This document shows positions 1 through 64,000 of a stretch of DNA of 64,000 nt, in pieces (positions within the stretch are counted from its first letter, which is position 1; every line of letters begins with the position of its first letter). The stretch is from positions 659-64,658 of the forward strand of contig JAPLXG010000008.1 of NCBI GenBank assembly GCA_026396175.1, in the 5' to 3' direction. This stretch comes from Candidatus Moraniibacteriota bacterium. Its GTDB lineage: Bacteria; Patescibacteriota; Minisyncoccia; Moranbacterales; UBA2206. The notes under the pieces are model-generated. The model saw only the letters and a list, made by a program, of their open reading frames with translations. It was not told the origin of the DNA and made no database searches. The position numbers were made by a program, and so were the translations under genes.

Positions 1-771
1 AGGACACATCTTGATGATAAAATTCTTGCGGGAGGAAAAAGTCTCAGGGACATCGGCATAGGTATAAATGAAAAGGGTGAATTTGATGCAAGCCTCCTCG
101 GAGTAAGTGGCTGGAATGTAAACCAAGCTATAGAAAAAATTCTTAAAGCTTGTGGAGATACAGATGAAGAAATCAATAAATTCGTTCTTGATGTCGATGA
201 AATCAGCGGAGCCAATAAGAGTATCGGCTATGGAGGAATCATTGTTGACAAAAATGGTAAGCTCGTTAAAGCTAAAAATAAATGGCAACAAGCCCGGGCG
301 GCCATTGCAAAGCTCTCTACCGCTGGCGACACACAAGCCATTGCCAAAGAAACCCATCGTAATTATATTACTGGTGAGGGAATTGATCCTAGCACAGGCT
401 TCACCATTATTAATGCTGAGTTTGCCGAAATGGTAAGAGCAGGAATACCCGGCATTATAAAATCTCAAGTAAACCGTCATGCCCCAACTTTTTATCAGCA
501 AGTGGATAGTGAAGACACCCTCAAAGGCATGAGGTTTGAGCTTGATAGGCTCCGAGATGATCCTACGTATTTAAACTATTGGGATGACAATGCTGATGAT
601 GGAAAGGGTGGCAAGGGCGTGCTTGTTAATAAACGCATTACACCAGAACAGCATGAGCAAACTGCTCAATGGATAAGCGCCCAAGAAATTTATACAAAAA
701 CAGGGAAAGCAACAGCTGGGAAGCAGGCAGATCTTGATGAAATGAATAAGGCACTGCGTTCCACACCATAA
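1..771 (+). CDS. hypothetical protein, C-terminal part; gene starts upstream of the window
   Basis: Frame 1 has no stop from position 1 to the TAA at 769-771. The track ORF 430..771 is only the last Met-initiated part of this frame. No recognisable motifs. Confidence 0.5.
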   Translation, partial: RTHLDDKILAGGKSLRDIGIGINEKGEFDASLLGVSGWNVNQAIEKILKACGDTDEEINKFVLDVDEISGANKSIGYGGIIVDKNGKLVKAKNKWQQARAAIAKLSTAGDTQAIAKETHRNYITGEGIDPSTGFTIINAEFAEMVRAGIPGIIKSQVNRHAPTFYQQVDSEDTLKGMRFELDRLRDDPTYLNYWDDNADDGKGGKGVLVNKRITPEQHEQTAQWISAQEIYTKTGKATAGKQADLDEMNKALRSTP

Positions 772-869
772 TCAATAATAGATACTCAAGAAACGACTGC
801 CAATACTCATTTATCCTAAATAAATTCGGATCACTTACTTTGATAGGTAAGCCCACCTGTTAAAAAACT

Positions 870-2228
870 ATGAGCGAAAGAATCGAAAATTTAATTGACG
901 ATGCGAAAGATGCAATCGCCGAATATGATCCTGGTGAATCAAAAATTGTCCTAGAAAAAATAAAGGGATCATCTTTTGGTTATTCCAATTTTCCTGCTGA
1001 CCTACTCATTCAGCTACAACTCATAGCTTTTCAAAACATAGCTGAAGATGAAGCAATCTCTATTTTAAAAAATAACTGCTTGGAATCATTCCGATATGAC
1101 ATTGATTTAAGAGGTGGCATAACCGCGAGATTGTTTATCGAGCCCTATACGGTTCGCGATGAGTTGCGTAAAAAACTCAAAAAAGCGCTGATAGAAAATC
1201 AGCAAAAAATAGGCACAATGACGATTGGCGAATGGATTTCTGATTTCGAAGCAATGTTTGATGTCAAAACTCGCGAATTAACTGCCTCGGCAGAATTTAT
1301 TTCCAAACACCCCAAGGCAGTTTTTCTCGCCCCAAGTGAAAAAATTAAACTAAAAGAACTGCTCTATACCTATGATTATTTATTGGTTTCCACATTACCA
1401 GCAACCGGACAATCTCTAGAAAATCTTCTAGCTTCAGCTTCCAGCGGAATAAATTCCCCCTCCAATCTTCATTCTAATATAGCGCAGAGGAATGAGACAG
1501 AAAGAATACAAGGAATGAGAACGGAAAGTCTCCCCATAAGCATTGCTATGGAAAAATATCCTGAACTCGGCGAACAACTAATCACCTCATCGCACATCAA
1601 ACTAAAAGTCTTTCCTGAGCCGGTGCGACCATCGATCAAAAATTGGCTTTCTGACTACACTTTCACGGTGGGTGTCAGTAATCATGATCCAATTGTGCGC
1701 GGAAACTATTTGTTCAAGAGCGAAAATGGTCGCCCGCTTTCCACTGCTGACCGCGACAAATTAACCGCGATTCTCAAATCTTTTGAAGAAAAAACTCCGC
1801 TCGCCGTGAACACGAGCACCAAGCAAGTTGTTTTCATCGCGCAAGAAAGAAAAGACCTTCCGCAAAGACCGGCGATGAATTCAGGCGTCGCGCGCAATAA
1901 TTTTGATCCGGCAGAAATCAGAAGGGGACAAGAAAACAATCGTGAGCCACAAAGAACTTCAGCGCCACAGCAAAGATTTCAAACCGATGAGGAAAGAATT
2001 GCTGCTTGGCGAAGAGATTTGCCGCAAAAAGAAACGCTGGAAAACGGAAACGCCGCCGGAAATATTCATTTCTCTTCACCCCAAACATTCTCCACCGAAA
2101 AACCGGCTGAAGTTTCTCGCCCAACTCAAAACAATTATTCGCCCCCGCAAATTGCCAAAATAAATTATTCCACACCCCCAAGACCTTTGCCAAGAAATGT
2201 GGTAGACTTGAGGGAGGAGGAGAGATAA
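870..2228 (+). CDS. hypothetical protein with P/Q/N/R-rich low-complexity C-terminus
   Basis: 452-aa ORF in a dense coding context. The C-terminal ~130 aa are proline-rich and look disordered. No catalytic motifs seen. Confidence 0.45.
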   Translation: MSERIENLIDDAKDAIAEYDPGESKIVLEKIKGSSFGYSNFPADLLIQLQLIAFQNIAEDEAISILKNNCLESFRYDIDLRGGITARLFIEPYTVRDELRKKLKKALIENQQKIGTMTIGEWISDFEAMFDVKTRELTASAEFISKHPKAVFLAPSEKIKLKELLYTYDYLLVSTLPATGQSLENLLASASSGINSPSNLHSNIAQRNETERIQGMRTESLPISIAMEKYPELGEQLITSSHIKLKVFPEPVRPSIKNWLSDYTFTVGVSNHDPIVRGNYLFKSENGRPLSTADRDKLTAILKSFEEKTPLAVNTSTKQVVFIAQERKDLPQRPAMNSGVARNNFDPAEIRRGQENNREPQRTSAPQQRFQTDEERIAAWRRDLPQKETLENGNAAGNIHFSSPQTFSTEKPAEVSRPTQNNYSPPQIAKINYSTPPRPLPRNVVDLREEER

Positions 2229-2282
2229 ATTTTCAATTTGAAATTAGAAATTTTAAATCAATATCAAATTCTAAATTAAGAA
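2229..2282. repeat. AT-rich 'aattttcaatttgaaatt' intergenic repeat block
   Basis: Built from (a)aatttgaaat/ttcaaattt units. The same family recurs at 2658-2729, 3938-4058, 5910-6056, 20058-20209, 42841-42934 and 43307-43384. Confidence 0.7.
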
Positions 2283-2657
2283 ATGATAAAAGATCCTGAA
2301 AAGTATGATTTGGAACCGAGAACCCTAAGGTTTAGTGGAGGGGTGCTTGTTTTCATTAAGAAATTAAGCAAAGACATCATAAACACTCCGCTGATGAGCC
2401 AGCTAGTTCGCTCTGCGACTAGCATAGGCGCAAACTACTGTGAAGCTAATGGAGCAAGCTCAAAAAAAGATTTTCACAATAAAATATACATTTGCAAAAA
2501 GGAGTGCAAAGAAACAAAATACTGGCTAGAGCTACTCGCACAAGCAAACCCGGAACACAAAGAAGAAGGTAGAAAGCTCTGGAAAGAGGCTCAAGAACTA
2601 ACCTTGATATTTTCAAAAATAGCCCTAACATTAGAAGAAGACAAAAAAACCAAATAA
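2283..2657 (+). CDS. four-helix-bundle protein (23S rRNA intervening-sequence protein family)
   Basis: 124 aa. The motif 'IGANYCEANGASSKKDFHNKIYICKKECKETKYWLEL' is typical of this family. It is ~70% identical to the paralog at 42935..43306. Both are flanked by AT-rich repeats. Confidence 0.6.
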   Translation: MIKDPEKYDLEPRTLRFSGGVLVFIKKLSKDIINTPLMSQLVRSATSIGANYCEANGASSKKDFHNKIYICKKECKETKYWLELLAQANPEHKEEGRKLWKEAQELTLIFSKIALTLEEDKKTK

Positions 2658-2729
2658 CCGCAATTTTATTTATTCAAAATTTAGAAATTATAATTTCATT
2701 TTAAATTTTAAATTGAAAATTTCAAATTA
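2658..2729. repeat. AT-rich 'aatttgaaat' repeat block, inverted relative to 2229-2282
   Basis: The reverse complement contains 'ttgaaattttcaatttaaaatttaaaatg', matching the block upstream of the same gene. The four-helix-bundle gene is therefore bracketed by inverted copies. Confidence 0.65.
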
Positions 2730-3137
2730 ATGATATTCAACGTCCCCCAATTTATTGATATCGAAGACAAGCTCGTTGGGCCGCTGACGGCCAAGCAACT
2801 GGGCTGGTTGGCTTTGGGCGCTGTTGTGCTTTTGATACTTTACGGCCTTTTGGATAAATCCGCTTTTCTGCTTTCTGCTATCATTGTCGCCACAATTTCC
2901 GGAGCATTTGCTTTCTATAAACCCTACAACCAACCCCTGATCAAATTCATCACCTCCTCAATTCTGTTTGTCACCCGTCCCAAGATGTATATCTGGCGCC
3001 GTGTGCCGGAAAAAATTCAAAAAGCCAGCGCCAAAAAAGATACTGACACCAAAAAAACGACCCGAAAAACATTTGATGCCCAAAAAATAGCAGATATTTC
3101 GCAATTATTAGACATGAGAAACAATCAGAACCACTGA
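2730..3137 (+). CDS. PrgI-like small membrane protein (VirB3-like T4SS component)
   Basis: 135 aa. The N-terminus 'MIFNVPQFIDIEDKLVGPLTAKQLGWLALGAVVLLILYGL' followed by a second TM segment is the usual topology of PrgI-family proteins. It sits immediately upstream of VirB4. Confidence 0.45.
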   Translation: MIFNVPQFIDIEDKLVGPLTAKQLGWLALGAVVLLILYGLLDKSAFLLSAIIVATISGAFAFYKPYNQPLIKFITSSILFVTRPKMYIWRRVPEKIQKASAKKDTDTKKTTRKTFDAQKIADISQLLDMRNNQNH

Positions 3138-3210
3138 TTATCACGTGATTACATGCGATTTCACTGAAATATCCTCCTCTTCCTCCGGGAGAGCCTGCCT
3201 GCCGGTAGGC

Positions 3211-3236
3211 AGGCTTCTCCCTAATGGAGAAGGGGA
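3211..3236 (+). promoter_or_regulatory. SD-sequestering hairpin (CTTCTCCCTAATGGAGAAGG) ending 15 nt before the ATG at 3251
   Basis: The palindrome TTCTCCC-taat-GGAGAAG contains the only purine-rich SD-like element (GGAGAAGGGG) ahead of the start. The same motif precedes the genes at 6873 and 12403. Confidence 0.4.
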
Positions 3237-3250
3237 TATAAATAAAATTT

Positions 3251-3937
3251 ATGGAAAAACTATATTCTCAAAAACTCGCCAAACAAGCTGCGGCGTCACC
3301 GACGCAACAATATTTGGATGTGGCGGAAGTCAAAGAAGATGTGATTGTGCTTAAAAACGGATCGATCCGCGCGGTTTTAGCTGTTTCAGCGATTAACTTT
3401 GAGCTGAAATCGACTGATGAGCAAGAAGCAATCATCAGCCAATACCAAAATTTCTTGAACTCGGTGGATTTTCCTTTGCAAGTGCTCATCAGTTCGCGAA
3501 AGCTAAACATCAACACCTATTTGGATTTTCTCACCACCAAAGAAAAGCAACAAAAAACCGAGTTGATGCGTTTGCAAATTTCCGAGTATAAAAATTTCAT
3601 CACGCAATTAGTTTCGATGTCGGATATTATGGATAAAACGTTTTACCTGATTGTGCCATTTTCGCCGATTGAAAATCAAGAGAAAAGTTTTTTCAGTAAT
3701 TTTTCCAATATGATTAACCCCCAAAAGGGTATTTTAGAAAAAAGAGAAGCCTTTGAAACCTACAAAAGCCAGCTCTACCAAAGAGTCGACCACCTCACCG
3801 CCGGACTTTCCGGCATCGGCGTGAAAATCATCCCCTTAAAAACCCAAGAATTGATTGAGCTCCTCTTTAATGCCTATAACCCGACCATTTATGATACGAA
3901 GGGCTATATTGATACGGAGAAGATGGAACTTAAATGA
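3251..3937 (+). CDS. VirB4/TrbE-family conjugal-transfer ATPase, N-terminal fragment of a split gene
   Basis: 228 aa. 'VIVLKNGSIRAVLAVSAINFELKSTDEQEAIISQYQNFLNSVDFPLQV' matches the conserved N-terminal region of Gram-positive-type VirB4 (Tn916 Orf16 / TcpF / PrgJ-like). The ORF ends where the VirB4 middle domain would start. Confidence 0.55.
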   Translation: MEKLYSQKLAKQAAASPTQQYLDVAEVKEDVIVLKNGSIRAVLAVSAINFELKSTDEQEAIISQYQNFLNSVDFPLQVLISSRKLNINTYLDFLTTKEKQQKTELMRLQISEYKNFITQLVSMSDIMDKTFYLIVPFSPIENQEKSFFSNFSNMINPQKGILEKREAFETYKSQLYQRVDHLTAGLSGIGVKIIPLKTQELIELLFNAYNPTIYDTKGYIDTEKMELK

Positions 3938-4058
3938 AAATTTTCAATTTGAAATTTAAAATTTGAAATGAATTTTAAATGCTCAAATTAAATAATTTTA
4001 AATTTAGTAATTCAGATTTCATTTCAAATTTCTAATTTCAAATTTCTAATTTAAGAAG
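3938..4058. repeat. AT-rich repeat block separating the two VirB4 ORFs
   Basis: Contains 'aattttcaatttgaaatttaaaatttgaaatgaattttaaatgct'. The same ~45 nt occur in direct orientation at 5917-5962, after the second VirB4 ORF. Confidence 0.7.
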
Positions 4059-5909
4059 ATGCTAAATCTATTCGCCAAAAAAGATCCCGCCGATGTTGCT
4101 TCGGCAAAAAAACCCGCTCCAACAAAGCCCCAGGATGAGGTTTTGGAGTCGGAAAAATATTATCAGGAAGGCCTCGCCAAGCTCAACGATATTATCGCGC
4201 CGGCGGCCATTCAGATTATGCCCAAATCGATCCGCATCGGAGAAACGATTGCGCAGACGATTTTTATCATTGCCTATCCGCGCTATCTGCACAGCAATTG
4301 GTTTTCGCCGATCATAAACATTGATATGCCGATCGACATTTCGATGTTTATCCATCCAGTGGATACCTATGACATCTTGAAAACCCTCAAAAAAAGTGCC
4401 ACGCAAGTGGAATCGCAAATTCAAATCGAACAAGAAAAAGGGCTCATCAGAAATCCCTCGCTGGAAACGGCTCAGCAAGATATTGATGAACTCAGAGATA
4501 AATTGCAACAAGGCACAGAAAAATTCTTCCGTTTCGCGCTCTACATCACAGCTTACGGCGACTCCGAACAATCCGTCACCAAAAGCATCAAAAGCATCGA
4601 AGCAATTTTGGAAGCGCAATTGGTCTATGTCAAACCGGCGGTTTTCAAATCTGAACAAGGCTTCAATTCATCACTACCGCTGGCCAATGATGAACTCGAC
4701 GTGGGAACCAATATGAACAGCTCGCCCCTTTCCACAACTTTTCCCTTTGTTTCTTCCACCCTTTCATCCAACACCGGCATTCTCTACGGCATTAATCGCC
4801 ACAACAACAGTCTGATTATTTTTGACCGCTTCCAGATGGAAAATGCCAATATGGTAGTTTTTGCCAAGTCCGGTGCCGGAAAAAGTTACACCGTCAAATT
4901 GGAAGTTTTGCGTTCAATGATGGTCGGCACTGATGTGATCATCATTGATCCGGAAAATGAATACCGCCATCTTTGCGATACCGTTGAAGGCACTTTCATC
5001 AAAATTTCACTTAATTCTACAAACCATCTCAACCCATTTGATTTGCCGCGCGTCGGAGAAGAAGATGATCCGGAAGATATTTTACGCAACAACATCGCCA
5101 ACCTTTTGGGACTTTTGCACATTATGCTCGGTTCCATCACACCAGAAGAAGATTCAGTTTTGGATCGCGCCATTCACGAAACCTATTCAATCAAAGACAT
5201 TACCGCTGAGGTGGATTTTAATTCGCTCGGCAAAGATTCTTTTCCGACAATGTCTGATCTCTACCAAGTTTTGCGCAGTTTGGACGGGGGAGAAGTGTTG
5301 GCCGTTCGCTTAGAAAAATATACGGAAGGAATTTTCGCCGGCTTTCTCAACCATTCCACTAACATTAAAGTTGATAACCAATTAGTTGTTTTCAATATTC
5401 GCGATATGGAAGAGGAATTGCGACCAGTGGCGATGTATATGATTCTGCAATTCATCTGGAACGAAATGCGCACTAATGTCAAAAAGCGCATCGTGCTCGT
5501 CGATGAAGCCTGGGTGATGATGAAATATGAAGACGCCGCTTCTTTCCTGTTTGGTGTCGCCAAACGTTGCCGCAAATACTTCACCGGCCTCACCACCATC
5601 ACGCAAGATGTCAATGACTTTCTTTCTTCCCGCTATGGCAAAGCGATTGTCACAAATTCTTCTTTGCAACTACTCTTAAAACAATCTCCTGCCGGCATTG
5701 ATGTCATTTCCGACACATTCTATCTCACTGATCAAGAAAAATTCTTACTCCTCGAAAGCAACGTCGGCGAAGGCATTTTCTTTGCCGGCACCAATCATGT
5801 CGCCATCAAGGTGGTCGCGTCCTATTCTGAAGACCAAATCATCACCACCGATCCGTCGCAACTGCTAGACATTGAAAGGGCGAAGAAAGAATTTGCCGAG
5901 GAAGAATAA
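4059..5909 (+). CDS. virB4: VirB4/TrbE-family T4SS ATPase (middle + ATPase domains)
   Basis: 616 aa. Walker A 'SGAGKSYTVK' and Walker B 'IVLVDEAWVMM' are present. The N-terminal portion 'IAPAAIQIMPKSIRIGETIAQTIFIIAYPRYL' continues the VirB4 architecture begun in 3251..3937. Confidence 0.8.
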   Translation: MLNLFAKKDPADVASAKKPAPTKPQDEVLESEKYYQEGLAKLNDIIAPAAIQIMPKSIRIGETIAQTIFIIAYPRYLHSNWFSPIINIDMPIDISMFIHPVDTYDILKTLKKSATQVESQIQIEQEKGLIRNPSLETAQQDIDELRDKLQQGTEKFFRFALYITAYGDSEQSVTKSIKSIEAILEAQLVYVKPAVFKSEQGFNSSLPLANDELDVGTNMNSSPLSTTFPFVSSTLSSNTGILYGINRHNNSLIIFDRFQMENANMVVFAKSGAGKSYTVKLEVLRSMMVGTDVIIIDPENEYRHLCDTVEGTFIKISLNSTNHLNPFDLPRVGEEDDPEDILRNNIANLLGLLHIMLGSITPEEDSVLDRAIHETYSIKDITAEVDFNSLGKDSFPTMSDLYQVLRSLDGGEVLAVRLEKYTEGIFAGFLNHSTNIKVDNQLVVFNIRDMEEELRPVAMYMILQFIWNEMRTNVKKRIVLVDEAWVMMKYEDAASFLFGVAKRCRKYFTGLTTITQDVNDFLSSRYGKAIVTNSSLQLLLKQSPAGIDVISDTFYLTDQEKFLLLESNVGEGIFFAGTNHVAIKVVASYSEDQIITTDPSQLLDIERAKKEFAEEE

Positions 5910-6056
5910 GTGACATAATTTTCAATTTAAAATTTGAAATTTAAAATGAATTTTAAATGCTATAATTTTTAAAATTTAAATTTTTCTAGTTTGGATTTGA
6001 ATTAAAATTTTTTGCTTCAAGCTTATCCTTTGAGGGCAAATTTAAAATTAAGAGTT
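5910..6056. repeat. AT-rich repeat block plus the conserved 'ttgcttcaagcttatcctttgagggcaaattta' motif
   Basis: Direct copy of the 3941-3985 repeat. The 3' motif recurs at 43338-43375 (ttgctccaatcttatcctttgaggacaaattta). Confidence 0.65.
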
Positions 6057-6623
6057 ATGTCTCAAGAAGAAGAAAATCAAAAACGCTTAGAAGCGCAGAG
6101 AGAGGCTGATGAGGAAAACAACAGGGCACGAGAAACAAGTCAGCAAAAAAAGAGTCTGCGAAAATTAGCCAGCGAAATCGCTAGAGAAGCGGGAGTGACG
6201 GATACCGAGCATCTCCGGAAGTTTATCAGGCTCATAGATATTTTTTTTGCTGTTGCTATAATGACTTCTTTGCTGAAGGACATCTTTGATTTTCTCGGCA
6301 ATGCCATTCCCTATCTATACCTCATCTGTGTCGTTTTTGCTTTTATGGCGTCAATTGTCACCTGGGCAGCTATGCTTATTTGCGGAGCTGGCCTGCGTCA
6401 GCACAAAAGAAGATCGCTGATGAAAAGCATTTTTACCCGCAATAAATTAGCCATTCTATTCGCTGGTACTATTCTTGAAATACTCCCTATCCTAAATTTT
6501 TTTCCCATAGAAACAGTTACCACATTCGCTATTTTCATTTTAATTTTGAAAGAAAGAAGAGAAAGCGCCGCGGAAGAGGAAAGAGAAACTGCTCAACTGG
6601 CTAATGTTTATGCGCAAATTTAA
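6057..6623 (+). CDS. hypothetical membrane protein with charged N-terminus and 3-4 TM helices
   Basis: The start was moved to the internal ATG at 6057 (MSQEEENQ...), directly after the repeat motif; the upstream part of the track ORF lies inside the repeat. Hydrophobic segments FFAVAIMTSLL, YLYLICVVFAFMASIVTWAAMLIC and LAILFAGTILEILPI. Confidence 0.45.
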   Translation: MSQEEENQKRLEAQREADEENNRARETSQQKKSLRKLASEIAREAGVTDTEHLRKFIRLIDIFFAVAIMTSLLKDIFDFLGNAIPYLYLICVVFAFMASIVTWAAMLICGAGLRQHKRRSLMKSIFTRNKLAILFAGTILEILPILNFFPIETVTTFAIFILILKERRESAAEEERETAQLANVYAQI

Positions 6624-6625
6624 TT

Positions 6626-6866
6626 CCTCCTCGCCCTTAGGGAGAGCCCGCCTGCCGGTAGGCAGGGATGTCCGGAGGACAGGTGAGGCTACGGAATAGT
6701 TTTTTCAATACCTCTTCTCCCTTAGGGAGAGGATGTCCGTAGGACAGGTGAGGGAAGGGGCGTAGAAAAAAAGAAAACAATATTTAAATAGTGCCGGTTG
6801 ATTATTGAAAGGCTCTTCCCTCATCCGCCCTCCGGGCACCTTCTCCCTAAGGGAGAAGGGGATATA
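6626..6866. repeat. composite GC-rich hairpin element, copy a
   Basis: Contains the CCTGCCGGTAGGCAGG palindrome, two 'CTCTTCTCCCttaGGGAGAGGATGTC(N)GACAGGTGAGG' units and the 'ccctcatccgccctccgggcaccttctccctaagggagaagggga' module. Homologous copies lie at 12228-12402 and 59086-59312. Confidence 0.7.
6841..6866 (+). promoter_or_regulatory. SD-sequestering hairpin (TTCTCCCTAAGGGAGAAGG) 11 nt upstream of the ATG at 6873
   Basis: Same palindrome as at 3211 and 12367. GGAGAAGGGG lies in the 3' arm of the stem. Confidence 0.4.
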
Positions 6867-6872
6867 AACAAA

Positions 6873-7544
6873 ATGTACCCGAAATTAACCCCAAAAAATA
6901 AACAAACCTTTTTCAAGACCAATCAGGAGTTGCTGGTCGGTTTTGGCGTCGCGCTTGTTTGCCTTTTTTCCAGCTTTATTTTCCCCGCGCAAAATACCGC
7001 GCAAATTATCACGAGAAATTTATTTTTTCTCGTTCTTCTTCCGGCGGCATACATAAAAATAATCCTCGGAAAAGACCTGGCTGATTTTGGTTGGAATTTG
7101 GAAAATAAAAAAGTGGCTTTGCCTTGGAGTATCGGCACGACACTTTTTACCCTACTCATTTTCTATTTGATGTTAAATTATACCGGACTCAAAACCGGCT
7201 ATGTTTTGGCGAGTTACCTGAAAAATAGCTTTTGGCTATTCCTTGCCTATGAACTGCTTGCAATCAATTTTGTCGTTTTTGTTTTCAGTTATTTTTTTCA
7301 AGGCTTCATTCTTTCCCTTTTTCAAAAGGAGTTTAGCCACTTCGCCATTGCCCTCCAAACCGTGCTATTTGTCCTGGCCATTTTTCTCGCCAAAGCACTC
7401 GCCTGGCAAACCGCGCCTTTCATTTTGCTTTCCGTCACAGCCGGCTTTCTCGCCTGGAAAACCAGATCATTTTTTTATTCGTATTTTATGAGTATTTTTG
7501 CTATAATAATTTTGGACGCTTATATTATTTATCTTACTAAATGA
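6873..7544 (+). CDS. polytopic membrane protein (possible T4SS channel component), function unknown
   Basis: The start was set at 6873 (MYPKLTPKNK) after the hairpin; the track ORF start at 6798 reads through the repeat. About 6-7 hydrophobic helices. No CPBP or other catalytic motifs recognised. Confidence 0.45.
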   Translation: MYPKLTPKNKQTFFKTNQELLVGFGVALVCLFSSFIFPAQNTAQIITRNLFFLVLLPAAYIKIILGKDLADFGWNLENKKVALPWSIGTTLFTLLIFYLMLNYTGLKTGYVLASYLKNSFWLFLAYELLAINFVVFVFSYFFQGFILSLFQKEFSHFAIALQTVLFVLAIFLAKALAWQTAPFILLSVTAGFLAWKTRSFFYSYFMSIFAIIILDAYIIYLTK

Positions 7545-10444
7545 AAACGGGGCTTAAAAAAACAATAATCACTTTTTTGGTTATTATTAATATTTTTTCG
7601 CTGACCACACAGACAGCTCACGCCGATCTTTTGGGCGTTGCCTTGGGCAATCCAATGGCTCTTATGGATACCGTCATGAGCGCATTTGGTGTTAATAAGG
7701 ATGAAATTCAAAACATGATGCAGACGGTCAATGTCGCCAGGAAGAAGGTCACTCCTCCGACAGTTTCAATTACTTTTAATCCGACTAATCCCGTGCCCGG
7801 AGAAAAGGTAGCCGTTACCGCCGCGCCAACCTATTTTATGAATTCTCCTGAAAACCTCTACTATACCTGGTACCTAAAAAGTGCCAAATGTTTTGCCGCA
7901 AAGGACCTGGACTCAAATGGACATGAATATGGAGATGATTATAAAAAACAATACGCATCCCAAGAAGATTTTGACAAATGCGATCTTAATGGTGACGGCA
8001 AAGTTGACATTGAAGACTACAAAATTAAAGCCGCTCGCATTTTAGTTAACAATGATTTCGTCTGGCAATCTGCCGATTACTCCAAGGATACTGATAATGA
8101 CGGGTATACGGCAGTTTTTGGTGGTGATGACCAAAGAGGAAAAAGCGAACACTGCTTCATTCATGATGTTGCGAGTGGTGATGATCATGAGATAAAATGC
8201 GAAAAGCATCTCTTTCCCAACGCTCCCAGTGACAAAACCGGTGATGGAACTTTTGGTGCCAGCGAAGAACAATTTTGGCACACCAATCCAAATAATAATG
8301 ACACTGCCGGCACGGGTCGCACTGATGAAGCCAATGTCGCGGGACTAGGAGAAAATGTTTTTTCCCTTATCTACTCGGCCGGAGATAAGGTTGGTGTTGC
8401 TATAGAAGGCGTTTCTATCCAACCAACCCAGGAAAAGGATTCGTCCTATGAAACGATGTGGGCATTTACTAAAAATGAGTGCGGCAATAAAGACAACATT
8501 GGCGCTAGCACGGATAATTCCGGCTATCCAAAAACAACTGGCAATACAACCACGACCTATCCAAACACAAAAGCGGATCACAGCGTCACCCCTGGAACTC
8601 CTCCAACGCTCTACTCCGCCACGGATTATTTGACCACCGTCACAATAAAAACTGTCGAGGATATCGCTCCCGGCACAAGTCAAGTCAATGACAATGCTAC
8701 CATTAGAACGACGACGACGACCCATACTGTAGTAACTTATGTCGGCACGGACCCTGCCATCCTTGCAACCAATCCCATCTTAGATGAAATGACCACAAGC
8801 AATACTTGCTCGCAACTTGAGGCTGAAAATGGGGCTGTTTGTTCTGGAACGGATGAATACAAATCAATTAAAATGACTGCTATGGCTACGAATGACCTAA
8901 ATGATTGTCTCTATAACAATCTCATCACGCCAGCCGAAGGAGGAGGGACAAAGGAAAAATTAGATGTCGCCCTGAAATATTTACCGGAAAGTCCCACCAA
9001 TGATTCCAGTGACCCTCCCGCCGACTACAAAACGGGTGATCCCAAGGGAGATGGAGATCAAGTTTCTCTTGATGCAACCGTTGCTAATCCCAATAGCGCC
9101 TCCTATCTCAACTACACCTGGGAAGTTTATGCCAGCAACGAAATTAACCCCGATGATTGGGGAACAGCAATTTCCAAAGATAAATTAGATGGCGCAACGC
9201 AAATGTCCGGACTTGGTGTGAGCAATCTCAAGTTTAATCTCAACTTTAAATCAACCGATTTTCCGCCAGCTAACGTGCTACCAAAATACCTAAAGGTAAA
9301 AGTAACCGCCAAAGAAACGCTGGCTGAAGGGAGCGGAGAGAGAGAGGGCCACACTGATATCACTATCCCCATTTCTTCCTCAGAAGAAAGAATTAGAGTC
9401 TACACAGCGAAAGTCAATGCGGACAATATCAATTTCCCAGCCGAAAAGACTGACAAGGCCGGGCTAGCCGCCCAAGAGAGATGCTTATTTACCGATCCGA
9501 AAAGTAACGTGAAATCACCATCGGCTGTTTGTGAAGTAGCCAAAGATGAAATTATTGGCGTGGGCATTGACGACGGAACCGAAAGTGATCCCACCTACAC
9601 TGATTTTCTTTGGACCATCGACGGCGCAACGCAGGCTTGCCCAAATGACAGTTTTTCACTTTGCATTGACAAAGATGGTAAATCAACTGACCGCACTTAT
9701 TTTCCCATCCTCAAAGAACCCGGTGATCAATATGCGATCGAATTGTCTGCGCTCAATAAAAAAACCGGCGAACGAGTAGATTTGACGAGGATGTTCAAAG
9801 TTTCCACGCCGGAAGCCAAGATTGTGCCAAAAGAAAAAGATGCTTCGGATAAATATATTTGTCGCGGATTGCTTTTAGGACAATATCTAGATTTTTACGG
9901 CCAACCGCACGATGATCGCAGTGACACAAAATTTCAAGCCCTGACCGGAAATAATATCGAACTCTATCCGGTTTTTTCCGGAACAACCGCACCAACTAAA
10001 TTCGCTAATGCGACTGATTGCCCCTATGAGTGGACCGTTGATGGCCAAAATATAAATGCTGGAAACGCCACTACCTTTGGTTATAGCATCGACCTGAATG
10101 ATTCAGGAAAATTAATCCTACCCCCGAAAAATGCCGGAGAAAAATATGTTATTTCTTTTTCCGATGTCTTCACTCCCACCAACGCCACAAAACAAATGCT
10201 TAACAAATTTTGGAATATCACCTATAATCAGTTCTATGAAAAGAAATTGACGCACAACATTGAAATTGAAATGGTGGACACCACAATTGCCCAAAAAACT
10301 AATTCACCGGCAAAAATTTTCGCCACCGTTTCTTCCGGCATCCCGAGCTATTTCGCCTTTCTTTTCCGCATTGCCCTTGCCGGACTAGCCATCATCCTCG
10401 CCATAAAAATCATATTTTTCATTCTGCCCAAGAGAGAGTTATAA
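7541..10444 (+). CDS. large secreted surface protein with C-terminal membrane anchor and dockerin/EF-hand-like Ca-binding motifs
   Basis: 967 aa. N-terminal signal peptide (MKTGLKKTIITFLVIINIFSLTTQTAHA). 'DLNGDGKVDIEDYKI' resembles a dockerin-type Ca-binding loop. Thr/Asn/Asp-rich. C-terminal TM 'IALAGLAIILAIKIIFFIL'. Embedded in the pilus/T4SS-like cluster. Confidence 0.6.
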   Translation: MKTGLKKTIITFLVIINIFSLTTQTAHADLLGVALGNPMALMDTVMSAFGVNKDEIQNMMQTVNVARKKVTPPTVSITFNPTNPVPGEKVAVTAAPTYFMNSPENLYYTWYLKSAKCFAAKDLDSNGHEYGDDYKKQYASQEDFDKCDLNGDGKVDIEDYKIKAARILVNNDFVWQSADYSKDTDNDGYTAVFGGDDQRGKSEHCFIHDVASGDDHEIKCEKHLFPNAPSDKTGDGTFGASEEQFWHTNPNNNDTAGTGRTDEANVAGLGENVFSLIYSAGDKVGVAIEGVSIQPTQEKDSSYETMWAFTKNECGNKDNIGASTDNSGYPKTTGNTTTTYPNTKADHSVTPGTPPTLYSATDYLTTVTIKTVEDIAPGTSQVNDNATIRTTTTTHTVVTYVGTDPAILATNPILDEMTTSNTCSQLEAENGAVCSGTDEYKSIKMTAMATNDLNDCLYNNLITPAEGGGTKEKLDVALKYLPESPTNDSSDPPADYKTGDPKGDGDQVSLDATVANPNSASYLNYTWEVYASNEINPDDWGTAISKDKLDGATQMSGLGVSNLKFNLNFKSTDFPPANVLPKYLKVKVTAKETLAEGSGEREGHTDITIPISSSEERIRVYTAKVNADNINFPAEKTDKAGLAAQERCLFTDPKSNVKSPSAVCEVAKDEIIGVGIDDGTESDPTYTDFLWTIDGATQACPNDSFSLCIDKDGKSTDRTYFPILKEPGDQYAIELSALNKKTGERVDLTRMFKVSTPEAKIVPKEKDASDKYICRGLLLGQYLDFYGQPHDDRSDTKFQALTGNNIELYPVFSGTTAPTKFANATDCPYEWTVDGQNINAGNATTFGYSIDLNDSGKLILPPKNAGEKYVISFSDVFTPTNATKQMLNKFWNITYNQFYEKKLTHNIEIEMVDTTIAQKTNSPAKIFATVSSGIPSYFAFLFRIALAGLAIILAIKIIFFILPKREL

Positions 10445-10465
10445 AATTAGGATTTACGCGCTTGT

Positions 10466-10556
10466 GTTATTCGAGACATTAGGGTGCTTATTCGTAAATT
10501 AGAGTCGCTTTATTACGGCGACACTAATACTCGAATTTACACGCTAATGACCCAAA
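10466..10556. repeat. ~80-nt palindromic intergenic element, copy 1
   Basis: 'cattagggtgcttattcgtaaattagagtcgctttattacggcgacactaatactcgaatttacacgctaatgaccc'. The reverse complement occurs at 25322-25396. Confidence 0.65.
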
Positions 10557-10593
10557 TATGATTGAACCGTGTAAGTCCTGAGAATAAAAAAAT

Positions 10594-11679
10594 TTGATGA
10601 ATTTAAAACTAAAACAAAAAATTGTCCTAGCAATCCTTGCTTTTTTGCTGGTTTTTATTCCTTCGGTATCAAAAGCAACTAGCTGTAGTTGTGCCAATGG
10701 TAGCGTAGTTTATTATACTGGTGTAGGTGAGGCCGCTGATGTGTCCACTAGCGCAGACTGCGACCAGACCTGTGCCAACCGCGGTGCAAATCTTTATTTT
10801 TACAATGCGAGCACATTTCCTTCTAGCGTTACAAAAACACCAACCACCCCACCAGCAAACCCCACTGGCACATCTTCTCCGCAAACACCGGTAGCCTCAA
10901 ACGTCAAATATCCCTACACCCCCATGGAAGCAATTCCCGGGTTTCCCAAAACCGGATCGATGATAGACTACGTTTTGCAAATTTATCAATTTGGCCTCTG
11001 GACAATCGGAATCGCCGCCGTGTTTATGATTTCCATCGGCGCCTTTATGTATATCACCAGCGCCGGAAACACCAGCCAAATGGGCAAAGCCAAGGAGGTT
11101 ATTTTCGACGCCATTATCGGCGTCATCCTCGCCCTCACGTCCTATGTGCTGCTCAACACCATCAACCCCGCGCTTGTTCAGATTGGTGGTGGGGATTATA
11201 GTACCACTGGCGGAGGTGGAACTGGTGGCGGAGGTGGATCGGGTGGTGGAGGTGGAGGAGGTGGTAGCTGCACACCAGTAACCAGTGGCCCATGTTCAGT
11301 TGATCAATTAACTGGAAGTTGTTTTGACGGAATAGCCGATCTTTCAAAAATTTCATCTCTCTGTAATGCAGAAAGTGGCGGTGTTAATATTCCCAGTACT
11401 GTAGATATATGCACCGACAGAACAACCTACTTTTCATGCGGAGCGTTGCAAGTCAACCTAACCTGTGCATGCAAAGGAACGAATGCGTTCACTGGGGCAG
11501 AGCCGTCCACTGGTTGCGCAAATTCTAACTGCACAGGACCAGGAATAAATTATACGTCATGCACCAGTCAAACCTGCAGTGGCAGTGGAAACATAACGGC
11601 GGCCTGTAAGGCATACAAAGAACATTCGGGAAATAAATATGATACGTGGACAAAGAATAGCACCTGTGGTTTCTCATAA
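10594..11679 (+). CDS. VirB2/TrbC-like pilin with poly-Gly linker and Cys-rich C-terminal domain
   Basis: 361 aa. Signal peptide, then the two-helix pilin core 'AIPGFPKTGSMIDYVLQIYQFGLWTIGIAAVFMISIGAFMYITSAGNTSQMGKAKEVIFDAIIGVILALTSYVLLNTINPALV', then 'GGGGTGGGGGSGGGGGGGG', then ~150 aa containing about 16 Cys. Confidence 0.55.
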   Translation: MMNLKLKQKIVLAILAFLLVFIPSVSKATSCSCANGSVVYYTGVGEAADVSTSADCDQTCANRGANLYFYNASTFPSSVTKTPTTPPANPTGTSSPQTPVASNVKYPYTPMEAIPGFPKTGSMIDYVLQIYQFGLWTIGIAAVFMISIGAFMYITSAGNTSQMGKAKEVIFDAIIGVILALTSYVLLNTINPALVQIGGGDYSTTGGGGTGGGGGSGGGGGGGGSCTPVTSGPCSVDQLTGSCFDGIADLSKISSLCNAESGGVNIPSTVDICTDRTTYFSCGALQVNLTCACKGTNAFTGAEPSTGCANSNCTGPGINYTSCTSQTCSGSGNITAACKAYKEHSGNKYDTWTKNSTCGFS

Positions 11680-11700
11680 AATTATTTATAAATTTATCAT

Positions 11701-12219
11701 ATGAGCTCAAAAAAGAAACTTTTTATTAGTATCGCATTTTTATTAGTTCTTGCGCTGATATTAATATTTTGGTTTTCTAAAAAAAACACGTCGTCCTCCA
11801 GCGCCACTCAAACTACGAGCGTGAACGGCCTACCTATTATTCATGGAGAGAAGCCCGCTATCTCAATAAACACATTCGACATAACCACAAGAGATGGAAT
11901 AATTACAATTAATAATATCTATAAATTACCCGGCGTCATACTTTTGGATTTTGATGGGGTAAATTTCAAAAATTCTCAATACTACCACATGGAATATTAC
12001 CCAAAACAACAAGGTTTTATTATTGCCATACTTGACCCAGCTATCCAAAAAGCTAGAGAAATAGCAGAAAGTGACTTTCTTGAAGTGCTTAATATAACCC
12101 AGGATCAGGCTTGCAAACTCAATATATCGCTTACTGTGCCACCAAGCGTCAATGGACGGGCTAGCGGGGGAAATTACGGTCTCAGTTTTTGCCCCAATGG
12201 AAAAGCTTTTCCGAAATAA
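11701..12219 (+). CDS. hypothetical N-terminally anchored secreted protein
   Basis: 172 aa. TM/signal 'LFISIAFLLVLALILIFWF'. No recognisable domains. Confidence 0.4.
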   Translation: MSSKKKLFISIAFLLVLALILIFWFSKKNTSSSSATQTTSVNGLPIIHGEKPAISINTFDITTRDGIITINNIYKLPGVILLDFDGVNFKNSQYYHMEYYPKQQGFIIAILDPAIQKAREIAESDFLEVLNITQDQACKLNISLTVPPSVNGRASGGNYGLSFCPNGKAFPK

Positions 12220-12227
12220 CTAACCCG

Positions 12228-12402
12228 CATCTTCTCCCCCTCGGGAGAGGATGTCACGAGCACGTGACAGGTGAGGGCAAGGGCTATATTACTTGGGGAA
12301 CGCGTTATTATAGAGAGCCAATAAAATTTTTCAAAAGCCCTTTCCCTCATCCGCCCTCCGGGCACCTTCTCCCTAATGGAGAAGGGGATTCAAATTAAAC
12401 CT
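12228..12402. repeat. composite GC-rich hairpin element, copy b
   Basis: 'cttctccccctcgggagaggatgtcacgagcacgtgacaggtgaggg ... ccctcatccgccctccgggcaccttctccctaatggagaagggga'. Homologous to 6626-6866 and 59086-59312. Confidence 0.7.
12367..12392 (+). promoter_or_regulatory. SD-sequestering hairpin (CTTCTCCCTAATGGAGAAGG) upstream of the ATG at 12403
   Basis: Third occurrence of the same palindrome placed directly 5' of a start codon. Confidence 0.4.
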
Positions 12403-13320
12403 ATGCAAAAAACTCTAAAAAAAATAAATTTAAACAAAGCTGCTATTTTTTCTTTTTTTGTCTTTCTTTTTCTCTTTACTTTCAATAAAGCCAACGCCGC
12501 CGGTCTCGTTCCTTGCGGGCTGGGTGCCAGTGATCCCTGCACGCTTTGCCATTTTATCGTGGGAATTAAGGGTCTGATTGATTGGGGAATGAGCATCATC
12601 ATTGCCGTTTCCATCGCGGGAATTTCTATCGCCGGCGTACTCTATGTCCTTTCCTCTGGCAGTTCTACGCTCACCACCCAAGCCAAGGGCTTCATTACAA
12701 GCGTAGTAATCGGCTTTTCGCTCTTTCTTGGGGCATGGCTCATCATCAACACTACATTTTATTTACTTTCCGCCAAAAAAGACGATACCAGCGGCACCTA
12801 TAATCTTGGCCTCACAAGCAAAAGCTGGAATTCTTTTTCTTGCTCAACTACTAGCTCTACAATGGGAGTTTTACCTCCCACCACTGACGCAACCATAGCT
12901 GATTATAATTGCGACAAGCTCACCTTTCAAACATCTGCTGTAAAAAACCAATGCAATGATGCTTCTTCCGCTCTGCAAACAATGATTGTATGCATGAGAA
13001 ACAAGCTCGGCACCAAGATGACCATCAATTCCATTTCTGATAATAACGGGGGCGGCACCAAATGCTATCAAACTTATCCCAAGGGGCCGCAATGCGTCAA
13101 TGATGCGGACACTAACTGTTGCCACCATGCCGTAAGCTCATGTCATTACGGAGGGGTAAATGTAGGAAATTCCGAGGCAGTTGATATTTCCACTACCACA
13201 GGGCTAACTGTTGATAACATAATTACCGCCGCTAACGCATGCAACGCTGGATATACTAAAGATGAATCTGTCAACTATAATCACGTACACGTCAGTACCA
13301 CTAATTGTAGAAAAGATTAG
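12403..13320 (+). CDS. second VirB2/TrbC-like pilin with Cys-rich C-terminal domain
   Basis: The start was set at 12403 (MQKTLKK) after the hairpin. Signal peptide, then the pilin core 'GIKGLIDWGMSIIIAVSIAGISIAGVLYVLSSGSSTLTTQAKGFITSVVIGFSLFLGAWLIINTTFYLL', then a C-terminal region with about 13 Cys. Confidence 0.5.
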   Translation: MQKTLKKINLNKAAIFSFFVFLFLFTFNKANAAGLVPCGLGASDPCTLCHFIVGIKGLIDWGMSIIIAVSIAGISIAGVLYVLSSGSSTLTTQAKGFITSVVIGFSLFLGAWLIINTTFYLLSAKKDDTSGTYNLGLTSKSWNSFSCSTTSSTMGVLPPTTDATIADYNCDKLTFQTSAVKNQCNDASSALQTMIVCMRNKLGTKMTINSISDNNGGGTKCYQTYPKGPQCVNDADTNCCHHAVSSCHYGGVNVGNSEAVDISTTTGLTVDNIITAANACNAGYTKDESVNYNHVHVSTTNCRKD

Positions 13321-13381
13321 CTTTTCTATTCCACATCGCTACAAAAAAATCGGAGCTAAGCTCCGGATTCTCTCAATTTTT

Positions 13382-14530
13382 ATGTCCACCAGTAAAAAAA
13401 TCTTTTTAATCTCGCTCACTCTTTTTTGCGTTGCGCTTCTGTTTTTTGGCATCTATAATTTCGCTTTCAAAAAACCCACTGCAGTCACTCCGGTGGTGGA
13501 ACAAAAGGCACCGGCCGTTGTTACCCCACAAGTTGTGCCAAAAGTTAGCACTGACCCCATCGCCACCATCTCTGACGAAGCGGTACTCGCGCCGACACTA
13601 GTTAGTGGCACCAACGCCGTTAAATATTATTCCAGAAATAGCGGGCGAGTTTATCAGATTGATTTTGATGGCAACAGCAAGAGAACGCTCTCTGATAAAG
13701 AATTAATTGGCCTGAGTGCTGTGCTTTGGTCACCGGACAAAAATAAAGTAATCACAAAATTTGTGAGCGCCGGGACAACAAAATTCTATGCCTATGACTA
13801 TACTAGCCTACAAAGCACGCAGCTGAAAAACAATGTTGATGAAATTGCTTGGCAAAATACGGGTAATCGAATTTTCTATAAATATTATGACGCCGCTACC
13901 AAAAAAAGAACGCTGAACATTTCCGACCCTGATGGCACCAACTGGACAAAATTGGCGGACATTGATTTTCGCAATATTTCTATCGCGCAAATTCCCCAGA
14001 GTGGCCTCGTTTCTTTTTGGAATAAACCAGATGCTTTTTTTGAGACCACATTAAAATCCGTTCCGCTGATCGGAGGAGAAGAAAAGGTACTCCTAAAAGG
14101 CGTTTTTGGCGCGGATTATCTTTGGAATGCGAACGGAACGGCGGCACTCGTTAGCCACTCCGATGCCAAGGGTGGCACAAAAATCCAGCTTTCACTTATC
14201 AATTCTAACGGCGGAGAATTTAGAGATCTTAACTTGCCTTCATTTGCCTCTAAGTGCGCTTGGGCAAAAGACAATAGAACCATCTATTGCGCAATGCCCG
14301 GTGAAGTTCCCGCTTCCGCTATTTTGCCCAATGACTATGACCAAGAAAAATTTCATACTGCCGACACTTTTTGGAAGATTGACACCACCACCGGAGAAAA
14401 AAATCGTATTATCGATTTGAATAAAATCACCAATAAATATGATGCCACAGATCTTTTCCTCAATGCCGATGAAAGCATCTTGTTTTTCACTAACCGCACC
14501 GACGGAAAACTCTATCGCATAACTCTCTAA
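13382..14530 (+). CDS. secreted/anchored PD40 (TolB-like) beta-propeller repeat protein
   Basis: The start was set at the internal ATG 13382 (MSTSKKIFLISLTLFCVALLFFGIY), which is a TM anchor. 'WSPDKNKVITKF' and 'NRIFYKYYDAATKKRTLNISDPDGTNWTKL' are PD40-like blades. Confidence 0.45.
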   Translation: MSTSKKIFLISLTLFCVALLFFGIYNFAFKKPTAVTPVVEQKAPAVVTPQVVPKVSTDPIATISDEAVLAPTLVSGTNAVKYYSRNSGRVYQIDFDGNSKRTLSDKELIGLSAVLWSPDKNKVITKFVSAGTTKFYAYDYTSLQSTQLKNNVDEIAWQNTGNRIFYKYYDAATKKRTLNISDPDGTNWTKLADIDFRNISIAQIPQSGLVSFWNKPDAFFETTLKSVPLIGGEEKVLLKGVFGADYLWNANGTAALVSHSDAKGGTKIQLSLINSNGGEFRDLNLPSFASKCAWAKDNRTIYCAMPGEVPASAILPNDYDQEKFHTADTFWKIDTTTGEKNRIIDLNKITNKYDATDLFLNADESILFFTNRTDGKLYRITL

Positions 14531-14545
14531 AGCTAGCACCCCCTA

Positions 14546-14590
14546 GGCTCTAAGAGCCCGTAGCAACGGGCTCTTAGAGCCTGCTTTTTA
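14546..14590. terminator. bidirectional intrinsic terminator between convergent genes
   Basis: 15-bp perfect stem GGCTCTAAGAGCCCG-tagcaa-CGGGCTCTTAGAGCC, followed by a T-rich run. Confidence 0.7.
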
Positions 14591-15733
14591 TAACAAAACA
14601 AACAAAAGCCAAAACACAACTGTCAGATCGTTTTTGAAATAAGTCGTGTCAACTATTCCATGGAGTAAGATATAACCCATAATCCCCAGCCCGATGAATT
14701 TCAGCTGGGGATTTTTTTGTGAGCGAAAAATATGGGCAAACCAAAAATAAACCAGCGCCAGAAATCCAGCCAAGGAAAAAACTCCGCCATAGAGCCAAAA
14801 GGCTAGATAGAGACTATGCGGGTGCGGCACAGCCCATTCCAGATAGGGCGGAAAATATTTTTGATAGGCCAAATACTTTTCCTGAAAATTACCGGCGCCG
14901 ATCCCAAAAAGCGCATTATTTTCCAGCATCTTTTCAGCCGATTGCCAAATCATCATCCGCGAAGCCAAAGAAGATCGACTGTCAAAACTAACCAAAGATT
15001 GCAATTTGTTTTTTTCCAGCTGGGAAAAAAATAATATGACCAGTAAAAATAAACCTAGCAGGTATTTCTTCCAATTTATTTTTTTTCCTAACCTAAAAAC
15101 AAAACCAAAGACGAGTGCGACAGAAATCCAACTGGCATAGGAATAGGTCAAGCAGAGCGCGGCCAAGATGACCGCCAGAGAAGAAAAAACTAGCCCCTTT
15201 TTTCCCGTCTTGGTTTCGAAAAATAAAGCGTACCCGATAAAAATAGCCGGCGCCAGATACATCGCTAGATAATTGGGAGAGTTAAAAAATCCCTGCAGCC
15301 GCAAATCAAAAGTTACGTTTCCGTAGAAATAATAGCCAAGTGAAACCAGCGCTACAAAAAAGGCGGAGGCGTAGTAACTTAAAAAAACATTTTTGAGCTT
15401 CTTTTCTTCGATTACCTGACTAACAACAAAAGCAAGCGCCATTGGCAACAAAAACCAACTTTTAATTATACCGAGTCCTGTCGCATAATTTTTATTCACC
15501 AAAACTGAAACAATCAAACCAAGTAAAATAATGCCGGTGGAAAAAATAAATGGTTTATGTTTCTTAAAAAGCGCCCTATAATCAACTCCTTCTTGATAGA
15601 AAATCAACCACCCAATGACACAAGCTATAATTAGGATGTCTAACGCATTAATAAAACTAATCCGCCAAAGATAAACTGGCAGCGCAAAAATTGTCAGATA
15701 AATTAAATTTTCCAAGTTAACTATTTTTTTCAT
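14588..15733 (-). CDS. O-antigen ligase/polymerase-family (Wzy_C-like) membrane protein
   Basis: 381 aa, about 10 TM helices. 'ASRMMIWQSAEKMLENNALFGIGAGNF' resembles the periplasmic loop of O-antigen-ligase-domain proteins. Confidence 0.5.
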   Translation of the reverse strand: MKKIVNLENLIYLTIFALPVYLWRISFINALDILIIACVIGWLIFYQEGVDYRALFKKHKPFIFSTGIILLGLIVSVLVNKNYATGLGIIKSWFLLPMALAFVVSQVIEEKKLKNVFLSYYASAFFVALVSLGYYFYGNVTFDLRLQGFFNSPNYLAMYLAPAIFIGYALFFETKTGKKGLVFSSLAVILAALCLTYSYASWISVALVFGFVFRLGKKINWKKYLLGLFLLVILFFSQLEKNKLQSLVSFDSRSSLASRMMIWQSAEKMLENNALFGIGAGNFQEKYLAYQKYFPPYLEWAVPHPHSLYLAFWLYGGVFSLAGFLALVYFWFAHIFRSQKNPQLKFIGLGIMGYILLHGIVDTTYFKNDLTVVFWLLFVLL

Positions 15734-16979
15734 CTGAATTGGCCAATCGACTAAATCCGGCGATAATTAAAAATAGCGACAAAACGACCGGCGAATAAAT
15801 TGACGTTTCCACTAAAGAATGGGCGGAAGAAATTACCACGCTAACGGCGACGCAGAAAAATAAAACCTCTTTTGATTTTTTGAGAAAAATGAAAAATAGT
15901 GTTCCTAAAAATCCCAGCCACGCCAAAAGACTGACGATTCCTGTTTCTGCCGCAATATCGAGATAGTTACTGTGCGCATAAATTGGATCGCGATAATCCG
16001 CCGTCGCGCTAATCTCCAATGGATAATTGCCAATGCCCACACCAAGTAAGGGGTGGTCAACAATAACCACAAGCGCCTTTCTCCAAGTTTCAATCCGACC
16101 CTGATTTGAACCTTCCTGGAAGTTAAAACTAGAAAGAAAACGCTCCGAAATCGGACCAGGAATAATAAGAAAGCTCCCAAGACAAACAACCAAAATCAAC
16201 GCGCCTAGTTGATGCTTTTTTTTCAATCTACTAAGTAGCACGCCAATAGCTACCGCGAAGCCAGCAAATAGCCCCAAATATCCGCCGCGCGAAAAAGTCA
16301 GTAAATCCGTAAGTAGCAGCACAAAGAAAATAAACAAATAAATTTTATTTTTTAACTTTAAAAACAGTCCCAAGGCAAGCGGCAGCAGCATTCCCAGAAA
16401 AAATGCCAACATATGCGGGTCAGGAAAAGTGGCAATCGCCCGCAGATACGTCCGACCGGAAATATTCACCAGCCAACTTGGATTTTTGAGCACTGCCGCT
16501 GTCACATTTCCGCCCAGAAAAATCGGCGAAACATAGTTCGCCCAAAATTTATATGTCGCGTCTAGTCCAAAGATAAATTGAGCAGCGAATTGAGCTGCGC
16601 CAAGGAGTGCCACCAAAAATCCACCCCAGACCAAAAATCTCACCACTTTTATCATCTGCTCCTTAGAAGAAACTAAATCTGCCGCGACAAAATATAGCGG
16701 AAAAACAGAAAATAAAAACAACAGCTTTCTCACCGACCAGTCGCTATTTTTTGAAACAACAATCGAAAGGAGACTCAGAAAAAGAAAACTGGCTAGAAAA
16801 AAATTTACTTTGCCGCTTTCAATGAAAAGCTTTTTCCTTCTCAAGCCTTCCACCAGCCACACAAAAAACAACAGGAGCACAAACACCCGCGAACTCGCCA
16901 AATCCACCCCCGCACTCGGATTAAGCGCAACTTGAAAGGGCAGATAGGCGCAAAAAATTAGAAGTAGGTTGAATAACAT
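15717..16979 (-). CDS. O-antigen ligase/polymerase-family membrane protein
   Basis: 420 aa, polytopic. 'LLTFSRGGYLGLFAGFAV' and 'LLGVGIGNY' motifs resemble the Wzy_C family. Confidence 0.5.
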   Translation of the reverse strand: MLFNLLLIFCAYLPFQVALNPSAGVDLASSRVFVLLLFFVWLVEGLRRKKLFIESGKVNFFLASFLFLSLLSIVVSKNSDWSVRKLLFLFSVFPLYFVAADLVSSKEQMIKVVRFLVWGGFLVALLGAAQFAAQFIFGLDATYKFWANYVSPIFLGGNVTAAVLKNPSWLVNISGRTYLRAIATFPDPHMLAFFLGMLLPLALGLFLKLKNKIYLFIFFVLLLTDLLTFSRGGYLGLFAGFAVAIGVLLSRLKKKHQLGALILVVCLGSFLIIPGPISERFLSSFNFQEGSNQGRIETWRKALVVIVDHPLLGVGIGNYPLEISATADYRDPIYAHSNYLDIAAETGIVSLLAWLGFLGTLFFIFLKKSKEVLFFCVAVSVVISSAHSLVETSIYSPVVLSLFLIIAGFSRLANSDEKNS

Positions 16980-16982
16980 TTT

Positions 16983-17771
16983 TTAAAAACTAAAAAACCT
17001 AAATATTTTCAATAATACCGCCTCAAAAAACCCGCGATGTTTTTGAAAATAATAGTCCTGTGACTGATAATAGTTCTTTTTTTGTTCTTTTCTTTCCAAG
17101 AAACTTTTTCCCCCATAGTGTAACACAGAAAATTCAGGGAGATATGCTACTTTTTTGCCCAAAAGTTGGGTGCGATTACAAAGATCCACGTCTTCAAAAT
17201 AGGTAAAGAATTTCACGTCAAAACCGCCTAGTTGCAAAAATAACGCTCTGGGGATGAACATTGCCGTTCCCGCCACCCAAGAAACTTCCACCTTCTCACT
17301 GCTTTGCCAATATTTTTCATCCCCGGTTTTTCGCAAATTATTTTTTAAGACACTTCCGAGCGTAATCTTCCCTCCCGCACTCCATTTTTGCACACTACCG
17401 CCTGGTTCCACAAGCTTGGCGCCGATCACTCCCAAGGTCGAGTTATTTTCAAATTCCCGCGCGACAAGAGAAATGTCAGCTGAAATAATTTCCGCGTCAG
17501 GATTGAGAAAAAAAAGAATTTCTCCGACTGATTCTTTCGCTCCCAAGTTATTCGCGTTACCAAAGCCGCTATTTTGTGAGCTTTGAATAATTTTTATTCT
17601 AGGAAACTCATCCGTCAACCCACTAACCTCCGCTCTGGCGCCATTATTAACCACAATCACTTCAAAAGATATGCTGGAATCAATTTTCGCAAAAACAGAA
17701 AGCAAGCATTTTTCTAAATATGCCCGACTTTTAAAGTTCACAATGATTATAGACAGTATTACTTCTTGCAT
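16983..17771 (-). CDS. family 2 glycosyltransferase
   Basis: 262 aa. 'LSIIIVNFKSRAYLEKCL...VIVVNNGA' is a GT-A N-terminus. 'FEDVDLCNR' is the DxD-region motif typical of GT2 rhamnosyltransferase-like enzymes. Confidence 0.6.
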   Translation of the reverse strand: MQEVILSIIIVNFKSRAYLEKCLLSVFAKIDSSISFEVIVVNNGARAEVSGLTDEFPRIKIIQSSQNSGFGNANNLGAKESVGEILFFLNPDAEIISADISLVAREFENNSTLGVIGAKLVEPGGSVQKWSAGGKITLGSVLKNNLRKTGDEKYWQSSEKVEVSWVAGTAMFIPRALFLQLGGFDVKFFTYFEDVDLCNRTQLLGKKVAYLPEFSVLHYGGKSFLERKEQKKNYYQSQDYYFQKHRGFFEAVLLKIFRFFSF

Positions 17772-18631
17772 TTCAGTTTACTAAAATCCCGATAAGCTTT
17801 TTGCACGGCTAAATTTATTTCCGTCTTATTTTTTCTCACATCATTCCAGTTTTTCACTCTTCGCAAAAATGTATACGCGGGAATCCAAAGCTTAAGACAA
17901 TTTGGAACATTTTTGCGAAAAAATAAAAGCCCAGAAAGCACTAGCCAATACACCTTATTTTTTCTAACCTCTTCACTTTTTTCCAGGTGAGTAATCTGTG
18001 CGCCGGCCACAACCAAAAGTCCAAAGCCAGCTTTTTTCGCCCTAACGCTAAAATCCGCGTCTTCCCAATAAAGGAAAAAGTCTTCGTCCAGAAGGCCGAT
18101 TTTGGTAAAAACTTCCGCTCGCACCAGCATCGCGCATCCAGAAATAAAATCGGATCTGGTAAAATTACTTTCAATCAGCTCTTTCTTGTGCTCTGTCTTC
18201 ATGCGGAGCCAATCAATTTTTCCGCCGGAAAACCAAACTGCACGACCATCCCTGGCAAAAATCAACGGGCTCAAGATTCCTACCGTTTTATCGCTCTCGG
18301 CACTTTCAATCAACCGGCTCAAAAAATCCTTTTTCACCACCGTATCATTATTAAGCAGTAAAACATATTCCGCCATTCGCTCCAGGGAGTATTTTATTCC
18401 CACATTATTGCCGGCGGAAAAACCCAGATTGTGTTCATTTTTGATAAAAGTGGCGCGCGAAAAGCTTTGCCTTGCGCTTTCCAGGGACCCATCAATTGAA
18501 TTGTTGTCCACCGCTACGACTTCAAAGTTGGGGTAGCCCAAACAAAAAAGACTGGCGAGACTTCCCCGCAGACAGTCTTTGCCATTATAGTTCAAAACAA
18601 CGATACTAACTTTCGGATAAAGGCTTCTCAT
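17759..18631 (-). CDS. family 2 glycosyltransferase
   Basis: 290 aa. 'VSIVVLNYNGKDCLRGSLASL...VVAVDNNSIDGS' and 'YWEDADFSVR'. Confidence 0.65.
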   Translation of the reverse strand: MRSLYPKVSIVVLNYNGKDCLRGSLASLFCLGYPNFEVVAVDNNSIDGSLESARQSFSRATFIKNEHNLGFSAGNNVGIKYSLERMAEYVLLLNNDTVVKKDFLSRLIESAESDKTVGILSPLIFARDGRAVWFSGGKIDWLRMKTEHKKELIESNFTRSDFISGCAMLVRAEVFTKIGLLDEDFFLYWEDADFSVRAKKAGFGLLVVAGAQITHLEKSEEVRKNKVYWLVLSGLLFFRKNVPNCLKLWIPAYTFLRRVKNWNDVRKNKTEINLAVQKAYRDFSKLKCKK

Positions 18632-20057
18632 ATTCAGTAACGCTCTGCTTACTAATTATGCTAGTTATTTCTGAAATTTCCACTGCTTGAAATAATCCCA
18701 GGGCCAAGCTGTAGACACAAACGCTACCAAAGCCTAGCAGATAAAAATTGCTTGCGCGGAAAATAAAAAGGAATCCCGCCATTACCACACCGGAAAGCAC
18801 GATCCTTGCGATCTTTTCTACTCGAGGGAAGTAATTTAATTGTTTAAAGACGAGGTAGCCCGTCGCGATTGCCACAAAAGCTTCCGTAGCAAAAGAAATT
18901 GCGGCGGCCGCTACATAGGAAAAGAGCGGGATAAGCACCAAATTCGCCAAAACATTAAAAACCGCCGCCGCAGAAAGAATATACATCAGTTTTTTTTGCA
19001 GATTTCCAGCAATCAAAATTGCATTAAATAGGTTGCTGAAAAATATTGCTGTCATCGCGAAAACTAGGATGCGCAAAACCAAGGCCGACTCGGAAAATCC
19101 CGCGCCACCGATGAGATAGATGAGGCCGTTGGAAAGAAAAAGCGTTCCCACGACAAGCGGCACGGTGAGTAGGGCAAAAACCTTGAAAGTCTTATTGGAA
19201 ATATCAAAAAATCTTTTCTCATCACTGAAAATATGTTGAGAAATAATCGGAAAAATCAATCCCACAATCATCGATGGGAAAAAGGAAATGTTTTCCAAAA
19301 CCTTATAGGCAACGTTATAAATTCCCACCTCCGCATTGCTTTTCATAATCGACAAAAGAATCGTGTCGACCTTAAAGTAAACAAAAACCACGATGGCCAT
19401 AATTCCGATTGGATAGGACTCAAGGAGAAATTTTTTCCAATAGCCAAAATCAAACGCTAGCCGCACTTTGATATATTTTTTTGACCAAAAATATACCAGA
19501 AAAAAACTGGCTATCATATTAAACAAGAGCGAGGTGATGATCCAGGAAAAACTCAATCTCAGCTTAACCGCCAAAATCACAACAGCCAGCTGAACAACTT
19601 TTCCTAAAAGCTCTGAAATGGCCACCTTGTCCATCGCCAAGTTTTTTTGAAAAACCCCATTTAAGATCTGATAGCTGGAAGAAAAAACCAGTGAGGCCGC
19701 AATAATCACAATGCCCCATTTAACCTCTTGGGAATAAGGTAAAAACAGAATTACGAAAAATGAAAGCAAAAAAATTGCCAGCGAAGAAATTATCCGCATC
19801 GAAAAAGCATTTGCCATAATCTCCTCCTCGTTTGCTCCGGGACGAGATATTTCGCGCGTCGAAAATTGATAGAGACCAAAATCGGAGACGGCGGAAAAGA
19901 AAGAAAGGAACGCGAGGACAGTAGCATAATCTCCAAAACCGCCCTTGCCCAAATAGCGGGTAATAAAACCGATTGCGGCAAGTGCGAGCGCTGTAGAGAG
20001 TATCTTAGAAATACTGCTCACCAGCACGTTATAGGCTATTTTTCTGGCAATAACCAT
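18606..20057 (-). CDS. MOP-superfamily polysaccharide flippase (Wzx-like)
   Basis: 483 aa, about 12-14 TM helices. The N-terminal 'KIAYNVLVSSISKILSTALALAAIGFITRYLGKGGFGDYATVLAFLSF' is typical of Wzx/polysaccharide-biosynthesis proteins. Confidence 0.65.
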   Translation of the reverse strand: MVIARKIAYNVLVSSISKILSTALALAAIGFITRYLGKGGFGDYATVLAFLSFFSAVSDFGLYQFSTREISRPGANEEEIMANAFSMRIISSLAIFLLSFFVILFLPYSQEVKWGIVIIAASLVFSSSYQILNGVFQKNLAMDKVAISELLGKVVQLAVVILAVKLRLSFSWIITSLLFNMIASFFLVYFWSKKYIKVRLAFDFGYWKKFLLESYPIGIMAIVVFVYFKVDTILLSIMKSNAEVGIYNVAYKVLENISFFPSMIVGLIFPIISQHIFSDEKRFFDISNKTFKVFALLTVPLVVGTLFLSNGLIYLIGGAGFSESALVLRILVFAMTAIFFSNLFNAILIAGNLQKKLMYILSAAAVFNVLANLVLIPLFSYVAAAAISFATEAFVAIATGYLVFKQLNYFPRVEKIARIVLSGVVMAGFLFIFRASNFYLLGFGSVCVYSLALGLFQAVEISEITSIISKQSVTEYEKPLSES

Positions 20058-20209
20058 AAGAAATAAATTTGAAATTTGAAATTTGAAATTTTAATTCAAA
20101 TCCAAATTATCTCGTACACCTAAGCTCCGGCGTAAGGTGGTTAGATTTTTTAATTTTAAGCATTTTATCATTTGAAATTGATTTTAAATTTTAAATTTCA
20201 AATTGAAAA
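20058..20209. repeat. AT-rich 'aaatttgaaatttgaaatttgaaat' repeat block
   Basis: Triple tandem aatttgaaat, then 'gaaattgattttaaatttt' and 'ttgctcca', which are shared with 43315-43345. Confidence 0.65.
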
Positions 20210-20683
20210 TTATTGCTCCAGGGGCTTTATCACAATCCTCCGTGATTCTCCTTCGCCGATGCTTTCTGTTTTGATTTGATTATTTTTTGAAAGCTCCATA
20301 TGCACAATTCTTCTTTCATAGGCAGTCATGGGACGCATGACCACTTCTTTTTTTTCTACTATCACTTCCTGGGCAAGATTTTTCGCCAAGCGCACAATTG
20401 AATCGTTCTTTTCTTGGCGATAAGAATTAACATCCAAAATAAAATTAACCGGTTCTTCAAGGCGTTTTCGGATGATTACCCGCACGATATGTTGCAACGA
20501 CTGCAAGTTTAGTCCGTATTGCCCGATTAAAAAATTAGAGTCCTCCGTTTTAATATCACACACTATCATATCCTTTCCTTCCTCTTGGGCGTCTCTCACT
20601 TTAACCGTTGCAATAAAGCCCATTTTTTCAATCAGCTCGGCAACAATCCCCACTATCTCTTTTTCCAGTTGTGCTCTTTCCAT
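20210..20683 (-). CDS. khpB: Jag/KhpB-family RNA-binding protein (KH + R3H)
   Basis: 157 aa. C-terminal R3H-like 'MRPMTAYERRIVHMELSKNNQIKTESIGEGESRRIVIKP'. Conserved position downstream of yidC. Confidence 0.65.
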   Translation of the reverse strand: MERAQLEKEIVGIVAELIEKMGFIATVKVRDAQEEGKDMIVCDIKTEDSNFLIGQYGLNLQSLQHIVRVIIRKRLEEPVNFILDVNSYRQEKNDSIVRLAKNLAQEVIVEKKEVVMRPMTAYERRIVHMELSKNNQIKTESIGEGESRRIVIKPLEQ

Positions 20684-20752
20684 CTGATTTAATTCGCCCA
20701 GTGTCCGCTACATCCCCCTAGTCTAGCGCTGACGCTTAGGTTTATTTAAAAT

Positions 20753-21538
20753 TTACAATTTAACAGCGGTGGCATTTTTCAGTTTCTCAAGATATTCTTG
20801 TTGAGCAATCATAAACAGGGTTGACACCAGCCAATATAGCGCGAGTCCGGCCGGGAACTTGATTCCGATAAACAGCGTCATAATAGGAGCGAGGTAAAGC
20901 ATCTGCTTGGACATAACTTGGGCGAAATCTGGATTTTTGTCGTCTTTTTTTCCTAATTTAGCATCCTTTTGGCTTTTTGTCGCCATCAGCATTTTGGTTT
21001 GGATATATTGCGCTCCGGCCGCAGCGATTACGAGAATAATATGGGCAATATTACCGGCGCTCAGACTCTTGAAATCCACAATGCTGGAAAGATCAATAAG
21101 ACCCAAAAATAGATGCTTGATCTGACCGGGATTGTGCATAAATAGATACAAATCACTACTATTGACCATTAGGCCGTTTTTGGAGATATTAAACAGCACT
21201 CGATAGATCGCAATCAGAAACACTAACTGAAAAACCATCGGCAGACACCCAGAAAAAGGATTGGCCTTGTTTTCCTTATAAAACTCCATCAGCGCCCGAC
21301 TTTGCTTCTCTTTGTCATTTTTGTATTTATCCTGAATTTCCTTTATCTTAGGCTGCAATTCCTGCATTTTCTTTTGCGATTCAATCTGTTTTCTGCTGAG
21401 CGGCAGGAGGATAAGCTTGATAATTATCGTAACTAAGATAATTGCAATGCCAAAATCATGGAGTGGCACGATATTGTAAGTAAAAATCAACAGGTTGTAA
21501 ATTGGTCGATAAACAAACTCGTTAAATAGAAATCCCAT
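20753..21538 (-). CDS. yidC: YidC/Oxa1-family membrane protein insertase (short form)
   Basis: 261 aa. 'YRPIYNLLIFTYNIVPLHDFGIAIILVTIIIKLILLPL' and the C-terminal 'GLALYWLVSTLFMIAQQ' are hallmark YidC segments. Lies between rnpA and jag. Confidence 0.75.
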   Translation of the reverse strand: MGFLFNEFVYRPIYNLLIFTYNIVPLHDFGIAIILVTIIIKLILLPLSRKQIESQKKMQELQPKIKEIQDKYKNDKEKQSRALMEFYKENKANPFSGCLPMVFQLVFLIAIYRVLFNISKNGLMVNSSDLYLFMHNPGQIKHLFLGLIDLSSIVDFKSLSAGNIAHIILVIAAAGAQYIQTKMLMATKSQKDAKLGKKDDKNPDFAQVMSKQMLYLAPIMTLFIGIKFPAGLALYWLVSTLFMIAQQEYLEKLKNATAVKL

Positions 21539-21579
21539 TTTGTTTTTATGCTACTCTTTTTTTAAAATAAGTAGTAAGA

Positions 21580-21918
21580 TTATTCTTTAAATAAGCCATT
21601 TTTCACTAAAATTTGCCTGATTGTCGGCCCGGGATTCGCTTTTTCCTCCCAGGTTTTTCCCACAATAACCACAACATCCTGACTGGTAGCAATTCTTGCC
21701 AAATTTTGCTCAAAAAAAGCCCTAACTTGGCGCTTCATTCGATTGCGAGCAACTGCTTTCGAGGAAAACTTGAGCCCGACCGACACGCCAAGTCGCACCA
21801 ATCCGAGCTGATTTTCCCGTATCCTTAAAATCAGCCCATCAGCAGAAAAAGACCTGCTATAGCGACAAATTGCCCCAAAATCAGCGCCCTCTCTAATTCG
21901 ATTCTTTTTCGGTAACAT
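21580..21918 (-). CDS. rnpA: ribonuclease P protein component
   Basis: 112 aa, basic. 'RLGVSVGLKFSSKAVARNRMKRQVRAFFEQ' matches the RnpA RNR-motif region. Immediately downstream of rpmH. Confidence 0.7.
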   Translation of the reverse strand: MLPKKNRIREGADFGAICRYSRSFSADGLILRIRENQLGLVRLGVSVGLKFSSKAVARNRMKRQVRAFFEQNLARIATSQDVVVIVGKTWEEKANPGPTIRQILVKNGLFKE

Positions 21919-21943
21919 TTTCAGGTTTTAACCAGTTAAAAAA

Positions 21944-22081
21944 CTAGACTGTTGTCAATTTTGCGCGACCCTTTCTTCTTCGCGCTTTTAGCACGTTTTT
22001 TCCCGAAGGAGTGCTGTTTCTCTCGATAAAACCATGGCTTCTTTTCCTTTTAATGCTTTTCGGTTTGTATGTTACGCTCAT
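21944..22081 (-). CDS. rpmH: 50S ribosomal protein L34
   Basis: Not in the ORF track because it is 45 aa. Translation of the minus strand gives MSVTYKPKSIKRKRSHGFIERNSTPSGKNVLKARRRKGRAKLTTV*, a canonical L34, in the conserved rpmH-rnpA arrangement. The plus-strand ORF 22011..22271 is its antisense shadow. Confidence 0.75.
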   Translation of the reverse strand: MSVTYKPKSIKRKRSHGFIERNSTPSGKNVLKARRRKGRAKLTTV

Positions 22082-22490
22082 TTATTTAACCTTTAAACTA
22101 TTTATAACTAACCAATTAGAAGTTTATCAATTATTCGCCAAAAAGTCAATCAAAAAGCCTTTTTTGTCTCGCAACCACCACAAGGCCTACCGCCAACCCA
22201 AAAGCAAGCTTCTCTATAGCCAAGTTTTAGCAAAGAAAAAACTGGCAAGCTTAAGGGCTCTAAAAAAATAAAGGTAGGCTCAAAAATACCCCGCGCTTTG
22301 AAGATTGCTTTTGGGCTGGGCCTAAGCCTTGAGTCAATCTTCGCTAACACTTGCTTTTTTTGTTTTTTTATATTAGCTTTAAATCATATTAACAGCTTAT
22401 CCCCAGGTTCTAAACGTTCCTCCCATATTGTCTTTTTTTGCTTTATGCTATACTTTTTCTAAGTAAGCATCTTTTATTTCATCAATCAAA

Positions 22491-23867
22491 ATGACCAACG
22501 AAGAACTCTGGCAATCAGCGCTTAATGAAATAGAGTTGTCTATTTCTAAGGCCAACTTTATCACCTGGCTCAAGGGGACTAGGATTATTTCTAACACGGA
22601 AGGAAAAATTGTTATTAGTGTTCCCAATGGTTTTGCCAAGGAATGGTTGGAAAATAAATATAACGCCTACATCCTGAAAGCTTTGCGCAACATCCAACCA
22701 GACATTAAATCCGCCACCTGCCTTATCGCCACACCCAAAGAAGAATATCTTCCCCGCAAAGAATCAATGATGGATGCGATCATTGCTCCGCAAAAAAATG
22801 ATTCGCGCATAGAAAAAAAGAATTTTACGGTAAACATCGAAAATAATCTTAACCCCAAATATACTTTTGAAAATTTCATCATTGGCGGAAATAATGAACT
22901 AGCACACGCCGCTTGCGTAGCAGTATCCCAAAATCTTGGTAAAATCTATAACCCGCTTTTCATTTATGGCGGAGTGGGCCTCGGGAAAACCCACCTCATC
23001 CAATCAATCGGCAACAAAATCCTCGAGAAAAACCCTGCGTTTAAGGTAAAATACATCACTTCAGAAAGATTCACCTCCAACCTAATTGACGCCCTGCAAA
23101 ACCAAAAAATCAATGAGTTTAAGGAATATTACCAAAAAATGGATATCCTGATTATTGATGATATTCAGTTCATTTCCGGCAAAGAAAAAACGCAGGAAGA
23201 ATTTTTTCACATTTTCAATTATCTCTACCAGCTCAACAAGCAAATCGTGCTTAGTAGTGATCGTCCACCCAAATCGATTCAAATCCTTGAGGAAAGATTA
23301 CGTTCGCGCTTTGAAGGAGGAATGATTGCGGACGTCTCCAGCCCAGACCTAGAAACGCGCCTCGCGATTTTGAGAAAAAAAGTAGCCGATGAAGAGCTGG
23401 AAATCAGTGAGGACGCCTTGCTTTTTGTCGCTACTAACATCAAAAATAATATCCGCGAACTAGAAGGTGCCCTAAACCGACTAATTGTCTCTTCTCAATT
23501 GACCGGCGCGGAAATAACTGTCGCCTTTGCTAAAAACCAACTGTCCGAGCTAATTTCCAGTGGGATTAAGAAAGGTATCACACCAAAACACATCATTAAA
23601 GCCGTTTCTGCTTTTTATGACATTGACCAAAATGATCTGGTTTTGAAAAATCGTAAAAAAGAAATTGTCAGACCCAGGCAGGTGGCAATGTACCTACTGC
23701 GCAGTGAGATAGATTTTTCCTATCCTGGTATTGGTGAAAAGTTAGGCGGGAGAGATCACACAACAGCCATCCACGCTTTTGAAAAAATTTCTAAAAACCT
23801 CCTAACCGATGCCAAGTTAAATGAAGAAATTGCTCAAATTAAAAACCAACTTTACAAATTAGACTAA
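22491..23867 (+). CDS. dnaA: chromosomal replication initiator DnaA
   Basis: 458 aa. Walker A 'GGVGLGKTHL', 'IDDIQF' and the C-terminal DNA-binding domain 'RQVAMYLLRSEIDFSYPGIGEKLGGRDHTTAIHA'. Confidence 0.9.
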   Translation: MTNEELWQSALNEIELSISKANFITWLKGTRIISNTEGKIVISVPNGFAKEWLENKYNAYILKALRNIQPDIKSATCLIATPKEEYLPRKESMMDAIIAPQKNDSRIEKKNFTVNIENNLNPKYTFENFIIGGNNELAHAACVAVSQNLGKIYNPLFIYGGVGLGKTHLIQSIGNKILEKNPAFKVKYITSERFTSNLIDALQNQKINEFKEYYQKMDILIIDDIQFISGKEKTQEEFFHIFNYLYQLNKQIVLSSDRPPKSIQILEERLRSRFEGGMIADVSSPDLETRLAILRKKVADEELEISEDALLFVATNIKNNIRELEGALNRLIVSSQLTGAEITVAFAKNQLSELISSGIKKGITPKHIIKAVSAFYDIDQNDLVLKNRKKEIVRPRQVAMYLLRSEIDFSYPGIGEKLGGRDHTTAIHAFEKISKNLLTDAKLNEEIAQIKNQLYKLD

Positions 23868-24134
23868 TTACTTGTGGATAAGTTGTTGTAAACCATCGCA
23901 AAACACTTTTCTCGCATATTCCACTCTTGTGGATAACTTGGCTAAATAAAAAATTAAATCTCAAAACAACCACCCGAGCCACCACTTATCCGAGACAAAA
24001 AATCAATCCTATCCACCAAACACTCACAACCATTTCCCCTCAGTTAAGCGATATTTCAGACTTATCCACAACTTTCCTTTTTATAATAATAACAATAATA
24101 ATTTTATATTAATTAATAAAATACTAATACCCCC
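23868..24134. promoter_or_regulatory. oriC: DnaA-box cluster plus AT-rich unwinding element in the dnaA-dnaN intergenic region
   Basis: Perfect DnaA boxes TGTGGATAA at 23873-23881 and 23929-23937, and TTATCCACA at 24062-24070. Imperfect boxes at 23986-23994 and 24009-24017. AT-rich run 24080-24130 (ttataataataacaataataattttatattaattaataaaatactaat). Confidence 0.65.
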
Positions 24135-25295
24135 ATGAAACTCATTTGCACACAAGATAATTTTAAAAAAGCGATCACTAATTCTGAGCGAATCGTTTCT
24201 CGACAAAATACATTACCAATTCTAAATAATATTCTCTTAGAAGCGAGTAAAGGTTATTTGAAAATTACCGCGACTAACTTGGAAATTGGAATTGAGATTA
24301 AAATTGGCGCTAAAATAGAAAAAGAAGGTCGCATTACTGTTCCTGCTAAACTCCTGGGTAATTTTTCCAGCAACTTGACTGAAGGAGAAAATATGGACAT
24401 TGAGGCGACAGATCAAAATTTGAAAATTAAAAATGGCTCAACAAAAGCGATGATAAAAGGTTTTTCCGCCGAAGACTTTCCTTTAATTCCCCAGAAAAAC
24501 ACCGAAAAAGCGCTAGGTATTGCAATAACCCAATTGAAAGATATTTTTTCCAAAATTCTTATCTCTGTGGCGCATAATGAAGCGCGGCAAGAACTGACTG
24601 GGGTGAATGTTACTTTTGGGGAAAAGGAATTACTTTTCGCTTCCACGGACGGATTTCGTCTTTCGGAGTATGTCTTGAAACTAAATGAAGGTAGTGTGAA
24701 TCGGGAGCGCTACAGCGAGTTGATGGAAAAAACTAAAAACATTATTATCCCAACCAACACACTACTAGAGTTAAATCGGATTATTTCCAATAATTTTGAG
24801 GATGGGGAGGTGGGAATTTTTATTGAAGAAGGGCAGATTTTCTTTGAGGTGAGGGAGATAAAGTTGGTTTCTCGCCTGATTAATGGAAAATATCCGGAAT
24901 ATAAACACATAATGCCGCAAAACTATAAAACTACAATTACTGGTGAGCGCAAAGTGTTGCAAAACGCCCTGAAAATCGCGGGAGTTTTTGTGAATAATAA
25001 ATCCAATGAAGTGGTGCTAAAAATTGACGCCGGTGAAAATAAAATAATTATCGACACTAAGAGCGCGGAGGTGGGCGAAAACTCAACAGAAATCAATTTC
25101 AAAGCCCAAGGGGAATCCCAAGAAATTGTTTTTAACTTGAAATATTTACTCGAAGGGATTAATGTGGTTACGACGAATAGTTTAGCCCTATCGGCCAACA
25201 GCGATTCTTCTCCGGTGGCAATTCGCGAGTTGGACACAAAAACCGGCGAACCGCTGAATAATTTTACCTATATTATTATGCCAATAAAAAATTAA
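24135..25295 (+). CDS. dnaN: DNA polymerase III beta sliding clamp
   Basis: 386 aa, immediately downstream of dnaA/oriC. Three-domain clamp architecture; N-terminus 'MKLICTQDNFKKAITNSERIVSRQNTLPILNNILLEA'. Confidence 0.85.
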   Translation: MKLICTQDNFKKAITNSERIVSRQNTLPILNNILLEASKGYLKITATNLEIGIEIKIGAKIEKEGRITVPAKLLGNFSSNLTEGENMDIEATDQNLKIKNGSTKAMIKGFSAEDFPLIPQKNTEKALGIAITQLKDIFSKILISVAHNEARQELTGVNVTFGEKELLFASTDGFRLSEYVLKLNEGSVNRERYSELMEKTKNIIIPTNTLLELNRIISNNFEDGEVGIFIEEGQIFFEVREIKLVSRLINGKYPEYKHIMPQNYKTTITGERKVLQNALKIAGVFVNNKSNEVVLKIDAGENKIIIDTKSAEVGENSTEINFKAQGESQEIVFNLKYLLEGINVVTTNSLALSANSDSSPVAIRELDTKTGEPLNNFTYIIMPIKN

Positions 25296-25321
25296 AATTA
25301 TAACCTATACTTCTTAAACCA

Positions 25322-25396
25322 CATTAGGGTCATTAGAGTGTAAATTTGAGTATTAGTGTCGCTATAAGGGCTCAATATGCGACTCTAATTTACGAA
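25322..25396. repeat. ~80-nt palindromic intergenic element, copy 2 (inverted relative to 10466-10556)
   Basis: 'gggtcattagagtgtaaatttgagtattagtgtcgc' is the reverse complement of 10519-10554. It is followed by the CCTGCCTGCCGGTAGGCAGG palindrome at 25397-25416. Confidence 0.65.
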
Positions 25397-25469
25397 CCTG
25401 CCTGCCGGTAGGCAGGTAAGCACCCGAATGTCGCGAATGGTATAGATGTGTAAGTTATAAATATAAAAA

Positions 25470-25751
25470 ATGAAAGCGCTTAGTGATATTTTAAGTGGCA
25501 GAAGATTGCAAAAAAAGCAGATTTTGGATGATAAGACTGTTTTTTTTGTGTTCAAAAAAGTGATCGAAGCGGAATTTGGTCAAATTGGGAAAACTAAATT
25601 CACCCCAGATTATTTCGCCAAAAGAATTTTGTTTGTCAAAGCCCAAAATAGCGCCTGGTCGGCGGAACTTTGGACGAATAAAGCGCGGATCATTAAAAAA
25701 ATCAACGAAGAACTTGGGGAAGAGGGGGTGGAGAATATTAAGATGAAATGA
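25470..25751 (+). CDS. dciA: DUF721/DciA-like protein (putative replicative helicase loader)
   Basis: 93 aa. 'LFVKAQNSAWSAELWTNKARIIKKINEELG' matches the DUF721 core (conserved SxW...L). Classic position next to dnaA-dnaN. Confidence 0.5.
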   Translation: MKALSDILSGRRLQKKQILDDKTVFFVFKKVIEAEFGQIGKTKFTPDYFAKRILFVKAQNSAWSAELWTNKARIIKKINEELGEEGVENIKMK

Positions 25752-25870
25752 GTTTTTTTGATGGTATATGAAATGTGCACAGTATTGAAATAGTAATTAT
25801 GAAAAAAGATGTTGAGTGAGGCTTATGCTATAATCTAGCTATAGCATCTCAGAAGCATAATCTAAAAACT

Positions 25871-27211
25871 ATGAGTATTGATAATCAAGATGAATATAAA
25901 ATAGGTATGACGGAATTACCGAAAAAACTTGTCGAGAAAGAACAGTCGGTGTTTTTGAAAATTTTAAGCGATCCTCAGTATGGGCAAATTTTTAAAGAAG
26001 AGCAGTTGAAATACAAAGAGGAGGAAGTCGGTCGCGAAGCTACGGGGAAAGTTGATTTTAATGTGATTCCAACACAAGAAATACACAAAAGAGCCAAGGA
26101 AAGGTTTGTGAAAGAATTTTCCCAACAAGCGACGAAATATCCGGAAACAAAATTATTAGCAGAAAAACAAAATCTTTCTGAAAATAAGCAACAGCTAGAT
26201 CAGTCGATTGAAAAAGACACAGCTAACTTAAAAAGCGCCCTGAAAAAACTGGACATACCGGAAAATGTTGCAAATAAGGCGCCAAGTATTCTGATGGCAA
26301 AAGCAAGCTCGGAGAGAATGGATAAAAAATTAGCTAAAACAGAAGAAGCTCTTAGGCAAGAAGAAAAACAAGGAGAGTTAATGGGATCATTCTTAGAAAG
26401 AGAATATGGAGCCAAAAAAGACAGTCATATCGAAAAAGCAAAAGAGGAATTGCCGGAAAAGGGAGTGGCAGAATTTTTAGCGGATAAGCCGGAAGATAAA
26501 AACAATGAACTAAAAAGTGAAATTGGGGAAAAAATAGAAAAAGCTAATCAAGAGGGAAGGCCGTTGGAAAAAGACCAAGAAGAAGCATTGCGCAAAAAAG
26601 CGGTTGGGGGACTTTCGCAAGAATCGACGGAACAAAAAGAAACAGAAAGCAGCGTTCTTGATGATATGGAGCAACCTAGCGTAGGTGAATTAAAGAATGA
26701 AGACAGAGAAAGTGGCGGGGAAAATAGTGAACAGAAATCAGCAGGAGTGGCCTTGGAAAAAATCAGAATGCATGAATTTTCCGGCTATACTAAGGATTTA
26801 GTGAACACTTTACGCAGAAGAGAGGATGATAATCTTTCGCCTATTATCGATCCTAAAGCTATAGGCTATTTGGCTCAGACTGCAGATCAGCTGGAAGATT
26901 TGTTTCGTAATAAAAAAGCTAAGCCAGAAGATGTTAACCAAGCTATCTTAAAAGTCGTAGCAGTTATTAATGCTATTGGAAAAGATTTGCCAAGAACGGG
27001 GATGGTTAGGGATAATTCAGAGAGTCTGAGGCGAGTTGCCTATAACCTGAGAAACTTAGGAGAAAGCAGCCGCAATATTATGATTCAGCTTGGTGGGAAG
27101 GAAGATCCTAATCTCAAAGAAACCGTTGGTCGTTTTGGTCAACTTCTTAATCTCACAGAAGAAAGGTGGGGCTATGTGAACAGAAAAGTAGGCATTTTGG
27201 AGAATAGATAG
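25871..27211 (+). CDS. hypothetical highly charged (E/K-rich) coiled-coil protein
   Basis: 446 aa. Possible extended -10 promoter (TGcTATAAT) at 25826-25834. No enzymatic motifs. Confidence 0.45.
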   Translation: MSIDNQDEYKIGMTELPKKLVEKEQSVFLKILSDPQYGQIFKEEQLKYKEEEVGREATGKVDFNVIPTQEIHKRAKERFVKEFSQQATKYPETKLLAEKQNLSENKQQLDQSIEKDTANLKSALKKLDIPENVANKAPSILMAKASSERMDKKLAKTEEALRQEEKQGELMGSFLEREYGAKKDSHIEKAKEELPEKGVAEFLADKPEDKNNELKSEIGEKIEKANQEGRPLEKDQEEALRKKAVGGLSQESTEQKETESSVLDDMEQPSVGELKNEDRESGGENSEQKSAGVALEKIRMHEFSGYTKDLVNTLRRREDDNLSPIIDPKAIGYLAQTADQLEDLFRNKKAKPEDVNQAILKVVAVINAIGKDLPRTGMVRDNSESLRRVAYNLRNLGESSRNIMIQLGGKEDPNLKETVGRFGQLLNLTEERWGYVNRKVGILENR

Positions 27212-27229
27212 GCCAGCTAAAGAATTGGA

Positions 27230-27270
27230 AACAAAAAACAGCTCCGACGTAACGTCGGAGCTGTTTTTGA
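27230..27270. terminator. bidirectional intrinsic terminator
   Basis: aaaaACAGCTCCGACGTtaACGTCGGAGCTGTttttt, between convergent genes. Confidence 0.7.
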
Positions 27271-27289
27271 AGATGGAATATAAAAACGA

Positions 27290-29863
27290 CTACGGCCCCG
27301 CCGGAATATTCGTGCTCACAGAAGTGCTTTTTGAATCGGAGTTGCCATTGTTATCCGTCGCGTCCACTTTTATATCTAAGCTAGAATTATATTTGCCGCT
27401 TGGAACATCATAGCTTGCGCTAAAAGAGTCGCTGCTACTGGAAGAGATAGAATTTCCATCAACACTAATGGTGGCTTTCTTGACGCCATAGGGAGCGGAA
27501 ATTTTAACAGAAATGCTAAAAGAAGAAGATGTGACCGGATCTCCGCCAGAATGAGAAATACTATCGATGCTGATTTGGTATTTGGAAAAATCTTTTGCTT
27601 GGCATTTATCAGTTGGGGCGCCATCAGTAGAAAAGCCGTTATCTTTCAGCCAGCTTTTCACGCCCGCTTCCCAGTTTTTAAACTGCGGATCGTTCTCGGG
27701 GTTTTTTGGCGGATCGCCACGAACATCATCCTTATTAACATAATATAAAATATCGTGCGTATCAGAAAAATTCTTTTTCTTGGCTTTACTGTCAGGACAG
27801 GCATCGCTGGCCAGGCAATATTGGTTATTTTTCCCTGGGATTTCGCAAACCTTGAGTTCTTGCTTCATCTCCAATTTTCCATTCAAGACATCTTTGCCCG
27901 CGTCTTCCGGCTCATATTTGGGAAAATCTTCTTTGTTGGTATTTTTTAGCGCTTCGTTCATAAAAGCACGCCAAATCGGAGCGGCGACAAAAATTCCGTC
28001 CGCGCCTTGTTTCATTGTGGAATGGTCATTATTTCCCGCCCAAACCCCGACGGCGAGCGATGGAGTGTAACCCATTGTCCAACCATCACGCCACTCATTG
28101 GTTGTGCCGGTTTTGGCGGCGACGGCGCGGTCATCAAAACTCAAAGGGTTTTTGTCGCCAAAAACTGGAGCGCGCAGACTATTGGTGGACATAATATAGT
28201 CAATCATAGCGACGTATTTTTCATCGATTACCTTATCTCCTTGGTTACTATTGTATTTTTCCAAGACAGTTCCTTTACTATCTTCAATGCGCAGAATCGC
28301 AGTTGTTGGGTGGTGAATTCCATCGGTCGCAAAGGTGGAAAAAGCATTGACATGATCTAGTAGCTTCACTTCGCCACCGCCCAAAACAAGAGATAATCCA
28401 TAGCGGGTTGGATCAGTAAGTGTGGTGATGCCCATGCTTCGAGCAGTATTTATTGAATCTGTCACCCCGGCCAGATAGAGGGTTTTCACGGCAGGAACAT
28501 TGAGAGATCTGGCGAGAGCGTCTTTCATCTGCATTAGGCCAGAGTTTTTACCGTCATAATTTTTTGGATCATAAGGTGGTTGCTCGTCGGCGGTATTGAA
28601 ATTGGTGTCTGTATCCCAAATATTGGTTTCCGGCGTGAAGCCTTTTTCAAAAGCGGTGAGGTAGACATAGGGCTTGAAAGAAGAACCTGGTTGCAAAAGC
28701 GATACGGCGACATTCACATTGGGCTCAAAGACACAATTTTTCCCCGAGATGCAACCAGCTGGTTCACTTGGGGCGAAATAGTCTTTGCTACCAACCATTG
28801 CCAAAACTTGTCCGGTTTTCGGATCCATCGCAACGAGACCGGCATTCGCCGCTTTATAGGTAGCAGTGTTTTTTGTTGCACCGTCTTTTACCACTTTTTC
28901 TGCCAGCTGTTGCTTGTCCCAATCCAGTGTGGTGTAGACCTTGAGTCCGCCTTGTTCCACGGCTTGGTCGCCATATTTTTGTTGCAAATAGTCTTTGATA
29001 TACATCACAAAATGGGGCGCGGCAATAATGTCCTTTTGTGGTTTTATTTTGTCGAGAGTTGCGGTATTGATCGCTTCATTGGCCTGATCTTGAGTAATAT
29101 AGCCTAAGCGTGCCATAGTTTTCAGGGCATAATCTTTGCGACCAATGAGAGCATCCGTGTGGGAGCCATAGGGCGAATAATAGGTAGTTGCCTGCGGAAG
29201 AGAGGCAATAACCGCGGATTCATCAAGCGTGAGATCTTTGGCGGATTTGCCAAAAAATGTTTGTGCCGCCGCTTCAATACCATAGGCGTTGGAGCCGTAG
29301 GGAATCTCATTGAGGTACATCGCTAAAATGTCATCTTTGGAAAATTTTGTTTCCAATTCCAGAGAAAGGATTACCTCTTTGACTTTTCTGATTAGTGTTT
29401 TTTCGTTGGAAAGCAGGGAATTTTTGACAAATTGTTGCGTTATTGTCGATCCGCCCTGGGCTTTTCCAAGATGGATAATATCGGCCAGCATCGAGCGAAC
29501 AATCGAAGTGAATTTAATGCCGTGGTGGCTATAGAAGTCCTGATCTTCCAGGCTGATGGTGGCATATTTCAAAACGTCCGGCATTTGGGAAAAGGCAATC
29601 TGTGTTCTTTTTTCTTCGCCGTGGACGTCATAGAGCAAATGCGTGCCGGTGCGGTCATAAATTTTAGTTGATTCGGCAATGAAGCGATTGTTGATTTTGC
29701 CTGGATCGGGCAGATCTTTGAAAAAATAGGCAAAAACGCCGATTGTGGCTAAAACCAGCACGGCAACAATGATACCAAAGATTTTAAAAAGCTTTTTCCA
29801 GGGAATATTAAACCTTTTTCGCTTCCTTGGGTCTAAATCATCGGGTGAGAAAATATTGCGCAT
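27290..29863 (-). CDS. mrcA: class A penicillin-binding protein (PBP1A-type transglycosylase/transpeptidase) with Ser-rich C-terminal extension
   Basis: 857 aa. N-terminal TM anchor. GT51 motifs 'EDQDFYSHHG' and 'GGSTITQQ'. Transpeptidase motifs 'SSFKP', 'SLN' and 'KTGT'. The C-terminal ~120 aa are S/D/N-rich. Confidence 0.85.
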   Translation of the reverse strand: MRNIFSPDDLDPRKRKRFNIPWKKLFKIFGIIVAVLVLATIGVFAYFFKDLPDPGKINNRFIAESTKIYDRTGTHLLYDVHGEEKRTQIAFSQMPDVLKYATISLEDQDFYSHHGIKFTSIVRSMLADIIHLGKAQGGSTITQQFVKNSLLSNEKTLIRKVKEVILSLELETKFSKDDILAMYLNEIPYGSNAYGIEAAAQTFFGKSAKDLTLDESAVIASLPQATTYYSPYGSHTDALIGRKDYALKTMARLGYITQDQANEAINTATLDKIKPQKDIIAAPHFVMYIKDYLQQKYGDQAVEQGGLKVYTTLDWDKQQLAEKVVKDGATKNTATYKAANAGLVAMDPKTGQVLAMVGSKDYFAPSEPAGCISGKNCVFEPNVNVAVSLLQPGSSFKPYVYLTAFEKGFTPETNIWDTDTNFNTADEQPPYDPKNYDGKNSGLMQMKDALARSLNVPAVKTLYLAGVTDSINTARSMGITTLTDPTRYGLSLVLGGGEVKLLDHVNAFSTFATDGIHHPTTAILRIEDSKGTVLEKYNSNQGDKVIDEKYVAMIDYIMSTNSLRAPVFGDKNPLSFDDRAVAAKTGTTNEWRDGWTMGYTPSLAVGVWAGNNDHSTMKQGADGIFVAAPIWRAFMNEALKNTNKEDFPKYEPEDAGKDVLNGKLEMKQELKVCEIPGKNNQYCLASDACPDSKAKKKNFSDTHDILYYVNKDDVRGDPPKNPENDPQFKNWEAGVKSWLKDNGFSTDGAPTDKCQAKDFSKYQISIDSISHSGGDPVTSSSFSISVKISAPYGVKKATISVDGNSISSSSSDSFSASYDVPSGKYNSSLDIKVDATDNNGNSDSKSTSVSTNIPAGP

Positions 29864-29948
29864 AAGTTGAATTTAAACGAAGTTAGTCGCTTATAGTTTA
29901 GTCTAAATTGGGGGAAATATCAAGGCGTTGTTTTGCTGTGAGCAATTT

Positions 29949-30902
29949 CTAGCTTTGCAACTTTTTTTTGAAAATGTCAAGTAATTCTTGATACATTTCT
30001 AGCATATGGGGTTTTTCTTCGGGAGTGAAAAATAAGCCTGGCATCGAGTTGAGCTCGACGATCCAGGGCTTTTTGTTTTCATCAAACATCAGATCAATCG
30101 AATATACGCGCGGCTCAAAAGTGGTGAAAACTTCATTGGCATAGGCGATAATCGGTCGCAGAGATTTGGGCAGTTTTTCTTTTGGGACGATAATGAGTGA
30201 TCCACCCTGAGCAAGGTTAGCCAGAAGGCTGCCTTCTCTTGGTTCTCGAATGTAGGAATAGATTAGTTTGTTATTAATAAAAACTAATCGTAAGTCATGC
30301 ATTTTTTTGCTCACTCCGGGCACGCCGCAGGATGAGTCGATAAACTCCTGGGCGATATTTTCTTTCTCAATTTTAATTTTGCTAGCATTTTTCTTGTCAA
30401 TAATTTGCACATCTTTCCCGCCACTTTCGCTAAGCGGCTTTAGGACGATTTTGGAAGATTTTATTTTTGGCAAAATATTTTTCAACTCACACGAGTTTTT
30501 TATGAGCCAACTTTTTTTCGACCACTTAGCAAAAATTAAACTGGTGGTGAATTTATCATCAACAAGCCGAGTAAAGTTCAAATCATTAATGAATTGATAT
30601 TTAGCACTAATCAATTCTTTTTTATGATAAACCTCCAAACGCGCTTTAGTTTTGTCATAGATCAAATCAGGCTGGATATTTTTAACTTTTTTCCAGTTGC
30701 CACCTTCGCCCTCATAGATCCAGGCGTATTTGAAAAGGTGCTTTTCATAATCATACCACTCGTAGGACGCGCGATACATTTGAATTTCATTTTTTTTGCA
30801 AAGCGAATAAAAATATTCATAGGAATATTGGTAGTCTTTATTGGAAAATGGCTTGGCTTTTTTCCAGTCGCTTTTACCAAAAAGAATCATCACTTTTTTC
30901 AT
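29949..30902 (-). CDS. ATP-grasp superfamily ligase (YheC/D- or TTL-like)
   Basis: 317 aa. 'IVLKPLSESGGKDVQII', 'HDLRLVFINNKLIYSYIREPREGSLLANLAQGGS' and 'IVELNSMPGL' match the ATP-grasp nucleotide-binding and Mg-binding signatures. Confidence 0.55.
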   Translation of the reverse strand: MKKVMILFGKSDWKKAKPFSNKDYQYSYEYFYSLCKKNEIQMYRASYEWYDYEKHLFKYAWIYEGEGGNWKKVKNIQPDLIYDKTKARLEVYHKKELISAKYQFINDLNFTRLVDDKFTTSLIFAKWSKKSWLIKNSCELKNILPKIKSSKIVLKPLSESGGKDVQIIDKKNASKIKIEKENIAQEFIDSSCGVPGVSKKMHDLRLVFINNKLIYSYIREPREGSLLANLAQGGSLIIVPKEKLPKSLRPIIAYANEVFTTFEPRVYSIDLMFDENKKPWIVELNSMPGLFFTPEEKPHMLEMYQELLDIFKKKLQS

Positions 30903-30931
30903 AGTAGTTTTAATAAATATAAATTTAGATT

Positions 30932-31888
30932 TTAGGCAATCAAAAGATTTACCAATTCCTTCGCGATATTTATTTTCGGATAAGTTTTTTCGAAACCTTC
31001 AAATGAAGCAAAGATATTTAGTTCTATGATCAGATAGTCATCTTTTGTTTTGAGCAGATCTATGCCAACATAATCCAAGTCTAATTTTCTGGCCACTTTT
31101 TCTGAAAAGCGTTCCATTTTTTTGTCTGCGTATTTTTTAATTTTTCCTCCCAACGAGTAGTTATTTTTCCACTCACCATTTTGCGCAGTTCTCTTCATAA
31201 TGCCCATTGATTTTCCTCCAATAACAAGAATGCGGAAATCCCCTTGGTTTTTAATGAAGGGCTGAAAGACTAAGTTATCCGCCCTTTTTGTTTCTAATAG
31301 TTTGCGTAAATCGGGGAGCGTGCTAATTTTCCAAACTTGCTCTCCCATGCTTCCGTCGCTTTGTTTTACGACAATAGGTAGCTTTATGTCGAAGTTTTCA
31401 AGGCTTTCGCAAATATGCTCAAATTTATTGTCAGTAAAATGAAGGGTTGGGATGGCTGAGAGATTTTTTTCAAAATAGGCTTGCGAAAGAGTAAATTTAT
31501 TATAGTGAGGATGGCTTAGGATGAAGTTTCGGTTAATCACCTTAATGTTGAATTTACGACATTGATCAAATAAAAGAAATAATTCATTAGACAGGTTGAA
31601 AGAAAATTGCTGGTTCTTTTTGCGCAGAATAACTTCATAGCGAGGAATATCAAAAAAAACGGCGCAAAATTTTTTCAAATTGATCTTTTTGTCAGCTGAA
31701 AACAATTCACCATTTTTAAAAACGAGCGATTTCCAGCGAATAAATTCATAGGGGCAATTTATTTTTTTCAACTGGTCAATTGCCCTATCTGTTCTGTGGG
31801 ATGATTCTTTCACGGAAATAATAAGCACTTTTTTCATAAAATAATCATAGCAGCCGTTAAAATTTATTTTACCACCATACGTTAGCAA
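30932..31888 (-). CDS. RimK-like ATP-grasp ligase
   Basis: 318 aa. 'LPIVVKQSDGSMGEQV', 'DFRILVIGGKSMGIMKRTAQNGEWKNNYSLGG' and 'YVGIDLLKTKDDYLIIELN'. Confidence 0.6.
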   Translation of the reverse strand: MLTYGGKINFNGCYDYFMKKVLIISVKESSHRTDRAIDQLKKINCPYEFIRWKSLVFKNGELFSADKKINLKKFCAVFFDIPRYEVILRKKNQQFSFNLSNELFLLFDQCRKFNIKVINRNFILSHPHYNKFTLSQAYFEKNLSAIPTLHFTDNKFEHICESLENFDIKLPIVVKQSDGSMGEQVWKISTLPDLRKLLETKRADNLVFQPFIKNQGDFRILVIGGKSMGIMKRTAQNGEWKNNYSLGGKIKKYADKKMERFSEKVARKLDLDYVGIDLLKTKDDYLIIELNIFASFEGFEKTYPKINIAKELVNLLIA

Positions 31889-32868
31889 GCTTCTTTTTTA
31901 GAGAGGTTGCTTTTTTGCGTAGTGCTGAGTTTTAGGATGAAATTTATAATATCCTTAATAACATTTCTCGATTTTCCAAAAGTAGGGTTGTAATGGATGT
32001 AGATATCCGGTTTTCCATTTATCTCTAGAATTCCGAATATTTGTTCTTTTGGGTCGATTGAAATATCTTCGCAAATTATATCAATACCGGCCAGATAATC
32101 ACCAATCGCATCAGTGGCTTTAGCGCAAATGGAAACAATTTTTTTATTAACCAACTCTGTGACGTCGCGAGTTTCTCCACCTTCAGCTAAAGAGGAACTC
32201 TTTTTGATGGAAGCGATTTCTCCAGCATTTAAAATATGCTCAAGGGAAAACCCTTGTTCTTTGAGTATTTTTTCTAGCACTGAATCGATCGGAGTTTTTC
32301 GGTGCGTGCTTGTTTGTTTTTCTTCGATAAGTTTTTTAATGGTGGACACGCCGTCCCCGAAAACTCTGGGCGGGATCATTTCGAGGGCGCCAATGACCCG
32401 ATTATCCAGCATAAGCACGCGATATTCTTTGCCAAAAATCATTTCTTGAGCGATGAGAGACCGGAAATTGGAAATTTCTTCCGTTAATATCGCTACCGCC
32501 TCCTCGGGGGTTTTGATGTAGGGAAAGATTCCCTGACTATTGGAACCGGAAGAATCCTTGATGATTATGGGGTATTTAAGGCTAAAAAGCTTAGTAGTTG
32601 CATCCGCTATTTCGAAATTTTTTCTAAAGAAAAAAACTGTTTCAGGTGTTGGCAAAAAACGTCGCCTAAGCAGTGTATAAGTCAGATCTTTATGTGTTGT
32701 TGCTCCGGCGATGCTGATAAAGTTTTTGGCAATTCTGAATTTTCTCGTTATGAGAAAAACCTTTCCGCCGACGTGGATGTTATAGCAACCTCGTTCAGGA
32801 ATGACTTCTTCAAACGTTCCTCCCATTTCTTCAACGACCTTCTTGATCAGCGGCGGGTTTTTTATCAT
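31882..32868 (-). CDS. ATP-grasp ligase resembling the cyanophycin-synthetase N-terminal domain
   Basis: 328 aa. 'YRVLMLDNRVIGALEMIPPRVFGDGVSTIKKLIEEKQ...LAEGGE' parallels the CphA-N and D-Ala-D-Ala-ligase-like substrate-binding region. 'LAGIDIICEDISIDPKEQIFGILEINGKP'. Confidence 0.55.
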   Translation of the reverse strand: MIKNPPLIKKVVEEMGGTFEEVIPERGCYNIHVGGKVFLITRKFRIAKNFISIAGATTHKDLTYTLLRRRFLPTPETVFFFRKNFEIADATTKLFSLKYPIIIKDSSGSNSQGIFPYIKTPEEAVAILTEEISNFRSLIAQEMIFGKEYRVLMLDNRVIGALEMIPPRVFGDGVSTIKKLIEEKQTSTHRKTPIDSVLEKILKEQGFSLEHILNAGEIASIKKSSSLAEGGETRDVTELVNKKIVSICAKATDAIGDYLAGIDIICEDISIDPKEQIFGILEINGKPDIYIHYNPTFGKSRNVIKDIINFILKLSTTQKSNLSKKEAC

Positions 32869-34263
32869 TTATTTACTTGAATCAATTAAAAATTTCTTCA
32901 AATTTACTTTTCCGATAATCATTGAGTACTGCATATGCGAACGGTCAATCAGCGTTATTTTTGTGGAAGTGGTCACATTGTCCATAATAAATTCGACGTT
33001 AATCATCGGGCGGTAAGTGTAGCCATTAGAAGATTTGACCGGGATGGTGGATGCAATATCAGGAATATTTTTATATATCGCCCAGCGCTTTTCTTTGTCT
33101 AAATTTTTCAAGTCTTCATAGGGCATTTTCAGTTTTTCAAACTCATCGATAGTTTGGGTGAAGCCTAGCTGTTTTGCCAGCTCATTATCGATCGATGACC
33201 AGTCAGCGCCGGTGTCAATCTTGGCTTCCACCTCAATTTCTTTGCCATCTTTTCCAATCAATTTTACTTTTTCCACTGTGCCGATCACTTTCTTTCCGGA
33301 AATTTCTTCCAGCTCTTCTTCGATTTCTCCGCCAAAAAGATCCATTCCCACGCGGATACCTTTTTTAATTGTTTTGATCTTGATGCCAGCCGCTTTTTTC
33401 AGGCGCCATTTCAATCCATCAAGGTTGGCGACTTGGATAGCCAGACCCGGGCGGGCATTTAGTTCTAAAATTACCGGCCCACGTTCTTTATCAATTGCAA
33501 TGTCCACACCAAGAAAACCCAAGCCGGAAATTTCTTGCGAGCGCACAGCCAAGTTTAAAATATCCATCCAATAGGGGATTTTAATTCCCGAAAGCAAAAG
33601 TCTTGTGCCGGGAAGATATTCAATAATTTTTTGCTTGCCCGCAACGGCTGTCGTGGTGACCCCAGAAGCCAAGTCGATGCCGACCCCAATTGCGCCTTGC
33701 GCGAGGTTAGCTTTTCCATGGGATTCTTTGGTTGGCAGGCGCAGCATGGCCATAATGGGCATTTTATTAAAAACAATAATCCGGATGTCGGGAATACCTT
33801 TGAAGGCATAGGGTTTAAAAAGTTTCAAAAGTTTCAGGCGTTCTTCAAAAAAAGCCGTGTCGGGAATGCCAGACAAGGAATAGGACCCGTCCAAAATATT
33901 TCGTGTGTGATTTTTGAGGTCATCAATCGTCACGATTGACCCATCGGCCTTTATCCAGGCGTCAGCTCTATTCTTCTTGCGTCCATAGATAACAATAATG
34001 CCTTCACCACCAAAGCCGCGATTAGGTTTCAGAACAAAGCTATCGGGCAGTTTTTGCCAATCAAAATTATCCAAATCTTCTAGGGTTTTGATTTGGGAAA
34101 TGAGGGCGGGAACTGCGATGTCGTTTTTCTTGAGGATTCTTTTGCTAAGAAGTTTGTTGTCAGCAAGGCGCTTAGCGGAAGTGCGATTAAGTGGTCGGAT
34201 GTACTCCAAATTGCGGGAATTCATTCCGAGAACGCCACGACTTTTTTTAATAAATTCAAACAT
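32869..34263 (-). CDS. RimK-related alpha-L-glutamate-ligase-like ATP-grasp fused to a retropepsin-like 'ATP-dependent zinc protease' domain
   Basis: 464 aa. N-terminal ATP-grasp ('FVLKPNRGFGGEGIIVI', 'DIRIIVFNKMPIMAMLRLPTKESHGKANLAQGAIGVGIDL', 'GVDIAIDKERGPVILELNARPGL'). The C-terminal ~130 aa carry 'AKIDTGADWSSID', the aspartyl-protease-like signature of the RimK-associated Zn_protease family. Confidence 0.6.
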   Translation of the reverse strand: MFEFIKKSRGVLGMNSRNLEYIRPLNRTSAKRLADNKLLSKRILKKNDIAVPALISQIKTLEDLDNFDWQKLPDSFVLKPNRGFGGEGIIVIYGRKKNRADAWIKADGSIVTIDDLKNHTRNILDGSYSLSGIPDTAFFEERLKLLKLFKPYAFKGIPDIRIIVFNKMPIMAMLRLPTKESHGKANLAQGAIGVGIDLASGVTTTAVAGKQKIIEYLPGTRLLLSGIKIPYWMDILNLAVRSQEISGLGFLGVDIAIDKERGPVILELNARPGLAIQVANLDGLKWRLKKAAGIKIKTIKKGIRVGMDLFGGEIEEELEEISGKKVIGTVEKVKLIGKDGKEIEVEAKIDTGADWSSIDNELAKQLGFTQTIDEFEKLKMPYEDLKNLDKEKRWAIYKNIPDIASTIPVKSSNGYTYRPMINVEFIMDNVTTSTKITLIDRSHMQYSMIIGKVNLKKFLIDSSK

Positions 34264-34265
34264 AA

Positions 34266-34401
34266 GGTTTATCCCGCACTAACTTTGTGCTGGCACAACG
34301 TGCCAAGTAGCTTTTTATGATAGATAAATATTTTTTTCAACTTTTTTGTTTAGCGCCAGCAGTTGCTGATAAAAAGCACAAAGTTAGTGCGGGACAAGTT
34401 A
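34266..34401. promoter_or_regulatory. 20-bp perfect inverted repeat bracketing the promoter region of the ATP-grasp operon
   Basis: 'cccgcactaactttgtgct' (34268-34286) and 'agcacaaagttagtgcggg' (34382-34400), separated by ~95 bp of AT-rich sequence. Confidence 0.4.
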
Positions 34402-35064
34402 GTTTCTTTTGATAATCTCTCCGAAACGCAAATATTCACTGAAGCGCAATCCCGTCCATTTGCCTAAAATAATATTCATTGGGATTGTGAAGAGAATAGT
34501 CCAGGGATAGCTAGCGATAAATTGGATAAGCGCTTCCCAACTGGCAAGGTAAAATCCCAAAATAGAAATAATCAATGTTTCAGTGGCGAGAAGAATAGCG
34601 GCGCGGTCACCTTTTTCAATCTGCACCGCGATGAATTTTTCCACGAGCGTAATCATGATGAGGATCGGGAAGATTGACACCGAAGCGAGGCCGGTTCTTT
34701 TTAGGCTTCCGCCGATGACCAGCATAACGAGAATGGAAAGCGCAACGATTGTGAGCATAATGGCCACGCGGGGAAGGTAGAGCAGGCGAAAAGATTTAAG
34801 TGCGATTCTCATTAGCATCCCGATCAGGATAATCACCACAAAGATTACGATGCCATATTTGATGCCATTGGTTGCCAAAAAGGCAAAGGTAACGAGCAGT
34901 GGTGTGTAGATACCAAAAGCTTTGATTCCCACGACTTGTCGCAAAAAGGCGATTAGTGTCGCAATGATCGGAAGCATCAGAATTAACCTGATTGTTTCAA
35001 AAGGCACGCCTTCATTGAGAAAAAAAGTCAAGATGGGGCTGATGTGAAAATTGAGTTCGTTCAT
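34399..35064 (-). CDS. 7-TM integral membrane protein associated with the ligase/protease cassette
   Basis: 221 aa, about 7 hydrophobic helices, no soluble domain. Its position matches the 7TM partner of the RimK-related-ligase / zinc-protease cassettes described from comparative genomics. Confidence 0.45.
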   Translation of the reverse strand: MNELNFHISPILTFFLNEGVPFETIRLILMLPIIATLIAFLRQVVGIKAFGIYTPLLVTFAFLATNGIKYGIVIFVVIILIGMLMRIALKSFRLLYLPRVAIMLTIVALSILVMLVIGGSLKRTGLASVSIFPILIMITLVEKFIAVQIEKGDRAAILLATETLIISILGFYLASWEALIQFIASYPWTILFTIPMNIILGKWTGLRFSEYLRFGEIIKRN

Positions 35065-35555
35065 TGTTTAAGTTTTAAGCTAATTATGGCGCGACTGTTA
35101 GCATGACACACGGCAATCGCCAGTGCGTCAGCCACATCATCAGGCTTCGGGATGCATTTCAAATGCAAAACACTTTTAATCATTTGCTGCATCTGTTTTT
35201 TTTCAGCTCGGCCATAGCCCGTGAGAGCTTGTTTGACTTGGAGCGGAGTGTAACTAAACACCTTAACATTATTTTGGCTTAGTGTCAAGAGAATTGCTCC
35301 GCGAGATTGTGCCACCTGGATGACGGTTTTTTGGTTTTTGAAGAAAAAAAGGCTTTCAATCGCCGCTTCCTGTGGTTTGTGTTTTTGGATTATTTTTGCC
35401 AAGTCGTCTGAAACCTCCAAAATCCGCGCGTCATCACTATTAACCTTCTCGGTGCTGATGTGGCCATAGGCCAAAGGCAGGAGTTTATCACCCTTAATTT
35501 CAATAATAGCCCAGCCAGTGGTGGCGGTGCCGGGGTCAATTCCAAGTATTTTCAT
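35061..35555 (-). CDS. ruvC: crossover junction endodeoxyribonuclease RuvC
   Basis: 164 aa. 'MKILGIDPGTATTGWAIIE' is the RNase H-fold catalytic N-terminus; 'GYGRAEKKQMQQM'. Confidence 0.85.
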   Translation of the reverse strand: MKILGIDPGTATTGWAIIEIKGDKLLPLAYGHISTEKVNSDDARILEVSDDLAKIIQKHKPQEAAIESLFFFKNQKTVIQVAQSRGAILLTLSQNNVKVFSYTPLQVKQALTGYGRAEKKQMQQMIKSVLHLKCIPKPDDVADALAIAVCHANSRAIISLKLKQ

Positions 35556-35644
35556 GGTCTACAAATTACGAATTAATACTACAAACATACAAATGTACAA
35601 ACAACACAGGACTTGCGCGTTTGTCTAGAAAGTAACCAAACCAT

Positions 35645-35813
35645 GTCATCCTGAGCGTATCCACCATCTGCCAGTGACAGATGTGGACGGAGTCGAAGGA
35701 TCTGCGTTCTATTTTTGGGAGCTTTTTATGATTAAGTAAAGCTTTGGGTTGTGGCAAGTAGATCCTTCGACTACGTCCGAGTACGGACTTCGCTCAGGAT
35801 GACATGATTTTTA
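35645..35813. repeat. MITE-like inverted-repeat element, copy 1
   Basis: Termini 'gtcatcctgagcg...gagtcgaaggatctgc' and 'gatccttcgactacgtccg...cgctcaggatgac' form ~35-bp imperfect inverted repeats around a ~90-bp core. Related copies at 40870-41008 and 55127-55290. Confidence 0.7.
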
Positions 35814-35830
35814 GGCGCGTAAGTTCTGAA

Positions 35831-36547
35831 TTAGCCAATATTGTTATAAATCTCACTCACATCCTCATGGTCATCCAGAAGTTCCATGAGATTTTCGTAG
35901 CTTTCACGGGTTTTGTCGTCAACCGTGATGGTGGTTTTGGGCAGATAAATCAGGCCCGAATCAAGTATTTTAAGGTTAACTTTGGCAATATTTTCTCGCA
36001 CGCGAGCAAAATCTTTCTGATCAGTAATGATATTTAATAAATCATCTTCCAGGAACACATCGCGCGCCCCAGCTTCAATGGCTTGCATTTCCAATTCATC
36101 GGCGTCTTTATTTTCCAGATCAATGCTAATACTTCCGACTCGTTCAAAATTCCACATTGCCGAGCCTTTTTCTCCCAGCTTCGAATTATTTTTTGTGAGA
36201 ATGGTTTTTACTTCTGAAACCGTACGGTTTTTATTATCGGTCGTGCAAGAAATGAGCAGCATCAGTTCGCCCGGCCCAACCGCCTCATAGAGAATTTCTT
36301 CAATCAAAGCGCCCTTAATTTCACCCGTTCCGCGCTTGATGGCTCGCTCGATGTTTTCTTTTGGCATATTCATCGCCCGCGCGCGGTCAACAGCCATCCT
36401 TAGTTGAAAGTTGGTATCAAGTTTTCCGCCACCATCCCGCGCGGCAATAGTAACAAGCTTTCCATATTTAGTGAAAATCTTACCTCTTTTGGCATCATTT
36501 ACGCCTTTTCGTTGTTTTATTCCCGCCCAATGTGAGTGTCCGGACAT
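35831..36547 (-). CDS. yebC: YebC/PmpR-family DNA-binding transcriptional regulator
   Basis: The canonical N-terminus MSGHSHWAGIKQRKG starts at 36547. The track ORF extends to 36604 only by reading through the CCTGCCTGCCGGCGAGGCAGG palindrome at 36578-36598. Confidence 0.8.
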   Translation of the reverse strand: MSGHSHWAGIKQRKGVNDAKRGKIFTKYGKLVTIAARDGGGKLDTNFQLRMAVDRARAMNMPKENIERAIKRGTGEIKGALIEEILYEAVGPGELMLLISCTTDNKNRTVSEVKTILTKNNSKLGEKGSAMWNFERVGSISIDLENKDADELEMQAIEAGARDVFLEDDLLNIITDQKDFARVRENIAKVNLKILDSGLIYLPKTTITVDDKTRESYENLMELLDDHEDVSEIYNNIG

Positions 36548-36700
36548 AAGCTCATGAAGCATGAAACATATAGCATGCCTGCCTGCCGGCGAGGCAGGTA
36601 ACAAAATACGAGATACTAATTGTTTCGCGCTTTTTCGTTAACTTCCTTATAATTCAAGCGTAGCATTTTAAATGGGGAAATTCAAGGGAAAAATAGAAAT

Positions 36701-36729
36701 AAAAAAAGCCAGGGGTTGTCATTCCCTGG
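36701..36729 (-). terminator. intrinsic terminator for the two small minus-strand genes
   Basis: On the minus strand: CCAGGGaatgacaacCCCTGG followed by cttttttt. Confidence 0.6.
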
Positions 36730-36857
36730 CGGTGAGTCGTGCGACCCTTGCTGGCGCTACAGCAAAGGCGATAGTGGACTAAGATAGGATCCGGGTCCTT
36801 TCCCTTTCCTTCTTATGGATACGGTGATCTCATACAACAAAACCAGGATAATGGTTG

Positions 36858-37136
36858 CTATGAGCGTAAAAATGATTCCGGTAATCCTGTTGTTATTTTG
36901 CAGGGTATTCCCTCCTGGAGGATGATGTGAACTAACCTCTGTTTAAATGGCCTTGTAATCGGGCGCTTGCCCGCGCTGTGTCGTTGAGACTCCGTAATGA
37001 TATGTGTATCATCGATCTCAACAATTTTATGGCAAGTTGCACCAAAATAAGGTGGCATAAAAATCATAATTCCACCATTTACCAGTGGTTGAATTTGTAC
37101 TTCTTTTCCAATTAAGGCCTTTAATGTGTAAATCAT
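36858..37136 (-). CDS. small hypothetical protein (92 aa)
   Basis: True start MIYTLKALIGKEVQ at 37136, preceded by AGGGGGaacaaATG. The track ORF is extended spuriously upstream. Confidence 0.4.
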   Translation of the reverse strand: MIYTLKALIGKEVQIQPLVNGGIMIFMPPYFGATCHKIVEIDDTHIITESQRHSAGKRPITRPFKQRLVHIILQEGIPCKITTGLPESFLRS

Positions 37137-37153
37137 TTGTTCCCCCTTGAATT

Positions 37154-37438
37154 TTAAATTGTGATTTTCCATGGCTTTCCGACGCATTCAGCGCAGAGAA
37201 ATCGGCCGTCTAGTTTGTTTAGTACGGCCGTCTTAACAGAACTGCCAAGTCGTGACCAAATGCTGACCCTTTCCCTTTCTTTGTTGAAAAGTTTTTTGAC
37301 GGAGACAAAAGTCCATTTGCCAACGTTACCGCTGCATCTATAGCAAAGACTAGAATCAGATTTTTGCTCGAGTCGTATGCCTGCCTTAAAGTAGCGTCCA
37401 TCATAAGTAATATTAATTACGTTTTCTATCATATTCAA
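37154..37438 (-). CDS. small zinc-ribbon protein (94 aa)
   Basis: Strong SD (AGGGAGGttgaatATG). Two CxxC pairs (CYRCSG ... CAECVG). Confidence 0.45.
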   Translation of the reverse strand: MNMIENVINITYDGRYFKAGIRLEQKSDSSLCYRCSGNVGKWTFVSVKKLFNKERERVSIWSRLGSSVKTAVLNKLDGRFLCAECVGKPWKITI

Positions 37439-37560
37439 CCTCCCTTGATTATAACGCTATAGAAGTATAAAGGGCATATTTCCCTTGTTTTTTAAGTAAC
37501 ATTCTAATTCAGCTTTGATAGAATACTATAGCTGATATGTGGCATAAGTCAATAGCGAAA

Positions 37561-37963
37561 AATAAAAAAAAGAAAGCGTACCGTGCAGGATACGCTTAAT
37601 TGCCAAAAAATGCCTAGCCAGACCCTTCAAGCAGGGAATTCGACCTGTATATCTCTTGGGGACATGGATGATACATGCCTTAGTCCGATAACCATTGGGC
37701 GAGCTTACTGCACAAAGCTCAACAACAAGGAGAAAATTGCTTTAGTCCGTTGACGGCCGCTACTCAGTCTTTCGACCTTTCGCCTTTGCTAGGAGAGAAG
37801 AAATCGCTTGCTTGCACTACATTCCTAGCCATGTCCTATTTGGATAGATATTAAATAGCGACACAGCTCCCCATAAAATAGGGCTTCATCTTTTGGCAAT
37901 AGGTAACACTAGCAAAAAGAACTGGTGGTGTCAATTTTTTTTACAGTTAACAGAAATAAAAAT
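37561..37963 (-). ncRNA. ORF-free structured region ending in an intrinsic terminator; candidate ncRNA or long 3'UTR
   Basis: About 400 bp downstream of the LTD-protein gene with no ORF of 60 aa or more. Minus-strand hairpin GCGTAtcctgcacggTACGC plus a T-run at 37561-37595. GC content is higher than the surroundings. No tmRNA, RNase P or SRP signatures could be matched by eye. Confidence 0.25.
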
Positions 37964-39973
37964 CTAAAACATCAGAATAAGTTGATTTAACTTAGCGTTG
38001 ATTTTTTTCCAAAAATAATTGGAGGATTTTGGGGTGGGGGTGTTTTTGGAAATAAATTTTGTCGTTGAAATTCCCAAGACTTGCCCATTGTTTTTTATGA
38101 GGAATTTTTCAGGATTGATATTCGATTTAGCAAAAAGCAAAACTATTTGATTTTTTTGTTTGGTGTACCAAGCCGGATTTTCACTAAACTTTCCCAAGTC
38201 GGACAAATCAAAATCAGCCTTCTCTAATCCTTCTGTGTCACTCTGCTTTTCTTCTGTGCCGTTCTGCGAATTAATCTCTGTAGCATTCTGTGAATTATTT
38301 TCTGTGTCGTTCTGTTTTTCTTCTGCGCCTTTCTGTGATAAAATCCATTGCCAAGCACCACCTTCTTTTTGATATAACTCATCTTCTGAAATAGAATTTT
38401 CGTGATCATATTTGAGTTTATCCGCCACTTTGCCATTTGGATAGCGCAGTTCAATTTTGGCTTGCTTATTTTCCAGTGCGAAAGCGCAAAAGTCACGCGT
38501 CAGCTTTTTGGTCTCATTGGCTTTCAGAATAAAGTTTTTGGTAATTGGATGATTGTAGAGATTTTTCCACCCGGTGGCGACGCTCCAGCCTTTGAGATTA
38601 ATTTTTTTCTTAGTGCCATTAAAAAGTTCCAGCCATTCATTTTTCGAGTCGATGCCTTTGGGATTTGGCGAAAGTGAAACGATTTGCACTTTTGTTTTAC
38701 CGAACTTTTCCACTACAACCGAAAAGCTGAGTAAATTATCTTCGCCGTCCCCGGTGATTTTGAGGCTGGCGGCATAGGCGCCGGATTTTTCATATTTATG
38801 CCGAGTCTTTTTGAGATAACTTTTGTGGTCATCGCCGAAATTCCAAGTGAAATGCTGGGCACCGTCATCCGCTTTCACTTCAAAATTGGCATATACCCCG
38901 GCATAAATTGTTTTGTCTTTTTTGATTTGTCCTGACAGCAGTTCATCGAATTGGTTTTCGGCGCCTTTAGTATCTTTGCTTGTCCATTGCCACGCCGAAC
39001 CGTTCCAAGCGTAAGCGTAATCATATTTGGGTTTTTCATAGCGCACTGAATCGATCGGATTTTCTTTTGTGCTATCCTTGGCAACAAAAAAAGCCGTGTC
39101 CGGCGAAGTATTATTCAGCTCAAAATTTCCTTCCAAAACAAAAAGTTTTTTAGATTCTACTTTTTCATTCGGGAAAAGAACTTTATGATTTTTTTCGTCC
39201 TCGATCCACATTCCGGAAAGATCAATTTTTTCATCAGAGAGATTCTTTATCTCTACGAATTCTTTTCCATCATTTTTGGTTTTTGGCGCAGGAAAAATTT
39301 CGTTGATTTTTAGTTTGCCGGCGTAATCTTTTGCTACTGGCGGGGGAGGTGGCGGTGGAGTGATATAATGGCTATTTCGCGGAGAAGGATTACTTTGCAG
39401 GACAAAATCTAGATTATTATTTTCAGGATGATTGTTTGTTTTTCTTTCTATCGATTGATCGGTTTTTAGTCCACCAGATTGATTAATTTCAAAACCCTTT
39501 GTTCCGGCGGATAAAATAGGTGGATTTTTGAGAAGAGGCGGTTTTTCGCCCCAACTTAATTTATCGATAATATTACCGTCCTTATCAGTGAGAATAACTC
39601 CGCCAATACCAGTCAAAGAAGCACTGCTATAGGCGGCGTCAAAAAAAACTTCAACTGCGCCTGTGCCAAAAAGAAAATAATCCTTGGGACCAATAATTTC
39701 TTTTATCCAAGAAATCTGCTTTGAAGTTGCCCTTCCCGATGAATCGACAAGCTTTAGTTTTATTTCTTTACTTTTCAGATTTATCGGAGAATCACTGGGA
39801 TTATATAGCTCGATAAATTCATTACTGGAGCTGGTAATGCCGACTGCCACTTCGGAAATCAAAAGATGGTTATCTTCCGCTAAACAATTTTTTCCAAAAC
39901 AAAAAATCGCCACCGCCAAAAAAGGTAAAAATATAAACAAACTTATTTTTGTTTTTATATTTTCATTTTTCAC
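37964..39973 (-). CDS. secreted lamin-tail-domain (LTD) protein with PKD-like domain
   Basis: 669 aa with signal peptide. Three LTD signatures ('LLISEVAVG...NEFIELYNPSDSPINL', 'LKINEIFPAPKTKNDGKEFVEIKNLSDEKIDLSGMW', 'QIVSLSPNPKGIDSKNEWLELFNGTKKKINLKGW'). PKD-like 'HFTWNFGDDHKSY...GAYAASLKITGDGED'. Confidence 0.65.
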   Translation of the reverse strand: MKNENIKTKISLFIFLPFLAVAIFCFGKNCLAEDNHLLISEVAVGITSSSNEFIELYNPSDSPINLKSKEIKLKLVDSSGRATSKQISWIKEIIGPKDYFLFGTGAVEVFFDAAYSSASLTGIGGVILTDKDGNIIDKLSWGEKPPLLKNPPILSAGTKGFEINQSGGLKTDQSIERKTNNHPENNNLDFVLQSNPSPRNSHYITPPPPPPPVAKDYAGKLKINEIFPAPKTKNDGKEFVEIKNLSDEKIDLSGMWIEDEKNHKVLFPNEKVESKKLFVLEGNFELNNTSPDTAFFVAKDSTKENPIDSVRYEKPKYDYAYAWNGSAWQWTSKDTKGAENQFDELLSGQIKKDKTIYAGVYANFEVKADDGAQHFTWNFGDDHKSYLKKTRHKYEKSGAYAASLKITGDGEDNLLSFSVVVEKFGKTKVQIVSLSPNPKGIDSKNEWLELFNGTKKKINLKGWSVATGWKNLYNHPITKNFILKANETKKLTRDFCAFALENKQAKIELRYPNGKVADKLKYDHENSISEDELYQKEGGAWQWILSQKGAEEKQNDTENNSQNATEINSQNGTEEKQSDTEGLEKADFDLSDLGKFSENPAWYTKQKNQIVLLFAKSNINPEKFLIKNNGQVLGISTTKFISKNTPTPKSSNYFWKKINAKLNQLILMF

Positions 39974-40002
39974 CCTTCATTTTATACCTAAAAAGTTGAT
40001 AG

Positions 40003-40590
40003 CTAGGTTAGTTCCTCGTGGATTTCTTTACGGATTACTGCGCCAAGATTATCCGCCTCTTTCTTCTCGTAAGTTTTTTGCAAGTTCATAATCAAATCTT
40101 TGATTCCGTAGGGATTGGGAACATGTTTGAAAATAAAGCGCTCCGTTTCGCCGGCTGTTTGGACATAGAGATCGCCGTAGTTGAGAAAAGTTGGGATAAT
40201 GCCCAAAACTTCCACAGTGATATCTTGCACGCGTTCCAATTCCAATTCACTGACATCGCGGGAAAAAAGACCGTTTTGTTCAATATTGACAATCCGTTCA
40301 TTAGTGACAATCCAAACATCAAAATAGTAATCGATCCAAATGATGAAAAAAAACAGCCAGATAAAAATGAAAAAAATGTTTTCCCCAAAAAGAAAGAGGC
40401 TTGTGCTGATGTTGCCATTGAAAGCAGAAAGAAGAGGAGAGGCAAAAACTAAACTGCCGAAAAGCAAAAGGAGCATTGCAAGAATGATCAAAAACTGGCT
40501 CAAGATATCAAACCAGTGCCGGTGCACGACCATCAAAATTTCTTCACCATCTTTTTGTCCTTTGAAATGAAATTGATTGAAATTTTGCAT
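40003..40590 (-). CDS. membrane protein with bacterial PH (bPH_2/YdbT-like) domain
   Basis: 195 aa. Two TM helices, then 'WIVTNERIVNIEQNGLFSRDVSELELERVQDITVE', a typical bPH_2 segment. Confidence 0.5.
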   Translation of the reverse strand: MQNFNQFHFKGQKDGEEILMVVHRHWFDILSQFLIILAMLLLLFGSLVFASPLLSAFNGNISTSLFLFGENIFFIFIWLFFFIIWIDYYFDVWIVTNERIVNIEQNGLFSRDVSELELERVQDITVEVLGIIPTFLNYGDLYVQTAGETERFIFKHVPNPYGIKDLIMNLQKTYEKKEADNLGAVIRKEIHEELT

Positions 40591-40594
40591 AAAG

Positions 40595-40834
40595 TTAAAA
40601 AGCCTTAAAATTATTAGGAATCAAGTTGGTGATTATCATGTTCCAGTCGACAGAAAAAAACAGAATCAGATTGGAAAGCAAAAGAATTGCGGAGACAATT
40701 GTGAAAACCAAAACCAGCAAATGGCTGAAATGAGGATTGATGGAATATTTAACCAGGTGATAGACGATGAAAAAAGAAACCAGCGCGGCGCTTAAGATAA
40801 AAATGGCATAGAGAACAAGAATGATTGCGAGCAT
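40595..40834 (-). CDS. small hypothetical membrane protein
   Basis: 79 aa, two hydrophobic helices. Directly downstream of the bPH gene. Confidence 0.3.
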   Translation of the reverse strand: MLAIILVLYAIFILSAALVSFFIVYHLVKYSINPHFSHLLVLVFTIVSAILLLSNLILFFSVDWNMIITNLIPNNFKAF

Positions 40835-40869
40835 AATATTTTTATAATTTACGTGCTTGAATTAAGTTT

Positions 40870-41008
40870 GTCATCCTGAGCGGAGTCCTGTACTCAGGAC
40901 GCAGTCGAAGGATCTGCTAACCGTAATCCAAAGCTTTCTGTTTAATAGTTGAGCTTACGATAATGGAAAACAGATCCTTCGACTTCGCTCCGCTTCGCTC
41001 AGGATGAC
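40870..41008. repeat. MITE-like inverted-repeat element, copy 2
   Basis: 'gtcatcctgagcggagtcctgtactcaggacgcagtcgaaggatctgc ... cagatccttcgacttcgctccgcttcgctcaggatgac'. Confidence 0.7.
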
Positions 41009-41034
41009 AGAGTCTTGTGCATAAGGCACATCTT

Positions 41035-42033
41035 TTAAATTAACTTAGCAGGAAATTTGATGCCGAGGTGTTTGTATGCCGATTCTGTCGCAACGCGTCC
41101 ACGTGGGGTGCGAGTGAGAAAACCGATTTGCAAAAGATAGGGTTCATAGACATCTTCAATAGTCTTGATTTCTTCCGAAGTGGCCGCGGCAACAGTGGAA
41201 AGGCCCACCGGACCACCGCCAAATTTTTCAATAATGGTGCGCAAAATATGTTTGTCGGCTGGCTCAAGTCCGAGCTCATCGACATCAATCATTTCCAGTG
41301 CTTCCCTGGCTCGCACACTATCAATTGTTGGATAATTTTTGATCTGCGAAAAATCACGCACGCGTTTCAAAAGGCGATTAGCCACGCGCGGAGTGCAACG
41401 GGCGCATTTGGCAATTTCAGCGAGTCCGTCGTCTTCCATTGGCACAGCCAAAATCTTTCCTGAACGCCGGAGAATTCTTTCAATCTCACTAGTTTCATAG
41501 AATTCCAAGCGGTGAATGGCTCCAAAACGATTGCGCAGGGGATTGGAAAGTGAGCCGAGTTTAGTTGTGGCGCCGATTAAAGTAAATTTTGGTAAATCGA
41601 GTTGAATTGTGCGAGCAGATGGTCCTTTGCCAATTACAATATCCAATTTGAAATCTTCCATCGCCGGATAGAGCACTTCTTCAATCGATTTATTCAAACG
41701 ATGAATCTCGTCGATAAAAAGAATATCGCCGTCTTGCAGGTTAGTGAGAATGGAACCAAAATCACCCACGCGCTCAATCGCCGGGCCGGAAGTAGTTTTG
41801 ATACTCACGCCCAGTTCTTTGGCGATAATATTGGCCAGCGTCGTTTTCCCCAATCCCGCCGGTCCATAGAGCAAAACATGCTCAATTTGCTCCTTGCGCT
41901 TTTTGGCGGCCTGGATCAAAATATCCAGATTTTTCTTGACTTTTTCCTGCCCGACATACTCAGAAAAGCTTTGGGGACGGAGGGTGTTGTCGAGGTTGAT
42001 ATCTTCAATTTGCTCAGAGCTGGTAGTAATCAT
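41035..42033 (-). CDS. ruvB: Holliday junction branch-migration ATPase RuvB
   Basis: 332 aa. Walker A '[15 protein letters not shown]', Walker B '[10 protein letters not shown]', sensor and winged-helix C-terminus. Confidence 0.9.
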
Positions 42034-42061
42034 TTGTTTAAAAAGGCTTTAATATAGGCGT

Positions 42062-42262
42062 AATAACCAAGAAACTATTAACAAGATACAAGAAACAAGT
42101 GACAAGATGTGGGACAAGAAACAAGATGCAAGAAACAAAAACCAAACAAAATTCAAATTACAAATATCAAAATTCAAACTTTTGGATTATTTGAGATTTG
42201 TAGCCTTGGGTTTTGGAATTTGTTTGTATCTTGTTCCTTGTTTCTTGTAACTTGGTTGAATT
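42062..42262. repeat. iteron-like cluster of ACAAGAAACAAG / CAAGATACAA repeats in both orientations
   Basis: At least 4 direct copies of caagaaaca(ag) at 42068-42140 and inverted copies at 42228-42258. The 18-mer 'caagatacaagaaacaag' is identical to a stretch inside fpg (54815-54850, minus strand). Confidence 0.55.
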
Positions 42263-42596
42263 ATACACCCATTTGACAAAAATCCCAAGATATGCTAGAT
42301 TAGGAAGTCAATGTTTTGCATTTTTTGTGTATTGGCATTGGCAAGCAGTAAATTGCAGGCAATTGGTGGCTTCTATCTTTTGTCATCAATATGGGGAACT
42401 TTTTTCAAGATATGGGTAAAATGGTTAGTTTGCTCCTTGAGCATACTGGCTGCGTTATTCCTCGATTTTGTTTCTTTTCTTGGGCTCCTAGTTCGAGATT
42501 TTTGCCTGCAGATTATTGACCGTGATTTTTGGGATTTAAGGATTGGCATGATTTCATGCGAAATTATAATTGTTTTTTTGACAAAGGAGGTTTGTT

Positions 42597-42761
42597 ATGG
42601 CCGAGCTCGCAATAGTGGTTATGTTGATTGGGGTTATGCTTCAAGCGTGGATTTATGATACCGCGCAGACCAAGGTTATGGAAGAAAACAACAAATTACT
42701 TCGAGAAGTACTTGAAAAGCACGGAGTTTTTATTACAGACGCGGATTTAAAGGAAAAGTAA
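42597..42761 (+). CDS. small membrane protein (54 aa)
   Basis: Below the track cutoff. Strong SD (AAGGAGGtttgttATG). MAELAIVVMLIGVMLQAWIYDTAQTKVMEENNKLLREVLEKHGVFITDADLKEK*. Followed by a terminator. Confidence 0.45.
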   Translation: MAELAIVVMLIGVMLQAWIYDTAQTKVMEENNKLLREVLEKHGVFITDADLKEK

Positions 42762-42787
42762 TCCGGCAACACCGGAAAAAAGTAAGA

Positions 42788-42816
42788 GGCAGACCTAGAG
42801 GAACTGCCTTTTTTTA
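42788..42816 (+). terminator. intrinsic terminator
   Basis: GGCAGacctagaggaaCTGCC followed by ttttttt. Confidence 0.65.
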
Positions 42817-42840
42817 ATTGTCTGAACCGCTCTCAAGTAA

Positions 42841-42934
42841 GGCTAAAGTCTAAATTTGAAATTTGAAATGAATCCTAAATGACTAAATTTTAATTTATCA
42901 TTTTTGAATTTAGCCTTGGTTTAAAATTTTAAAT
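42841..42934. repeat. AT-rich 'aaatttgaaatttgaaatgaatcctaaatg' repeat block
   Basis: Same family as 3941-3985 and 5917-5962. Flanks the second four-helix-bundle gene. Confidence 0.65.
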
Positions 42935-43306
42935 TTAGTCTTTAGACTTTTTCTCAAGCGTTAATATTATTTTTGAGAAAATCATAGTTAGCTCTTGGGC
43001 TTCTTTCCACAGAACTCTACACTGATCTGCATGCTCTTCATTCGCCCTGGCGATAATTTCTAGCCAATATTTAGTTTCTTTGCACTCCTTTTTGCAGATA
43101 TAAATTTTATTCTTAAAATCTTTTCTGGAGCTTGCGCCATTAGCTTCGCAGTAATTTGCACCTACACTTGTTGAAGATCGGACCAGTTGGTTTATTAGAG
43201 GAGAGTTTATCGCATCTCTTTTTAGTTTTTTCAAAAATGAAATAACATCACCACTAAATTTTATAGTCCTTGGTTCAAGGTTATAGTTTTCAGATTTTTT
43301 TGTCAT
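42935..43306 (-). CDS. four-helix-bundle protein (23S rRNA intervening-sequence protein family), paralog of 2283..2657
   Basis: 123 aa. 'IGANYCEANGASSRKDFKNKIYICKKECKETKYWLEI'. Confidence 0.6.
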   Translation of the reverse strand: MTKKSENYNLEPRTIKFSGDVISFLKKLKRDAINSPLINQLVRSSTSVGANYCEANGASSRKDFKNKIYICKKECKETKYWLEIIARANEEHADQCRVLWKEAQELTMIFSKIILTLEKKSKD

Positions 43307-43384
43307 TTTTAAATTTAGAAATTGATTTTAAATTTTTTGCTCCAATCTTATCCTTTGAGGACAAATTTAGCCTTTAGACTTTTT
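43307..43384. repeat. AT-rich repeat block plus the 'ttgctccaatcttatcctttgaggacaaattta' motif
   Basis: The motif is shared with 6010-6050. 'gaaattgattttaaatttt' is shared with 20176-20196. Confidence 0.65.
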
Positions 43385-46300
43385 CTATATCTCTGTCACC
43401 CTCTCCACCTCTTCCAAAGTCGTCTCGCCCTCCAAAACCTTCAAAATCCCATCCTGCGCCATCGTGATCATGCCTTCATCCATGGCTTTTTGGTTTAGTT
43501 CTGATGTGACGGCATTGTGCATTACCGCTTCTTGGATTTCGCGGGAGAATAAAAAGATTTCACTAATTGTGGTGCGGCCTTTGTAGCCGAGGTGGTTACA
43601 CTTATCACAGCCGTTTGGTTTGTAAATTCCAGCTATTTTTGGAATTTCAACTTGCGCTTTTGGACTAATCGTTTTCAAAACTTTTTCCATTTTTTGTTTT
43701 TCTTCCGCTGTTGGTGCGATTTTTGTTTTGCATTCGCAAAGTGTGCGGACCAAGCGTTGGGCGATAAAGGCGTTCACTCCGGAAACGATGTCTTCCGGTT
43801 TGACGCCCATATTAAGCATTCTGGCGACTGCGCCGGAGGCGTTGTTGGTGTGAAGTGTCGAGAGTACTAAATGCCCGGTGAGCGCGGCTTGGACGGCAAT
43901 CTGGGCGGTTTCATTGTCGCGAATTTCACCGATCATCATAATGTCCGGGTTTTGACGGAGCAGTGCGCGCAGAGCTGTGGAAAAGGTATAGCCGTCTTTT
44001 TCACTGACCGGAGTTTGGAGGATGCCTTCCATCTGATATTCAATTGGATCTTCGACTGTGATGATTTTGATTTCCGGATTTTTAATGAGGTTTAAAATGG
44101 CATAGAGCGTGGTCGTTTTTCCACTGCCGGTGGGGCCGGTGTTGAGAACTACACCATTAGGTTTAGAAATTTCATGTTTAATCTTTTCCAAGTTTTGTTT
44201 TCTGATTCCTAGTTTATCCAAATTGAGTTCCACGGAGGATTTGCTGAGGAGCCGCATCACGACCGTTTCACCAAAACCACCAAGAATAATGGAAACGCGG
44301 ATGTCGACTGATTTTTCTTTCAGTTCAGTCAGTTCGTCATCAAAAGTGATACTGAAACGACTATCAATCACGCCTTGGCGCGCTTCAGTTTTCACGCCAC
44401 TGAGCATTTTAACTTGTCCGAGGAAGGTGGTATATTCCGTAAGGGGAAGAGAAGCAATTGTTTGCAAAATTCCATCAATGCGGAAACGGATTTTGACGCT
44501 TTCTTTTTCCGGTTCGATATGAATATCGCCCACTCCCAGAATTTGCGCGGCGGAAAAAATAATCTTGATGGCATCGGTAATTTTTGTTCCGGCGAGGAGC
44601 GTTTGCATTTTAGCAAAATCGTTTACGTTGTCTAATGTTTTATCATAAAATTCTTTCTTGATTGGTAATGTGCTGCCAAGAGTTTGCGCCATCAATTTTT
44701 CATAGATACCTTCCAAAAATTCTCCTTGTCCGGTCACTTTTTTCACTTCGTCAATGGACGTGACGCCGGAAACGGCTTTCAAGATTCCATCTTGAAGCAT
44801 TGTCACCATACCTTCTTCCAAAACGGCCATCGTGATTTCTGTTTCGCCAGCCAAATCAAGAATCATTTTTTCTGTTTCCGGGCTGATAGTGAGCACTTCA
44901 AAAATTCCCATCCGGCCCTTGTAGCCGGTATTGCCGCATTTTAGGCAACCTTTGGGACGATAGAGCTTGTTAATATTTTTGGGAATTTCCACTTTGGCAC
45001 GCGGGGAAATGATGGAAAGAATTTTTTTGATTGATTCAACCGTTTCTCTGGCTGGCACATATTCTTCTTTGCAATCACAAAGTTTGCGCACCAAGCGTTG
45101 TCCAATAATCGCGTTTACTGCCGGAGCGATGAAGGATGGTTTTACGCCCATTTCAATTAGACGCGGGATGGAAGCAATGGCGCTATTGGTGTGGAAAGTG
45201 GAAAGCACAAGGTGCCCCGTGAGAGCGGAATTGACAGCGATATCAGCTGTTTCATCATCACGAATTTCACCGACCAAAATGATATCTGGGTCTTGACGGA
45301 CAATGGCACGCAGTCCAGTGGCAAAAGTATATCCGCGGGCTTTTTCAATTTGCGTTTGTGAGACGCCCTTCAGCTGATATTCAATCGGATCTTCAATAGT
45401 AATGATTTTTTTGTCGGGGGTGTTTAGTTTGCTGATGATGGCATAGAGCGTGGTGGTTTTTCCACTGCCAGTTGGGCCGGTGGTGAGAATCATACCATTG
45501 GGCGCTTCAATCTGTTTTTGCACGATTTCATAGGCGAGTCCTTGCAGACCTAATTCTTCAATATTGACATTGATTGAATCGGGATCAAGAAGACGCATCA
45601 CGATTGATTCGCCGTAGTTGCCCGGAATGGAAGAGGCGCGAATGGCAATTTTTTTATTGGCCAGACTAATGTCAAAGGTGCCATCTTGTGCCATATCAGC
45701 CAGATTGAGTTTCATTCCCGACATCATTTTGATTCTGGTGGCGATTCTTTTGTGGATATTCAAGGGAAAAAAAGCTACGTCTTGCAAAACGCCATCAATG
45801 CGGTAACGCAAGCGAAAATCTTTTTCTTGCGGTTCAATGTGCACGTCCGATGCGCCGAGAGTATAGGCCCCAGCCATAATCGTGTTCATCACATCAGTGA
45901 TTGGCATCTCCTTGATTCTTTCTTTGAGCTCAAGTAAATTTTTAAGTGCTGCTTCGAAATCGGTGAGCTCTTTATCGCCAATGGTCAAATTCAGTTGATC
46001 AAGAATTTCCGTGAAAACAATTTTTTTGTATTTTTCCAAAACCCGCTCGAAATTATATTTGGAGATGATAAACATTTTTATTTTCAAACCTGTCTTCTCG
46101 GAAAAACTTTGAAGAAATTCTTTCACGCCTTCCTGCAGGGGATTGGTGGCAACAATTGTAGCCAATTTGGACTTTTTTTGGATAACAGCCACGCTAAATT
46201 TTCGGGCGTCACTTTCGTCGATCAGTTTCAAGCTATCAATTGAAACGGGTACAATGTTGGTGTCGATATAGGGCAGTTCTAATTTCGCCGCCAGCTGGGC

Positions 46301-46405
46301 AGTTTCCTCTTCTTCTGATTGCTGTTGCAGTTTGGAAACTAATTTACTGGAGATTTCCTCTTTTTCTTTTTCCGTCCCGGCAGTTTTTTTTGTGACTTGA
46401 ATCAT
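43385..46405 (-). CDS. tandem-duplicated GspE/PilB-type secretion ATPase (two complete T2SS-E units in one 1006-aa polypeptide)
   Basis: Two Walker A boxes 'GPTGSGKTTTLYA' (about residues 300 and 760). Each is followed by Asp/His boxes and a tetra-Cys zinc motif (CDCKEEY...GCLKCGNTGYKGR and CECKTKI...GCDKCNHLGYKGR). Each unit is preceded by a GspE-N-like domain. Confidence 0.8.
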   Translation of the reverse strand: MIQVTKKTAGTEKEKEEISSKLVSKLQQQSEEEETAQLAAKLELPYIDTNIVPVSIDSLKLIDESDARKFSVAVIQKKSKLATIVATNPLQEGVKEFLQSFSEKTGLKIKMFIISKYNFERVLEKYKKIVFTEILDQLNLTIGDKELTDFEAALKNLLELKERIKEMPITDVMNTIMAGAYTLGASDVHIEPQEKDFRLRYRIDGVLQDVAFFPLNIHKRIATRIKMMSGMKLNLADMAQDGTFDISLANKKIAIRASSIPGNYGESIVMRLLDPDSINVNIEELGLQGLAYEIVQKQIEAPNGMILTTGPTGSGKTTTLYAIISKLNTPDKKIITIEDPIEYQLKGVSQTQIEKARGYTFATGLRAIVRQDPDIILVGEIRDDETADIAVNSALTGHLVLSTFHTNSAIASIPRLIEMGVKPSFIAPAVNAIIGQRLVRKLCDCKEEYVPARETVESIKKILSIISPRAKVEIPKNINKLYRPKGCLKCGNTGYKGRMGIFEVLTISPETEKMILDLAGETEITMAVLEEGMVTMLQDGILKAVSGVTSIDEVKKVTGQGEFLEGIYEKLMAQTLGSTLPIKKEFYDKTLDNVNDFAKMQTLLAGTKITDAIKIIFSAAQILGVGDIHIEPEKESVKIRFRIDGILQTIASLPLTEYTTFLGQVKMLSGVKTEARQGVIDSRFSITFDDELTELKEKSVDIRVSIILGGFGETVVMRLLSKSSVELNLDKLGIRKQNLEKIKHEISKPNGVVLNTGPTGSGKTTTLYAILNLIKNPEIKIITVEDPIEYQMEGILQTPVSEKDGYTFSTALRALLRQNPDIMMIGEIRDNETAQIAVQAALTGHLVLSTLHTNNASGAVARMLNMGVKPEDIVSGVNAFIAQRLVRTLCECKTKIAPTAEEKQKMEKVLKTISPKAQVEIPKIAGIYKPNGCDKCNHLGYKGRTTISEIFLFSREIQEAVMHNAVTSELNQKAMDEGMITMAQDGILKVLEGETTLEEVERVTEI

Positions 46406-46580
46406 ATTTTTATATTTAGAGGGAATTTTTATAGCCTTATTCTAGCATAAAAAGTCAAAACAAAAAACAGCCTACCTTTGATTCGCAGGAACGGGTTTGA
46501 AACCCGTTTCGCATATTTTGCTAATTTATGGATTTGGGTAAAGTGTTATAAAATTGAATCAGCGAAAAGATTAAGTTGGT

Positions 46581-46612
46581 AAACTAAAAGGAGCGGGTTG
46601 CAAACCCGCTCC
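46581..46612 (-). terminator. intrinsic terminator downstream of the DHH gene
   Basis: On the minus strand: GGAGCGGGTTtgcaAACCCGCTCC followed by ttttagttt. A CCTGCC...GGCAGG palindrome lies at 46646-46667. Confidence 0.6.
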
Positions 46613-46680
46613 TGCGATGCTTATTCGTACATTCGTATTTAATTCGCCTGCCTGTCCGGTAGGCAGGTAATTCGTAGAGA

Positions 46681-47808
46681 CTACAAGCTTTCAATTTTCC
46701 CCTGAATCGTCTTCGCCGCCAAAATCAAATCACTTCCCGCCAGTTTAATTTCCAAAGTTTCATTGCTCGCAGTCGCCCCAAACAGCAAGGCGATTTTTTG
46801 CAGAAGTTCATTGTTTACAGTCTTAATCACCGCCAAGGAACTGGACGGGGTGTCGTTGTAGAGAATCATAAAAATCTGGCCGTCGCTATAATTTTCTTGC
46901 AATTTATCCAAGATGACTGGCAAGCTTTCCGGCGTTGTTCGGCTTTGGACAAAATCATCCAGGCTCAAGGCCGCCCAAGCGAGCTTGCTTTTTTCTTCCC
47001 AACTGAGTTTACTCATCACTCGTCCCAAAAGTTTCAAGATAGAAAGCGGTTGAGTTTTATAGAGCCAGCGGATGATGCCTTGCTGGTCAGCGCCACGGTC
47101 CATGAGATCTGCCGCGGCGGAAAGGGCTTTTGGGGTGGTATTTTTCTTTTGGAAATTTCCAGTGGCACCAATGATGCCAACCATAAGGCAGGTGGCGATA
47201 TTTTTATCAAAGCTAATCGCATCGATATTTTCCAAAACTGGTTTCAAGATTTCCGCGCAAGATGATGCAGTAATGTCAACTAAATTAATCTGACCAAAAT
47301 TTTCATTATTACTGCGGTGATCAATATTGATGACCGGCACTTCAAAAAACAAATCAGAATTGTTGAGATAAATTTGTCCGAGACTCTCAAGATCCGGACT
47401 ATCCAAAACGACAATCAAATCGTATTTGAATTTAGCCAAAATGAAAGAAAAATCGCGCGGATCAATCGAGCCTTTTTCCGGAGTGAGGTAAACATTAAAA
47501 GCATCGCCAATTATTTCTTGACGCAGGCCGGTGATTTTATTGCGACTGGTATCAAACGACAAAACAAACTCGCGCGCGCCGGAGATTTCCGCGGTGATAT
47601 TTTTTGGGTGGGGGAGAAACTCAAATTTTGTCTCAGCCAGCTTTTTACCGGAAACGATCGTGGCAGGAATGCTTCTGTTCTCCAAAAAAAACGCCAATGC
47701 AAAAGCACTGCCGATGTCGTCAAAACCGGGGTTTTCAGGAATAAAGATGAGCACATCTTTAGCTTCGGTGATAAATTTCTGAAATTGTTCTTGAGGAATG
47801 AGGCTCAT
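46681..47808 (-). CDS. DHH-DHHA1 phosphoesterase (NrnA-like)
   Basis: 375 aa. 'VINIDHRSNNENFG' carries the DHH-motif region with DHR instead of DHH; 'GIIGATGNF' is the DHHA1 GGGH-like region. Confidence 0.6.
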   Translation of the reverse strand: MSLIPQEQFQKFITEAKDVLIFIPENPGFDDIGSAFALAFFLENRSIPATIVSGKKLAETKFEFLPHPKNITAEISGAREFVLSFDTSRNKITGLRQEIIGDAFNVYLTPEKGSIDPRDFSFILAKFKYDLIVVLDSPDLESLGQIYLNNSDLFFEVPVINIDHRSNNENFGQINLVDITASSCAEILKPVLENIDAISFDKNIATCLMVGIIGATGNFQKKNTTPKALSAAADLMDRGADQQGIIRWLYKTQPLSILKLLGRVMSKLSWEEKSKLAWAALSLDDFVQSRTTPESLPVILDKLQENYSDGQIFMILYNDTPSSSLAVIKTVNNELLQKIALLFGATASNETLEIKLAGSDLILAAKTIQGKIESL

Positions 47809-47909
47809 GGGAAAAATAGAATTTAGGGTTTTTTAGACATTACTGTTTTTGGGTAGTATTTCAAGGTAGCAAGGATTTTGGCGGGTGTCAAATGTTGATA
47901 TTTATCAAA

Positions 47910-47977
47910 GAGGCTCAACCTCCATAATGGAGGTTGAGCCTCTGATGTTGGTTCAGTGTCTCCTGACCTGAACCAAC
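47910..47977. repeat. two tandem perfect hairpins (13-bp and 10-bp stems) downstream of ispG
   Basis: GAGGCTCAACCTCCataatGGAGGTTGAGCCTC and GTTGGTTCAGtgtctcctgaccTGAACCAAC. There is no clear U-tract, so terminator function is uncertain. Confidence 0.5.
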
Positions 47978-48001
47978 GGGGGATTATGGTAAAAATAAAA
48001 A

Positions 48002-49054
48002 TCACAATTTCTCAATCTCTTCCAAAAGCGCGCTGAGAATATCTTTTTCTTTCACGGATTTAATTACTTTACCTTTGGCAAAGATCGCCCCCATCCCTTT
48101 GCCACCAGCCACGCCGATGTCAGCTTCACGGGCTTCGCCGGGGCCGTTGACCACGCAGCCCATCACGGCAATGTGAATATCTTTGTCGATATCTCTCACT
48201 GCTTGTTCTACTTTGTTCGCCAGACCAATGAGATCGATTTGCGTTCGTCCGCAAGTTGGGCAACTGGTGACAGTCACACCTTTTTTTCGGAGTTTCAAAG
48301 ATTTCAAAATCTCCCAAGCCACTTTCATTTCTTCGACCGGACTCGCAGTGAGGGAAACGCGCAGAGTTGCGCCGATACCATCATAGAGGAGGATTCCCAG
48401 ACCAATTGAAGACATCACAGTTCCGCGAAAAATTGTGCCCGCTTCGGTCACGCCAATGTGGAGCGGGTAATCCACTTTTCTGGAGAGCAGGCGATAGGCC
48501 TCAACCGTGCGCTCAATGTCGGAAGCTTTCAGGGAAACTAGAATATCTTTGAATTTATATTTCTCTAGGATTTTGATGTGACGCATCGCTGACTCCACCA
48601 TCCCTTCCGCCGTGACCTTATCTTTATATTTTTTTAAAATGTCTTTTTCCAGAGATCCGCCGTTGATTCCGATTCTGATTGGAATCTTATTTTTCTTGCA
48701 CGCCATCACTACCGCTTTAATTTTATCTTCCGAACCAATATTGCCCGGATTAATGCGCACCTTGTCAATGCCTTGAGCGATTACTTCCAGGGCTAACTTG
48801 TAATCAAAATGAATGTCAGCGACCAGGGGAATGTGGATTTGCTTCTTTATTTTTCCAATCGCTTTCGCTGCTTCCATGTCCAGAATCGCCACGCGCACAA
48901 TCTCGCAGCCAGCTTTTTCCAGCTCCAATATTTGCGCGACAGTAGACGCGACATCGCGGGTGTCAGTATTGCACATCGATTGCACGCGCACTGGATTATT
49001 TCCGCCTAATTCATAGGGCCCGACTTTAACGACGCGGGATTTATATTTTGGCAT
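48002..49054 (-). CDS. ispG: 4-hydroxy-3-methylbut-2-en-1-yl diphosphate synthase (flavodoxin)
   Basis: 350 aa. 'VRVSLTASPVEEMKVAWEILKSL' and the [4Fe-4S] cysteines 'TSCPTCGRTQIDL' and 'GCVVNGPGEAREADIG'. Confidence 0.85.
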   Translation of the reverse strand: MPKYKSRVVKVGPYELGGNNPVRVQSMCNTDTRDVASTVAQILELEKAGCEIVRVAILDMEAAKAIGKIKKQIHIPLVADIHFDYKLALEVIAQGIDKVRINPGNIGSEDKIKAVVMACKKNKIPIRIGINGGSLEKDILKKYKDKVTAEGMVESAMRHIKILEKYKFKDILVSLKASDIERTVEAYRLLSRKVDYPLHIGVTEAGTIFRGTVMSSIGLGILLYDGIGATLRVSLTASPVEEMKVAWEILKSLKLRKKGVTVTSCPTCGRTQIDLIGLANKVEQAVRDIDKDIHIAVMGCVVNGPGEAREADIGVAGGKGMGAIFAKGKVIKSVKEKDILSALLEEIEKL

Positions 49055-49192
49055 AAAATTAAACTTAATCGATTGGTTTAATCTTACTATAAGAGCAGTT
49101 TATTTAAAAGTGCAGAGGTATTGTCAAATTACAAGTCTTATGCTAGCTTTTCAGGTAGCAAACAAACATTTAACATCAGAAGGGGGTGGTTC

Positions 49193-49363
49193 ATGGTGAA
49201 TAGAAGTATAGCTAGTGTAAAGCTAGTAAAGGATGATGGTTGTGTGGGCGACGATTATTATCTCGTCGTGTATAGCAATGGAGACAAGAAGGAATTTACT
49301 GCCAGCGTACTGTCAGAATTTTCCAAGGCTTATCTCGATTCATTCTGTAGCCAAAAAAAATAG
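49193..49363 (+). CDS. small hypothetical protein (56 aa)
   Basis: SD GAAGGGGGtggttcATG. MVNRSIASVKLVKDDGCVGDDYYLVVYSNGDKKEFTASVLSEFSKAYLDSFCSQKK*. Confidence 0.35.
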   Translation: MVNRSIASVKLVKDDGCVGDDYYLVVYSNGDKKEFTASVLSEFSKAYLDSFCSQKK

Positions 49364-49473
49364 CCAAGGTGATTCTATCTTGGTCCAACAGGCGGTCCAG
49401 CGAGGCCGTCTTCATTTTGGCGAAAAATGATAAACCCTTTCCTTTTTCCCAAAATCCGCTAAGCTTGAATTAT

Positions 49474-49977
49474 ATGCAAACTGAATTTATTACCGAAAAA
49501 ACTCAAGAGACGAAAAAACTGGGAAAATTGCTTGCCAGTGAGCTTTTCGGTGGAGAAGTGGTTTGTCTTTTTGGCGAACTTGGCGCGGGAAAAACGACTT
49601 TTACGCAAGGATTGCTTGAAGGCTTGGGGGCGGAAAAACCCTACACTAGCCCGACTTTTGTGGTGATGAAAGAATACAAAACAGTGAACAGTGAGCAGAG
49701 AACAGTGAACCTGCCTACGCCAAGGCTCCGGCAGGCAAGCAGTAAAGAGAAATTAAAAAGCGGGAAAATAAGTACAATTTATCATTTTGATGCGTATCGG
49801 GTGGAGGCGGAGGATATTTTGAACTTGGGTTGGGAGGAGATAATCGCCGATGAAAGCAATATTTGCATTATTGAATGGGCGGATAAGTTGGAGAAAATCA
49901 TTCCAGGGTGGGCAATTTGGATTGGGTTTGAATGGTTGGATGAAAATAGGCGGAAAATTATTTTGCGGCAAAAATGA
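49474..49977 (+). CDS. tsaE: tRNA threonylcarbamoyladenosine biosynthesis protein TsaE with an in-frame ~27-aa insertion
   Basis: Start at 49474 (MQTEFITEKT). P-loop 'GELGAGKTTFTQGL', 'SPTFVV' and 'IYHFDAYR'. The insertion between these two motifs (49680-49760) contains the GC-rich palindrome CCTGCCTACGCCAAGGCTCCGGCAGG and a triple 'aacagtga' repeat. Confidence 0.7.
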   Translation: MQTEFITEKTQETKKLGKLLASELFGGEVVCLFGELGAGKTTFTQGLLEGLGAEKPYTSPTFVVMKEYKTVNSEQRTVNLPTPRLRQASSKEKLKSGKISTIYHFDAYRVEAEDILNLGWEEIIADESNICIIEWADKLEKIIPGWAIWIGFEWLDENRRKIILRQK

Positions 49978-50125
49978 GGTAAGACAAGGCATAGACGAGT
50001 CCGCCGGCTGGCGGACTCGTCTCTACGGATGATAAAAATACCAAAAACTTGCTAAGATTGCAAAAGCGTGCTAAAAATACCTAAGTGTCTCAGAAGCTAA
50101 TTTATCAATAATTTATAAGAATTCT

Positions 50126-50398
50126 ATGCCAATCAAAAAAGCAGCCAAGAAATATATGCGGGTGACCGAGCGAAAGACCGAGAAAAACCGCAAAATTAAA
50201 GGTGCTTTCAAAAGCGCGGTGAAATATACCAAGGAAGCGGTTGCGAAAGCCGATGGAGAAAAAGCGACGGAATACTTGAAAAAATCGATCAAGGCGATTG
50301 ACAAGGCGGTGGAAAAAAACGTGATGCACAAAAATACCGCAGCGAGAAAAAAATCACGATTGAACAAGGCCGTGAAGGCGCTCGTACTTAAGAAATAG
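50126..50398 (+). CDS. rpsT: 30S ribosomal protein S20
   Basis: 90 aa, basic. 'MPIKKAAKKYMRVTERKTEKNRKIKGAFKSAVK'. Confidence 0.85.
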   Translation: MPIKKAAKKYMRVTERKTEKNRKIKGAFKSAVKYTKEAVAKADGEKATEYLKKSIKAIDKAVEKNVMHKNTAARKKSRLNKAVKALVLKK

Positions 50399-50417
50399 TT
50401 TTTCTTGTTTTGAAATA

Positions 50418-50458
50418 AAAAAGCCACCTGAAAGTTCAGGTGGTTTTTTGTTTTTTTC
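50418..50458 (+). terminator. intrinsic terminator of rpsT
   Basis: aaaaagCCACCTGaaagttCAGGTGGttttttgttttttt. Confidence 0.75.
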
Positions 50459-50607
50459 TGTGTCATCCCCGAGAAGTTGGGGATCCAGGCGCCTCAGGCT
50501 AAAAATAAAGAGAACGCTAATTATTAAAATTCAGGACTTACTGAAATAGAGAACCTGCTTGATTTACAGCTCATTTTTCTAATTTTGTAACTAGTGGAAC
50601 CTGGATT

Positions 50608-50655
50608 CCCTGCCTACCCTACCTACCGGCAGGCAGGCGGCAGGCAGGCCGCCGG
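50608..50655. repeat. expanded copy of the CCTGCC...GGCAGG palindromic repeat
   Basis: ccctgcctaccctacctaccggcaggcaggcggcaggcaggccgccgg. Sits in a 475-bp hairpin-rich intergenic region (50399-50873). Confidence 0.6.
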
Positions 50656-50873
50656 AGTTTATGCTTGTGAAACGGGTGCGGTAATGACACTTGGGGCGGG
50701 TGGCTTTTTGTATTTGCGTAAAGCATAACGCAGGTTCAATCGTCTCGATTGAACCTCGTGTTTCTGGCGAGGCTAGCTAATAATGGTGATAAAATTTATA
50801 GCACAGGCTGGCGGGTTAGCTTTACCAGAAATAGATGATTCAGGCGAGGACGCCTGAACCTGCACTTTTTAAC

Positions 50874-51848
50874 TTATAGCTCCACAATAAACTTATCCAA
50901 AGAAAGTTTGATATCCGCTTGCCCTGTTTTAATTTTCGTGTCTAGTGCGCCGAGTTTTTTGTGGATGGTGATCAATTTTTTTTCACCGAAATTTCTCGCT
51001 TGCGCGAAACTTTTTTTCACCACGAACGGATGAATCTTTGCGAGTTTAGCTATTTCAAATTCGCTAAAAATTCCATTTTCTTGCAGAGAGGCGATGCGCA
51101 AAAGATTTCTAAATTGATAGACAAACATCGAAAAAAGATAGAATGGATCATCGCCTTGGTCAAGATGGCGATGGAATAGTTCCAGCGCTTTTTGCTTGCG
51201 ATTAGCGCTAAGCGCCTCGATTGTTTCAAAAATATTATTATCCAAATTGGCCTTAGTGAGCAGATCAACTGCCTCGGCGCTGATAATCTCCGGCTGGGAA
51301 TAGCTGATTAATTTTCCTAGTTCTGTCGTAAGTAAGGCTGTATCATTGCCGACGTAGGCAATTAGTTTTTCCAACGCTTCTTTCGAGGTTGAAGCTTCTG
51401 GATTAGCTTTTTTAACTTCCGTCAAAACCCATTGGTTTAATTTTATTCCAGTAAGTTTTTCAAAATTTTGTTTTTTAGCCTGCTCCAAAAGAAATTTGAA
51501 AAGCGCATTATTTTTTCTGGGAACATTTTCTTCCCAAAAAATTATCACTGAGTCGCTGTCGGTTTTTAGTTTCTCGCTATTTTCTTTCAAAAATTTCAGG
51601 ATCTTCGCCTGCTCATCGCTCGGCGACTCAGCAATAATTTTTTTGAGAATAATTAATTTTTTTGAAGAAAAAAGTCCGGAAGCGGAAAGGGCGGAACGCA
51701 TTTTTTCCAACGCGCTTTCTTTTGATTCAGATGCATCAAACAAAGACAAACCCGATCCGGATTTGTCATTGAGAGAAAACTTATTTTTTATTTCCAGCAC
51801 TTTTTCCAAAGAGCGGAAATTATCTTCGCCGTAGAGAAAGAAAAGCAT
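50874..51848 (-). CDS. holA: DNA polymerase III delta subunit
   Basis: 324 aa. 'MLFFLYGEDNFRSLEKVLEIKNKF' is the HolA N-terminus. The C-terminus has the clamp-loader collar. Confidence 0.7.
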   Translation of the reverse strand: MLFFLYGEDNFRSLEKVLEIKNKFSLNDKSGSGLSLFDASESKESALEKMRSALSASGLFSSKKLIILKKIIAESPSDEQAKILKFLKENSEKLKTDSDSVIIFWEENVPRKNNALFKFLLEQAKKQNFEKLTGIKLNQWVLTEVKKANPEASTSKEALEKLIAYVGNDTALLTTELGKLISYSQPEIISAEAVDLLTKANLDNNIFETIEALSANRKQKALELFHRHLDQGDDPFYLFSMFVYQFRNLLRIASLQENGIFSEFEIAKLAKIHPFVVKKSFAQARNFGEKKLITIHKKLGALDTKIKTGQADIKLSLDKFIVEL

Positions 51849-51875
51849 ATGGTTGCATAAACGGTTAGCGCTCCG

Positions 51876-52976
51876 TTAGTTGATAACTTCCCATTTCAGG
51901 TTTTGTCCCGGCTCCAAGATTTCTACCCAGATTTGTCCAGGCACAAATTGCACTTCTTGTCCGCTTGAGTCATAGAAGAATAGTTTGTTTTTTGCGTCAG
52001 ATTTGTCCTTTTTCCAAGTGCCGGCCATTTCTTTTCCATCCATATAGTAGTGGGCATCGCCGGTATCAACTGAATCAAACCAAGGATCGCCCAATTGGAC
52101 ATTGTTGTATTGCTCTCCTTCAACTAGCTGATCAGATTGAGCCATTAAGACGACGACGTTTTTGGGAGCCAATCTTTTGCCATTATTTCGGTCAGTGTCA
52201 GCCGTTCCGCCCCAGCTGCGCAGATAGGAATTGCTGGCTTTGTCATAGTCGTAGGTCACATCATAGGGCTTGGCAAAAGCGACGCGCAAATGTCCGCCAT
52301 TCGGTCTTTGGTCAAGCGGAGCTTCATCTTTGTGAGGATAACCGACAAATTTATTTTGTAAGTTATAGCCAAAAGCTTTGGCGCCTTCCAGAAGTTTAGC
52401 AAATTTAGCATAACCAGTGTCTACGCCTCGCGCCATACCGGTCTTTCGATAGCAATATTGTTCAGCGGATTTTCCGGCGTCATTATTGCAATTCATATCG
52501 TCATAAGTTCTGCTGTCCAAAACATCTTTGAATTTTTGAATATTTGATCGTCCCCAATGAACAAAAATGGCGTCGAGTCCGGCAGCGAGACTAAGAAAGT
52601 CATGTCGCGCGCTGCGCATCGAACCGACATCTTCCGGGTTGCCGCAAACATAAACACCCATTAGACGAGTAATCGAAGCGGTAATCACAGGCATTTCAAA
52701 AACCATATCGGCATCAGAAAAACCGGAAGCGGGACGAGCGGAAACATCAGCTGGTTGCATCACAGCCACTGCTCTTCTGCTCTTATCATCACAAGGCAAC
52801 CCGGAGAGGTAACTGACATCAGCGGGATTTCTGGGCGTGACCGTGTCGATTTTTTGGTTGACGTCAATTTGTTTTTTTGGTGCTTGTTGGCCTCTTTTTT
52901 TCACAAAGATAAAGGCACCAACGGCGATAATTATTATCACCAATGTAATGATAATTTTTTGCTTTTTTTCCATCAA
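51876..52976 (-). CDS. DUF3048-family (YerB-like) secreted/anchored protein
   Basis: 366 aa. N-terminal TM anchor. 'LSGLPCDDKSRRAVAVMQPADVSARP' matches the DUF3048 signature. GC content is visibly higher than neighbouring genes. Confidence 0.55.
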   Translation of the reverse strand: MMEKKQKIIITLVIIIIAVGAFIFVKKRGQQAPKKQIDVNQKIDTVTPRNPADVSYLSGLPCDDKSRRAVAVMQPADVSARPASGFSDADMVFEMPVITASITRLMGVYVCGNPEDVGSMRSARHDFLSLAAGLDAIFVHWGRSNIQKFKDVLDSRTYDDMNCNNDAGKSAEQYCYRKTGMARGVDTGYAKFAKLLEGAKAFGYNLQNKFVGYPHKDEAPLDQRPNGGHLRVAFAKPYDVTYDYDKASNSYLRSWGGTADTDRNNGKRLAPKNVVVLMAQSDQLVEGEQYNNVQLGDPWFDSVDTGDAHYYMDGKEMAGTWKKDKSDAKNKLFFYDSSGQEVQFVPGQIWVEILEPGQNLKWEVIN

Positions 52977-53073
52977 TTTAAATTTTAAAAGTTACTTATC
53001 TATTATATAGTAGTAATTAAAATTAGGGAAGGACGCGGGATGTGATGGAAAATACACAGGAGAATACACGCCA

Positions 53074-53101
53074 TTGACAAAATCCAGCCATTTGCTATAT
53101 T
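53074..53101 (+). promoter_or_regulatory. sigma70-like promoter (TTGACA-N16-TATATT)
   Basis: Perfect -35 hexamer at 53074-53079 and TATATT at 53096-53101, upstream of the Cys-rich small-protein operon. Confidence 0.45.
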
Positions 53102-53304
53102 GGTGGCATGCATAGTTTAATTTTTCAAACCAAGCGCGTCAATAATAATTCCGGGATTACCCCGGATCGGCTTTGGTTTTTGAAAAATGAAAATTAGCGC
53201 ATAAGAAAGAATCATTTTTAAAAAATCGGAAGCCGGTCCCAGGGACTCGGTTTTTTTGTTTCTTGACAACTTAGAAAGATATTTTTTAGGAAAGGGGGTG
53301 GCCT

Positions 53305-53502
53305 ATGCCATCAACAGCTTTGTTTGTTTGCCAGATCTGTGGCAAAAAAGTCAGGTGTATTTTTATCCACAACAGAAAATGTGATGGGCGTTGTTTTCTA
53401 GATAGCTGTGTCTGGGAAAAAGCCCAGCCGGAAATAATTCTAACCGATGAGCATGAGGCATGTAAAAATCCCGATCATCATCACATGGACGGGCATGCCT
53501 AG
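53305..53502 (+). CDS. small Cys/His-rich protein (65 aa)
   Basis: SD GGAAAGGGGGTGG 7 nt before the ATG. MPSTALFVCQICGKKVRCIFIHNRKCDGRCFLDSCVWEKAQPEIILTDEHEACKNPDHHHMDGHA: seven Cys and a C-terminal HHHxxGH. Confidence 0.4.
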   Translation: MPSTALFVCQICGKKVRCIFIHNRKCDGRCFLDSCVWEKAQPEIILTDEHEACKNPDHHHMDGHA

Positions 53503-53516
53503 GAAAGGAGAAGGAT

Positions 53517-53690
53517 ATGGAACCTATGGAAAAAGCCAAACATTCACTGGATGAAATGGAAGTATGTAATAGTTGCGGGAGGGTGGCATATTCTAAATTA
53601 AGACTTCCTGCGTCAGCAGTATTTGCTGAACCGGTAAAAAAAGTGATACTAATTATCTGTAATAAATGCAAGAGAGGAGGTGTCAGATGA
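53517..53690 (+). CDS. small zinc-ribbon-like protein (57 aa)
   Basis: Below the track cutoff. SD GGAAAGGAGAAGGatATG. MEPMEKAKHSLDEMEVCNSCGRVAYSKLRLPASAVFAEPVKKVILIICNKCKRGGVR*. Two CxxC pairs. The stop overlaps the next start (ATGA). Confidence 0.4.
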   Translation: MEPMEKAKHSLDEMEVCNSCGRVAYSKLRLPASAVFAEPVKKVILIICNKCKRGGVR

Positions 53691-53893
53691 GGAGAACATG
53701 TAGCAATTGTGGAGGACATCTGTTCGTCCCAAGGCTTTGCGCAAATGTCTGCAGGCGCAAAGACGATGCTTTAATCACCCTTCCCGTTGAGCAGGCCAGC
53801 GGGTGCAGCTTATTCAGCGAGGAGGATGAGAATTCAAATCTTGATTATCTTGTGATTCTCGGTTTAGTGGGAGAGGATGTCTTATGCAACTAA
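53687..53893 (+). CDS. small Cys-rich protein (68 aa), translationally coupled to the previous gene
   Basis: SD AGAGGAGGtgtcagATG. MRRTCSNCGGHLFVPRLCANVCRRKDDALITLPVEQASGCSLFSEEDENSNLDYLVILGLVGEDVLCN. Confidence 0.4.
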   Translation: MRRTCSNCGGHLFVPRLCANVCRRKDDALITLPVEQASGCSLFSEEDENSNLDYLVILGLVGEDVLCN

Positions 53894-53906
53894 GCATTCC
53901 CTTTAC

Positions 53907-53949
53907 GGGGTGGGAGTTCTAATTTTAGAATTCTCACCCTCTTTTTTTG
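53907..53949 (+). terminator. intrinsic terminator of the Cys-rich small-protein operon
   Basis: GGGGTGGGAGTTCTAAttttAGAATTCTCACCC followed by tcttttttt. Confidence 0.6.
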
Positions 53950-53994
53950 CTTGTTTTTATGCTAAGATGGAGTTACTGAAATAATTTTAGTATT

Positions 53995-54213
53995 ATGAAA
54001 CTAGGAAAATATAAACATTACAAAAGTAAGAATTATGAAGTGCTTGGCATGGCGCGTCACAGCGAAACGTTTGAATGGTTGGTTGTTTATCGCGCGCTCT
54101 ATGATAGCGAAGAATTTGGCAATCATGCTCTGTGGGTTAGGCCGAAAAAGATGTTTTTGGAAAAAGTCATAATCGATGGCAAAAGAGTTCCGCGGTTTGA
54201 ATTTATCGGATGA
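53995..54213 (+). CDS. DUF1653-family protein
   Basis: 72 aa. 'MKLGKYKHYKSKNYEVLGMARHSETFEWLVVYRALYDSEEFGNHALWVRPKKMF' matches the DUF1653 consensus (YKHYKG..Y.V...A.HSET.E..VVYR.LY......WVRP..MF). Confidence 0.55.
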   Translation: MKLGKYKHYKSKNYEVLGMARHSETFEWLVVYRALYDSEEFGNHALWVRPKKMFLEKVIIDGKRVPRFEFIG

Positions 54214-54221
54214 CAAAAATA

Positions 54222-55097
54222 TTATTTCTGACACTTGGCGCAAAAGAACACACTTCTTTGCGCCATTTTTTTGCGCAAAATTTTTCCGCCACATTTTTCT
54301 GGACACGGCAATTTATCTCGACGATAAACTTTTAGGACTTCTTGAAAATGTCCCGGCGCGCCGGAAGAGTCGCGATAATCACTGTCTGATGTTCCACGCA
54401 TTTCGATGGCGAGCTTCAAGATTTTTTTGGTCGCAAGAAAAATCTTTTTGCGTTCATCCTTTTTGAGACTTTCATTTTTGCGTTCCGGCAAAACGCCGGC
54501 GGCAAAAAGAATCTCACTGCGATAGATGTTGCCAATGCCGGAAATTATGCTTTGATCGAGTAGAAAAATACCGATGAGCATTTTTGGCTTTGCATCTAGC
54601 AGTTCATTGAATTTAGCGAGTGTGAATTTCTCACTCATTGCATCAATCCCAATCTTTTTTTCTGCCAAATATTTTTCAATTTCTTTCGTTTCCAAAAGCC
54701 GCATCGTAGCAAACTTTCGCAAATCAGAAAATTCCAGAGTTTTGTTTTTATCTAAATACCAGATGTGATGAATATATTGATTAACTTTGTCGTCGAAATA
54801 ATTTGTATTTCCCTTCGTTTGTTTCTTGCTTCTTGTTTCTTGTATCTTGATGAGAAGGTGTCCCGTCATCCGCAAATGAATACGCAGCGATTTTCCATCA
54901 GAAAGATTGAGAAAAATATTTTTCCCCACCCGCTGGGCCAAAAGTATTTTTTTATTTTTCATTTCACGTTGAAATTTCAAAAGCGTTGCGCCTTTAATGG
55001 CCGAAGGAAAATCGGACCAAAACTTTGTGATAGTCAGGCCTTTGATTTTTTTATTAAAGTCAGAAACAATCGTTTCGACTTCTGGTAGTTCGGGCAT
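54222..55097 (-). CDS. mutM: formamidopyrimidine-DNA glycosylase (Fpg/MutM) with an in-frame insertion
   Basis: 291 aa. 'MPELPEVETIV' catalytic N-terminus, H2TH, C-terminal zinc finger 'CPEKCGGKILRKKMAQRSVFFCAKCQ'. The segment 'KIQETRSKKQTKGNTNYFDD' (54800-54860) is longer than in typical Fpg and carries the caagatacaagaaacaag iteron sequence. Confidence 0.8.
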   Translation of the reverse strand: MPELPEVETIVSDFNKKIKGLTITKFWSDFPSAIKGATLLKFQREMKNKKILLAQRVGKNIFLNLSDGKSLRIHLRMTGHLLIKIQETRSKKQTKGNTNYFDDKVNQYIHHIWYLDKNKTLEFSDLRKFATMRLLETKEIEKYLAEKKIGIDAMSEKFTLAKFNELLDAKPKMLIGIFLLDQSIISGIGNIYRSEILFAAGVLPERKNESLKKDERKKIFLATKKILKLAIEMRGTSDSDYRDSSGAPGHFQEVLKVYRRDKLPCPEKCGGKILRKKMAQRSVFFCAKCQK

Positions 55098-55126
55098 AAT
55101 ATTTTTATAAAAAATTTAAAAATATT

Positions 55127-55290
55127 GTCATTCTGAGCGTAGCGCAGCGGAGTCGAAGAATCTGCTATGGGTTATCGTGGGCTTTGCTATGTTTTTCGGG
55201 AGCTTACGGCAATGGATGACAGATCCCTGCCTACCGGCAGGCAGGCTTCGACTACGTCCGTCCGCCAGCTGGCGGATCGCTCAGGATGAC
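55127..55290. repeat. MITE-like inverted-repeat element, copy 3, with a nested CCTGCC...GGCAGG palindrome
   Basis: 'gtcattctgagcgtagcgcagcggagtcgaagaatctgc ... gcaggcttcgactacgtccgtccgccagctggcggatcgctcaggatgac'. The palindrome lies at 55225-55245. Confidence 0.7.
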
Positions 55291-55294
55291 ATTC

Positions 55295-56038
55295 CTAGAT
55301 AATTTCCCCTGGAATCAAATTCCACATAGTTTTATGCAAGCTCAAAAGGCTTTCATAAATTTCCTTGCTTTCAATGATGAGGCCGAATTTTTCTTTGGAT
55401 GAAACGGCGGCAATTTTGTTTTTACCATAAAGATTGAGAGTGATTGAGAGTTTGAACAAATTAGGATCCATTAGTTTCGAGCGATGCAGTCGCGCTTGGT
55501 TTGTTTTAGTCAATTCTCGAAAATGTTCGTTATCTGGCTGGATGCAATCAACCCAAACCTTTTTTTTGACCCGCGTGGCGGTAAAAACCTCATTCATCCA
55601 ATTATTATCAAACTCATTTTGCCAAACTTCCGAATACCAAGCATAGAATTTTTCGTTGGAATTGTCGAGGATATCGCGAAAGACTTCCTTGATTCCTTCG
55701 TCACCTTCAAAAAAACGAATAACAGGTTTTGTGTCAATTAAATTGGTGATTGAAAGTAATTCGGGCATCATTCGATTAACCGCTTCCATTTTTTCCTCTA
55801 GTCTATGCTTAATTTTTTGCGGATTTTCTGCGTAGTAAAAAGCTTTATTTTTCCGCTTAGATTGGCTAATTAGGCCCTTTTTCCCCAAAGATTCCACGGC
55901 CAAATAGACTGTAGTTCTTTTGACGCCCGATTTTTTGGAAATCCGCTCAACGGATGTTTCACCCAGCTCCAAAGCGGCCAAATAGACCTTGGCTTCATTG
56001 GCAGAGAGATCGAGATTTTCCAAGTCACGAAAAAGCAT
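55295..56038 (-). CDS. TrmB-family transcriptional regulator
   Basis: 247 aa. N-terminal wHTH 'LSANEAKVYLAALELGETSVERISKKSGVKRTTVYLAVESLGKKGLI' and a TrmB-like C-terminal domain. Confidence 0.65.
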   Translation of the reverse strand: MLFRDLENLDLSANEAKVYLAALELGETSVERISKKSGVKRTTVYLAVESLGKKGLISQSKRKNKAFYYAENPQKIKHRLEEKMEAVNRMMPELLSITNLIDTKPVIRFFEGDEGIKEVFRDILDNSNEKFYAWYSEVWQNEFDNNWMNEVFTATRVKKKVWVDCIQPDNEHFRELTKTNQARLHRSKLMDPNLFKLSITLNLYGKNKIAAVSSKEKFGLIIESKEIYESLLSLHKTMWNLIPGEII

Positions 56039-56291
56039 AAAATTGAGCTTAAAGCTTATTTTGTCATCAAAAATAACAACAAATATAGTATATTATAGAG
56101 GCTCAAATAAAGCAAGTCTAAAGATATTTAAAAAAAGTCATCCATAAACTATGGACAATTAGACGATTTTCTGATATACTTGTTCGTTAGGCTGAAATTT
56201 TGAATAGTTCGAAGTGGAAGCCTAGCAAAGCTCGTTGACAATTTTAAAAATCGAAAACAATCGCTTGCATAGAGAGGTATAGGGAGGAAAT

Positions 56292-56726
56292 ATGAAACAT
56301 GAAAGGGAGCAGCAGAGAATTATGGATGAAAGAACAATAGAGTTTGCAATACGAAAAGAAAAACATAGATTCGATTCAAGATTAGTAGCTGACGTTTCCA
56401 CCTTGGTTAAAACCTTCGGAATTGAAATGGTGGAGGTTCTTATAGATTTTCACACTCAGGCAATAAATCATAGGGTTGACAAAATGAGCCTTGGAAAGGC
56501 GGCTCCTTGGCACAGTGGTACTATTGCACTTAATTATCTTAATGATTTTAAGCACCTGATAATTAAACTCGATGATCCAATCGGGCACATGATTAAAAAA
56601 ACGAGTATTGCACTTAATCATTGCGAAGCTGACTACACTATTTTCTGTAGAGCATGCTATCTTTCATTTTGGAAGTATTATGTGGAAGAATATTATGACG
56701 GACTTTGTATTCGTTATCCAGTTTAA
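56292..56726 (+). CDS. hypothetical protein
   Basis: 144 aa. Strong SD (TAGGGAGGaaatATG). No recognisable motifs. Confidence 0.4.
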   Translation: MKHEREQQRIMDERTIEFAIRKEKHRFDSRLVADVSTLVKTFGIEMVEVLIDFHTQAINHRVDKMSLGKAAPWHSGTIALNYLNDFKHLIIKLDDPIGHMIKKTSIALNHCEADYTIFCRACYLSFWKYYVEEYYDGLCIRYPV

Positions 56727-56803
56727 TTAAAGTATTTATCGATCTGAGCACGCGAGAATCATCGCATCTTGCTCAAGCTAAAAAGACGAAAGGAAAAAAG
56801 AAA

Positions 56804-56953
56804 ATGGACACAGAAGGCAGAAGATCCCTGATTCAGGCTATCGCAAACTTACTGTATGTGCGTGGCGTGGAAGAGTATGAGGTGGGAGATATTTTCGATG
56901 AAGATTTTATTGATGAGGTCATCGAAGAAATGGAAACGAAAAAAAGGAAATAA
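56804..56953 (+). CDS. small acidic hypothetical protein (49 aa)
   Basis: MDTEGRRSLIQAIANLLYVRGVEEYEVGDIFDEDFIDEVIEEMETKKRK. Followed by a terminator at 56965-57000 (GGGAACcgtccatcgcgactGTTCCC followed by tttttt). Confidence 0.3.
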   Translation: MDTEGRRSLIQAIANLLYVRGVEEYEVGDIFDEDFIDEVIEEMETKKRK

Positions 56954-57018
56954 TCTAGTATGAAAAGGGAACCGTCCATCGCGACTGTTCCCTTTTTTCT
57001 ATGTTCAAAAAAGCTATT

Positions 57019-57591
57019 TCATGCAAATAATGCGCCTATCAATTTATTCAATCGCTTGCTTTTAAACTTTTTTAAATAAGATCTAAGTTTGTTTTTATCA
57101 AGTAGGGTCAAGTCCATTTCTTCCGCGTCAAATTTTGCATAGCCATTGAGCGAGAGATAGGCCAGATCCAAAAAAGCTTTTTCCGGCTGCGCAATCAGGT
57201 AGCCTTCTTTGATTTCATAGCCAAAAAACAAATCCGCTCGCAGATGGCGATAAATAAAAGTTAAGTCAGTGATTTCAACTTGGTGAGCGCGTTTTGTGGT
57301 GGCGAGGGTTAGTGCATAGGATTTTTGGCTCAAGACGCCAGTTTGTCCGAGCGCCCATTCGAAAGAGAGATAGCTCGGCGCATAGATTTCCAGCGCTAGC
57401 TTGGGAAAATCAACCTTGGCCAGATCTTGGCAATAGTAGCCCTTAATTAGGGCGATTATTTTTCCAGCTTTAACCAAGCGACTAATTGCCACGCGGAGAC
57501 TCCCATCATCCAAGTCGGCTATTTTTCTTGCGTCGGCAAAAGAGAAATAGCTTTTTTGAATTTTATTTAATTTTAGCTCTAAGTTGCTCAT
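57019..57591 (-). CDS. AbiEi-family antitoxin / transcriptional regulator (type IV TA)
   Basis: 190 aa. N-terminal wHTH 'SFADARKIADLDDGSLRVAISRLVKAGKIIALIKGYYC' and the AbiEi C-terminal domain. Overlaps the AbiEii gene by 29 nt. Confidence 0.55.
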   Translation of the reverse strand: MSNLELKLNKIQKSYFSFADARKIADLDDGSLRVAISRLVKAGKIIALIKGYYCQDLAKVDFPKLALEIYAPSYLSFEWALGQTGVLSQKSYALTLATTKRAHQVEITDLTFIYRHLRADLFFGYEIKEGYLIAQPEKAFLDLAYLSLNGYAKFDAEEMDLTLLDKNKLRSYLKKFKSKRLNKLIGALFA

Positions 57592-58264
57592 AGAGTTGCT
57601 TTATGACCGGATAATATTTTTTTGGTAAAAATACTTGCAGTTCATTTTGAAATTCCTTCTTTCCGTATTTTGGCAAATCTTTTGGCAGAATGAAATTTTC
57701 GCGCAAAGCTTTCGCAATATACCAAAGATCAAAAATATCCCGGCCCTTTTTTCGTCCAGCTAGAGCAGATTCCTTGAGTCGTTGCAACTCTTTGAGCGTT
57801 GGAACTAAAAGTAGTGGTTCAGCAATACTCAACGAACTCTTGATGAGTGCCAATTCTGTTTCTAGTTTTGGTTTACGCTGTGGCTTGTGCGCCTCAATTT
57901 TAACAGAAAAAGCATGTTTTAGTTTTTCATCACGGATACTAATTAGCGCGAACATTGTTTGGCGCTTATCCTTGAGATCTTTCAGTGTCCAGTTTGTATT
58001 ATTGTTGACTAAACTTGCGGCAAAACTTTTAAATTCCACAAAGCCTACCTTTTTCATCACCAAAAGGTCGATATCCTCGGAAAAGCGGGGGGAGCCATAA
58101 ACTAGGCGCAAAGCTGTTCCGCCATAAAAAACTAGCTTAGCGCTCAGTTTATCTTTGGAAAGTTCAGATAGAATTTCCATCTCAACTTCCTCGCGTAAAA
58201 TTTGGTCACGCGCGATGCCGAATTCTTTAATGTAAGCGCTTAGTTGGTTTTCGTTCATATTCAA
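57563..58264 (-). CDS. AbiEii/DUF1814 nucleotidyltransferase toxin (type IV TA)
   Basis: 233 aa. 'LVFYGGTALRLVYGSPRFSEDIDLL' is the DUF1814 nucleotidyltransferase signature. Confidence 0.7.
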   Translation of the reverse strand: MNMNENQLSAYIKEFGIARDQILREEVEMEILSELSKDKLSAKLVFYGGTALRLVYGSPRFSEDIDLLVMKKVGFVEFKSFAASLVNNNTNWTLKDLKDKRQTMFALISIRDEKLKHAFSVKIEAHKPQRKPKLETELALIKSSLSIAEPLLLVPTLKELQRLKESALAGRKKGRDIFDLWYIAKALRENFILPKDLPKYGKKEFQNELQVFLPKKYYPVIKQLYEQLRAKIK

Positions 58265-58326
58265 TGATACTTAATTATTAACATATTTGATAATAATAGT
58301 GTATCATATAATATAGAAGTTGTCAA

Positions 58327-59073
58327 TCATTTCTTCGCAATCTTCCAAAGTAAATCAAAATAAGTTAAATAGGATTTGCGAAAATCTTCGTTTTTTATTT
58401 CGATGCAAAACATATCATCGCCAGCTCCTGTGCCATAGGAATTGAGCGTGATGGAATCGTGCCAGATGTCAAATGATGTCGGCGAGGAATAGCCTTCCGG
58501 CAAAAAGCGATATTCAGAGTTGGCGCGTTTCACGAGCTTGGCTTCTTCAGAACTGATGTTGCCAAAAATCAGTTTTGTTTTGATATTTTTTTTCGTGCGA
58601 ATGCGATTACTTCTTTCAAACACGCCAGATTTGAGCATCAATTCCTTGAACCGCATCGCCGCGCCAGTGACAACCAGATATTGGGAATTTTCCGGCATCA
58701 GATCGTCTTTGCGCATAATCAATTCGCGGTAGGCCTTGGCGCCTTCATAGATCCTAATTTCTTGGCCTTTCTTTTGGCCGACTAATTTTGCGTTGATTTC
58801 TTCAATCAGATTATTTGCCACAATTTCTTGTTGCCTCACATTGTCCAAAATATTTTGCGGATTAGCCACGCGAAAAACCAAGCGGTTATTTTTAGTGGTT
58901 TTTAAAACCATTTTTTTATTTTCCAATCCATCAAGGGCGTCATAGGCGACTTGCCGGTGCATGCCCAGTTTTTTGATCAGCGGCCCCACCGTATTTTCGC
59001 CCAACTCCAAAAGCGCATTATAGATTTTGATTTCATTGGGTGTTAGGCCCAGTTGTTTTAGTTCGTTTTCCAT
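58327..59073 (-). CDS. TrmB-family transcriptional regulator (second copy)
   Basis: 248 aa. 'LTPNEIKIYNALLELGENTVGPLIKKLGMHRQVAYDALDGLENKKMV'. Confidence 0.65.
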   Translation of the reverse strand: MENELKQLGLTPNEIKIYNALLELGENTVGPLIKKLGMHRQVAYDALDGLENKKMVLKTTKNNRLVFRVANPQNILDNVRQQEIVANNLIEEINAKLVGQKKGQEIRIYEGAKAYRELIMRKDDLMPENSQYLVVTGAAMRFKELMLKSGVFERSNRIRTKKNIKTKLIFGNISSEEAKLVKRANSEYRFLPEGYSSPTSFDIWHDSITLNSYGTGAGDDMFCIEIKNEDFRKSYLTYFDLLWKIAKK

Positions 59074-59085
59074 AAAATTAGATTT

Positions 59086-59312
59086 CTCCTCGCCCTCCGG
59101 GAGAGGATGTCACGAGCACGTAACAGGTGAGGCTACGGAATAGTCTCTTCAATTCCTCTTCTCCCCTCGGGAGAGGATGTCATGTACTCATGACAGGTGA
59201 GGGACAGGCAATAGGTTAAGGATAGCTTAATATAAAATTAGTGTTTGGTATTTTTCAGACACACCCTCATCCGGCTTTCAGCCACCTTCTCCCGGAGGGC
59301 GAAGGGGATACA
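59086..59312. repeat. composite GC-rich hairpin element, copy c
   Basis: Two GGGAGAGGATGTC(N)GACAGGTGAGG units plus the 'ccctcatccggctttcagccaccttctcccggagggcgaagggga' module, followed by an ATTCGTA tandem motif that is also seen at 46628-46672. Confidence 0.7.
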
Positions 59313-59480
59313 GCTAGGACATTCGTATATTCGTACAAATTCGTAATTCGTAGAGATCTACACAAAATGTCCACCATCGATTTCTGTCAATCTCAAACTG
59401 ACCAAATTCCAAAAATCCCTTATCCTAGCTTAATTATACATCAGTTTAAAACTTATGTCAATATTGTCGCAAGATTACTG

Positions 59481-59509
59481 TTGACAATAATCAATATGCA
59501 TGCTATACT
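59481..59509 (+). promoter_or_regulatory. sigma70-like promoter (TTGACA-N17-TATACT)
   Basis: Perfect -35 and a good -10, 70 nt upstream of the gene at 59579, which has SD AAAAGGAGAAGGGGatATG. Confidence 0.45.
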
Positions 59510-59578
59510 CTGGAGTCAAATCAAGAAGCGGTTTCTTGAGGAGGCAAAAAATGTACATTACAAAAAGGAGAAGGGGAT

Positions 59579-59905
59579 ATGAAAAAAATAGCCATATTAA
59601 CAGGCACCTACGGATTTTACCCAGCTCAATCGATAGCTACTGTTCTGCAAAAGTTCGGCTTTACTGTTTTAATGTTTTTCAATAAAAAGATTGAGTACGA
59701 AACAAATGAGCCGATAGCAGACCTGGTTATAGTTGATGTGTGCAGCTATAACGACAGATGGAATTTCGAAAAGCATCTCAATAATAATCAAAAAGAACTT
59801 GCTTCACATATTATCAAATGTGGGTGCGAGGGGTGTACAAATAAAGATTTCGATTGGGATGAAAAATTTGACATACTAGAAAAAGCATTGATTGTTCTGG
59901 AATAA
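59579..59905 (+). CDS. hypothetical protein
   Basis: 108 aa with strong SD. 'CGCEGC' motif. Followed by the hairpin GGCGAGCACgcgtatcatcgcacTGTGCTCGCC (59951-59993). Confidence 0.4.
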   Translation: MKKIAILTGTYGFYPAQSIATVLQKFGFTVLMFFNKKIEYETNEPIADLVIVDVCSYNDRWNFEKHLNNNQKELASHIIKCGCEGCTNKDFDWDEKFDILEKALIVLE

Positions 59906-60081
59906 AAAAACTACTATGCCTAAACAATCTCTTGTCGTTATTCTCCAATTTTGTACTTTACGGCGAGCACGCGTATCATCGCACTGTGCTCGCCTCCTTT
60001 TCCCAGGTTTCAAAATTGTTTTGAGGCTTGAGATCGAGGAAAAATTTAAGCTGTATATTAACAATAAAATGAGGTGAAAAT

Positions 60082-60825
60082 ATGTCTGCTACCCAGGATA
60101 AGATGTTTGCGGATACGGCGTCGATGTATGACGCCAATTCGGAGGAATACGCCACGGCAGCTAAAAGGGAATTGCGAGAGCTGACTCTTAGCCCATCCCT
60201 GATTGAGCATTTGGGCGATCTCTCTGGAAAGAGAGTGCTGGACATTGGTTGTGGAACCGGAAACTCCAGCCGCTTGACACTTTCGTGCGGAGCACGGGAA
60301 GTCACTGGCATTGATATCTCCGAAAAGGAAATTATTACTGCGAGAGAGATCGACAATGGGAAAATGATCGCATATTTTGTCGGGAATGCTATTGATGACT
60401 TGAGTAATTTGGGAAAATTCGATCTGGTAACAGCAGTATTATCTGTGCATTACTGCACTGACAAAGGTATGTTGGAAAAATTATTTTCTAACGTTCAGAA
60501 AGTTCTGAAACCCGGCGGTGAATTCTTAGCAGTCGTGGTGCCGTTCGCCGAGTATGATGGTTACGGAGTGATAATTTCATCTCCGACCGGCCAAGAAGGC
60601 GAGCTGTCGAATGTGTCACTTTTAGATTTTCAGGGCCACAAGTTTTTGGACTTCGATGACATTTATTGGAGCGAGAAAACTTACCAGGAAGTCCTGGAAA
60701 AAATAGGTTTTTCTGTCGAGTGGCTTCCGTGCATTGTGGCGGAAGAGGGAATCCAAAAATATGGCGAAAGTTTTTGGAAAAAATTTCTAGACGATCCGAT
60801 TTACAAAATTTTTTTGGCGAAATAA
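60082..60825 (+). CDS. class I SAM-dependent methyltransferase
   Basis: 247 aa. Motif I 'VLDIGCGTGNSS', post-I acidic 'GIDISE', motif II 'FDLVTAVLSVHY'. Confidence 0.7.
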   Translation: MSATQDKMFADTASMYDANSEEYATAAKRELRELTLSPSLIEHLGDLSGKRVLDIGCGTGNSSRLTLSCGAREVTGIDISEKEIITAREIDNGKMIAYFVGNAIDDLSNLGKFDLVTAVLSVHYCTDKGMLEKLFSNVQKVLKPGGEFLAVVVPFAEYDGYGVIISSPTGQEGELSNVSLLDFQGHKFLDFDDIYWSEKTYQEVLEKIGFSVEWLPCIVAEEGIQKYGESFWKKFLDDPIYKIFLAK

Positions 60826-60916
60826 AGGAGGGAAATATTCGAAAAAATCAAAAGGAGTTGCCAAACATTGTAACTCCTTTTTTCTATGACAAAAAAATAA
60901 AACAAAAAGGCTACTC

Positions 60917-61243
60917 CTAAAGTAATGCATCAATGGCAATTTTTAGTTCCGGCAGATTTTCCGTGCAAGTTTTCCAGACTGTTTCCGGAATCACGCCAAA
61001 ATATTCGTGGATTAGGACATTTCGCATATCAATCATATCCCGCCAAGGGATTTGCGGATTAGCGTCGCGAAAATCTTGGCTCATTTTTCCAGCCGCTTCG
61101 CCGATAATTTCTAGGTCACGAACAACTGCCTTCAGAAGGATTTTGTTTTCCAAAAACTCAGCGTAAGTTATTCCACTAATTGCTTCATTGATATCGTTGA
61201 TTGAATCGCGGATATGTTTGAGGTAGATTAGATTATTTTTCAT
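60917..61243 (-). CDS. hepT: HepT-like (DUF86) RNase toxin
   Basis: 108 aa. RX4HXY motif 'MRNVLIHEY'. Confidence 0.7.
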   Translation of the reverse strand: MKNNLIYLKHIRDSINDINEAISGITYAEFLENKILLKAVVRDLEIIGEAAGKMSQDFRDANPQIPWRDMIDMRNVLIHEYFGVIPETVWKTCTENLPELKIAIDALL

Positions 61244-61538
61244 AAATAGTTTTGGCGTTATTGAGCACTTCTTCGCGGAAGTATTTGCTAAGAGCGGAAG
61301 GGGTGAGAAGGTCTATTTTTTTACCGCTAAATTCAGAAAGTCTTCTTTGGATGCGCACAAACTCAAAAAGGCCAATTGGCGCATCAGGCCTAAATTCAAT
61401 AAGGACATCTACATCACTGTCTGGACGCGGATTGCCATAAGCTTGAGACCCAAAAAGAGACACTTTTAAAATATCCTCTTTATTAGGATCGGCTTCGACG
61501 GCCTCGCAAATAATTTTTTCTAATTCTTCTTTGCTCAT
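61233..61538 (-). CDS. mntA: MntA-like nucleotidyltransferase antitoxin
   Basis: 101 aa. 'FGSQAYGNPRPDSDVDVLIEF' (GSx10DxD minimal nucleotidyltransferase motif). Overlaps hepT by 11 nt. Confidence 0.7.
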   Translation of the reverse strand: MSKEELEKIICEAVEADPNKEDILKVSLFGSQAYGNPRPDSDVDVLIEFRPDAPIGLFEFVRIQRRLSEFSGKKIDLLTPSALSKYFREEVLNNAKTIYEK

Positions 61539-61575
61539 AGGCTCAGTCTAGCATATTTTTTATCTCTTGCAAAAC

Positions 61576-64000
61576 TTACAATTCCCCCCAATTATCCCCA
61601 ATCGAAACATTGGCGACAAGTGGAACTTTGAGTTTGTAGGCGTCTTCCAAGATAGCTTTAATTTTTTGAGAAACGGTTTCGGCGAGATCTTCGCGTACTT
61701 CCAAAATAATTTCATCGTGCACCTGCAAAAGCATTTTGACATCAGGATTGTTTTCAAACTCTTTGGCAACATGGAGCATTGCGATTTTCATGATGTCCGA
61801 TGCCAGGCCTTGGATTGGCATATTGATGGCCATTCGTTCGGCGGCGCTTTGGACTTGAAAATTAGAAGAATTAATTTCCGAAATATATCTGCGTCGGCCA
61901 ATTTCCGTTTCGACGTAGCCGTTTTTTTTGGCGAACTCTTTGATTTCGCGCATATAGTTGGCGACGCCTTGGAATTTTTCAAAATAAGTGTCGATAAATC
62001 TTTTGGCATCATCTCTTGAGATGCCGGCGCGGGCGGCAAAACCGAAGGAGCCCATGCCATAGATTACTCCAAAATTCAATTCTTTGGCGGTACGGCGGAT
62101 TTTATCTGAGACTTGGGATAACGTTAAATTATTAATTTCCGCTGCGGTTGCGCGGTGAATGTCTTCGCCTTTGTGAAATAACTCAATCATTTTTTTGTCT
62201 TCGCTCACGTGCGCCACAACACGCAGATCGATTTGGGAATAATCGGCGCTCACTAGTTTATAGCCTTCTTTCGCCACAAAAGCGGTGCGCAGAAGTTGTC
62301 CAAGGTCAGTGCGGGTGGGAATATTTTGCAAATTTGGATCAGACGAGGAAAGACGACCGGTGGCGGTGACGGCCTGATTGAAAGTGGAATGCAATCGCGA
62401 ATTCTTATCAACCATTGTTGGTAATGTATCTAAGTAAGTGTTTTTTAGTTTTGTTATCTCTCGATATTCTTCAATTTTTTCAATAATTTTATGCTCACCG
62501 CGCAACTTATCCAGTTCTGCGGAAGCGGTGGAGATGACACCGGACTTGCCTTTTTTGATGTTGCCAACCGGCAAGTGCATTTTTTCAAACAAAACTTCTG
62601 ACAGTTGCTTGGGGGAAGCAATATTAAATGTCGTGCCGGAAAGCTTATAAATATTTTCCTCAAGTTTGGCAATGCGCTCCGTAATAGTCTGCGAGATACC
62701 GGCGAAAATCATTGTATTTAACTTAATTCCCGCGAGTTCCATCTGTGCCAAAACTTTGGCCAGTGGAATTTCTACTTCAGTAAAAACAGTATTTAGGGTG
62801 TGCTTCGGAGAGTTATTATTCTTCACTTGTTCCGCGCTAATCTTTTCGATTGACTCTTTTTGGATACTTTTCAGTTTGAAAATGTAGTCAGCGACGGAGC
62901 AATTTTTCTCGGCCACTTCTTGGGCGCTTTCAATCTCAAGCCCTAGTTGTCCTTTTTTGGATTCTTCCGTCATCTCTTCTTGTAAAAATTCTGCCACCAA
63001 ATCCGGTAAGGTTATTTTTCTGCCGGGACTAAGGACATAGCTAGCCAGGAGAATATCAAAATAGTTTCCCGCTAAGCTTATCCTAGCGTTTTGCAAAATT
63101 TCCAAATCACTTTTGAGATCAAAACAAATTTTTTCTATTGCTGGATTTTCCAGGAGATTTTTAATTTCCGCAAATATTTCTTTATTCTCTAAGTCAAAAT
63201 ATATTGCTCGGCCAGTTTTATAACTAATGGCAATGCCAGAAAGCGTGCTGGTGTGCGCCGTCGCACCGTTAGTTTTTAGCTTTATGGCAAGCTCTTTTTG
63301 CGCTATTAAGTTCTCCAAAAGTTCTCGATAATTATTTTTGTTGGCGATTTCGAATTTAAAATCTTTTACTCCGTCTGATTTTTCTAGCAGGGTGTTTTTG
63401 TTTTCAGCTGTGTTTAATTTTTTTTCATCAGCAGTTCCTAGCAATCTTTTTTTAAGACTATGAAAATTTAATTCCGTGAAAAGGGCAATTAATTTTTCCT
63501 TGTCAAAATCTTTTGTCACGGCTTTGTCTAAATCTAACTCAACTGGAACAGCTCGATCGATGGTCGCGAGGCCTTTGCTTTGGATGGCAATCAGCTTGTC
63601 TTTCTCCAGTTTTTCCCGCACTGGCTTTTTAATCTCTTCCAAATGTGTATAAACATTTTCCAGTGTGCCATAGGTTTTCAAAAGTTCAATGGCGGTTTTT
63701 TCACCAATCCCTTTCACGCCGGGAATATTGTCCGACGGGTCACCGCGCAGGCCTTTGTAATCAATCAGTTGCTCGGGCGCGAGAGAAAAGCGTTCGAAGA
63801 TTTCCGCCGTGCCATAGAGAACAGCGTCAGTGAGACCACGACGCATCGTGTAAACTTTGGTCGTGTCATTGACCAATTGCAATGTATCCATATCGCCAGT
63901 GACTATGATAGTTTCTAGCTCGCGAGAATTTTCTTTGGCCTGTTTGGACAAAGTTCCAATCACATCATCAGCTTCAAAACCGCTCACAGCATAAATCGGA
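61576..64000 (-). CDS. polA: DNA polymerase I, C-terminal ~810 aa; the gene continues beyond the window end
   Basis: Frame stays open to position 64000 (…PIYAVSGFEADDVIGTL is the 5'-3' exonuclease region). 3'-5' exo-like middle region. Polymerase motifs A 'DYSQIDLRV', B 'RRTAKELNFGVIYG' and C 'LLQVHDEIILE'. Confidence 0.85.
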   Translation of the reverse strand, partial: PIYAVSGFEADDVIGTLSKQAKENSRELETIIVTGDMDTLQLVNDTTKVYTMRRGLTDAVLYGTAEIFERFSLAPEQLIDYKGLRGDPSDNIPGVKGIGEKTAIELLKTYGTLENVYTHLEEIKKPVREKLEKDKLIAIQSKGLATIDRAVPVELDLDKAVTKDFDKEKLIALFTELNFHSLKKRLLGTADEKKLNTAENKNTLLEKSDGVKDFKFEIANKNNYRELLENLIAQKELAIKLKTNGATAHTSTLSGIAISYKTGRAIYFDLENKEIFAEIKNLLENPAIEKICFDLKSDLEILQNARISLAGNYFDILLASYVLSPGRKITLPDLVAEFLQEEMTEESKKGQLGLEIESAQEVAEKNCSVADYIFKLKSIQKESIEKISAEQVKNNNSPKHTLNTVFTEVEIPLAKVLAQMELAGIKLNTMIFAGISQTITERIAKLEENIYKLSGTTFNIASPKQLSEVLFEKMHLPVGNIKKGKSGVISTASAELDKLRGEHKIIEKIEEYREITKLKNTYLDTLPTMVDKNSRLHSTFNQAVTATGRLSSSDPNLQNIPTRTDLGQLLRTAFVAKEGYKLVSADYSQIDLRVVAHVSEDKKMIELFHKGEDIHRATAAEINNLTLSQVSDKIRRTAKELNFGVIYGMGSFGFAARAGISRDDAKRFIDTYFEKFQGVANYMREIKEFAKKNGYVETEIGRRRYISEINSSNFQVQSAAERMAINMPIQGLASDIMKIAMLHVAKEFENNPDVKMLLQVHDEIILEVREDLAETVSQKIKAILEDAYKLKVPLVANVSIGDNWGEL

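Follow-up and report, generated by a model that had tools for sequence, protein, structure and literature searches.

A chromosomal T4SS gene cluster in a Candidatus Moranbacteria genome encodes pilin-like membrane hairpins fused to peptidoglycan-hydrolase-like domains

Results

The window, the whole 64-kb stretch of DNA analyzed here, contains a gene cluster in which every gene listed by a first-pass annotation exists and lies on the plus strand, as do all cluster genes and elements described below. True starts were corrected to 6057, 6873, 12403, and 13382. The core consists of three genes. A PrgI/VirB3-like protein with two TM segments (2730-3137; Pfam PrgI E=1.3e-9, 38.9 bits against a cutoff of 27; TcpE 1.2e-4) is encoded in 77/80 related loci. 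It is followed by a TrsD-like protein of 228 aa (3251-3937; NCBIfam TrsD 1.2e-6), a stand-alone homologue of the N-terminal domain of VirB4 that matches residues 2-119 of the CD1110-type VirB4 in NCBIfam and is present in 79 of the 80 loci. The VirB4-family ATPase (4059-5909) matches the NCBIfam CD1110-family VirB4 at E=1.6e-112, scoring 377 bits against a cutoff of 325 and covering model positions 181-734 of 752, and also matches the Pfam TraG P-loop (2e-30). It has a Walker A motif, SGAGKS, and a Walker B motif, VLVDEA. By these alignments VirB4 lacks its N-terminal ~180 residues, which the separate TrsD supplies. The PrgI-like and VirB4 assignments of the annotation are both borne out by profile scores above cutoff, while the TrsD-like gene and the upstream block had been missed.

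The conserved block begins upstream of 2730 and runs past the left window edge; the locus is neither compact, as first described, nor does it start at 2730. Of the outermost gene, u750, which encodes a polytopic membrane protein of ~750 aa, the window contains the last 256 codons (1-771); its frame is open from base 1 and its start lies left of the window. Full-length orthologues have ~8 TM segments and a hydrophilic C-domain and lie upstream of up452 in 44/80 loci. By architecture only, and with no sequence link to VirB6, u750 is a candidate extended VirB6. The gene up452 (870-2228), directly 5' of PrgI in relatives, encodes a conserved soluble 452-aa protein with no TM segment and no Pfam or PDB match; it was found in 31 loci by tblastn and in up to 70/80 by iterated HMM. 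Between up452 and PrgI sits a gene of the 23S rRNA-intervening-sequence-protein family (2283-2657; Pfam 23S_rRNA_IVP E=8.7e-18), an insertion outside the conserved set that occurs in only 7/80 loci.

Downstream of virB4 are the two polytopic membrane proteins of the annotation. The first, mem4 (6057-6623; 188 aa, in 30 loci), has a charged N-terminus and ~4 predicted TM segments, and the second, mem5 (6873-7544; 223 aa), is a CPBP/Rce1-like (Abi-fold) protein with ~6-7. A Pfam Rce1-like match was obtained for 14 of 24 mem5 orthologues (best 5.2e-8). A VirB6 profile check had been proposed; neither of the two is VirB6-similar, and a search for VirB6 or VirB8 homologues among the cluster proteins demonstrated none.

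The 967-aa surface protein (7541-10444) has the signal and anchor ascribed to it: a signal-like helix at its N-terminus and, towards its C-terminus, a TM segment spanning residues 944-962. Between them lie a conserved acidic-loop N-domain and a chain of Ig-like beta-sandwiches. Of its supposed dockerin-like Ca-binding loops, one conserved DxNxDGxVD loop and other acidic loops are present, but there is no Dockerin Pfam match. A 172-aa protein, N-terminally anchored and extracytoplasmic (11701-12219), belongs to a true family limited to ~7 Moranbacteria loci. The last gene encodes a PD40/TolB-like beta-propeller protein with an N-terminal anchor (13382-14530), present in 57/80 loci; PD40 is matched in 12/34 orthologues, and the family profile matches TolB at 8e-6. 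Both small anchored protein and propeller are thus as annotated. A strong intrinsic-terminator-like hairpin, an 18-bp stem followed by a T run (14544-14583), closes the plus strand gene block.

The two proteins called VirB2/TrbC-like pilins can be described more sharply: judging from sequence, each is a pilin-like membrane hairpin fused to a peptidoglycan-hydrolase-like C-terminal domain. Pilin 1 (10594-11679; 361 aa) has a signal peptide, a Cys-rich and Pro/Thr-rich stretch, the two TM segments of a T4SS-pilin hairpin, a Gly-rich linker, and an SLT_3-type lysozyme-like domain at residues ~225-361. Its own match to Pfam T4SS_pilin (E=8.5e-4) is below cutoff, but among full-length homologues T4SS_pilin is found in 20/23 and SLT_3 in 9/23. 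E259-S260 and S280-x-G282-x-x-Q285-x-N287 are invariant in the family. The C-domain aligns to SLT_3-annotated P0106 (1e-15) and P0113 (1e-11); the SLT_3 assignment is without PDB support, the family profile giving only Cys-biased RNase A matches. Pilin 2 (12403-13320; 305 aa) has a signal peptide, a two-TM T4SS-pilin hairpin, and a C-terminal domain predicted to be Zn-peptidase-like, of the LAS (Hedgehog/DD-peptidase) fold. Pilin 2 itself has no Pfam T4SS_pilin match; many of its homologues match PF18895. Because T4SS_pilin is below cutoff in one protein and absent in the other, family membership is drawn from orthologues and local HMMs. No Pfam or NCBIfam model matches the LAS-like domain, which was recovered in 174 cluster representatives. 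Since a signal peptide is followed by two TM segments, both C-terminal domains are predicted to be extracellular.

Hydrolase-like domains are carried by about half of the pilin-family genes in related loci. We found 57 pilin-domain ORFs in 38 loci, 51 of them at least 200 aa long (maximum 586). Sixteen of the 57 match LAS or SLT_3 HMMs built in this analysis, and scans of 34 others gave SLT in 5, VanY in 5, and Peptidase_M15 in 2. NlpC/P60 or SLT domains occur on further database homologues of the pilins. We found no mention of such fusions in the published accounts of Patescibacteria T4SS that we read.

The cluster lies ~8 kb from yidC, jag, dnaA, and dnaN, which occupy 20.2-25.3 kb of the window, with a GC-skew turn at ~22-24 kb; the remainder of the window consists of housekeeping genes. 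A check of synteny in other Patescibacteria, as proposed at the outset, found the PrgI-TrsD-VirB4 core in 77-79 of 80 related loci. The cluster is syntenic across Moranbacteria, and the order up452-PrgI-TrsD-VirB4-mem4-mem5-967-pilin-(172)-pilin-PD40 is retained in ~20-27 loci. The closest VirB4 relatives are from Moranbacteria (94-95% identity), followed by other Patescibacteria. Pfam scans covered the window's 50 largest ORFs, which amounts to essentially every non-shadow ORF from 120 aa upward, and agree with the annotation that relaxase, VirD4, and VirB11 are absent from the window; three of the 50 (113, 446, and 144 aa) have no Pfam match at all. The sole related ATPase among them is a PilB-type T2SSE (43385-46405). 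Integrase and T4CP are likewise absent from the 64 kb. The upstream 7-8 kb of five relatives holds ksgA and membrane/secreted proteins, and no Walker-A ORF.

A GC-rich multi-hairpin repeat occurs within the cluster as copy 1 (3138-3250, terminal hairpin 3214-3237), copies 2a and 2b (6624-6872, terminal hairpin 6840-6863), and copy 3 (12220-12402, terminal hairpin 12366-12389). The 24-nt terminal hairpin motif is found three times in the window (3214, 6840, 12366), with none expected.

Discussion

The cluster is a chromosomal Patescibacteria-type T4SS, kin of the monoderm (single-membrane) conjugation machinery of the MPF-FATA class. It fits a class published in 2023-2025 (PMC12102498, PMC10633639, PMC12857230), and the general idea is therefore already known. 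The closest systems are the Patescibacteria-clade T4SS (Quinonero-Coronel et al. 2025, PMC12102498) and SEML1_0006-0019 of Southlakia epibionticum (Wang et al. 2023, PMC10633639). The former has a repertoire of TrsD, PrgI, and VirB2-like pilin arrays, tandem or with one gene between, has no relaxase, and lies near dnaA (PMC12102498). Shared here are an MPF-FATA-like VirB4 with adjacent TrsD and PrgI/VirB3, PF18895-type VirB2-like pilin genes with a single non-pilin gene between them, the absence of relaxase and T4CP nearby, and a chromosomal position near dnaA/dnaN. In contrast to the published systems, both Moranbacteria pilin genes are predicted hydrolase fusions (SLT_3-like and LAS-like), the conserved block includes the CPBP-like protein, the 967-aa Ig-like surface protein, and the TolB-like propeller, and VirB6 and VirB8 are not recognizable.

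Gram-positive conjugative T4SSs (pCF10 Prg/Pcf, pIP501 Tra, ICEBs1 Con, and the Tn916/CTn2 CD1110 type) have in common with the cluster the VirB4 family, a PrgI/TcpE-like partner, and paired glycosidase and peptidase wall hydrolases, in their case PrgK, TraG, and CwlT. However, they are mobile, with relaxase, T4CP, and oriT and without pilins, whereas here pilin-family hairpins bear the fused hydrolase domains and the locus is fixed in the chromosome. VirB2/TraA conjugative pilins, those of the T-pilus, the F-pilus, and the archaeal Ced/Ted pili, are small, and we know of no classical member with a catalytic domain; the two proteins here are 305-361 aa with ~140-aa enzyme-like C-terminal domains. 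Compared with LAS metallopeptidases, namely MEROPS M15 (Streptomyces Zn DD-peptidase, VanY/VanX, phage Ply500 endopeptidase) and the Hedgehog N-domain, the pilin 2 domain has 6 residues inserted between its SxHxxG and AxD motifs, is Cys-rich, and is almost exclusively fused to the pilin hairpin. Polytopic mem5, encoded beside putative wall hydrolases and matching Rce1-like in its orthologues, differs from CPBP/Rce1-like (Abi) intramembrane proteases in that its family lacks the conserved motif-2 and motif-3 histidines. In the window copy the motif-1 Glu and Arg are gone as well (SYFFQG against the family ExFFRG), and mem5 is apparently non-catalytic. S. aureus SpdC/LyrA is a non-catalytic member of the same group and a partner of the hydrolase SagB.

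It is possible, though we think it the lesser prospect, that the hairpins are mere anchors and that both proteins are VirB1-type hydrolases making space in the cell's own wall, with no pilus. Gram-positive T4SSs do need hydrolases with two activities, for example PrgK, TraG of pIP501, and CwlT (PMC12102498), glycosidase-like and peptidase-like domains are both encoded here, and each protein is 3-4 times as large as a VirB2 pilin. Yet the hairpin is no generic anchor: it belongs specifically to the T4SS_pilin family, and 128 of the best 150 LAS-domain proteins keep it. The linkers, Gly-rich or Thr-rich, are long and would permit display on a filament. Saccharibacteria pilin arrays are moreover sequence-divergent and essential (PMC10633639, PMC12857230), as is the Saccharibacteria version of the T4SS itself (PMC10633639).

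An import machine of the ComB/Ced kind, through which the cell would feed on DNA or other macromolecules of its host, has been proposed for Saccharibacteria (PMC11665869), and wall-cutting enzymes would aid access to host contents. VirB4 does match the archaeal DNA-import ATPase CedB weakly in NCBIfam (3.8e-13), but far under cutoff and as generic VirB4 similarity, and the analysis identified neither a DNA-binding nor a channel component. We regard import as improbable.

The annotation had also read the shared hairpin as translational control, masking the Shine-Dalgarno of three T4SS genes. Three near-identical copies do stand 13, 9, and 13 nt 5' of the next ATG, with GGAG in the 3' arm of the stem and local folding of -10 to -16 kcal/mol. 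However, the motif is absent from 80/80 orthologous loci, even at 95% VirB4 identity, where spacers are much shorter. In one orthologous locus, L002, the spacer is a few bases at the copy 1 site and 16 nt at the copy 2 site. The motif extended by one base on its 5' side, as an exact 25-mer, lies beside unrelated genes in 43 metagenome stretches, with a start codon within 30 nt for only 19/44 copies and at variable spacing. The z-scores of the short hairpins do not stand out (-0.6 to -2.4), the distance of 11-15 nt from the unpaired GGGGA to the ATG is long for a Shine-Dalgarno, and the repeat ends are inverted repeats, MITE- or REP-like. The copies stand, but the hairpin forms one end of a GC-rich repeat that is dispersed; because of this absence and the unrelated neighbors elsewhere, a role as T4SS regulator is not supported, and we hold translational control to be very unlikely.

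A classical conjugation or ICE module, with relaxase and coupling protein outside the window, would suit the conjugative (CD1110-type) family of VirB4, a window of only 64 kb, and the distance of VirD4-like genes from virB4 in many Patescibacteria (PMC12102498), but it is highly improbable, as the annotation had supposed, given a cluster adjoining oriC amid core genes, a position and synteny stable across many species, the lack of integrase, relaxase, and T4CP in the window, the upstream 7-8 kb of five relatives free of Walker-A ORFs, and a published tally of no more than 103 Patescibacteria genomes with relaxases (PMC12102498).

Taken together, the results support a T4SS-related cluster that is no ordinary ICE. 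A Patescibacteria-type T4SS with hydrolase-tipped pilins, and no self-transfer module, is in our judgment the likely explanation. In such a machine, PrgI would dock VirB4/TrsD to the membrane, and VirB4/TrsD may drive the extraction of the pilin-hairpin proteins or their assembly into a structure that spans the envelope or sits at the surface. The glycosidase and peptidase tethered in this way could then cut peptidoglycan locally, in the cell's own wall for machine assembly (the VirB1 role) and possibly also in the wall of an attached host, while the Ig-like protein and the propeller would form or stabilize the contact.

Gene content and extent of the T4SS cluster

The genes between 2730 and 14530 were defined by the ORF listing, Pfam and NCBIfam family scans and TM prediction, and all lie on one strand (+), as the first-pass annotation had stated. 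The first of them (2730-3137) encodes a PrgI/VirB3-like protein with two TM segments, which matches Pfam PrgI at 1.3e-9, above the gathering cutoff. VirB4 (4059-5909) retains Walker A and B and matches the NCBIfam CD1110-family VirB4 at 1.6e-112 over model positions 181-734, with 377 bits against a cutoff of 325, confirming both of these assignments. The genes listed by the earlier annotation are all present, but a TrsD-like gene at 3251-3937 was missing from it. The product of this gene matches NCBIfam TrsD at 1.2e-6 and residues 2-119 of CD1110-type VirB4, although the TrsD and VirB4 N-terminus matches all fall under the curated cutoffs of the models. A VirB4 split by frameshift or pseudogene formation was rejected, because the TrsD-like gene is kept next to virB4 in 79 of the 80 loci retrieved around VirB4 relatives. 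The remaining genes encode mem4, a 188-aa membrane protein with about 4 TM (6057-6623); mem5, a 223-aa membrane protein with about 6-7 TM (6873-7544); a 967-aa protein with a signal peptide and a C-terminal anchor (7541-10444); two pilin-family proteins, pilin 1 (10594-11679) and pilin 2 (12403-13320); p172, a 172-aa protein anchored by an N-terminal TM (11701-12219); and an anchored PD40 propeller (13382-14530). A terminator with an 18-bp stem (14544-14583) closes the block.

The best 80 VirB4 relatives are all from Patescibacteria MAGs by name or from mislabelled binned MAGs, and the window's VirB4 shares 94-95% identity with those from Candidatus Moranbacteria/Moraniibacteriota MAGs. An 83.8 kb contig of a Moranbacteria MAG encodes hypothetical proteins identical to pilin 2 and to the 967-aa protein. 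The 80 loci were searched for syntenic genes with tblastn and iterated HMMs; many of them lie on incomplete contigs, so that all counts are lower bounds. The core is kept in other Patescibacteria, with PrgI in 77 loci alongside TrsD, followed by the PD40 protein (57), pilin-domain genes (38-39), mem4 (30), mem5 (26) and the 967-aa protein (23).

The block does not start at 2730 as had been proposed. In up to 70 of the 80 loci PrgI has a soluble 452-aa protein, up452 (870-2228), as its direct upstream neighbour. An open frame over window bases 1-771 encodes the C-terminus of u750, a membrane protein of ~750 aa that is conserved upstream in 44 loci, which puts the true start of the block beyond the left edge of the window. 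No family match was obtained for up452 by Pfam, also on its orthologue set, or by its profile against PDB. With about 8 TM and a large hydrophilic domain, u750 is built like the extended VirB6 of Gram-positive systems, without a detectable sequence link: its profile matched only coiled-coil noise in PDB, and tblastn of its membrane domain against plasmids gave no match. In Moranbacteria, ksgA and two secreted or anchored proteins precede u750. The latter are a secreted protein of ~370 aa that has thrombospondin-type-3-like DxDxDG repeats, lying left of the window edge (L001:3202-4314 and orthologues), and a ~350-aa anchored protein; the pair is present in 16-17 Moranbacteria loci and may belong to the same system.

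Between up452 and PrgI sits a 23S-rRNA-IVP-family gene (2283-2657, +) that is present in only 7 of the 80 loci. It is one of two genes for 23S-rRNA-intervening-sequence proteins in the window, the other lying at 42935-43306 (-), and with AT-rich repeats on both flanks it resembles a mobile small gene. Such AT-rich repeats, with a period of ~6 nt (AAATTTGAAATTT...) and partly inverted, fill several intergenic spacers (2228-2258, 2678-2730, 3938-4056, 5916-5983 and 20066-20211). Repeats of a similar kind occupy the matching spacers of three close relatives (L002, L004 and L005); possible roles are as promoters, terminators or curved DNA.

The cluster belongs to a published T4SS class in which relaxases are nearly absent

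An MPF-FATA-related VirB4 clade of Patescibacteria has been described, in which TrsD is the commonest companion, along with PrgI; VirB2-like pilins detected by PF18895 form arrays in tandem or one gene apart, relaxases are nearly absent, and loci lie near dnaA/dnaN and ksgA (PMC12102498). Judged by its gene content, the window cluster is exactly of that class, a Patescibacteria-type T4SS with an MPF-FATA-related VirB4, adjacent TrsD and PrgI/VirB3, and PF18895-type pilin genes. It is therefore a further, ordinary member.

Family scans of the 64-kb window found no relaxase, VirD4/coupling protein, VirB11 or integrase, bearing out the earlier claim that the first three are absent. A conjugation gene set just beyond the window edge was also looked for, and no relaxase or T4CP candidates were found in the 7-8 kb upstream of the locus in five relatives. 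The view that this is probably not a classical conjugation module or ICE is thus upheld for the window, which has no relaxase, coupling protein or integration/excision genes. The rest of the window carries chromosomal housekeeping genes, among them PBP1, ruvABC, a PilB-type ATPase, ispG, holA, fpg and polA, together with a surface-polysaccharide cluster on the opposite strand (two Wzy_C, two GT2, one flippase). Rfam and tRNA scans of the window returned no match.

The genes yidC, jag, dnaA (at 22491) and dnaN lie at 20.2-25.3 kb, where GC skew switches sign. The skew is negative up to about 22-24 kb and positive beyond, and the origin should therefore lie near dnaA. Replication would then meet the + strand T4SS block (1-14530) head-on, with its genes on the lagging strand, unlike the adjacent - strand genes (14588-21538).

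Several other genes of the window stand out. Directly after dnaN is a 446-aa ORF (25871-27211, +) without a Pfam match. Four consecutive ATP-grasp (RimK-like) genes, the last with a Zn_protease domain, lie at 29949-35064 (-) and adjoin a 7TM_transglut membrane protein. A 669-aa probable surface protein (37964-39973, -) has three lamin-tail domains and a PKD domain. The PilB-type protein (43385-46405, -) has two T2SSE ATPase stretches and an MshEN-like N-domain; its 1006 aa exceed what is usual for ATPases of type IV pili, perhaps through duplication or fusion. An AbiEi/AbiEii toxin-antitoxin pair (57019-58264, -) is flanked by two TrmB-family regulator genes.

The pilin-family proteins carry hydrolase-like domains

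Pilins 1 and 2, separated by one non-pilin gene, each have a signal peptide and a two-helix hydrophobic hairpin, the VirB2/TrbC-type feature. Both fall under the Pfam T4SS_pilin cutoff, and local pilin HMMs match the orthologues of both genes in related loci. Their description as VirB2/TrbC-like pilins holds to this extent, but at 361 and 305 aa, with extra domains, they are not small mature pilins. Given the signal peptide and two TM, both C-terminal domains are predicted to lie outside the membrane. Searched singly against PDB with phmmer, the pilin sequences gave nothing or Gly-linker matches only.

Pilin 2 has 89 database homologues, many with PF18895 (T4SS_pilin) and some also with NlpC/P60 or SLT. 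No Pfam or NCBIfam model matched its C-domain. In a 40-sequence alignment, S246, C247, H248, G250, G251, D261 and H296 are invariant and H242 and H294 nearly so, and the C-domain profile matched only Hedgehog N-terminal domains in PDB, with an E of about 0.015 and the zinc ligands in register. On the strength of the PF18895 homologues, the conserved residues and the Hedgehog match, pilin 2 is a T4SS-pilin hairpin joined to a peptidoglycan-peptidase-like domain of LAS fold that is probably zinc-dependent. The Hedgehog/DD-peptidase fold, the HxH motif and the His-Asp-His triad of zinc ligands agree with LAS/MEROPS M15. The LAS-like domain has 174 cluster representatives among 1.84 billion proteins, almost always at the C-terminus of proteins of 270-450 aa, and 128 of the best 150 of these 174 also have the pilin hairpin.

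For pilin 1, 20 of 23 full-length homologues match T4SS_pilin and 9 of 23 match SLT_3 (PF18896, lysozyme-like), the best at 4.2e-9. The window protein itself has no direct Pfam SLT_3 match; its C-domain can be aligned over its full length with SLT_3-annotated proteins, the pairwise E being 1e-15 and 1e-11. Invariant residues comprise E259-S260, G262, D270 and S280-x-G282-x-x-Q285-x-N287, giving a catalytic Glu-Ser and a GLxQ-type motif. With the PF18896 matches of its homologues and these catalytic motifs, the C-domain fits a putative SLT_3/lysozyme-like domain. The family profile against PDB returned only Cys-biased RNase A matches, which we judged spurious.

Related loci hold 57 pilin-domain ORFs, 51 of them at least 200 aa long (up to 586). 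Local LAS or SLT_3 HMMs match 16 of the 57, and a scan of 34 others found five SLT, five VanY and two Peptidase_M15 domains. These domain counts show fusion to hydrolase domains to be common among such "pilins". It is the sole feature added here to the published class that we did not find in PMC12102498, PMC10633639, PMC11665869 and PMC12857230.

Membrane and surface components

The two polytopic proteins were candidates for VirB6, and neither mem4 nor mem5 gave a VirB6 signal, in Pfam scans of the orthologue sets or with profiles against PDB, where nothing matched. In these searches, aimed at VirB8 as well as VirB6, Pfam on the orthologue sets likewise found nothing for mem4 or up452; for mem5 it found Rce1-like/CPBP, in 14 of 24 orthologues. 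By these matches mem5 is not a VirB6. Its window copy reads SYFFQG where the family has ExFFRG, the motif 1 Glu and Arg being gone, and the family lacks any conserved histidine, leaving the CPBP motifs EExxxR, FxxxH and HxxxN/D unmatched. The Pfam matches make mem5 a CPBP/Rce1 fold homologue; given this loss of motif 1 and the missing histidines, it is probably not a protease.

The 967-aa protein had been credited with dockerin-like Ca-binding loops. It contains a single DxNxDGxVD loop, conserved in its family, and not the paired 22-residue repeats of Dockerin_1; Pfam gave no Dockerin match at E up to 0.1. The PD40 beta-propeller is borne out at the family level, where 12 of 34 orthologues match PD40 and the profile matches propellers down to 1.7e-15 and TolB at 8e-6.

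The protein p172 belongs to a small, separate family. Its seeming kinship with the protein that follows VirB4 in distant loci was an artefact, and p172 is not called VirB8-like because the iterated HMM had merged two different families. That post-VirB4 protein, absent from the Moranbacteria version, is an N-terminally anchored protein of ~190 aa in more distant Patescibacteria (L030:11911-12465, L034:11932-12483, L028:11879-12433 and similar). It conserves RFGSWS ... TQR ... YYQ ... WLVD..W and is a possible NTF2/VirB8-like component.

Hairpins in the intergenic spacers

Three genes of the cluster had been described as preceded by the same SD-sequestering hairpin. The hairpins are real, and the 24-nt motif CTTCTCCCTAATGGAGAAGGGGAT occurs in the window only at 3214, 6840 and 12366. 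Each is the 3' module of a GC-rich multi-hairpin element with inverted-repeat ends, and these elements fill three spacers of 113, 249 and 183 nt (3138-3250, 6624-6872 and 12220-12402). None of the 80 related loci contains the motif, and in the closest relative the matching spacers are short, one of only a few bases, one of 16 nt and one of no more than about 70 nt. Extended by one base at its 5' end, the motif recurs as an exact 25-mer in 43 metagenome stretches beside unrelated housekeeping genes; the hairpin preceding it varies with compensatory changes, and a start codon lies within 30 nt in only 19 of 44 metagenome copies, at variable spacing. A T4SS-specific SD-masking regulator was rejected on account of this absence from related loci, the unrelated neighbours and the variable start-codon spacing. 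The GC-rich repeat is instead a dispersed element, perhaps of the REP or MITE kind and belonging to Moranbacteria-type genomes. The family ends in CCTTCTCCCTAAKGGAGAAGGGGAT, with copies in the window and in L081-L123, from several metagenomes.

Proposed role of the hydrolase-fused pilins

In Saccharibacteria the system is essential, as are its pilins (PMC10633639), and reviews give the function of the Patescibacteria T4SS as unknown (PMC11665869, PMC12857230), "completely unknown" in the wording of the former. Starting from gene identities, synteny, predicted topology, and the conserved fold and catalytic motifs of the hydrolase-like domains, we propose that VirB4/TrsD, bound via PrgI, would power the assembly or extraction of the pilin-hairpin proteins. 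The tethered glycosidase and peptidase would then make local cuts in the peptidoglycan of the cell itself and perhaps of its host, and the Ig-like 967-aa protein and the propeller could provide contact or scaffolding.

A bolder alternative is that the T4SS-pilin hairpins polymerise and that VirB4 drives the resulting filament, every subunit of which would bear one lysozyme-like or one Zn-peptidase-like domain. Such an armed pilus would drill host peptidoglycan and let the episymbiont attach and feed. If true, it would account for the divergent "pilin" arrays kept by Patescibacteria and for their apparent lack of VirB1, but we find it unlikely.

The role of the essential Patescibacteria T4SS is an acknowledged open question, and that many of its "pilins" are putative tethered cell-wall hydrolases offers a testable lead: wall cutting where symbiont meets host, or a VirB1 function in fused form. 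It also cautions against taking pilin arrays in these genomes as proof of a pilus.

Follow-up and report, generated by a model that had tools for sequence, protein, structure and literature searches.

A TrsD-like gene and a VirB4 ATPase gene separated by an AT-rich palindromic spacer in a Candidatus Moranbacteria genome

The window (the whole stretch of DNA that was analysed, 64,000 nucleotides) belongs to a Candidatus Moranbacteria genome that was assembled from a metagenome. Two consecutive open reading frames, here called ORF1 and ORF2, were studied together with the genes and intergenic elements around them. The features of the locus are given in order of position.

2226..2729, + strand: IVS-type cassette; inverted AT-rich arms of period 7 flank a four-helix-bundle (23S_rRNA_IVP) gene at 2283-2657
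2730..3137, + strand: PrgI/TrsC-like (VirB3-like) small membrane protein, 135 aa (Pfam PrgI, PF12666, E 1.3e-9)
3138..3250, + strand: intergenic region directly upstream of ORF1, containing a nested hairpin repeat that is rich in G+C
3251..3937, + strand: ORF1, 228 aa, TrsD-like protein that stands alone and corresponds to the first part of the N-terminal domain of VirB4 (assigned by NCBIfam and fold)
3938..4058, + strand: spacer, an AT-rich imperfect palindrome with arms at 3938-3992 and 3998-4052
4059..5909, + strand: ORF2, VirB4 ATPase without the first ~225 residues of full-length VirB4, 616 aa (assigned by profiles)
5910..6057, + strand: second AT-rich repeat copy plus a small hairpin; 5915-5983 is direct relative to 3938-4005 (families D1, D2, D10)

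ORF1 extends from an ATG to a TGA and lies in a different reading frame from ORF2; the next gene after ORF2 has its ATG at 6058. The initial annotation had described the two ORFs as the N-terminal part of VirB4 followed by its continuation, with a 121-nt AT-rich spacer between them. The former was confirmed by profiles and by an alignment to PrgJ, and the latter by a G+C content of 14%. The PrgI/TrsC-like gene is syntenic in all related loci, and its position and length are those of trsC of the plasmid pSK41. Neither a relaxase nor VirD4 was found by profile scan among the ten ORFs between 870 and 12219, and an Rfam scan of the whole window gave zero family matches.

ORF2 was assigned to the VirB4 CD1110 family (NF045971) by its score (377.2 bits at positions 181-734, above the curated cut-off of 325) and its Walker motifs. 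Walker A (AKSGAGKS) and Walker B (IVLVDE) are both present, as had been reported for the second ORF. Further matches were obtained to the Pfam families P-loop_TraG, AAA_10 and DUF87 and to PDB entry 4ag5 (E 3e-51). The polypeptide contains the remainder of the VirB4 N-terminal domain and the Walker A/B ATPase domain; its N-terminal domain is incomplete, and positions 2-119 of the 752 positions of NF045971 sit in ORF1. ORF2 was aligned with residues 228-772 of the fused 796-aa PrgJ of pCF10. Because the alignment pairs PrgJ residue 228 with ORF2 residue 46 (IAPAAIQ...), the missing VirB4 N-terminus is supplied by ORF1; the first ~45 residues of ORF2 are an extra leader. Comparison of the combined products with full-length VirB4 showed that they jointly span one VirB4, with no residues lost or duplicated at the junction. 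The break is placed inside the N-terminal domain, and not at its border with the ATPase domain, because positions 21-173 of Pfam TraC_F_IV were found in ORF1 and positions 276-374 of 375 in ORF2.

Apart from its N-terminal match to the CD1110 family, ORF1 matched the Mbov_0397 VirB4 profile (positions 99-253 of 894) and TIGR00929 (positions 14-151 of 792). The TrsD/TraD family NF041427 was matched with E 1.2e-6 and 28.5 bits. Since this score is far below the curated cut-off of 200, ORF1 appears from its sequence to be a distant TrsD relative and not a member at NCBI's threshold. Precomputed PF26593 (TraC-like) matches exist for the identical protein P0001 and for all 120 listed homologues; the local Pfam search with ORF1 gave no PF26593 match and no significant family, only TraC_F_IV at E 0.04. 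Searches of the PDB with ORF1, by sequence and by profile, returned nothing meaningful. The AlphaFold model (pLDDT 87.6) was matched to TrwK/VirB4 by all of its top 14 PDB fold matches, among them the VirB4 protein TrwK of R388, so that VirB4 was seen for ORF1 in the PDB through the fold search and not through sequence or profile searches. No significant match to the PrgJ N-terminus was obtained with ORF1 by BLASTP; the link between ORF1 and PrgJ rests on profiles and fold. Homologues of ORF1 formed 2212 clusters, of which the best 150 were all 132-443 aa long. The dN/dS of ORF1 (0.02-0.05) shows strong purifying selection, and ORF1 is a real, functional part of VirB4. With 228 aa, homology to the VirB4 N-terminus and a place between a PrgI/TrsC-like gene and the gene of an N-terminally short VirB4-like ATPase, it corresponds to the stand-alone TrsD type (~200-230 aa).

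The arms of the spacer consist of AAATTTG-type period-7 repeats (inverted repeat I10; direct families D1-D3); because AAATTT is self-complementary, it is difficult in this family to tell direct from inverted similarity. Period 7 was detected by TRF at 3938-3969 and 4021-4052, and the arms are 76% complementary. The RNA hairpin was calculated at -29.1 kcal/mol (z -4.0; z -6.3 in a second calculation). Its stem is A/U-rich and is followed by AAGAAGAUG, which is not the structure of an intrinsic terminator.

Across the window, the motif AAATTTSAAATTT had 17 matches against 2.1 expected, 15 of the 17 being in five intergenic sites. The recurrence of the repeat in direct orientation after ORF2, which the initial annotation had pointed out, was reproduced (5916-5958 is 91% identical to 3938-3980; over 67 nt the match is 85%). 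The small hairpin in this gap is also present at 43305-43381; relatives have only 26-39 nt after ORF2. A four-helix-bundle gene is enclosed at two of the five repeat sites (2226-2729 and 42838-43384). The first of these cassettes sits between a 452-aa gene and the PrgI-like gene; its arms (2226-2282 and 2658-2729) have period 7 by TRF, its gene matches Pfam PF05635 (E 9e-18) and TIGR02436 (E 8e-23), and the flank duplex energy is -30.7 kcal/mol versus -19.9 kcal/mol for shuffles. The related loci L065, L066 and L067 lack the cassette at this junction, where they have 64, 6 and 8 nt, and L004 has the arms only (77 nt). The ORF1/ORF2 junction of other genomes holds unrelated palindromes or a four-helix-bundle cassette; L043 carries such a cassette and L044 the same cassette with an internal deletion. 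The flanks of 71 metagenomic cassettes were complementary (median z -3.45), and period 7 was found in 112 of 148 cassette arms versus 1 of 148 control segments. The repeat at 3138..3250 belongs to a different family from the AT-rich spacer, with D7, D9 and D14 copies near 6625-6885, 12366-12411 and 59286. It folds with -48.4 kcal/mol (z -5.3); relatives have -2 to 11 nt or other palindromes at the junction between the PrgI-like gene and ORF1. Hairpin inserts between genes are a feature of the present genome and some relatives.

The repeat elements resemble the 23S rRNA IVS with S23p ORF of Coxiella and Leptospira in their long-stem terminal inverted repeats, their heptameric repeats of variable number and the protein family encoded in the loop. 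The IVS in the 23S rRNA of Coxiella has the same parts, including heptameric repeats, and is cut by RNase III; ORF-less versions exist (PMC4990558). The elements described here, in contrast, are found between protein-coding genes and are in neither helix 25 nor helix 45 of rRNA. The spacer itself has the terminal inverted repeats with a long stem and the tandem heptameric arm repeats, but no S23p/four-helix-bundle ORF in its loop and no location in 23S rRNA; it is probably an ORF-less IVS-type element. Some properties of MITEs were also found, namely multiple copies, terminal inverted repeats and presence or absence among relatives, but neither a target-site duplication, on comparison of the empty site in L066 with the filled site, nor a transposase-encoding parent; no transposase was seen in association with the AT-rich repeat family. 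Nothing relevant on palindromic repeats or MITEs of candidate-phyla-radiation (CPR) genomes came from a literature search. Elements built like rRNA IVS were observed to occupy the intergenic gaps of the operon, where they are better conserved than synonymous sites.

This conservation could mean that the spacer has a host function and is not a passive insert. A possibility considered in place of a selfish or decaying IVS-type insert was that selection maintains the spacer for host regulation; it might act as an attenuator or internal promoter, or as a hairpin for mRNA stabilisation or processing that sets the TrsD:VirB4 ratio. The spacer is 90% identical to the copy in L068, versus 53% at 4-fold sites of ORF1, and 80% identical to the copies in L002 and L004, versus 31% at 4-fold sites of the adjacent gene; such identity could instead have arisen because the family's many copies were homogenised. 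Among 22 long spacers that other genomes have at this junction, 13 fold with z <= -3, and the stem of the present one ends 6 nt before the ORF2 ATG, just upstream of AAGAAG. Against a regulatory role, the presence and length of the spacer vary among relatives: close ones do without it (their genes overlap or are 8, 18 or 25 nt apart), and different genomes have unrelated sequences at the same site. Nor is an internal promoter or terminator supported, because promoter-like and terminator-like matches showed no excess over shuffle expectation; there was no terminator-like site on the + strand of 3938-4058. A regulatory element kept by selection is on these grounds rather unlikely.

The IVS-type reading can be extended. 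It is proposed tentatively, and with less than even confidence, that the spacer belongs to an undescribed IVS-type population in CPR, made up of inverted period-7 hairpins with or without the S23p gene, which would be located between the protein-coding genes of essential operons instead of in rRNA and would combine fast turnover between strains with conservation far above neutral sites.

The boundary between ORF1 and ORF2 was compared among related loci. In every one of the 57 loci that contain both genes, these are separate ORFs divided at the same point (57/57), over a range of ORF1 identity from 91% down to 40%. Gap lengths of -29 to +492 nt were seen, and the relative frame of the two ORFs differs between loci. 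In L009 and L010 the genes overlap (TAATG), and in L066, among the closest relatives, they are 8 nt apart. An apparent second virB4 split in L068 turned out to be a scaffold gap (a run of N) and not biology. A triplet of the trsC-trsD-trsE type is also found in Pontibacillus, Brevibacillus, Bacillus thuringiensis and Clostridium plasmids. Since relatives whose genes overlap or lie 8-25 nt apart have the split without the repeat, the split, as judged from these sequences, predates the repeat. The spacer did not cause the split and is a later occupant of the intergenic gap.

Among the closest known systems, TrsD plus TrsE of Staphylococcus pSK41/pGO1 (MPF-FATA T4SS, pGO1 subclass) matches the locus in gene order and sizes. 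In pSK41, trsC encodes 135 aa, trsD 227 aa and trsE 672 aa, and TrsE is a VirB4-like ATPase without N-terminus. ORF1 was aligned end to end with pSK41 TrsD (residues 24-221 versus 40-222, 22% identity), and ORF2 with TrsE from residue 9 onwards (9-617, 26% identity). In pSK41, however, trsD and trsE are 14 nt apart with no repeat, and the plasmid is conjugative and has a relaxase, whereas the present locus is a chromosomal Patescibacteria system. ORF1 plus ORF2 are also colinear with a single fused protein such as PrgJ of pCF10 or TrwK of R388 (823 aa): ORF2 residues 125-563 align with TrwK residues 291-735, and the fold of ORF1 matches TrwK. They differ from PrgJ and TrwK in being two polypeptides, with the break inside the N-terminal domain.

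According to the consulted part of a 2025 survey (Quinonero-Coronel et al. 2025; PMC12102498), the T4SS of Patescibacteria usually lacks a relaxase and, like the present locus, is chromosomal, has a TrsD homologue adjoining virB4 and a PrgI/VirB3 homologue upstream, with VirB6/TrbL-like and pilin-like genes nearby. TrsD is described there as the most abundant T4SS component in Patescibacteria (2,272 homologues, mostly adjoining virB4), as remotely homologous to the VirB4 N-terminus, and as essential in Southlakia epibionticum. Intergenic repeats are absent from the consulted part of this account, and the present locus differs in having them. From this survey of Patescibacteria TrsD it follows that the split was already known: the two-gene VirB4 has been described and is found throughout ultra-small bacteria and on some Gram-positive plasmids. 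A literature search for TrsD, TrsE and VirB4 jointly returned nothing relevant.

The split is thus almost certainly ancestral, representing the known TrsD plus VirB4 arrangement. Very probably the locus is the standard two-gene VirB4 of Patescibacteria and pGO1-pSK41-type monoderm T4SS, with a later, variable spacer that is not its cause. A naturally split gene had been offered initially as the second option, and it is this option that the orthologous loci and the consulted part of the survey (PMC12102498) support. The first option, insertion of a repeat element into an intact virB4 that left a pseudogene or a newly made two-piece gene, is highly improbable and was refuted by the orthologous two-gene loci, the outcome that the initial annotation had named as speaking against it. 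The repeat does sit exactly between the halves and recurs just after ORF2, and the description of virB4 as split by a spacer was correct as to the position of the spacer but not as to cause. The same boundary is present with or without the spacer in the 57 loci and in Bacillota plasmids, ORF1 has the low dN/dS values given above, ORF2 has its own start and leader, and no VirB4 residues were lost or duplicated. The single ORF hidden by a sequencing or assembly error (stop or frameshift), or by programmed read-through or frameshifting, is more improbable still: the ORF1 stop is a TGA, a codon that is read as glycine in some candidate phyla, and contigs of close relatives break at the AT-rich repeats, but the 121 nt contain 3-6 stops per frame, an in-frame TAA follows the TGA, relatives use TAA or TAG instead, the frame relation differs among loci, independent assemblies agree, and a sequencing artefact is excluded by the stops, by conservation in these assemblies and by the dN/dS values of ORF1.

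In the arrangement preferred here, TrsD plus VirB4, both products would be made from one operon and would assemble non-covalently into a VirB4-like unit. The VirB4 N-terminal domain of R388 docks on VirB3 at the membrane, and the TrsD-like ORF1 product would supply this VirB3-docking part. The spacer would be transcribed as a long A/U hairpin with inverted 7-nt repeat arrays as arms, of a multi-copy family whose fuller members have an S23p gene in the loop. By analogy with rRNA IVS, such a hairpin would be a likely RNase III substrate or mRNA-structure element, and may uncouple the co-expression of the two genes without abolishing it. Actual processing of the spacer RNA by RNase III, considered on the same analogy, is a speculative proposal.

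For annotation, the locus should be treated as TrsD-like plus VirB4 and not as a virB4 pseudogene. Pipelines that flag a short VirB4 as broken would misjudge a secretion system on which epibiotic bacteria appear to depend. The split inside the N-terminal domain provides a natural way to dissect the part of VirB4 that docks to VirB3. The existence of an undescribed IVS-type population would imply either a means of mobility that is not yet known or a functional role, for example in directing RNase III to process polycistronic mRNA, or in providing binding sites for the four-helix-bundle protein, which is pentameric. If confirmed, intergenic IVS-like elements would mean that IVS occupy more kinds of sites than those known so far, and would offer a starting point for studying the role of the S23p protein family, which has long been unknown.

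The virB4 region of the window contains the following features:

2226-2729, cassette, four-helix-bundle gene between period-7 arms
2730-3137, forward strand, PrgI/TrsC-like gene
3251-3937, forward strand, ORF1, TrsD-like protein gene (228 aa, stop codon TGA)
3938-4058, spacer, AT-rich (121 nt, 14% G+C), an imperfect palindrome with arms at 3938-3992 and 3998-4052 (76% complementary)
4059-5909, forward strand, ORF2, VirB4 ATPase gene (616 aa)
5916-5958, direct repeat copy 3' of ORF2 (91% identity to 3938-3980; 85% across 67 nt)

The two ORFs, the spacer and the repeat copy after ORF2 were found as described in the initial annotation. ORF1 and ORF2 differ in reading frame and the spacer contains three to six stop codons in every frame, so that the ORFs cannot be joined by a single-base error or by read-through; a sequencing or assembly artefact was rejected.

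ORF2 matched the CD1110-type VirB4 profile with 377 bits (curated threshold, 325), covering only model positions 181-734 of 752. A P-loop domain was detected in ORF2 by profile search, and the product was similar to the solved VirB4 ATPase domain 4ag5 (E 3e-51). ORF1 was matched by three VirB4 profiles, each at N-terminal positions, and by the named TrsD/TraD family, whose members are stand-alone proteins. ORF1 was modelled with AlphaFold (input of 100 homologues; mean pLDDT 87.6), and the model was compared with the PDB using Foldseek. The top 14 matches, with E-values between 2.5e-4 and 2.6e-3, were all TrwK/VirB4 chains of the R388 machine; the first match beyond these had an E-value of 0.17. 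In the alignment with the fused PrgJ of pCF10 (796 aa), PrgJ residue 228 pairs with ORF2 residue 46; the 228-aa ORF1 therefore supplies the missing N-terminus. A leader of approximately 45 residues, ahead of the PrgJ alignment, is ORF2's own. Since the Pfam TraC/VirB4 N-terminal domain model is shared out between ORF1 (positions 21-173, weak match) and ORF2 (positions 276-374), the break lies inside the N-terminal domain and not at the border of the ATPase domain. Among 1.84 billion cluster representatives, 2212 ORF1-related clusters were detected, the best 150 of which were 132-443 aa long and included no protein of VirB4 length.

Relatives were scanned using one genome per species, resulting in 60 loci with an ORF1 relative. 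Wherever an ORF2 relative was also present (57 loci), the two were separate ORFs with the same boundary (57/57), from an ORF1 identity of 91% down to 40% and across Moranbacteria, other Parcubacteria, Ryanbacteria and Niyogibacteria. These loci have gaps of between -29 and +492 nt separating ORF1 and ORF2, with a variable frame relation. The ORF1 stop and ORF2 start codons overlap in L009 and L010 (L numbers denote related loci in other genomes), the gap is 18 nt in L003 and 25 nt in L005, and it is only 8 nt in L066, which is among the closest relatives found (ORF1 amino acid identity, 96%). The PrgI/TrsC-like gene, ORF1 and ORF2 are syntenic, with stop and start codons overlapping or almost touching in many genomes, and both VirB4 halves are conserved. 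An apparent second virB4 split in L068 was a run of N (scaffold gap).

A pseudogene was rejected because ORF1 is under strong purifying selection (dN/dS 0.02-0.05). Insertion of the repeat into virB4 was likewise discarded, as all 57 loci share the boundary and relatives have overlapping genes or gaps of 8-25 nt; the repeat is not the cause of the split. The naturally split gene, the other possibility raised in the initial annotation, is supported by the uniformly two-gene orthologous loci and by the published record. Quinonero-Coronel et al. 2025 (PMC12102498) describe TrsD as the commonest type IV secretion component in Patescibacteria (2,272 homologues, 1,664 adjoining virB4) and as a remote homologue of the VirB4 N-terminal part and, by citation, call it essential in Southlakia epibionticum. 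As TrsD beside virB4 is thus already reported, the locus is a known, stable two-gene VirB4. The order recurs on plasmid pSK41, on which trsC (135 aa), trsD (227 aa) and trsE (672 aa) correspond to the window genes in both order and size; TrsD aligns end to end with ORF1, and the alignment of TrsE with ORF2 begins at TrsE residue 9. PrgI, an ORF1-like gene and a short VirB4 also follow one another on plasmids of Pontibacillus, Brevibacillus, Bacillus thuringiensis and Clostridium beijerinckii.

In the R388 structures, VirB4 is found together with VirB3 in the inner-membrane complex. By analogy, TrsD would contribute the VirB3-proximal portion of the N-terminal domain and would be held to the ATPase subunit non-covalently. 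A VirB2-like pilin, of the kind reported near virB4 in Patescibacteria, may be encoded by ORF 10594-11679, which matches the T4SS pilin family PF18895 weakly, below threshold (E 8.5e-4), and contains at 11208-11264 a tandem repeat rich in glycine (TGGCGGAGGTGGAACGGG x 2.7).

The spacer folds into a single long A/U hairpin (-29.1 kcal/mol; z-score -4.0 with dinucleotide and -6.3 with mononucleotide shuffles), and both arms are built of 7-nt AAATTTG-type units. The repeat family occupies five intergenic sites within the window, which hold 15 of the 17 occurrences of its motif (2.1 expected). The two spacer halves are 73-74% identical to the corresponding arms of the cassette 2226-2729, left to left and right to right. 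Neither promoter-like nor terminator-like signals exceeded chance at the spacer, a scan of the whole window gave no match to Rfam families, and neither a target-site duplication nor a transposase was detected for the spacer element.

In nucleotide alignments the spacer, where present, is conserved much above neutral sites: identity is 90% to the L068 copy (928-1049) and 80% to the L002/L004 copies (6688-6795), against 53% and 31% at fourfold-degenerate sites of ORF1 in the same comparisons. The element is absent from L066, a closer relative than these three. Three processes could each account for the high identity: selective constraint on the hairpin, homogenisation of copies within the family, or lateral spread of the element.

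Inserts at orthologous junctions show rapid turnover among the relatives compared. Upstream of PrgI, the four-helix-bundle gene with arms is present in the window and L001, arms without the gene (77 nt) in L004, 41 nt in L006, another period-7 palindrome with CATGCAG units in L002, L003 and L009, and 6-27 nt in L005, L007, L008, L010, L066 and L067. At the TrsD-VirB4 junction, the AT-rich element of the window recurs in L068, L002 and L004. This position is taken by an AAAATCA-type palindrome in L069, a G+C-containing palindrome of 202 nt in L067, TACGAAA-type palindromes in L008, L011 and L012, a complete four-helix-bundle cassette in L043, and the same cassette minus 244 nt internally in L044. 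Long spacers at this junction had a fold with z <= -3 in 13 of 22 cases. Contigs of the closest relatives end at this junction or shortly beyond it, 109 nt (L065) and 36 nt (L066) past ORF1, probably because these repeats make assemblies break.

Other repeats were also recorded. The members of a second family, of G+C-rich nested hairpins (CTTCTCCCTAATGGAGAAGGGGA..., GCCTGCCTGCCGGTAGGCAGGC), lie at 3138-3250, 6625-6900, 12226-12411 and 59082-59331, directly 5' of several start codons (fold z -5.3 for 3140-3255); the PrgI-TrsD junction of relatives holds 0-11 nt or a different palindrome. A third palindrome family (42068-42254 and 54814-54849) has period-7 arms of CAAGAAA units opposite TTTCTTG-like units. 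Inverted repeats with GTCGAAGGATCT occur at 35688-35778 and 40897-40987, and the L066 gap between PrgI and TrsD (4772-4929) is filled by a palindrome of similar kind; ATTCCCGC...GCGGGAAT-type palindromes were found in L067, L002 and L022. A dispersed 54-nt inverted pair (10513-10566 and 25314-25367) is 85% complementary, its members being 14.7 kb apart. The 1006-aa ORF 43385-46405 (reverse strand) contains an internal duplication of approximately 320 nt (43838-44161 and 45179-45502; 73-76% identity, spacing 1341 nt).

Genes for four-helix-bundle (23S rRNA intervening sequence, IVS) proteins were found in hairpin loops at 2226-2729 and 42838-43384 and in loci L072-L151. Repeats of 7 nt, arrayed in inverted orientation, make up the hairpin arms. 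This architecture is general: in 71 metagenomic relatives of the four-helix-bundle gene the flanks are complementary (median duplex energy -31.5 versus -19.1 kcal/mol in shuffles; median z -3.45, 82% under -2), and the best repeat period is 7 in 112/148 arms but in 1/148 control segments. These cassettes look like rRNA-type intervening sequences between protein-coding genes. The 23S rRNA IVS of Coxiella, which is excised by RNase III, has the same parts, namely terminal inverted repeats, variable-number tandem heptameric repeats and an S23p ORF (PMC4990558). By this likeness, the spacer is read as an ORF-less IVS-type hairpin that settled between two genes already separate, and RNase III may process it. 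As judged from a limited literature check, the IVS-like hairpins in the intergenic gaps of the operon may be the sole part that is new.

Follow-up and report, generated by a model that had tools for sequence, protein, structure and literature searches.

Two neighbouring genes on the + strand of the 64-kb window (the whole stretch of DNA analysed here) encode proteins in which a VirB2-like pilin module is fused to an enzyme-like domain. P1 (10594..11679) carries a lysozyme/SLT_3-like domain and P2 (12403..13320) a Hedgehog/DD-peptidase (LAS)-like domain. We consider it likely that the two proteins are pilin-anchored peptidoglycan hydrolases, together equivalent to VirB1, of which one cuts glycan and the other peptide. 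Such pilin–hydrolase fusions may account for the apparently "missing" wall hydrolase of these secretion systems.

The genome is that of an uncultured member of Moranbacteria (Patescibacteria). The genes lie in a type IV secretion system (T4SS) cluster of the monoderm type (PrgI, split VirB4), which is origin-proximal, approximately 10 kb from dnaA. All the genes described below are on the + strand. The cluster contains a PrgI/VirB3-like T4SS membrane protein (2730..3137; PF12666 PrgI, E = 1.3e-9) and a VirB4-type ATPase (3251..5909) that is split into two pieces: a TraC-like N-terminal piece (3251..3937), which has a 228-aa orthologue with PF26593 TraC-like in the related loci L001 and L003, and an ATPase piece (4059..5909), which matches NF045971 (VirB4-like, CD1110 family) with E = 1.6e-112 and PF19044 with E = 2e-30. 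It also contains three conserved membrane and surface proteins: two are polytopic membrane proteins (6012..6623 and 6798..7544), and the third, a surface protein of 967 residues (7541..10444), has an anchor at its C-terminus. These assignments come from transmembrane predictions, and the three genes keep their order in L001 and L003. The cluster's gene order recurs in these two loci, and the synteny of P1 is conserved in L001–L003.

Between P1 and P2 is an ORF for a 172-aa protein (11701..12219), membrane-anchored according to transmembrane prediction. It has a 146-aa orthologue in L001–L003. No orthologue is present in L004 and L005, in both of which the SLT domain on the first pilin is of the classical type. 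The last conserved cluster gene on the + strand (13382..14530) encodes a membrane-anchored β-propeller-like protein, with weak TolB/DUF5050-like matches (E ~1e-4, below cut-offs). Its start is probably an internal Met, residue 41 of a 422-aa ORF; its orthologues in L001 and L003 are 381–383 residues long. P1 and P2 alone among the ORFs of the 64-kb window have a pilin domain, and no stand-alone pilin is found there.

Both ORFs of the preliminary description proved to be real, conserved genes, being present in the ORF list and 100% identical to database proteins. P1 has 50 homologues and is 361 residues long from a TTG codon; because the identical database protein (P0001) has 360 residues, translation probably begins at the ATG codon at 10597. 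P2 is 305 residues long and is identical to P0051, which is the NCBI MAG protein NTY33_02480 from 'Candidatus Moranbacteria bacterium'. The signal peptides that had been proposed for both proteins are borne out by hydrophobic N-terminal windows. In P1 the signal peptide comprises residues 1–28 (10594..10677; hydrophobic window at residues 3–32), with a cleavage site between SVSKA and TS placed by eye from the −3/−1 rule. In P2 it comprises residues 1–32 (12403..12498; hydrophobic window, helix at 10–28), with a predicted cleavage site between NKANA and AG.

The signal peptide of P1 is followed by a 77-residue N-terminal extension (residues 29–105; 10678..10908), which consists of a 4-Cys module and a Pro/Thr-rich linker and has a pLDDT below 50. 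This module, between signal peptide and hairpin, was missing from the preliminary description, and is present in some orthologues only (e.g., P0015 and P0031).

The next element in both proteins is a pair of hydrophobic helices, which AlphaFold predicts to form a long helical hairpin. In P1 the VirB2-like hairpin occupies residues 106–196 (10909..11181), with a conserved YTPME-IPGF lead-in and two transmembrane helices, at approximately 130–158 and 167–195 from the sequence and 123–155 and 160–190 from AlphaFold. In P2 the VirB2-like module occupies residues 33–121 (12499..12765), where a near-invariant VPCG-x6-C-x2-CH motif precedes two transmembrane helices (approximately 51–87 and 95–120 from the sequence; 48–83 and 88–123 from AlphaFold). 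Homology between the hairpins of P1 and P2 is evident both from BLASTP (E = 1e-5) and from cross-HMM comparison (E = 3.5e-8 and 9.3e-11). The Patescibacteria 'T4SS_pilin' family, PF18895, which is catalogued in PMC12102498, matches P1 at residues 135–189 (19.8–21.4 bits, E = 2.6e-4 to 8.5e-4) and P2 with 15.7 bits (E = 0.016), both below the curated Pfam cut-off of 26.6 bits. At the level of the family, however, PF18895 is matched by 20 of 23 P1-family members, 36 of 42 P2 relatives and 110 of 141 P2-domain representatives, with a best E of 6.6e-12; PF04956 TrbC/VirB2 matches occur in 3 (of the 42 P2 relatives) and in 7 relatives, and the family profile weakly matches Agrobacterium VirB2 chains. 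The family matches and the VirB4/PrgI cluster thus support a VirB2/TrbC-type pilin hairpin in both proteins, in line with the core originally proposed, although P1 and P2 themselves fall below the cut-off.

Each hairpin is tethered to its C-terminal domain by a linker of unusual composition. The run of some 20 Gly noted earlier in P1 corresponds to residues 198–225 (11185..11268), in which 20 of 28 residues are Gly (pLDDT 28–29); the length and composition of this linker vary between homologues. The Ser/Thr-rich region of P2 was likewise found, at residues 122–170 (12766..12912), with Ser/Thr at 18 of 49 positions, conserved W142 and C147, and a pLDDT of 60–71. The C-terminal domains themselves, residues 226–361 in P1 (11269..11676) and 171–305 in P2 (12913..13317), are predicted by AlphaFold to be folded rather than disordered (pLDDT ~85 and 90–98 respectively; 83.7 overall for P2). 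They are indeed Cys-rich, but the counts first given, ~16 and ~13, were too high: P1 has 18 Cys, comprising 14 in residues 226–361 and 4 in the N-terminal extension, and P2 has 14, comprising 11 in residues 140–305 and 3 just before the first helix. Cys makes up 4.99% of P1 and 4.59% of P2, compared with 0.66% of 42 other large ORFs in the window, and for the C-terminal domains the binomial P is 6e-13 in P1 and 2e-8 in P2.

An alignment of P1 homologues identifies E260, S261, G263, D271, S281, G283, Q286 and N288 as invariant within the family, and from the sequence E260-S261 and G283-x-x-Q286-x-N288 are putative catalytic residues. The family PF18896 SLT_3 ("lysozyme like") is matched by 9 of 23 aligned P1 relatives (best E = 7.7e-9), and in P0095 one and the same stretch matches both SLT (E = 3.8e-15) and SLT_3 (E = 6.9e-5). 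The hhalign comparison places the E-S...G-L-x-Q-x-N pattern of the P1 family in register with the SLT motif of P0095 (P = 6e-4). A canonical SLT domain replaces the P1 C-terminal domain in P0015, P0027 and other proteins at the orthologous position, and P0015 shares the N-terminal Cys module of P1. In the AlphaFold model E260 is at the C-terminal end of a helix that is followed by a β element, which we take to be the arrangement in lysozymes. P1 itself gave no SLT_3 or SLT match in a Pfam scan, even when its C-terminal domain was scanned by itself with E values of up to 10 allowed; Foldseek with the confident model of this domain found no lysozyme or SLT structure in the PDB or BFVD; and against canonical SLT or hen lysozyme profiles the family aligns only over the short G-L-x-Q (probability <2%).

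For P2, 141 representatives of the C-terminal domain, clustered at 50% identity and sampled from 754 cluster representatives, show S246, H248, D261, H294 and H296 to be invariant and H242 nearly so. H248, D261 and H296 are a candidate zinc site, with H242, H294 and E288 as candidate accessory residues. A profile search of the PDB with the domain returned only Hedgehog N-domains (E = 0.0047–0.012, bias 0), in which H242, H248, D261 and H294/H296 align with the conserved His, Asp and His-x-His of the Hedgehog chain, which we take to be its zinc site (H135, H141, D148 and H181/H183 in Shh numbering). The real sequence scores 17.6 bits, whereas none of 3000 shuffles scores above 8.7. Foldseek gave a single meaningful match, also to Hedgehog: Shh-N (6oev_C), with a probability of 0.97 over 149 columns, E = 0.048 and a target-normalised TM-score of 0.40. 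In absolute terms the link to LAS enzymes is weak, 0.005 being the best sequence E-value. No Pfam family covers the P2 C-terminal domain, M15 peptidase families match none of 42 or 141 P2 members, the His-to-Asp spacing is 13 residues in P2 compared with 7 in Hedgehog, and the nearest relatives of known structure, the Hedgehog ligands of animals, are not proven peptidases.

The association of pilin and hydrolase domains extends across the family. The pilin domain is present in 110 of the 141 sampled P2-domain proteins, and the order of a 'pilin + glycosidase' gene followed by a 'pilin + LAS' gene is kept in five related loci. In P0168 and P0221, pilin, SLT and LAS-like domains occur in single chains, and in other relatives NlpC/P60 is also fused to the P1/P2 type of pilin module.

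We propose that P1 and P2 are paralogous VirB2-like proteins of a Patescibacteria (Moranbacteria) monoderm-type T4SS. Each would be exported by Sec, and after cleavage of the signal peptide the hairpin would be inserted in the membrane or in a pilus-like assembly. Given the signal peptide and the hairpin topology, the C-terminal modules are expected to be outside the cytoplasm: the short basic hairpin loop would be in the cytoplasm and the C-terminus therefore outside the cell. In that position, a flexible tether rich in Gly or in Ser/Thr would bear a compact, disulfide-stabilised enzyme domain. The lysozyme/lytic-transglycosylase-like domain of P1 (SLT_3 type, with a putative catalytic Glu-Ser) would cut the glycan strands of peptidoglycan, and the domain of P2, as a zinc-dependent LAS-type peptidase of Hedgehog/DD-peptidase fold, would cut peptide stems or cross-links. 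A glycosidase and peptidase pair would thus be split over two genes, with the pilin module targeting each half to the secretion machine, and together they may open a path for the T4SS through the cell wall, either the cell's own or that of a host.

The preliminary description instead saw the Cys-rich modules as adhesive or host-recognition tips, knottin- or EGF-like, displayed on pilin subunits. Extracellular, folded, Cys-rich and flexibly tethered modules would suit non-enzymatic heads of this kind, and the small and variable 4-Cys module at the N-terminus of P1 could be a binding knob. In animals, LAS/Hedgehog-type domains can serve as ligands rather than enzymes, and glycan binders often re-use catalytically dead hydrolase folds. 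However, the knottin or EGF character found no match in any sequence or fold search, and neither Pfam nor the PDB nor the fold searches returned an adhesin family. Conservation is not limited to cysteines but includes residues of catalytic type, which are E-S and G-x-x-Q-x-N in the case of P1 and H, D and H-x-H in that of P2. The equivalent position in orthologues and paralogues is occupied by genuine peptidoglycan hydrolase domains (SLT, SLT_3 or NlpC/P60), of which SLT and NlpC/P60 are clearly enzymatic. We therefore regard an adhesive role as quite unlikely. Far less probable still is that the P1 C-terminal domain is not lysozyme-like but RNase A-like, which would make it a bacterial representative of the pancreatic ribonuclease superfamily. 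The P1-family profile does match bovine RNase A entries of the PDB, with E = 1.8e-4 to 1e-3 for single-domain chains and 2.6e-7 for tandem constructs, over RNase A residues 19–111 and with six cysteines matched; but Cys–Cys matches carry the score (bias 10–11 bits), and a score of 19.5 is reached by one of 3000 shuffles of RNase A, compared with 22.8 for the actual sequence. Furthermore, conserved His residues are lacking in the P1 family, as is a conserved Lys at the alignment position of RNase A Lys-41; the model is helical at residues 320–343, where the aligned stretch of RNase A is presumably β-sheet; and RNase A is absent from the Foldseek matches of the P1 model, even though the PDB contains hundreds of RNase A chains.

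A further reading keeps the enzymes and changes their target: P1 and P2 would be wall-degrading effectors, antibacterial or directed at the host, that kill or permeabilise a host or competitor, with the product of 11701..12219 conferring immunity or acting as an inhibitor. Among the effectors of T4SSs that kill bacteria are peptidoglycan hydrolases whose immunity genes are adjacent. Patescibacteria live as epibionts that depend on a host, and one species cannot grow epibiotically without its T4SS (PMC10633639). The intervening gene of 146–172 residues is found in 4/4 SLT_3 loci and 0/2 classical-SLT loci, which is a tiny sample. Against this, known T4SS effectors are not built with a Sec signal peptide and a two-helix hairpin integral to the membrane, and the hairpin is homologous to structural pilins. 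We judge this reading to be unlikely; it overlaps with pilin-anchored hydrolases, because the enzymes are identical and only target and role differ.

P1 and P2 resemble VirB2/TrbC/TraA pilins in their signal peptide, two-helix hairpin with a short polar loop, position beside VirB4 and VirB3-like genes, and family-level HMM matches. Classical pilins, however, are ~70–130 residues long without an extra domain, whereas P1 and P2 add enzyme-like domains of 135–165 residues on long tethers, and P1 also has its N-terminal module. The modular type IV pilins PilB and PilC of Streptococcus sanguinis follow the same design, in that a filament-subunit module is joined to a functional globular C-terminal module; PilB and PilC nevertheless belong to the superfamily of type IV pili, which is unrelated to T4SS VirB2, and their modules are adhesive (vWA, lectin) and not hydrolase-like. 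With LAS proteins (MEROPS M15: VanX, VanY, zinc D-Ala-D-Ala carboxypeptidase and phage L-Ala-D-Glu peptidases; and the Hedgehog N-domain) P2 shares the His...Asp...His-x-His pattern, and its upstream His and its Glu also align residue for residue with Hedgehog. Unlike these proteins, P2 matches no Pfam M15 or Hedgehog family, has many conserved cysteines, and has a domain limited to Patescibacteria-type proteins, nearly always fused to a pilin.

The VirB1-like hydrolases of monoderm systems carry glycosidase and peptidase in a single protein: CwlT (ICEBs1), TraG (pIP501), PrgK (pCF10) and TcpG (pCW3) pair a glycan-cleaving with a peptide-cleaving domain (PMC12102498). P1 and P2 resemble them in being encoded in a T4SS cluster and in having an N-terminal membrane anchor and predicted extracellular hydrolase domains. 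They differ in that a VirB2-like hairpin takes the place of the single transmembrane helix as anchor, and in that the predicted activities are on two proteins rather than one, with fused pilin–SLT–LAS versions elsewhere. The predicted peptidase is LAS-type rather than CHAP, NlpC/P60 or LytM, and the predicted glycosidase is of the Cys-rich SLT_3 type, unlike that of the monoderm hydrolases.

The essential T4SS cluster of Ca. Southlakia epibionticum provides an independent parallel within Patescibacteria. Of the proteins encoded there beside VirB4, SEML1_0007 has a C-terminal Hedgehog/DD-peptidase domain, and SEML1_0006 has two lysozyme-like domains and a cysteine-proteinase domain (PMC10633639 supplementary tables); both are essential for epibiotic growth (PMC10633639). 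As in our locus, lysozyme-like and Hedgehog/DD-peptidase-like domains are encoded downstream of virB4 (just downstream in Southlakia), and Sonic hedgehog is a structural template common to P2 and the Southlakia domain. In Southlakia, large proteins other than pilins bear the hydrolase domains, and short genes of their own encode the pilins (SEML1_0014–0019), whereas our locus has just two pilin-like genes, each fused to a hydrolase domain.

The two open reading frames singled out in the preliminary description are both present on the forward strand. P1, at 10594..11679, encodes 361 aa when read from a TTG, with an ATG as the next codon at 10597, and P2, at 12403..13320, encodes 305 aa. The database protein P0001 is identical to P1 and is 360 aa long, and P2 is 100% identical to the hypothetical protein NTY33_02480 of a ‘Candidatus Moranbacteria bacterium’ MAG. 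Hydropathy windows show a hydrophobic signal sequence at the N-terminus of each protein, followed by two long hydrophobic helices, and AlphaFold models these helices as a hairpin with a short polar loop (residues 123–155 and 160–190 in P1; 48–83 and 88–123 in P2), in agreement with the signal peptide and two-helix hydrophobic core claimed for both. The two hairpins are paralogous (BLASTP E = 1e-5; reciprocal custom HMMs 3.5e-8 and 9.3e-11). The Cys-rich C-terminal extensions were also borne out: in P1 the hairpin is followed by a linker in which 20 of 28 residues are Gly and then by a 136-aa domain with 14 Cys, and in P2 by a Ser/Thr-rich linker and then a domain with 11 Cys. Cysteine accounts for 4.99% of P1 and 4.59% of P2; the figure for the 42 remaining large ORFs in the window is 0.66%.

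P1 has a further module ahead of its pilin hairpin, which the preliminary description had missed, consisting of four Cys and a Pro/Thr linker (10678..10908, residues 29–105). It is variable, being found only in some orthologues (P0005, P0015, P0023 and P0031), and has a pLDDT below 50. In P2, residues 33–53 (12499..12560) contain a near-invariant VPCG-x6-C-x2-CH motif (C38, C46, C49 and H50) directly before the first transmembrane helix. This motif of the P2-type pilin module could bind a metal or form a small knot of disulfides.

Both hairpins score against the Pfam family T4SS_pilin (PF18895), at 19.8–21.4 bits for P1 and 15.7 bits for P2, which is in both cases below the curated cut-off of 26.6. 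The family is matched by 20 of 23 relatives of P1, 36 of 42 relatives of P2 and 110 of 141 representatives of the P2 C-terminal family (best E = 6.6e-12); a few relatives also match TrbC/VirB2 (PF04956; best E = 4.7e-6). A large family profile gave weak, non-significant matches to Agrobacterium VirB2 chains. P1 and P2 are encoded in a T4SS cluster together with VirB4 and PrgI, and the pilin module occurs in no other ORF of the 64-kb window, there being no stand-alone pilin at the locus. A classical VirB2/TrbC-type pilin is a small single domain of approximately 70–130 aa, whereas P1 (361 aa) and P2 (305 aa) carry extra folded domains. On these comparisons we accept the hairpins as VirB2-like at the level of homology.

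The C-terminal domain of P2 has no Pfam match, either among the 42 relatives or among the 141 family representatives. When 1.84 billion representatives were searched exhaustively with its profile, 754 proteins (cluster representatives at 50% identity) contained the domain at E ≤ 1e-3, of which 597 reached E ≤ 1e-10 and 66 reached E ≤ 1e-30; in these proteins the domain is nearly always C-terminal. Residues S246, H248, D261, H294 and H296 are invariant over the 141 representatives, H242 is conserved in at least 90%, an S-I-S-D motif is nearly invariant, and there is a Glu 3–6 residues ahead of H294. Profiles of the domain searched against the PDB returned only Hedgehog N-terminal domains (E = 0.012 with 26 sequences and 0.0047 with 141 sequences, bias approximately 0). 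The alignment pairs aH..SCHYGG..AVD in P2 with HH..SLHYEG..A(V/L)D in Hedgehog, and E..NHVHVS with ESRNHVHVS; in Shh, the aligned residues are H141, D148 and H183, which bind the zinc, and H135, E177 and H181, which are accessory. In a shuffle control, the real match scored 17.6 bits and none of 3000 shuffles more than 8.7. The domain is modelled with a pLDDT of 90–98, and the sole non-trivial Foldseek match of the P2 model is the Sonic hedgehog N-domain (probability 0.97, E = 0.048, 149 columns). The spacing from His to Asp is 13 in P2, as against 7 in Hedgehog.

Other searches with P2 gave little. A raw PDB sequence search had no matches, and there was no match to M15 peptidases, the C-terminal profile search returning only the same pilin-fused family. 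The full-length profile picked up ‘Pizza’ designer propellers through weak repeats of an AG-x-Y-x-S-x-GN motif in the pilin loop; none of the individual stretches reached significance, and the matches were gone when the C-terminal-only profile was used. We conclude from the profile and model comparisons, whose E-values are modest, that the C-terminal domain of P2 is a predicted LAS-type zinc hydrolase of the Hedgehog/DD-peptidase fold. Bacterial members of this fold are peptidoglycan peptidases.

The C-terminal domain of P1 was approached through its relatives. Many of 50 P1 homologues carry PF18896 (SLT_3, ‘Lysozyme like domain’) or PF01464 (SLT) on the C-terminal side of the pilin module, and within the P1-family alignment SLT_3 is matched by 9 of the 23 relatives (best E = 7.7e-9). 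Across these 23 sequences, E260, S261, G263, D271, S281, G283, Q286, N288 and eight cysteines are invariant. E260 forms the C-terminal end of a helix (250–261) in the model, and is followed by a β element and more helices; helix, β element and further helices come in the same order in the lysozyme fold. The signature of the family-1 lytic transglycosylases is a Glu-Ser pair with G-L-x-Q some 20 residues further on, the equivalent in hen lysozyme being E35-S36 ... G-I-L-Q-I-N. A link from SLT_3 to canonical SLT is provided by the relative P0095, in which SLT (E = 3.8e-15) and SLT_3 (E = 6.9e-5) are matched on one and the same stretch, and in which the sequence ICQESSG...SCGLMQVN is placed in register with the P1-family motif by hhalign (P = 6e-4, probability 29%). 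Moreover, a canonical SLT domain stands in place of the P1-type domain at orthologous positions of related loci, for example in P0015, which has the unusual N-terminal Cys module of P1.

We note that P1 itself has no match to the Pfam lysozyme families, even when its C-terminal domain is searched alone at E up to 10, and that no lysozyme or SLT fold is found among the Foldseek matches of the full-length P1 model in the PDB and BFVD. These matches are helical-hairpin noise, including a non-significant one to the Aeropyrum conjugation pilin 8dfu (E = 3.9). When the P1-domain profile was compared with the canonical SLT domains of orthologues (hhalign, hmmsearch) and with hen lysozyme, only the G-L-x-Q motif aligned, and a profile of the N-terminal half of the domain had no PDB match. 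A raw PDB sequence search with P1 found only the engineered Gly-Ser linkers of scFv constructs, an artefact arising from the poly-Gly run.

A quite different relationship for the P1 domain is suggested by bovine RNase A, which the P1 C-terminal profile finds in the PDB at E of approximately 2e-4 in an alignment that pairs six cysteines; for a chance match this is unusually good. The score is Cys-driven: one of 3000 shuffles reached 19.5 bits, compared with 22.8 for the real sequence. The P1 family has no conserved His or Lys, RNase A is absent from the Foldseek matches, and the model is helical over a stretch where RNase A forms β-sheet. On the strength of the shuffles, the residue conservation, the secondary structure of the model and the Foldseek result, we judge the match to be an artefact of Cys composition. 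The preliminary description had considered a disulfide-rich module on pilin subunits a plausible adhesive or host-recognition tip, and had proposed looking for knottin- or EGF-like spacing. The domains are however single units of 135–165 aa with helices and strands, and not repeats of a 30–50-aa Cys knot; no knottin, EGF or adhesin family was matched in Pfam, PDB or fold searches; and the conserved residues are of catalytic type. The adhesin interpretation was therefore abandoned in favor of putative hydrolase domains, lysozyme/SLT_3-like in P1 and Hedgehog/DD-peptidase-like in P2.

The hydrolase reading has a counterpart in the wider family, in which NlpC/P60 peptidases and canonical SLT domains also occur as fusion partners of the pilin module. 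Four kinds of wall-hydrolase domain are found C-terminal to this module: SLT_3, SLT, NlpC/P60 and Hedgehog/DD-peptidase-like. In the relative P0168 a pilin, an SLT and a LAS-like domain are present in one chain (66–133, 265–360 and 405–532), and P0221 is built likewise. Five related loci have a gene for a pilin plus glycosidase (SLT_3 or SLT) followed by one for a pilin plus LAS domain. A different arrangement is seen in locus L006 of another genome (CAYTED010000006.1, approximately 9941..13505), where P0095, a P2-like pilin with a canonical SLT, stands first in a series of short pilins (123 and 124 aa), which also includes two ORFs of 265–270 aa with pilin domains, one of them with two. This record carries the label ‘uncultured Bdellovibrionales’, possibly through an error in binning or labelling.

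The T4SS cluster that contains P1 and P2 lies on the plus strand. A PrgI/VirB3-like gene (2730..3137; PF12666, E = 1.3e-9) is followed by a split VirB4, comprising a TraC-like piece of 228 aa (3251..3937) and an ATPase of 616 aa (4059..5909; NF045971, CD1110 family, E = 1.6e-112). The split is a conserved feature rather than an assembly error, because the related loci L001 and L003 share it. The rest of the cluster encodes, in order, two membrane proteins of polytopic type, a surface protein of 967 aa that is anchored through its C-terminus, P1, an anchored protein of 172 aa, P2, and a propeller-like protein with a membrane anchor. The gene order is kept in L001 and L003, which are Moraniibacteriota-type contigs, and is there preceded by a TrbL_3/VirB6-like gene. 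The dnaA gene is at 22491..23867, beside the minimum of the cumulative GC skew (approximately 22000..24000), and is adjoined by genes for YidC and an R3H protein; rnpA and rpmH flank the dnaA spot in L001 and L003. The position of dnaA and of the skew minimum therefore places the T4SS cluster close to the likely replication origin, about 10 kb away. Patescibacteria T4SSs have been described as relatives of the monoderm MPF-FATA class that often lie near dnaA (PMC12102498), and both the gene order and the origin-near position found here match this description.

The anchored protein encoded between the two fused pilins (11701..12219 in the window) is 146–172 aa long in the loci that have it. Its gene is present in all four loci whose first pilin is of SLT_3 type and absent from both loci whose first pilin carries a canonical SLT, which is a very small sample (the window and L001–L005). 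It is possible that the SLT_3-type enzyme has a specific partner, or an inhibitor, in this protein. A gene for a four-helix-bundle protein of the 23S rRNA-intervening-sequence type (2283..2657; PF05635, E = 8.7e-18) lies between two genes of the cluster; it is absent at this position in L001 and L003, and L003 instead has a GIY-YIG gene nearby.

The window also contains a repeat of approximately 55 nt with the palindromic core CCTTCTCCC-N3-5-GGAGAAGG, for which there are 8 strand matches compared to 0.02 expected. Copies on the plus strand are at 3213..3233, 6839..6859 and 12365..12385, with a diverged copy at 59285..59305. The first three end about 15–20 nt upstream of start codons in the T4SS cluster (3251, approximately 6870 and 12403). 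The 3′ arm of the repeat, GGAGAAGGGG, is Shine-Dalgarno-like, and the hairpin could therefore mask a ribosome-binding site or be a regulatory site itself. The RNA is predicted to fold with energies between −21 and −33 kcal/mol (z-scores −1.7 to −4.1). An Rfam scan of the window found no families, and the repeat likewise has no Rfam match.

We propose that P1 and P2 would be exported by Sec and their signal peptides cleaved, leaving the N-terminus outside; the first helix would then cross the membrane inward, the short Lys-containing loop would be cytoplasmic, and the second helix would cross outward. With this hairpin topology the tether and the enzyme domain would be extracytoplasmic, which fits the high content of conserved Cys. 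The substrate of P1 would be the glycan strands and that of P2 the peptide stems or cross-links, in the wall either of the host or of the cell itself, and the pilin hairpin would place both enzymes at the T4SS. In this scheme the domain architecture, the conserved catalytic-type residues, the homologies, the genomic context and the pattern of fusions across the family are observed, and the topology, activity, substrate, target wall and any polymerisation are inferred. A bolder version is that P1 and P2 are genuine polymerising VirB2 subunits, and the only ones of the lineage, forming a short pilus or conduit studded with tethered glycan- and peptide-cutting enzymes, which would digest its way through the peptidoglycan of host or producer to make the epibiont–host connection. 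The C-terminus lies on the outer surface of the known VirB2 and TraA pili, which makes such a geometry plausible; nevertheless we regard this version as rather unlikely.

A 2025 survey of 3,035 Patescibacteria genomes reported VirB2-like pilins in most of the genomes that have a T4SS and VirB1-type hydrolases in few; its conclusion was that VirB1 appears dispensable for making the pilus in this group (PMC12102498). Our analysis suggests that in many lineages the VirB1-type hydrolase is hidden in genes annotated as ‘pilin’ or ‘hypothetical protein’, in which case the component list of Patescibacteria T4SSs would be read differently. The C-terminal domain of P2 would in addition represent a sizeable new domain family, unannotated in Pfam and with a predicted zinc site. 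The fusions may also offer a concrete way into the question of how ultrasmall epibionts get through cell walls, a step tied to a T4SS that is essential for epibiotic growth in one Patescibacteria species (PMC10633639). Earlier work has already established the VirB2-like pilins of Patescibacteria, the VirB1-like hydrolases and SLT_3 as a Pfam family. The literature searched contained no account of many ‘pilins’ as pilin–hydrolase fusions, of a large pilin-tied family of Hedgehog/DD-peptidase-like domains, or of the bearing of such fusions on the reported absence of VirB1.

To our knowledge, the T4SS of Ca. Southlakia epibionticum is the only one in Patescibacteria to have been studied genetically. 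Its essential cluster encodes, next to VirB4, one protein with a C-terminal ‘Hedgehog/DD-peptidase’ domain, for which the template was Sonic hedgehog, and another with two lysozyme-like domains and a cysteine proteinase (PMC10633639). In S. epibionticum the pilins are separate short genes, whereas in the present locus the two pilin-like genes, which are its only ones, carry the predicted hydrolase domains as fusions. That analogous genes are essential in S. epibionticum (PMC10633639) gives indirect support to the idea that peptidoglycan degradation may be needed for T4SS function. In monoderm conjugation systems, hydrolases anchored in the membrane carry a glycosidase domain together with a peptidase domain (PMC12102498). 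Like these VirB1-like hydrolases of monoderm T4SSs, P1 and P2 are predicted to be membrane-anchored proteins with extracellular hydrolase domains, and are encoded within the T4SS cluster.
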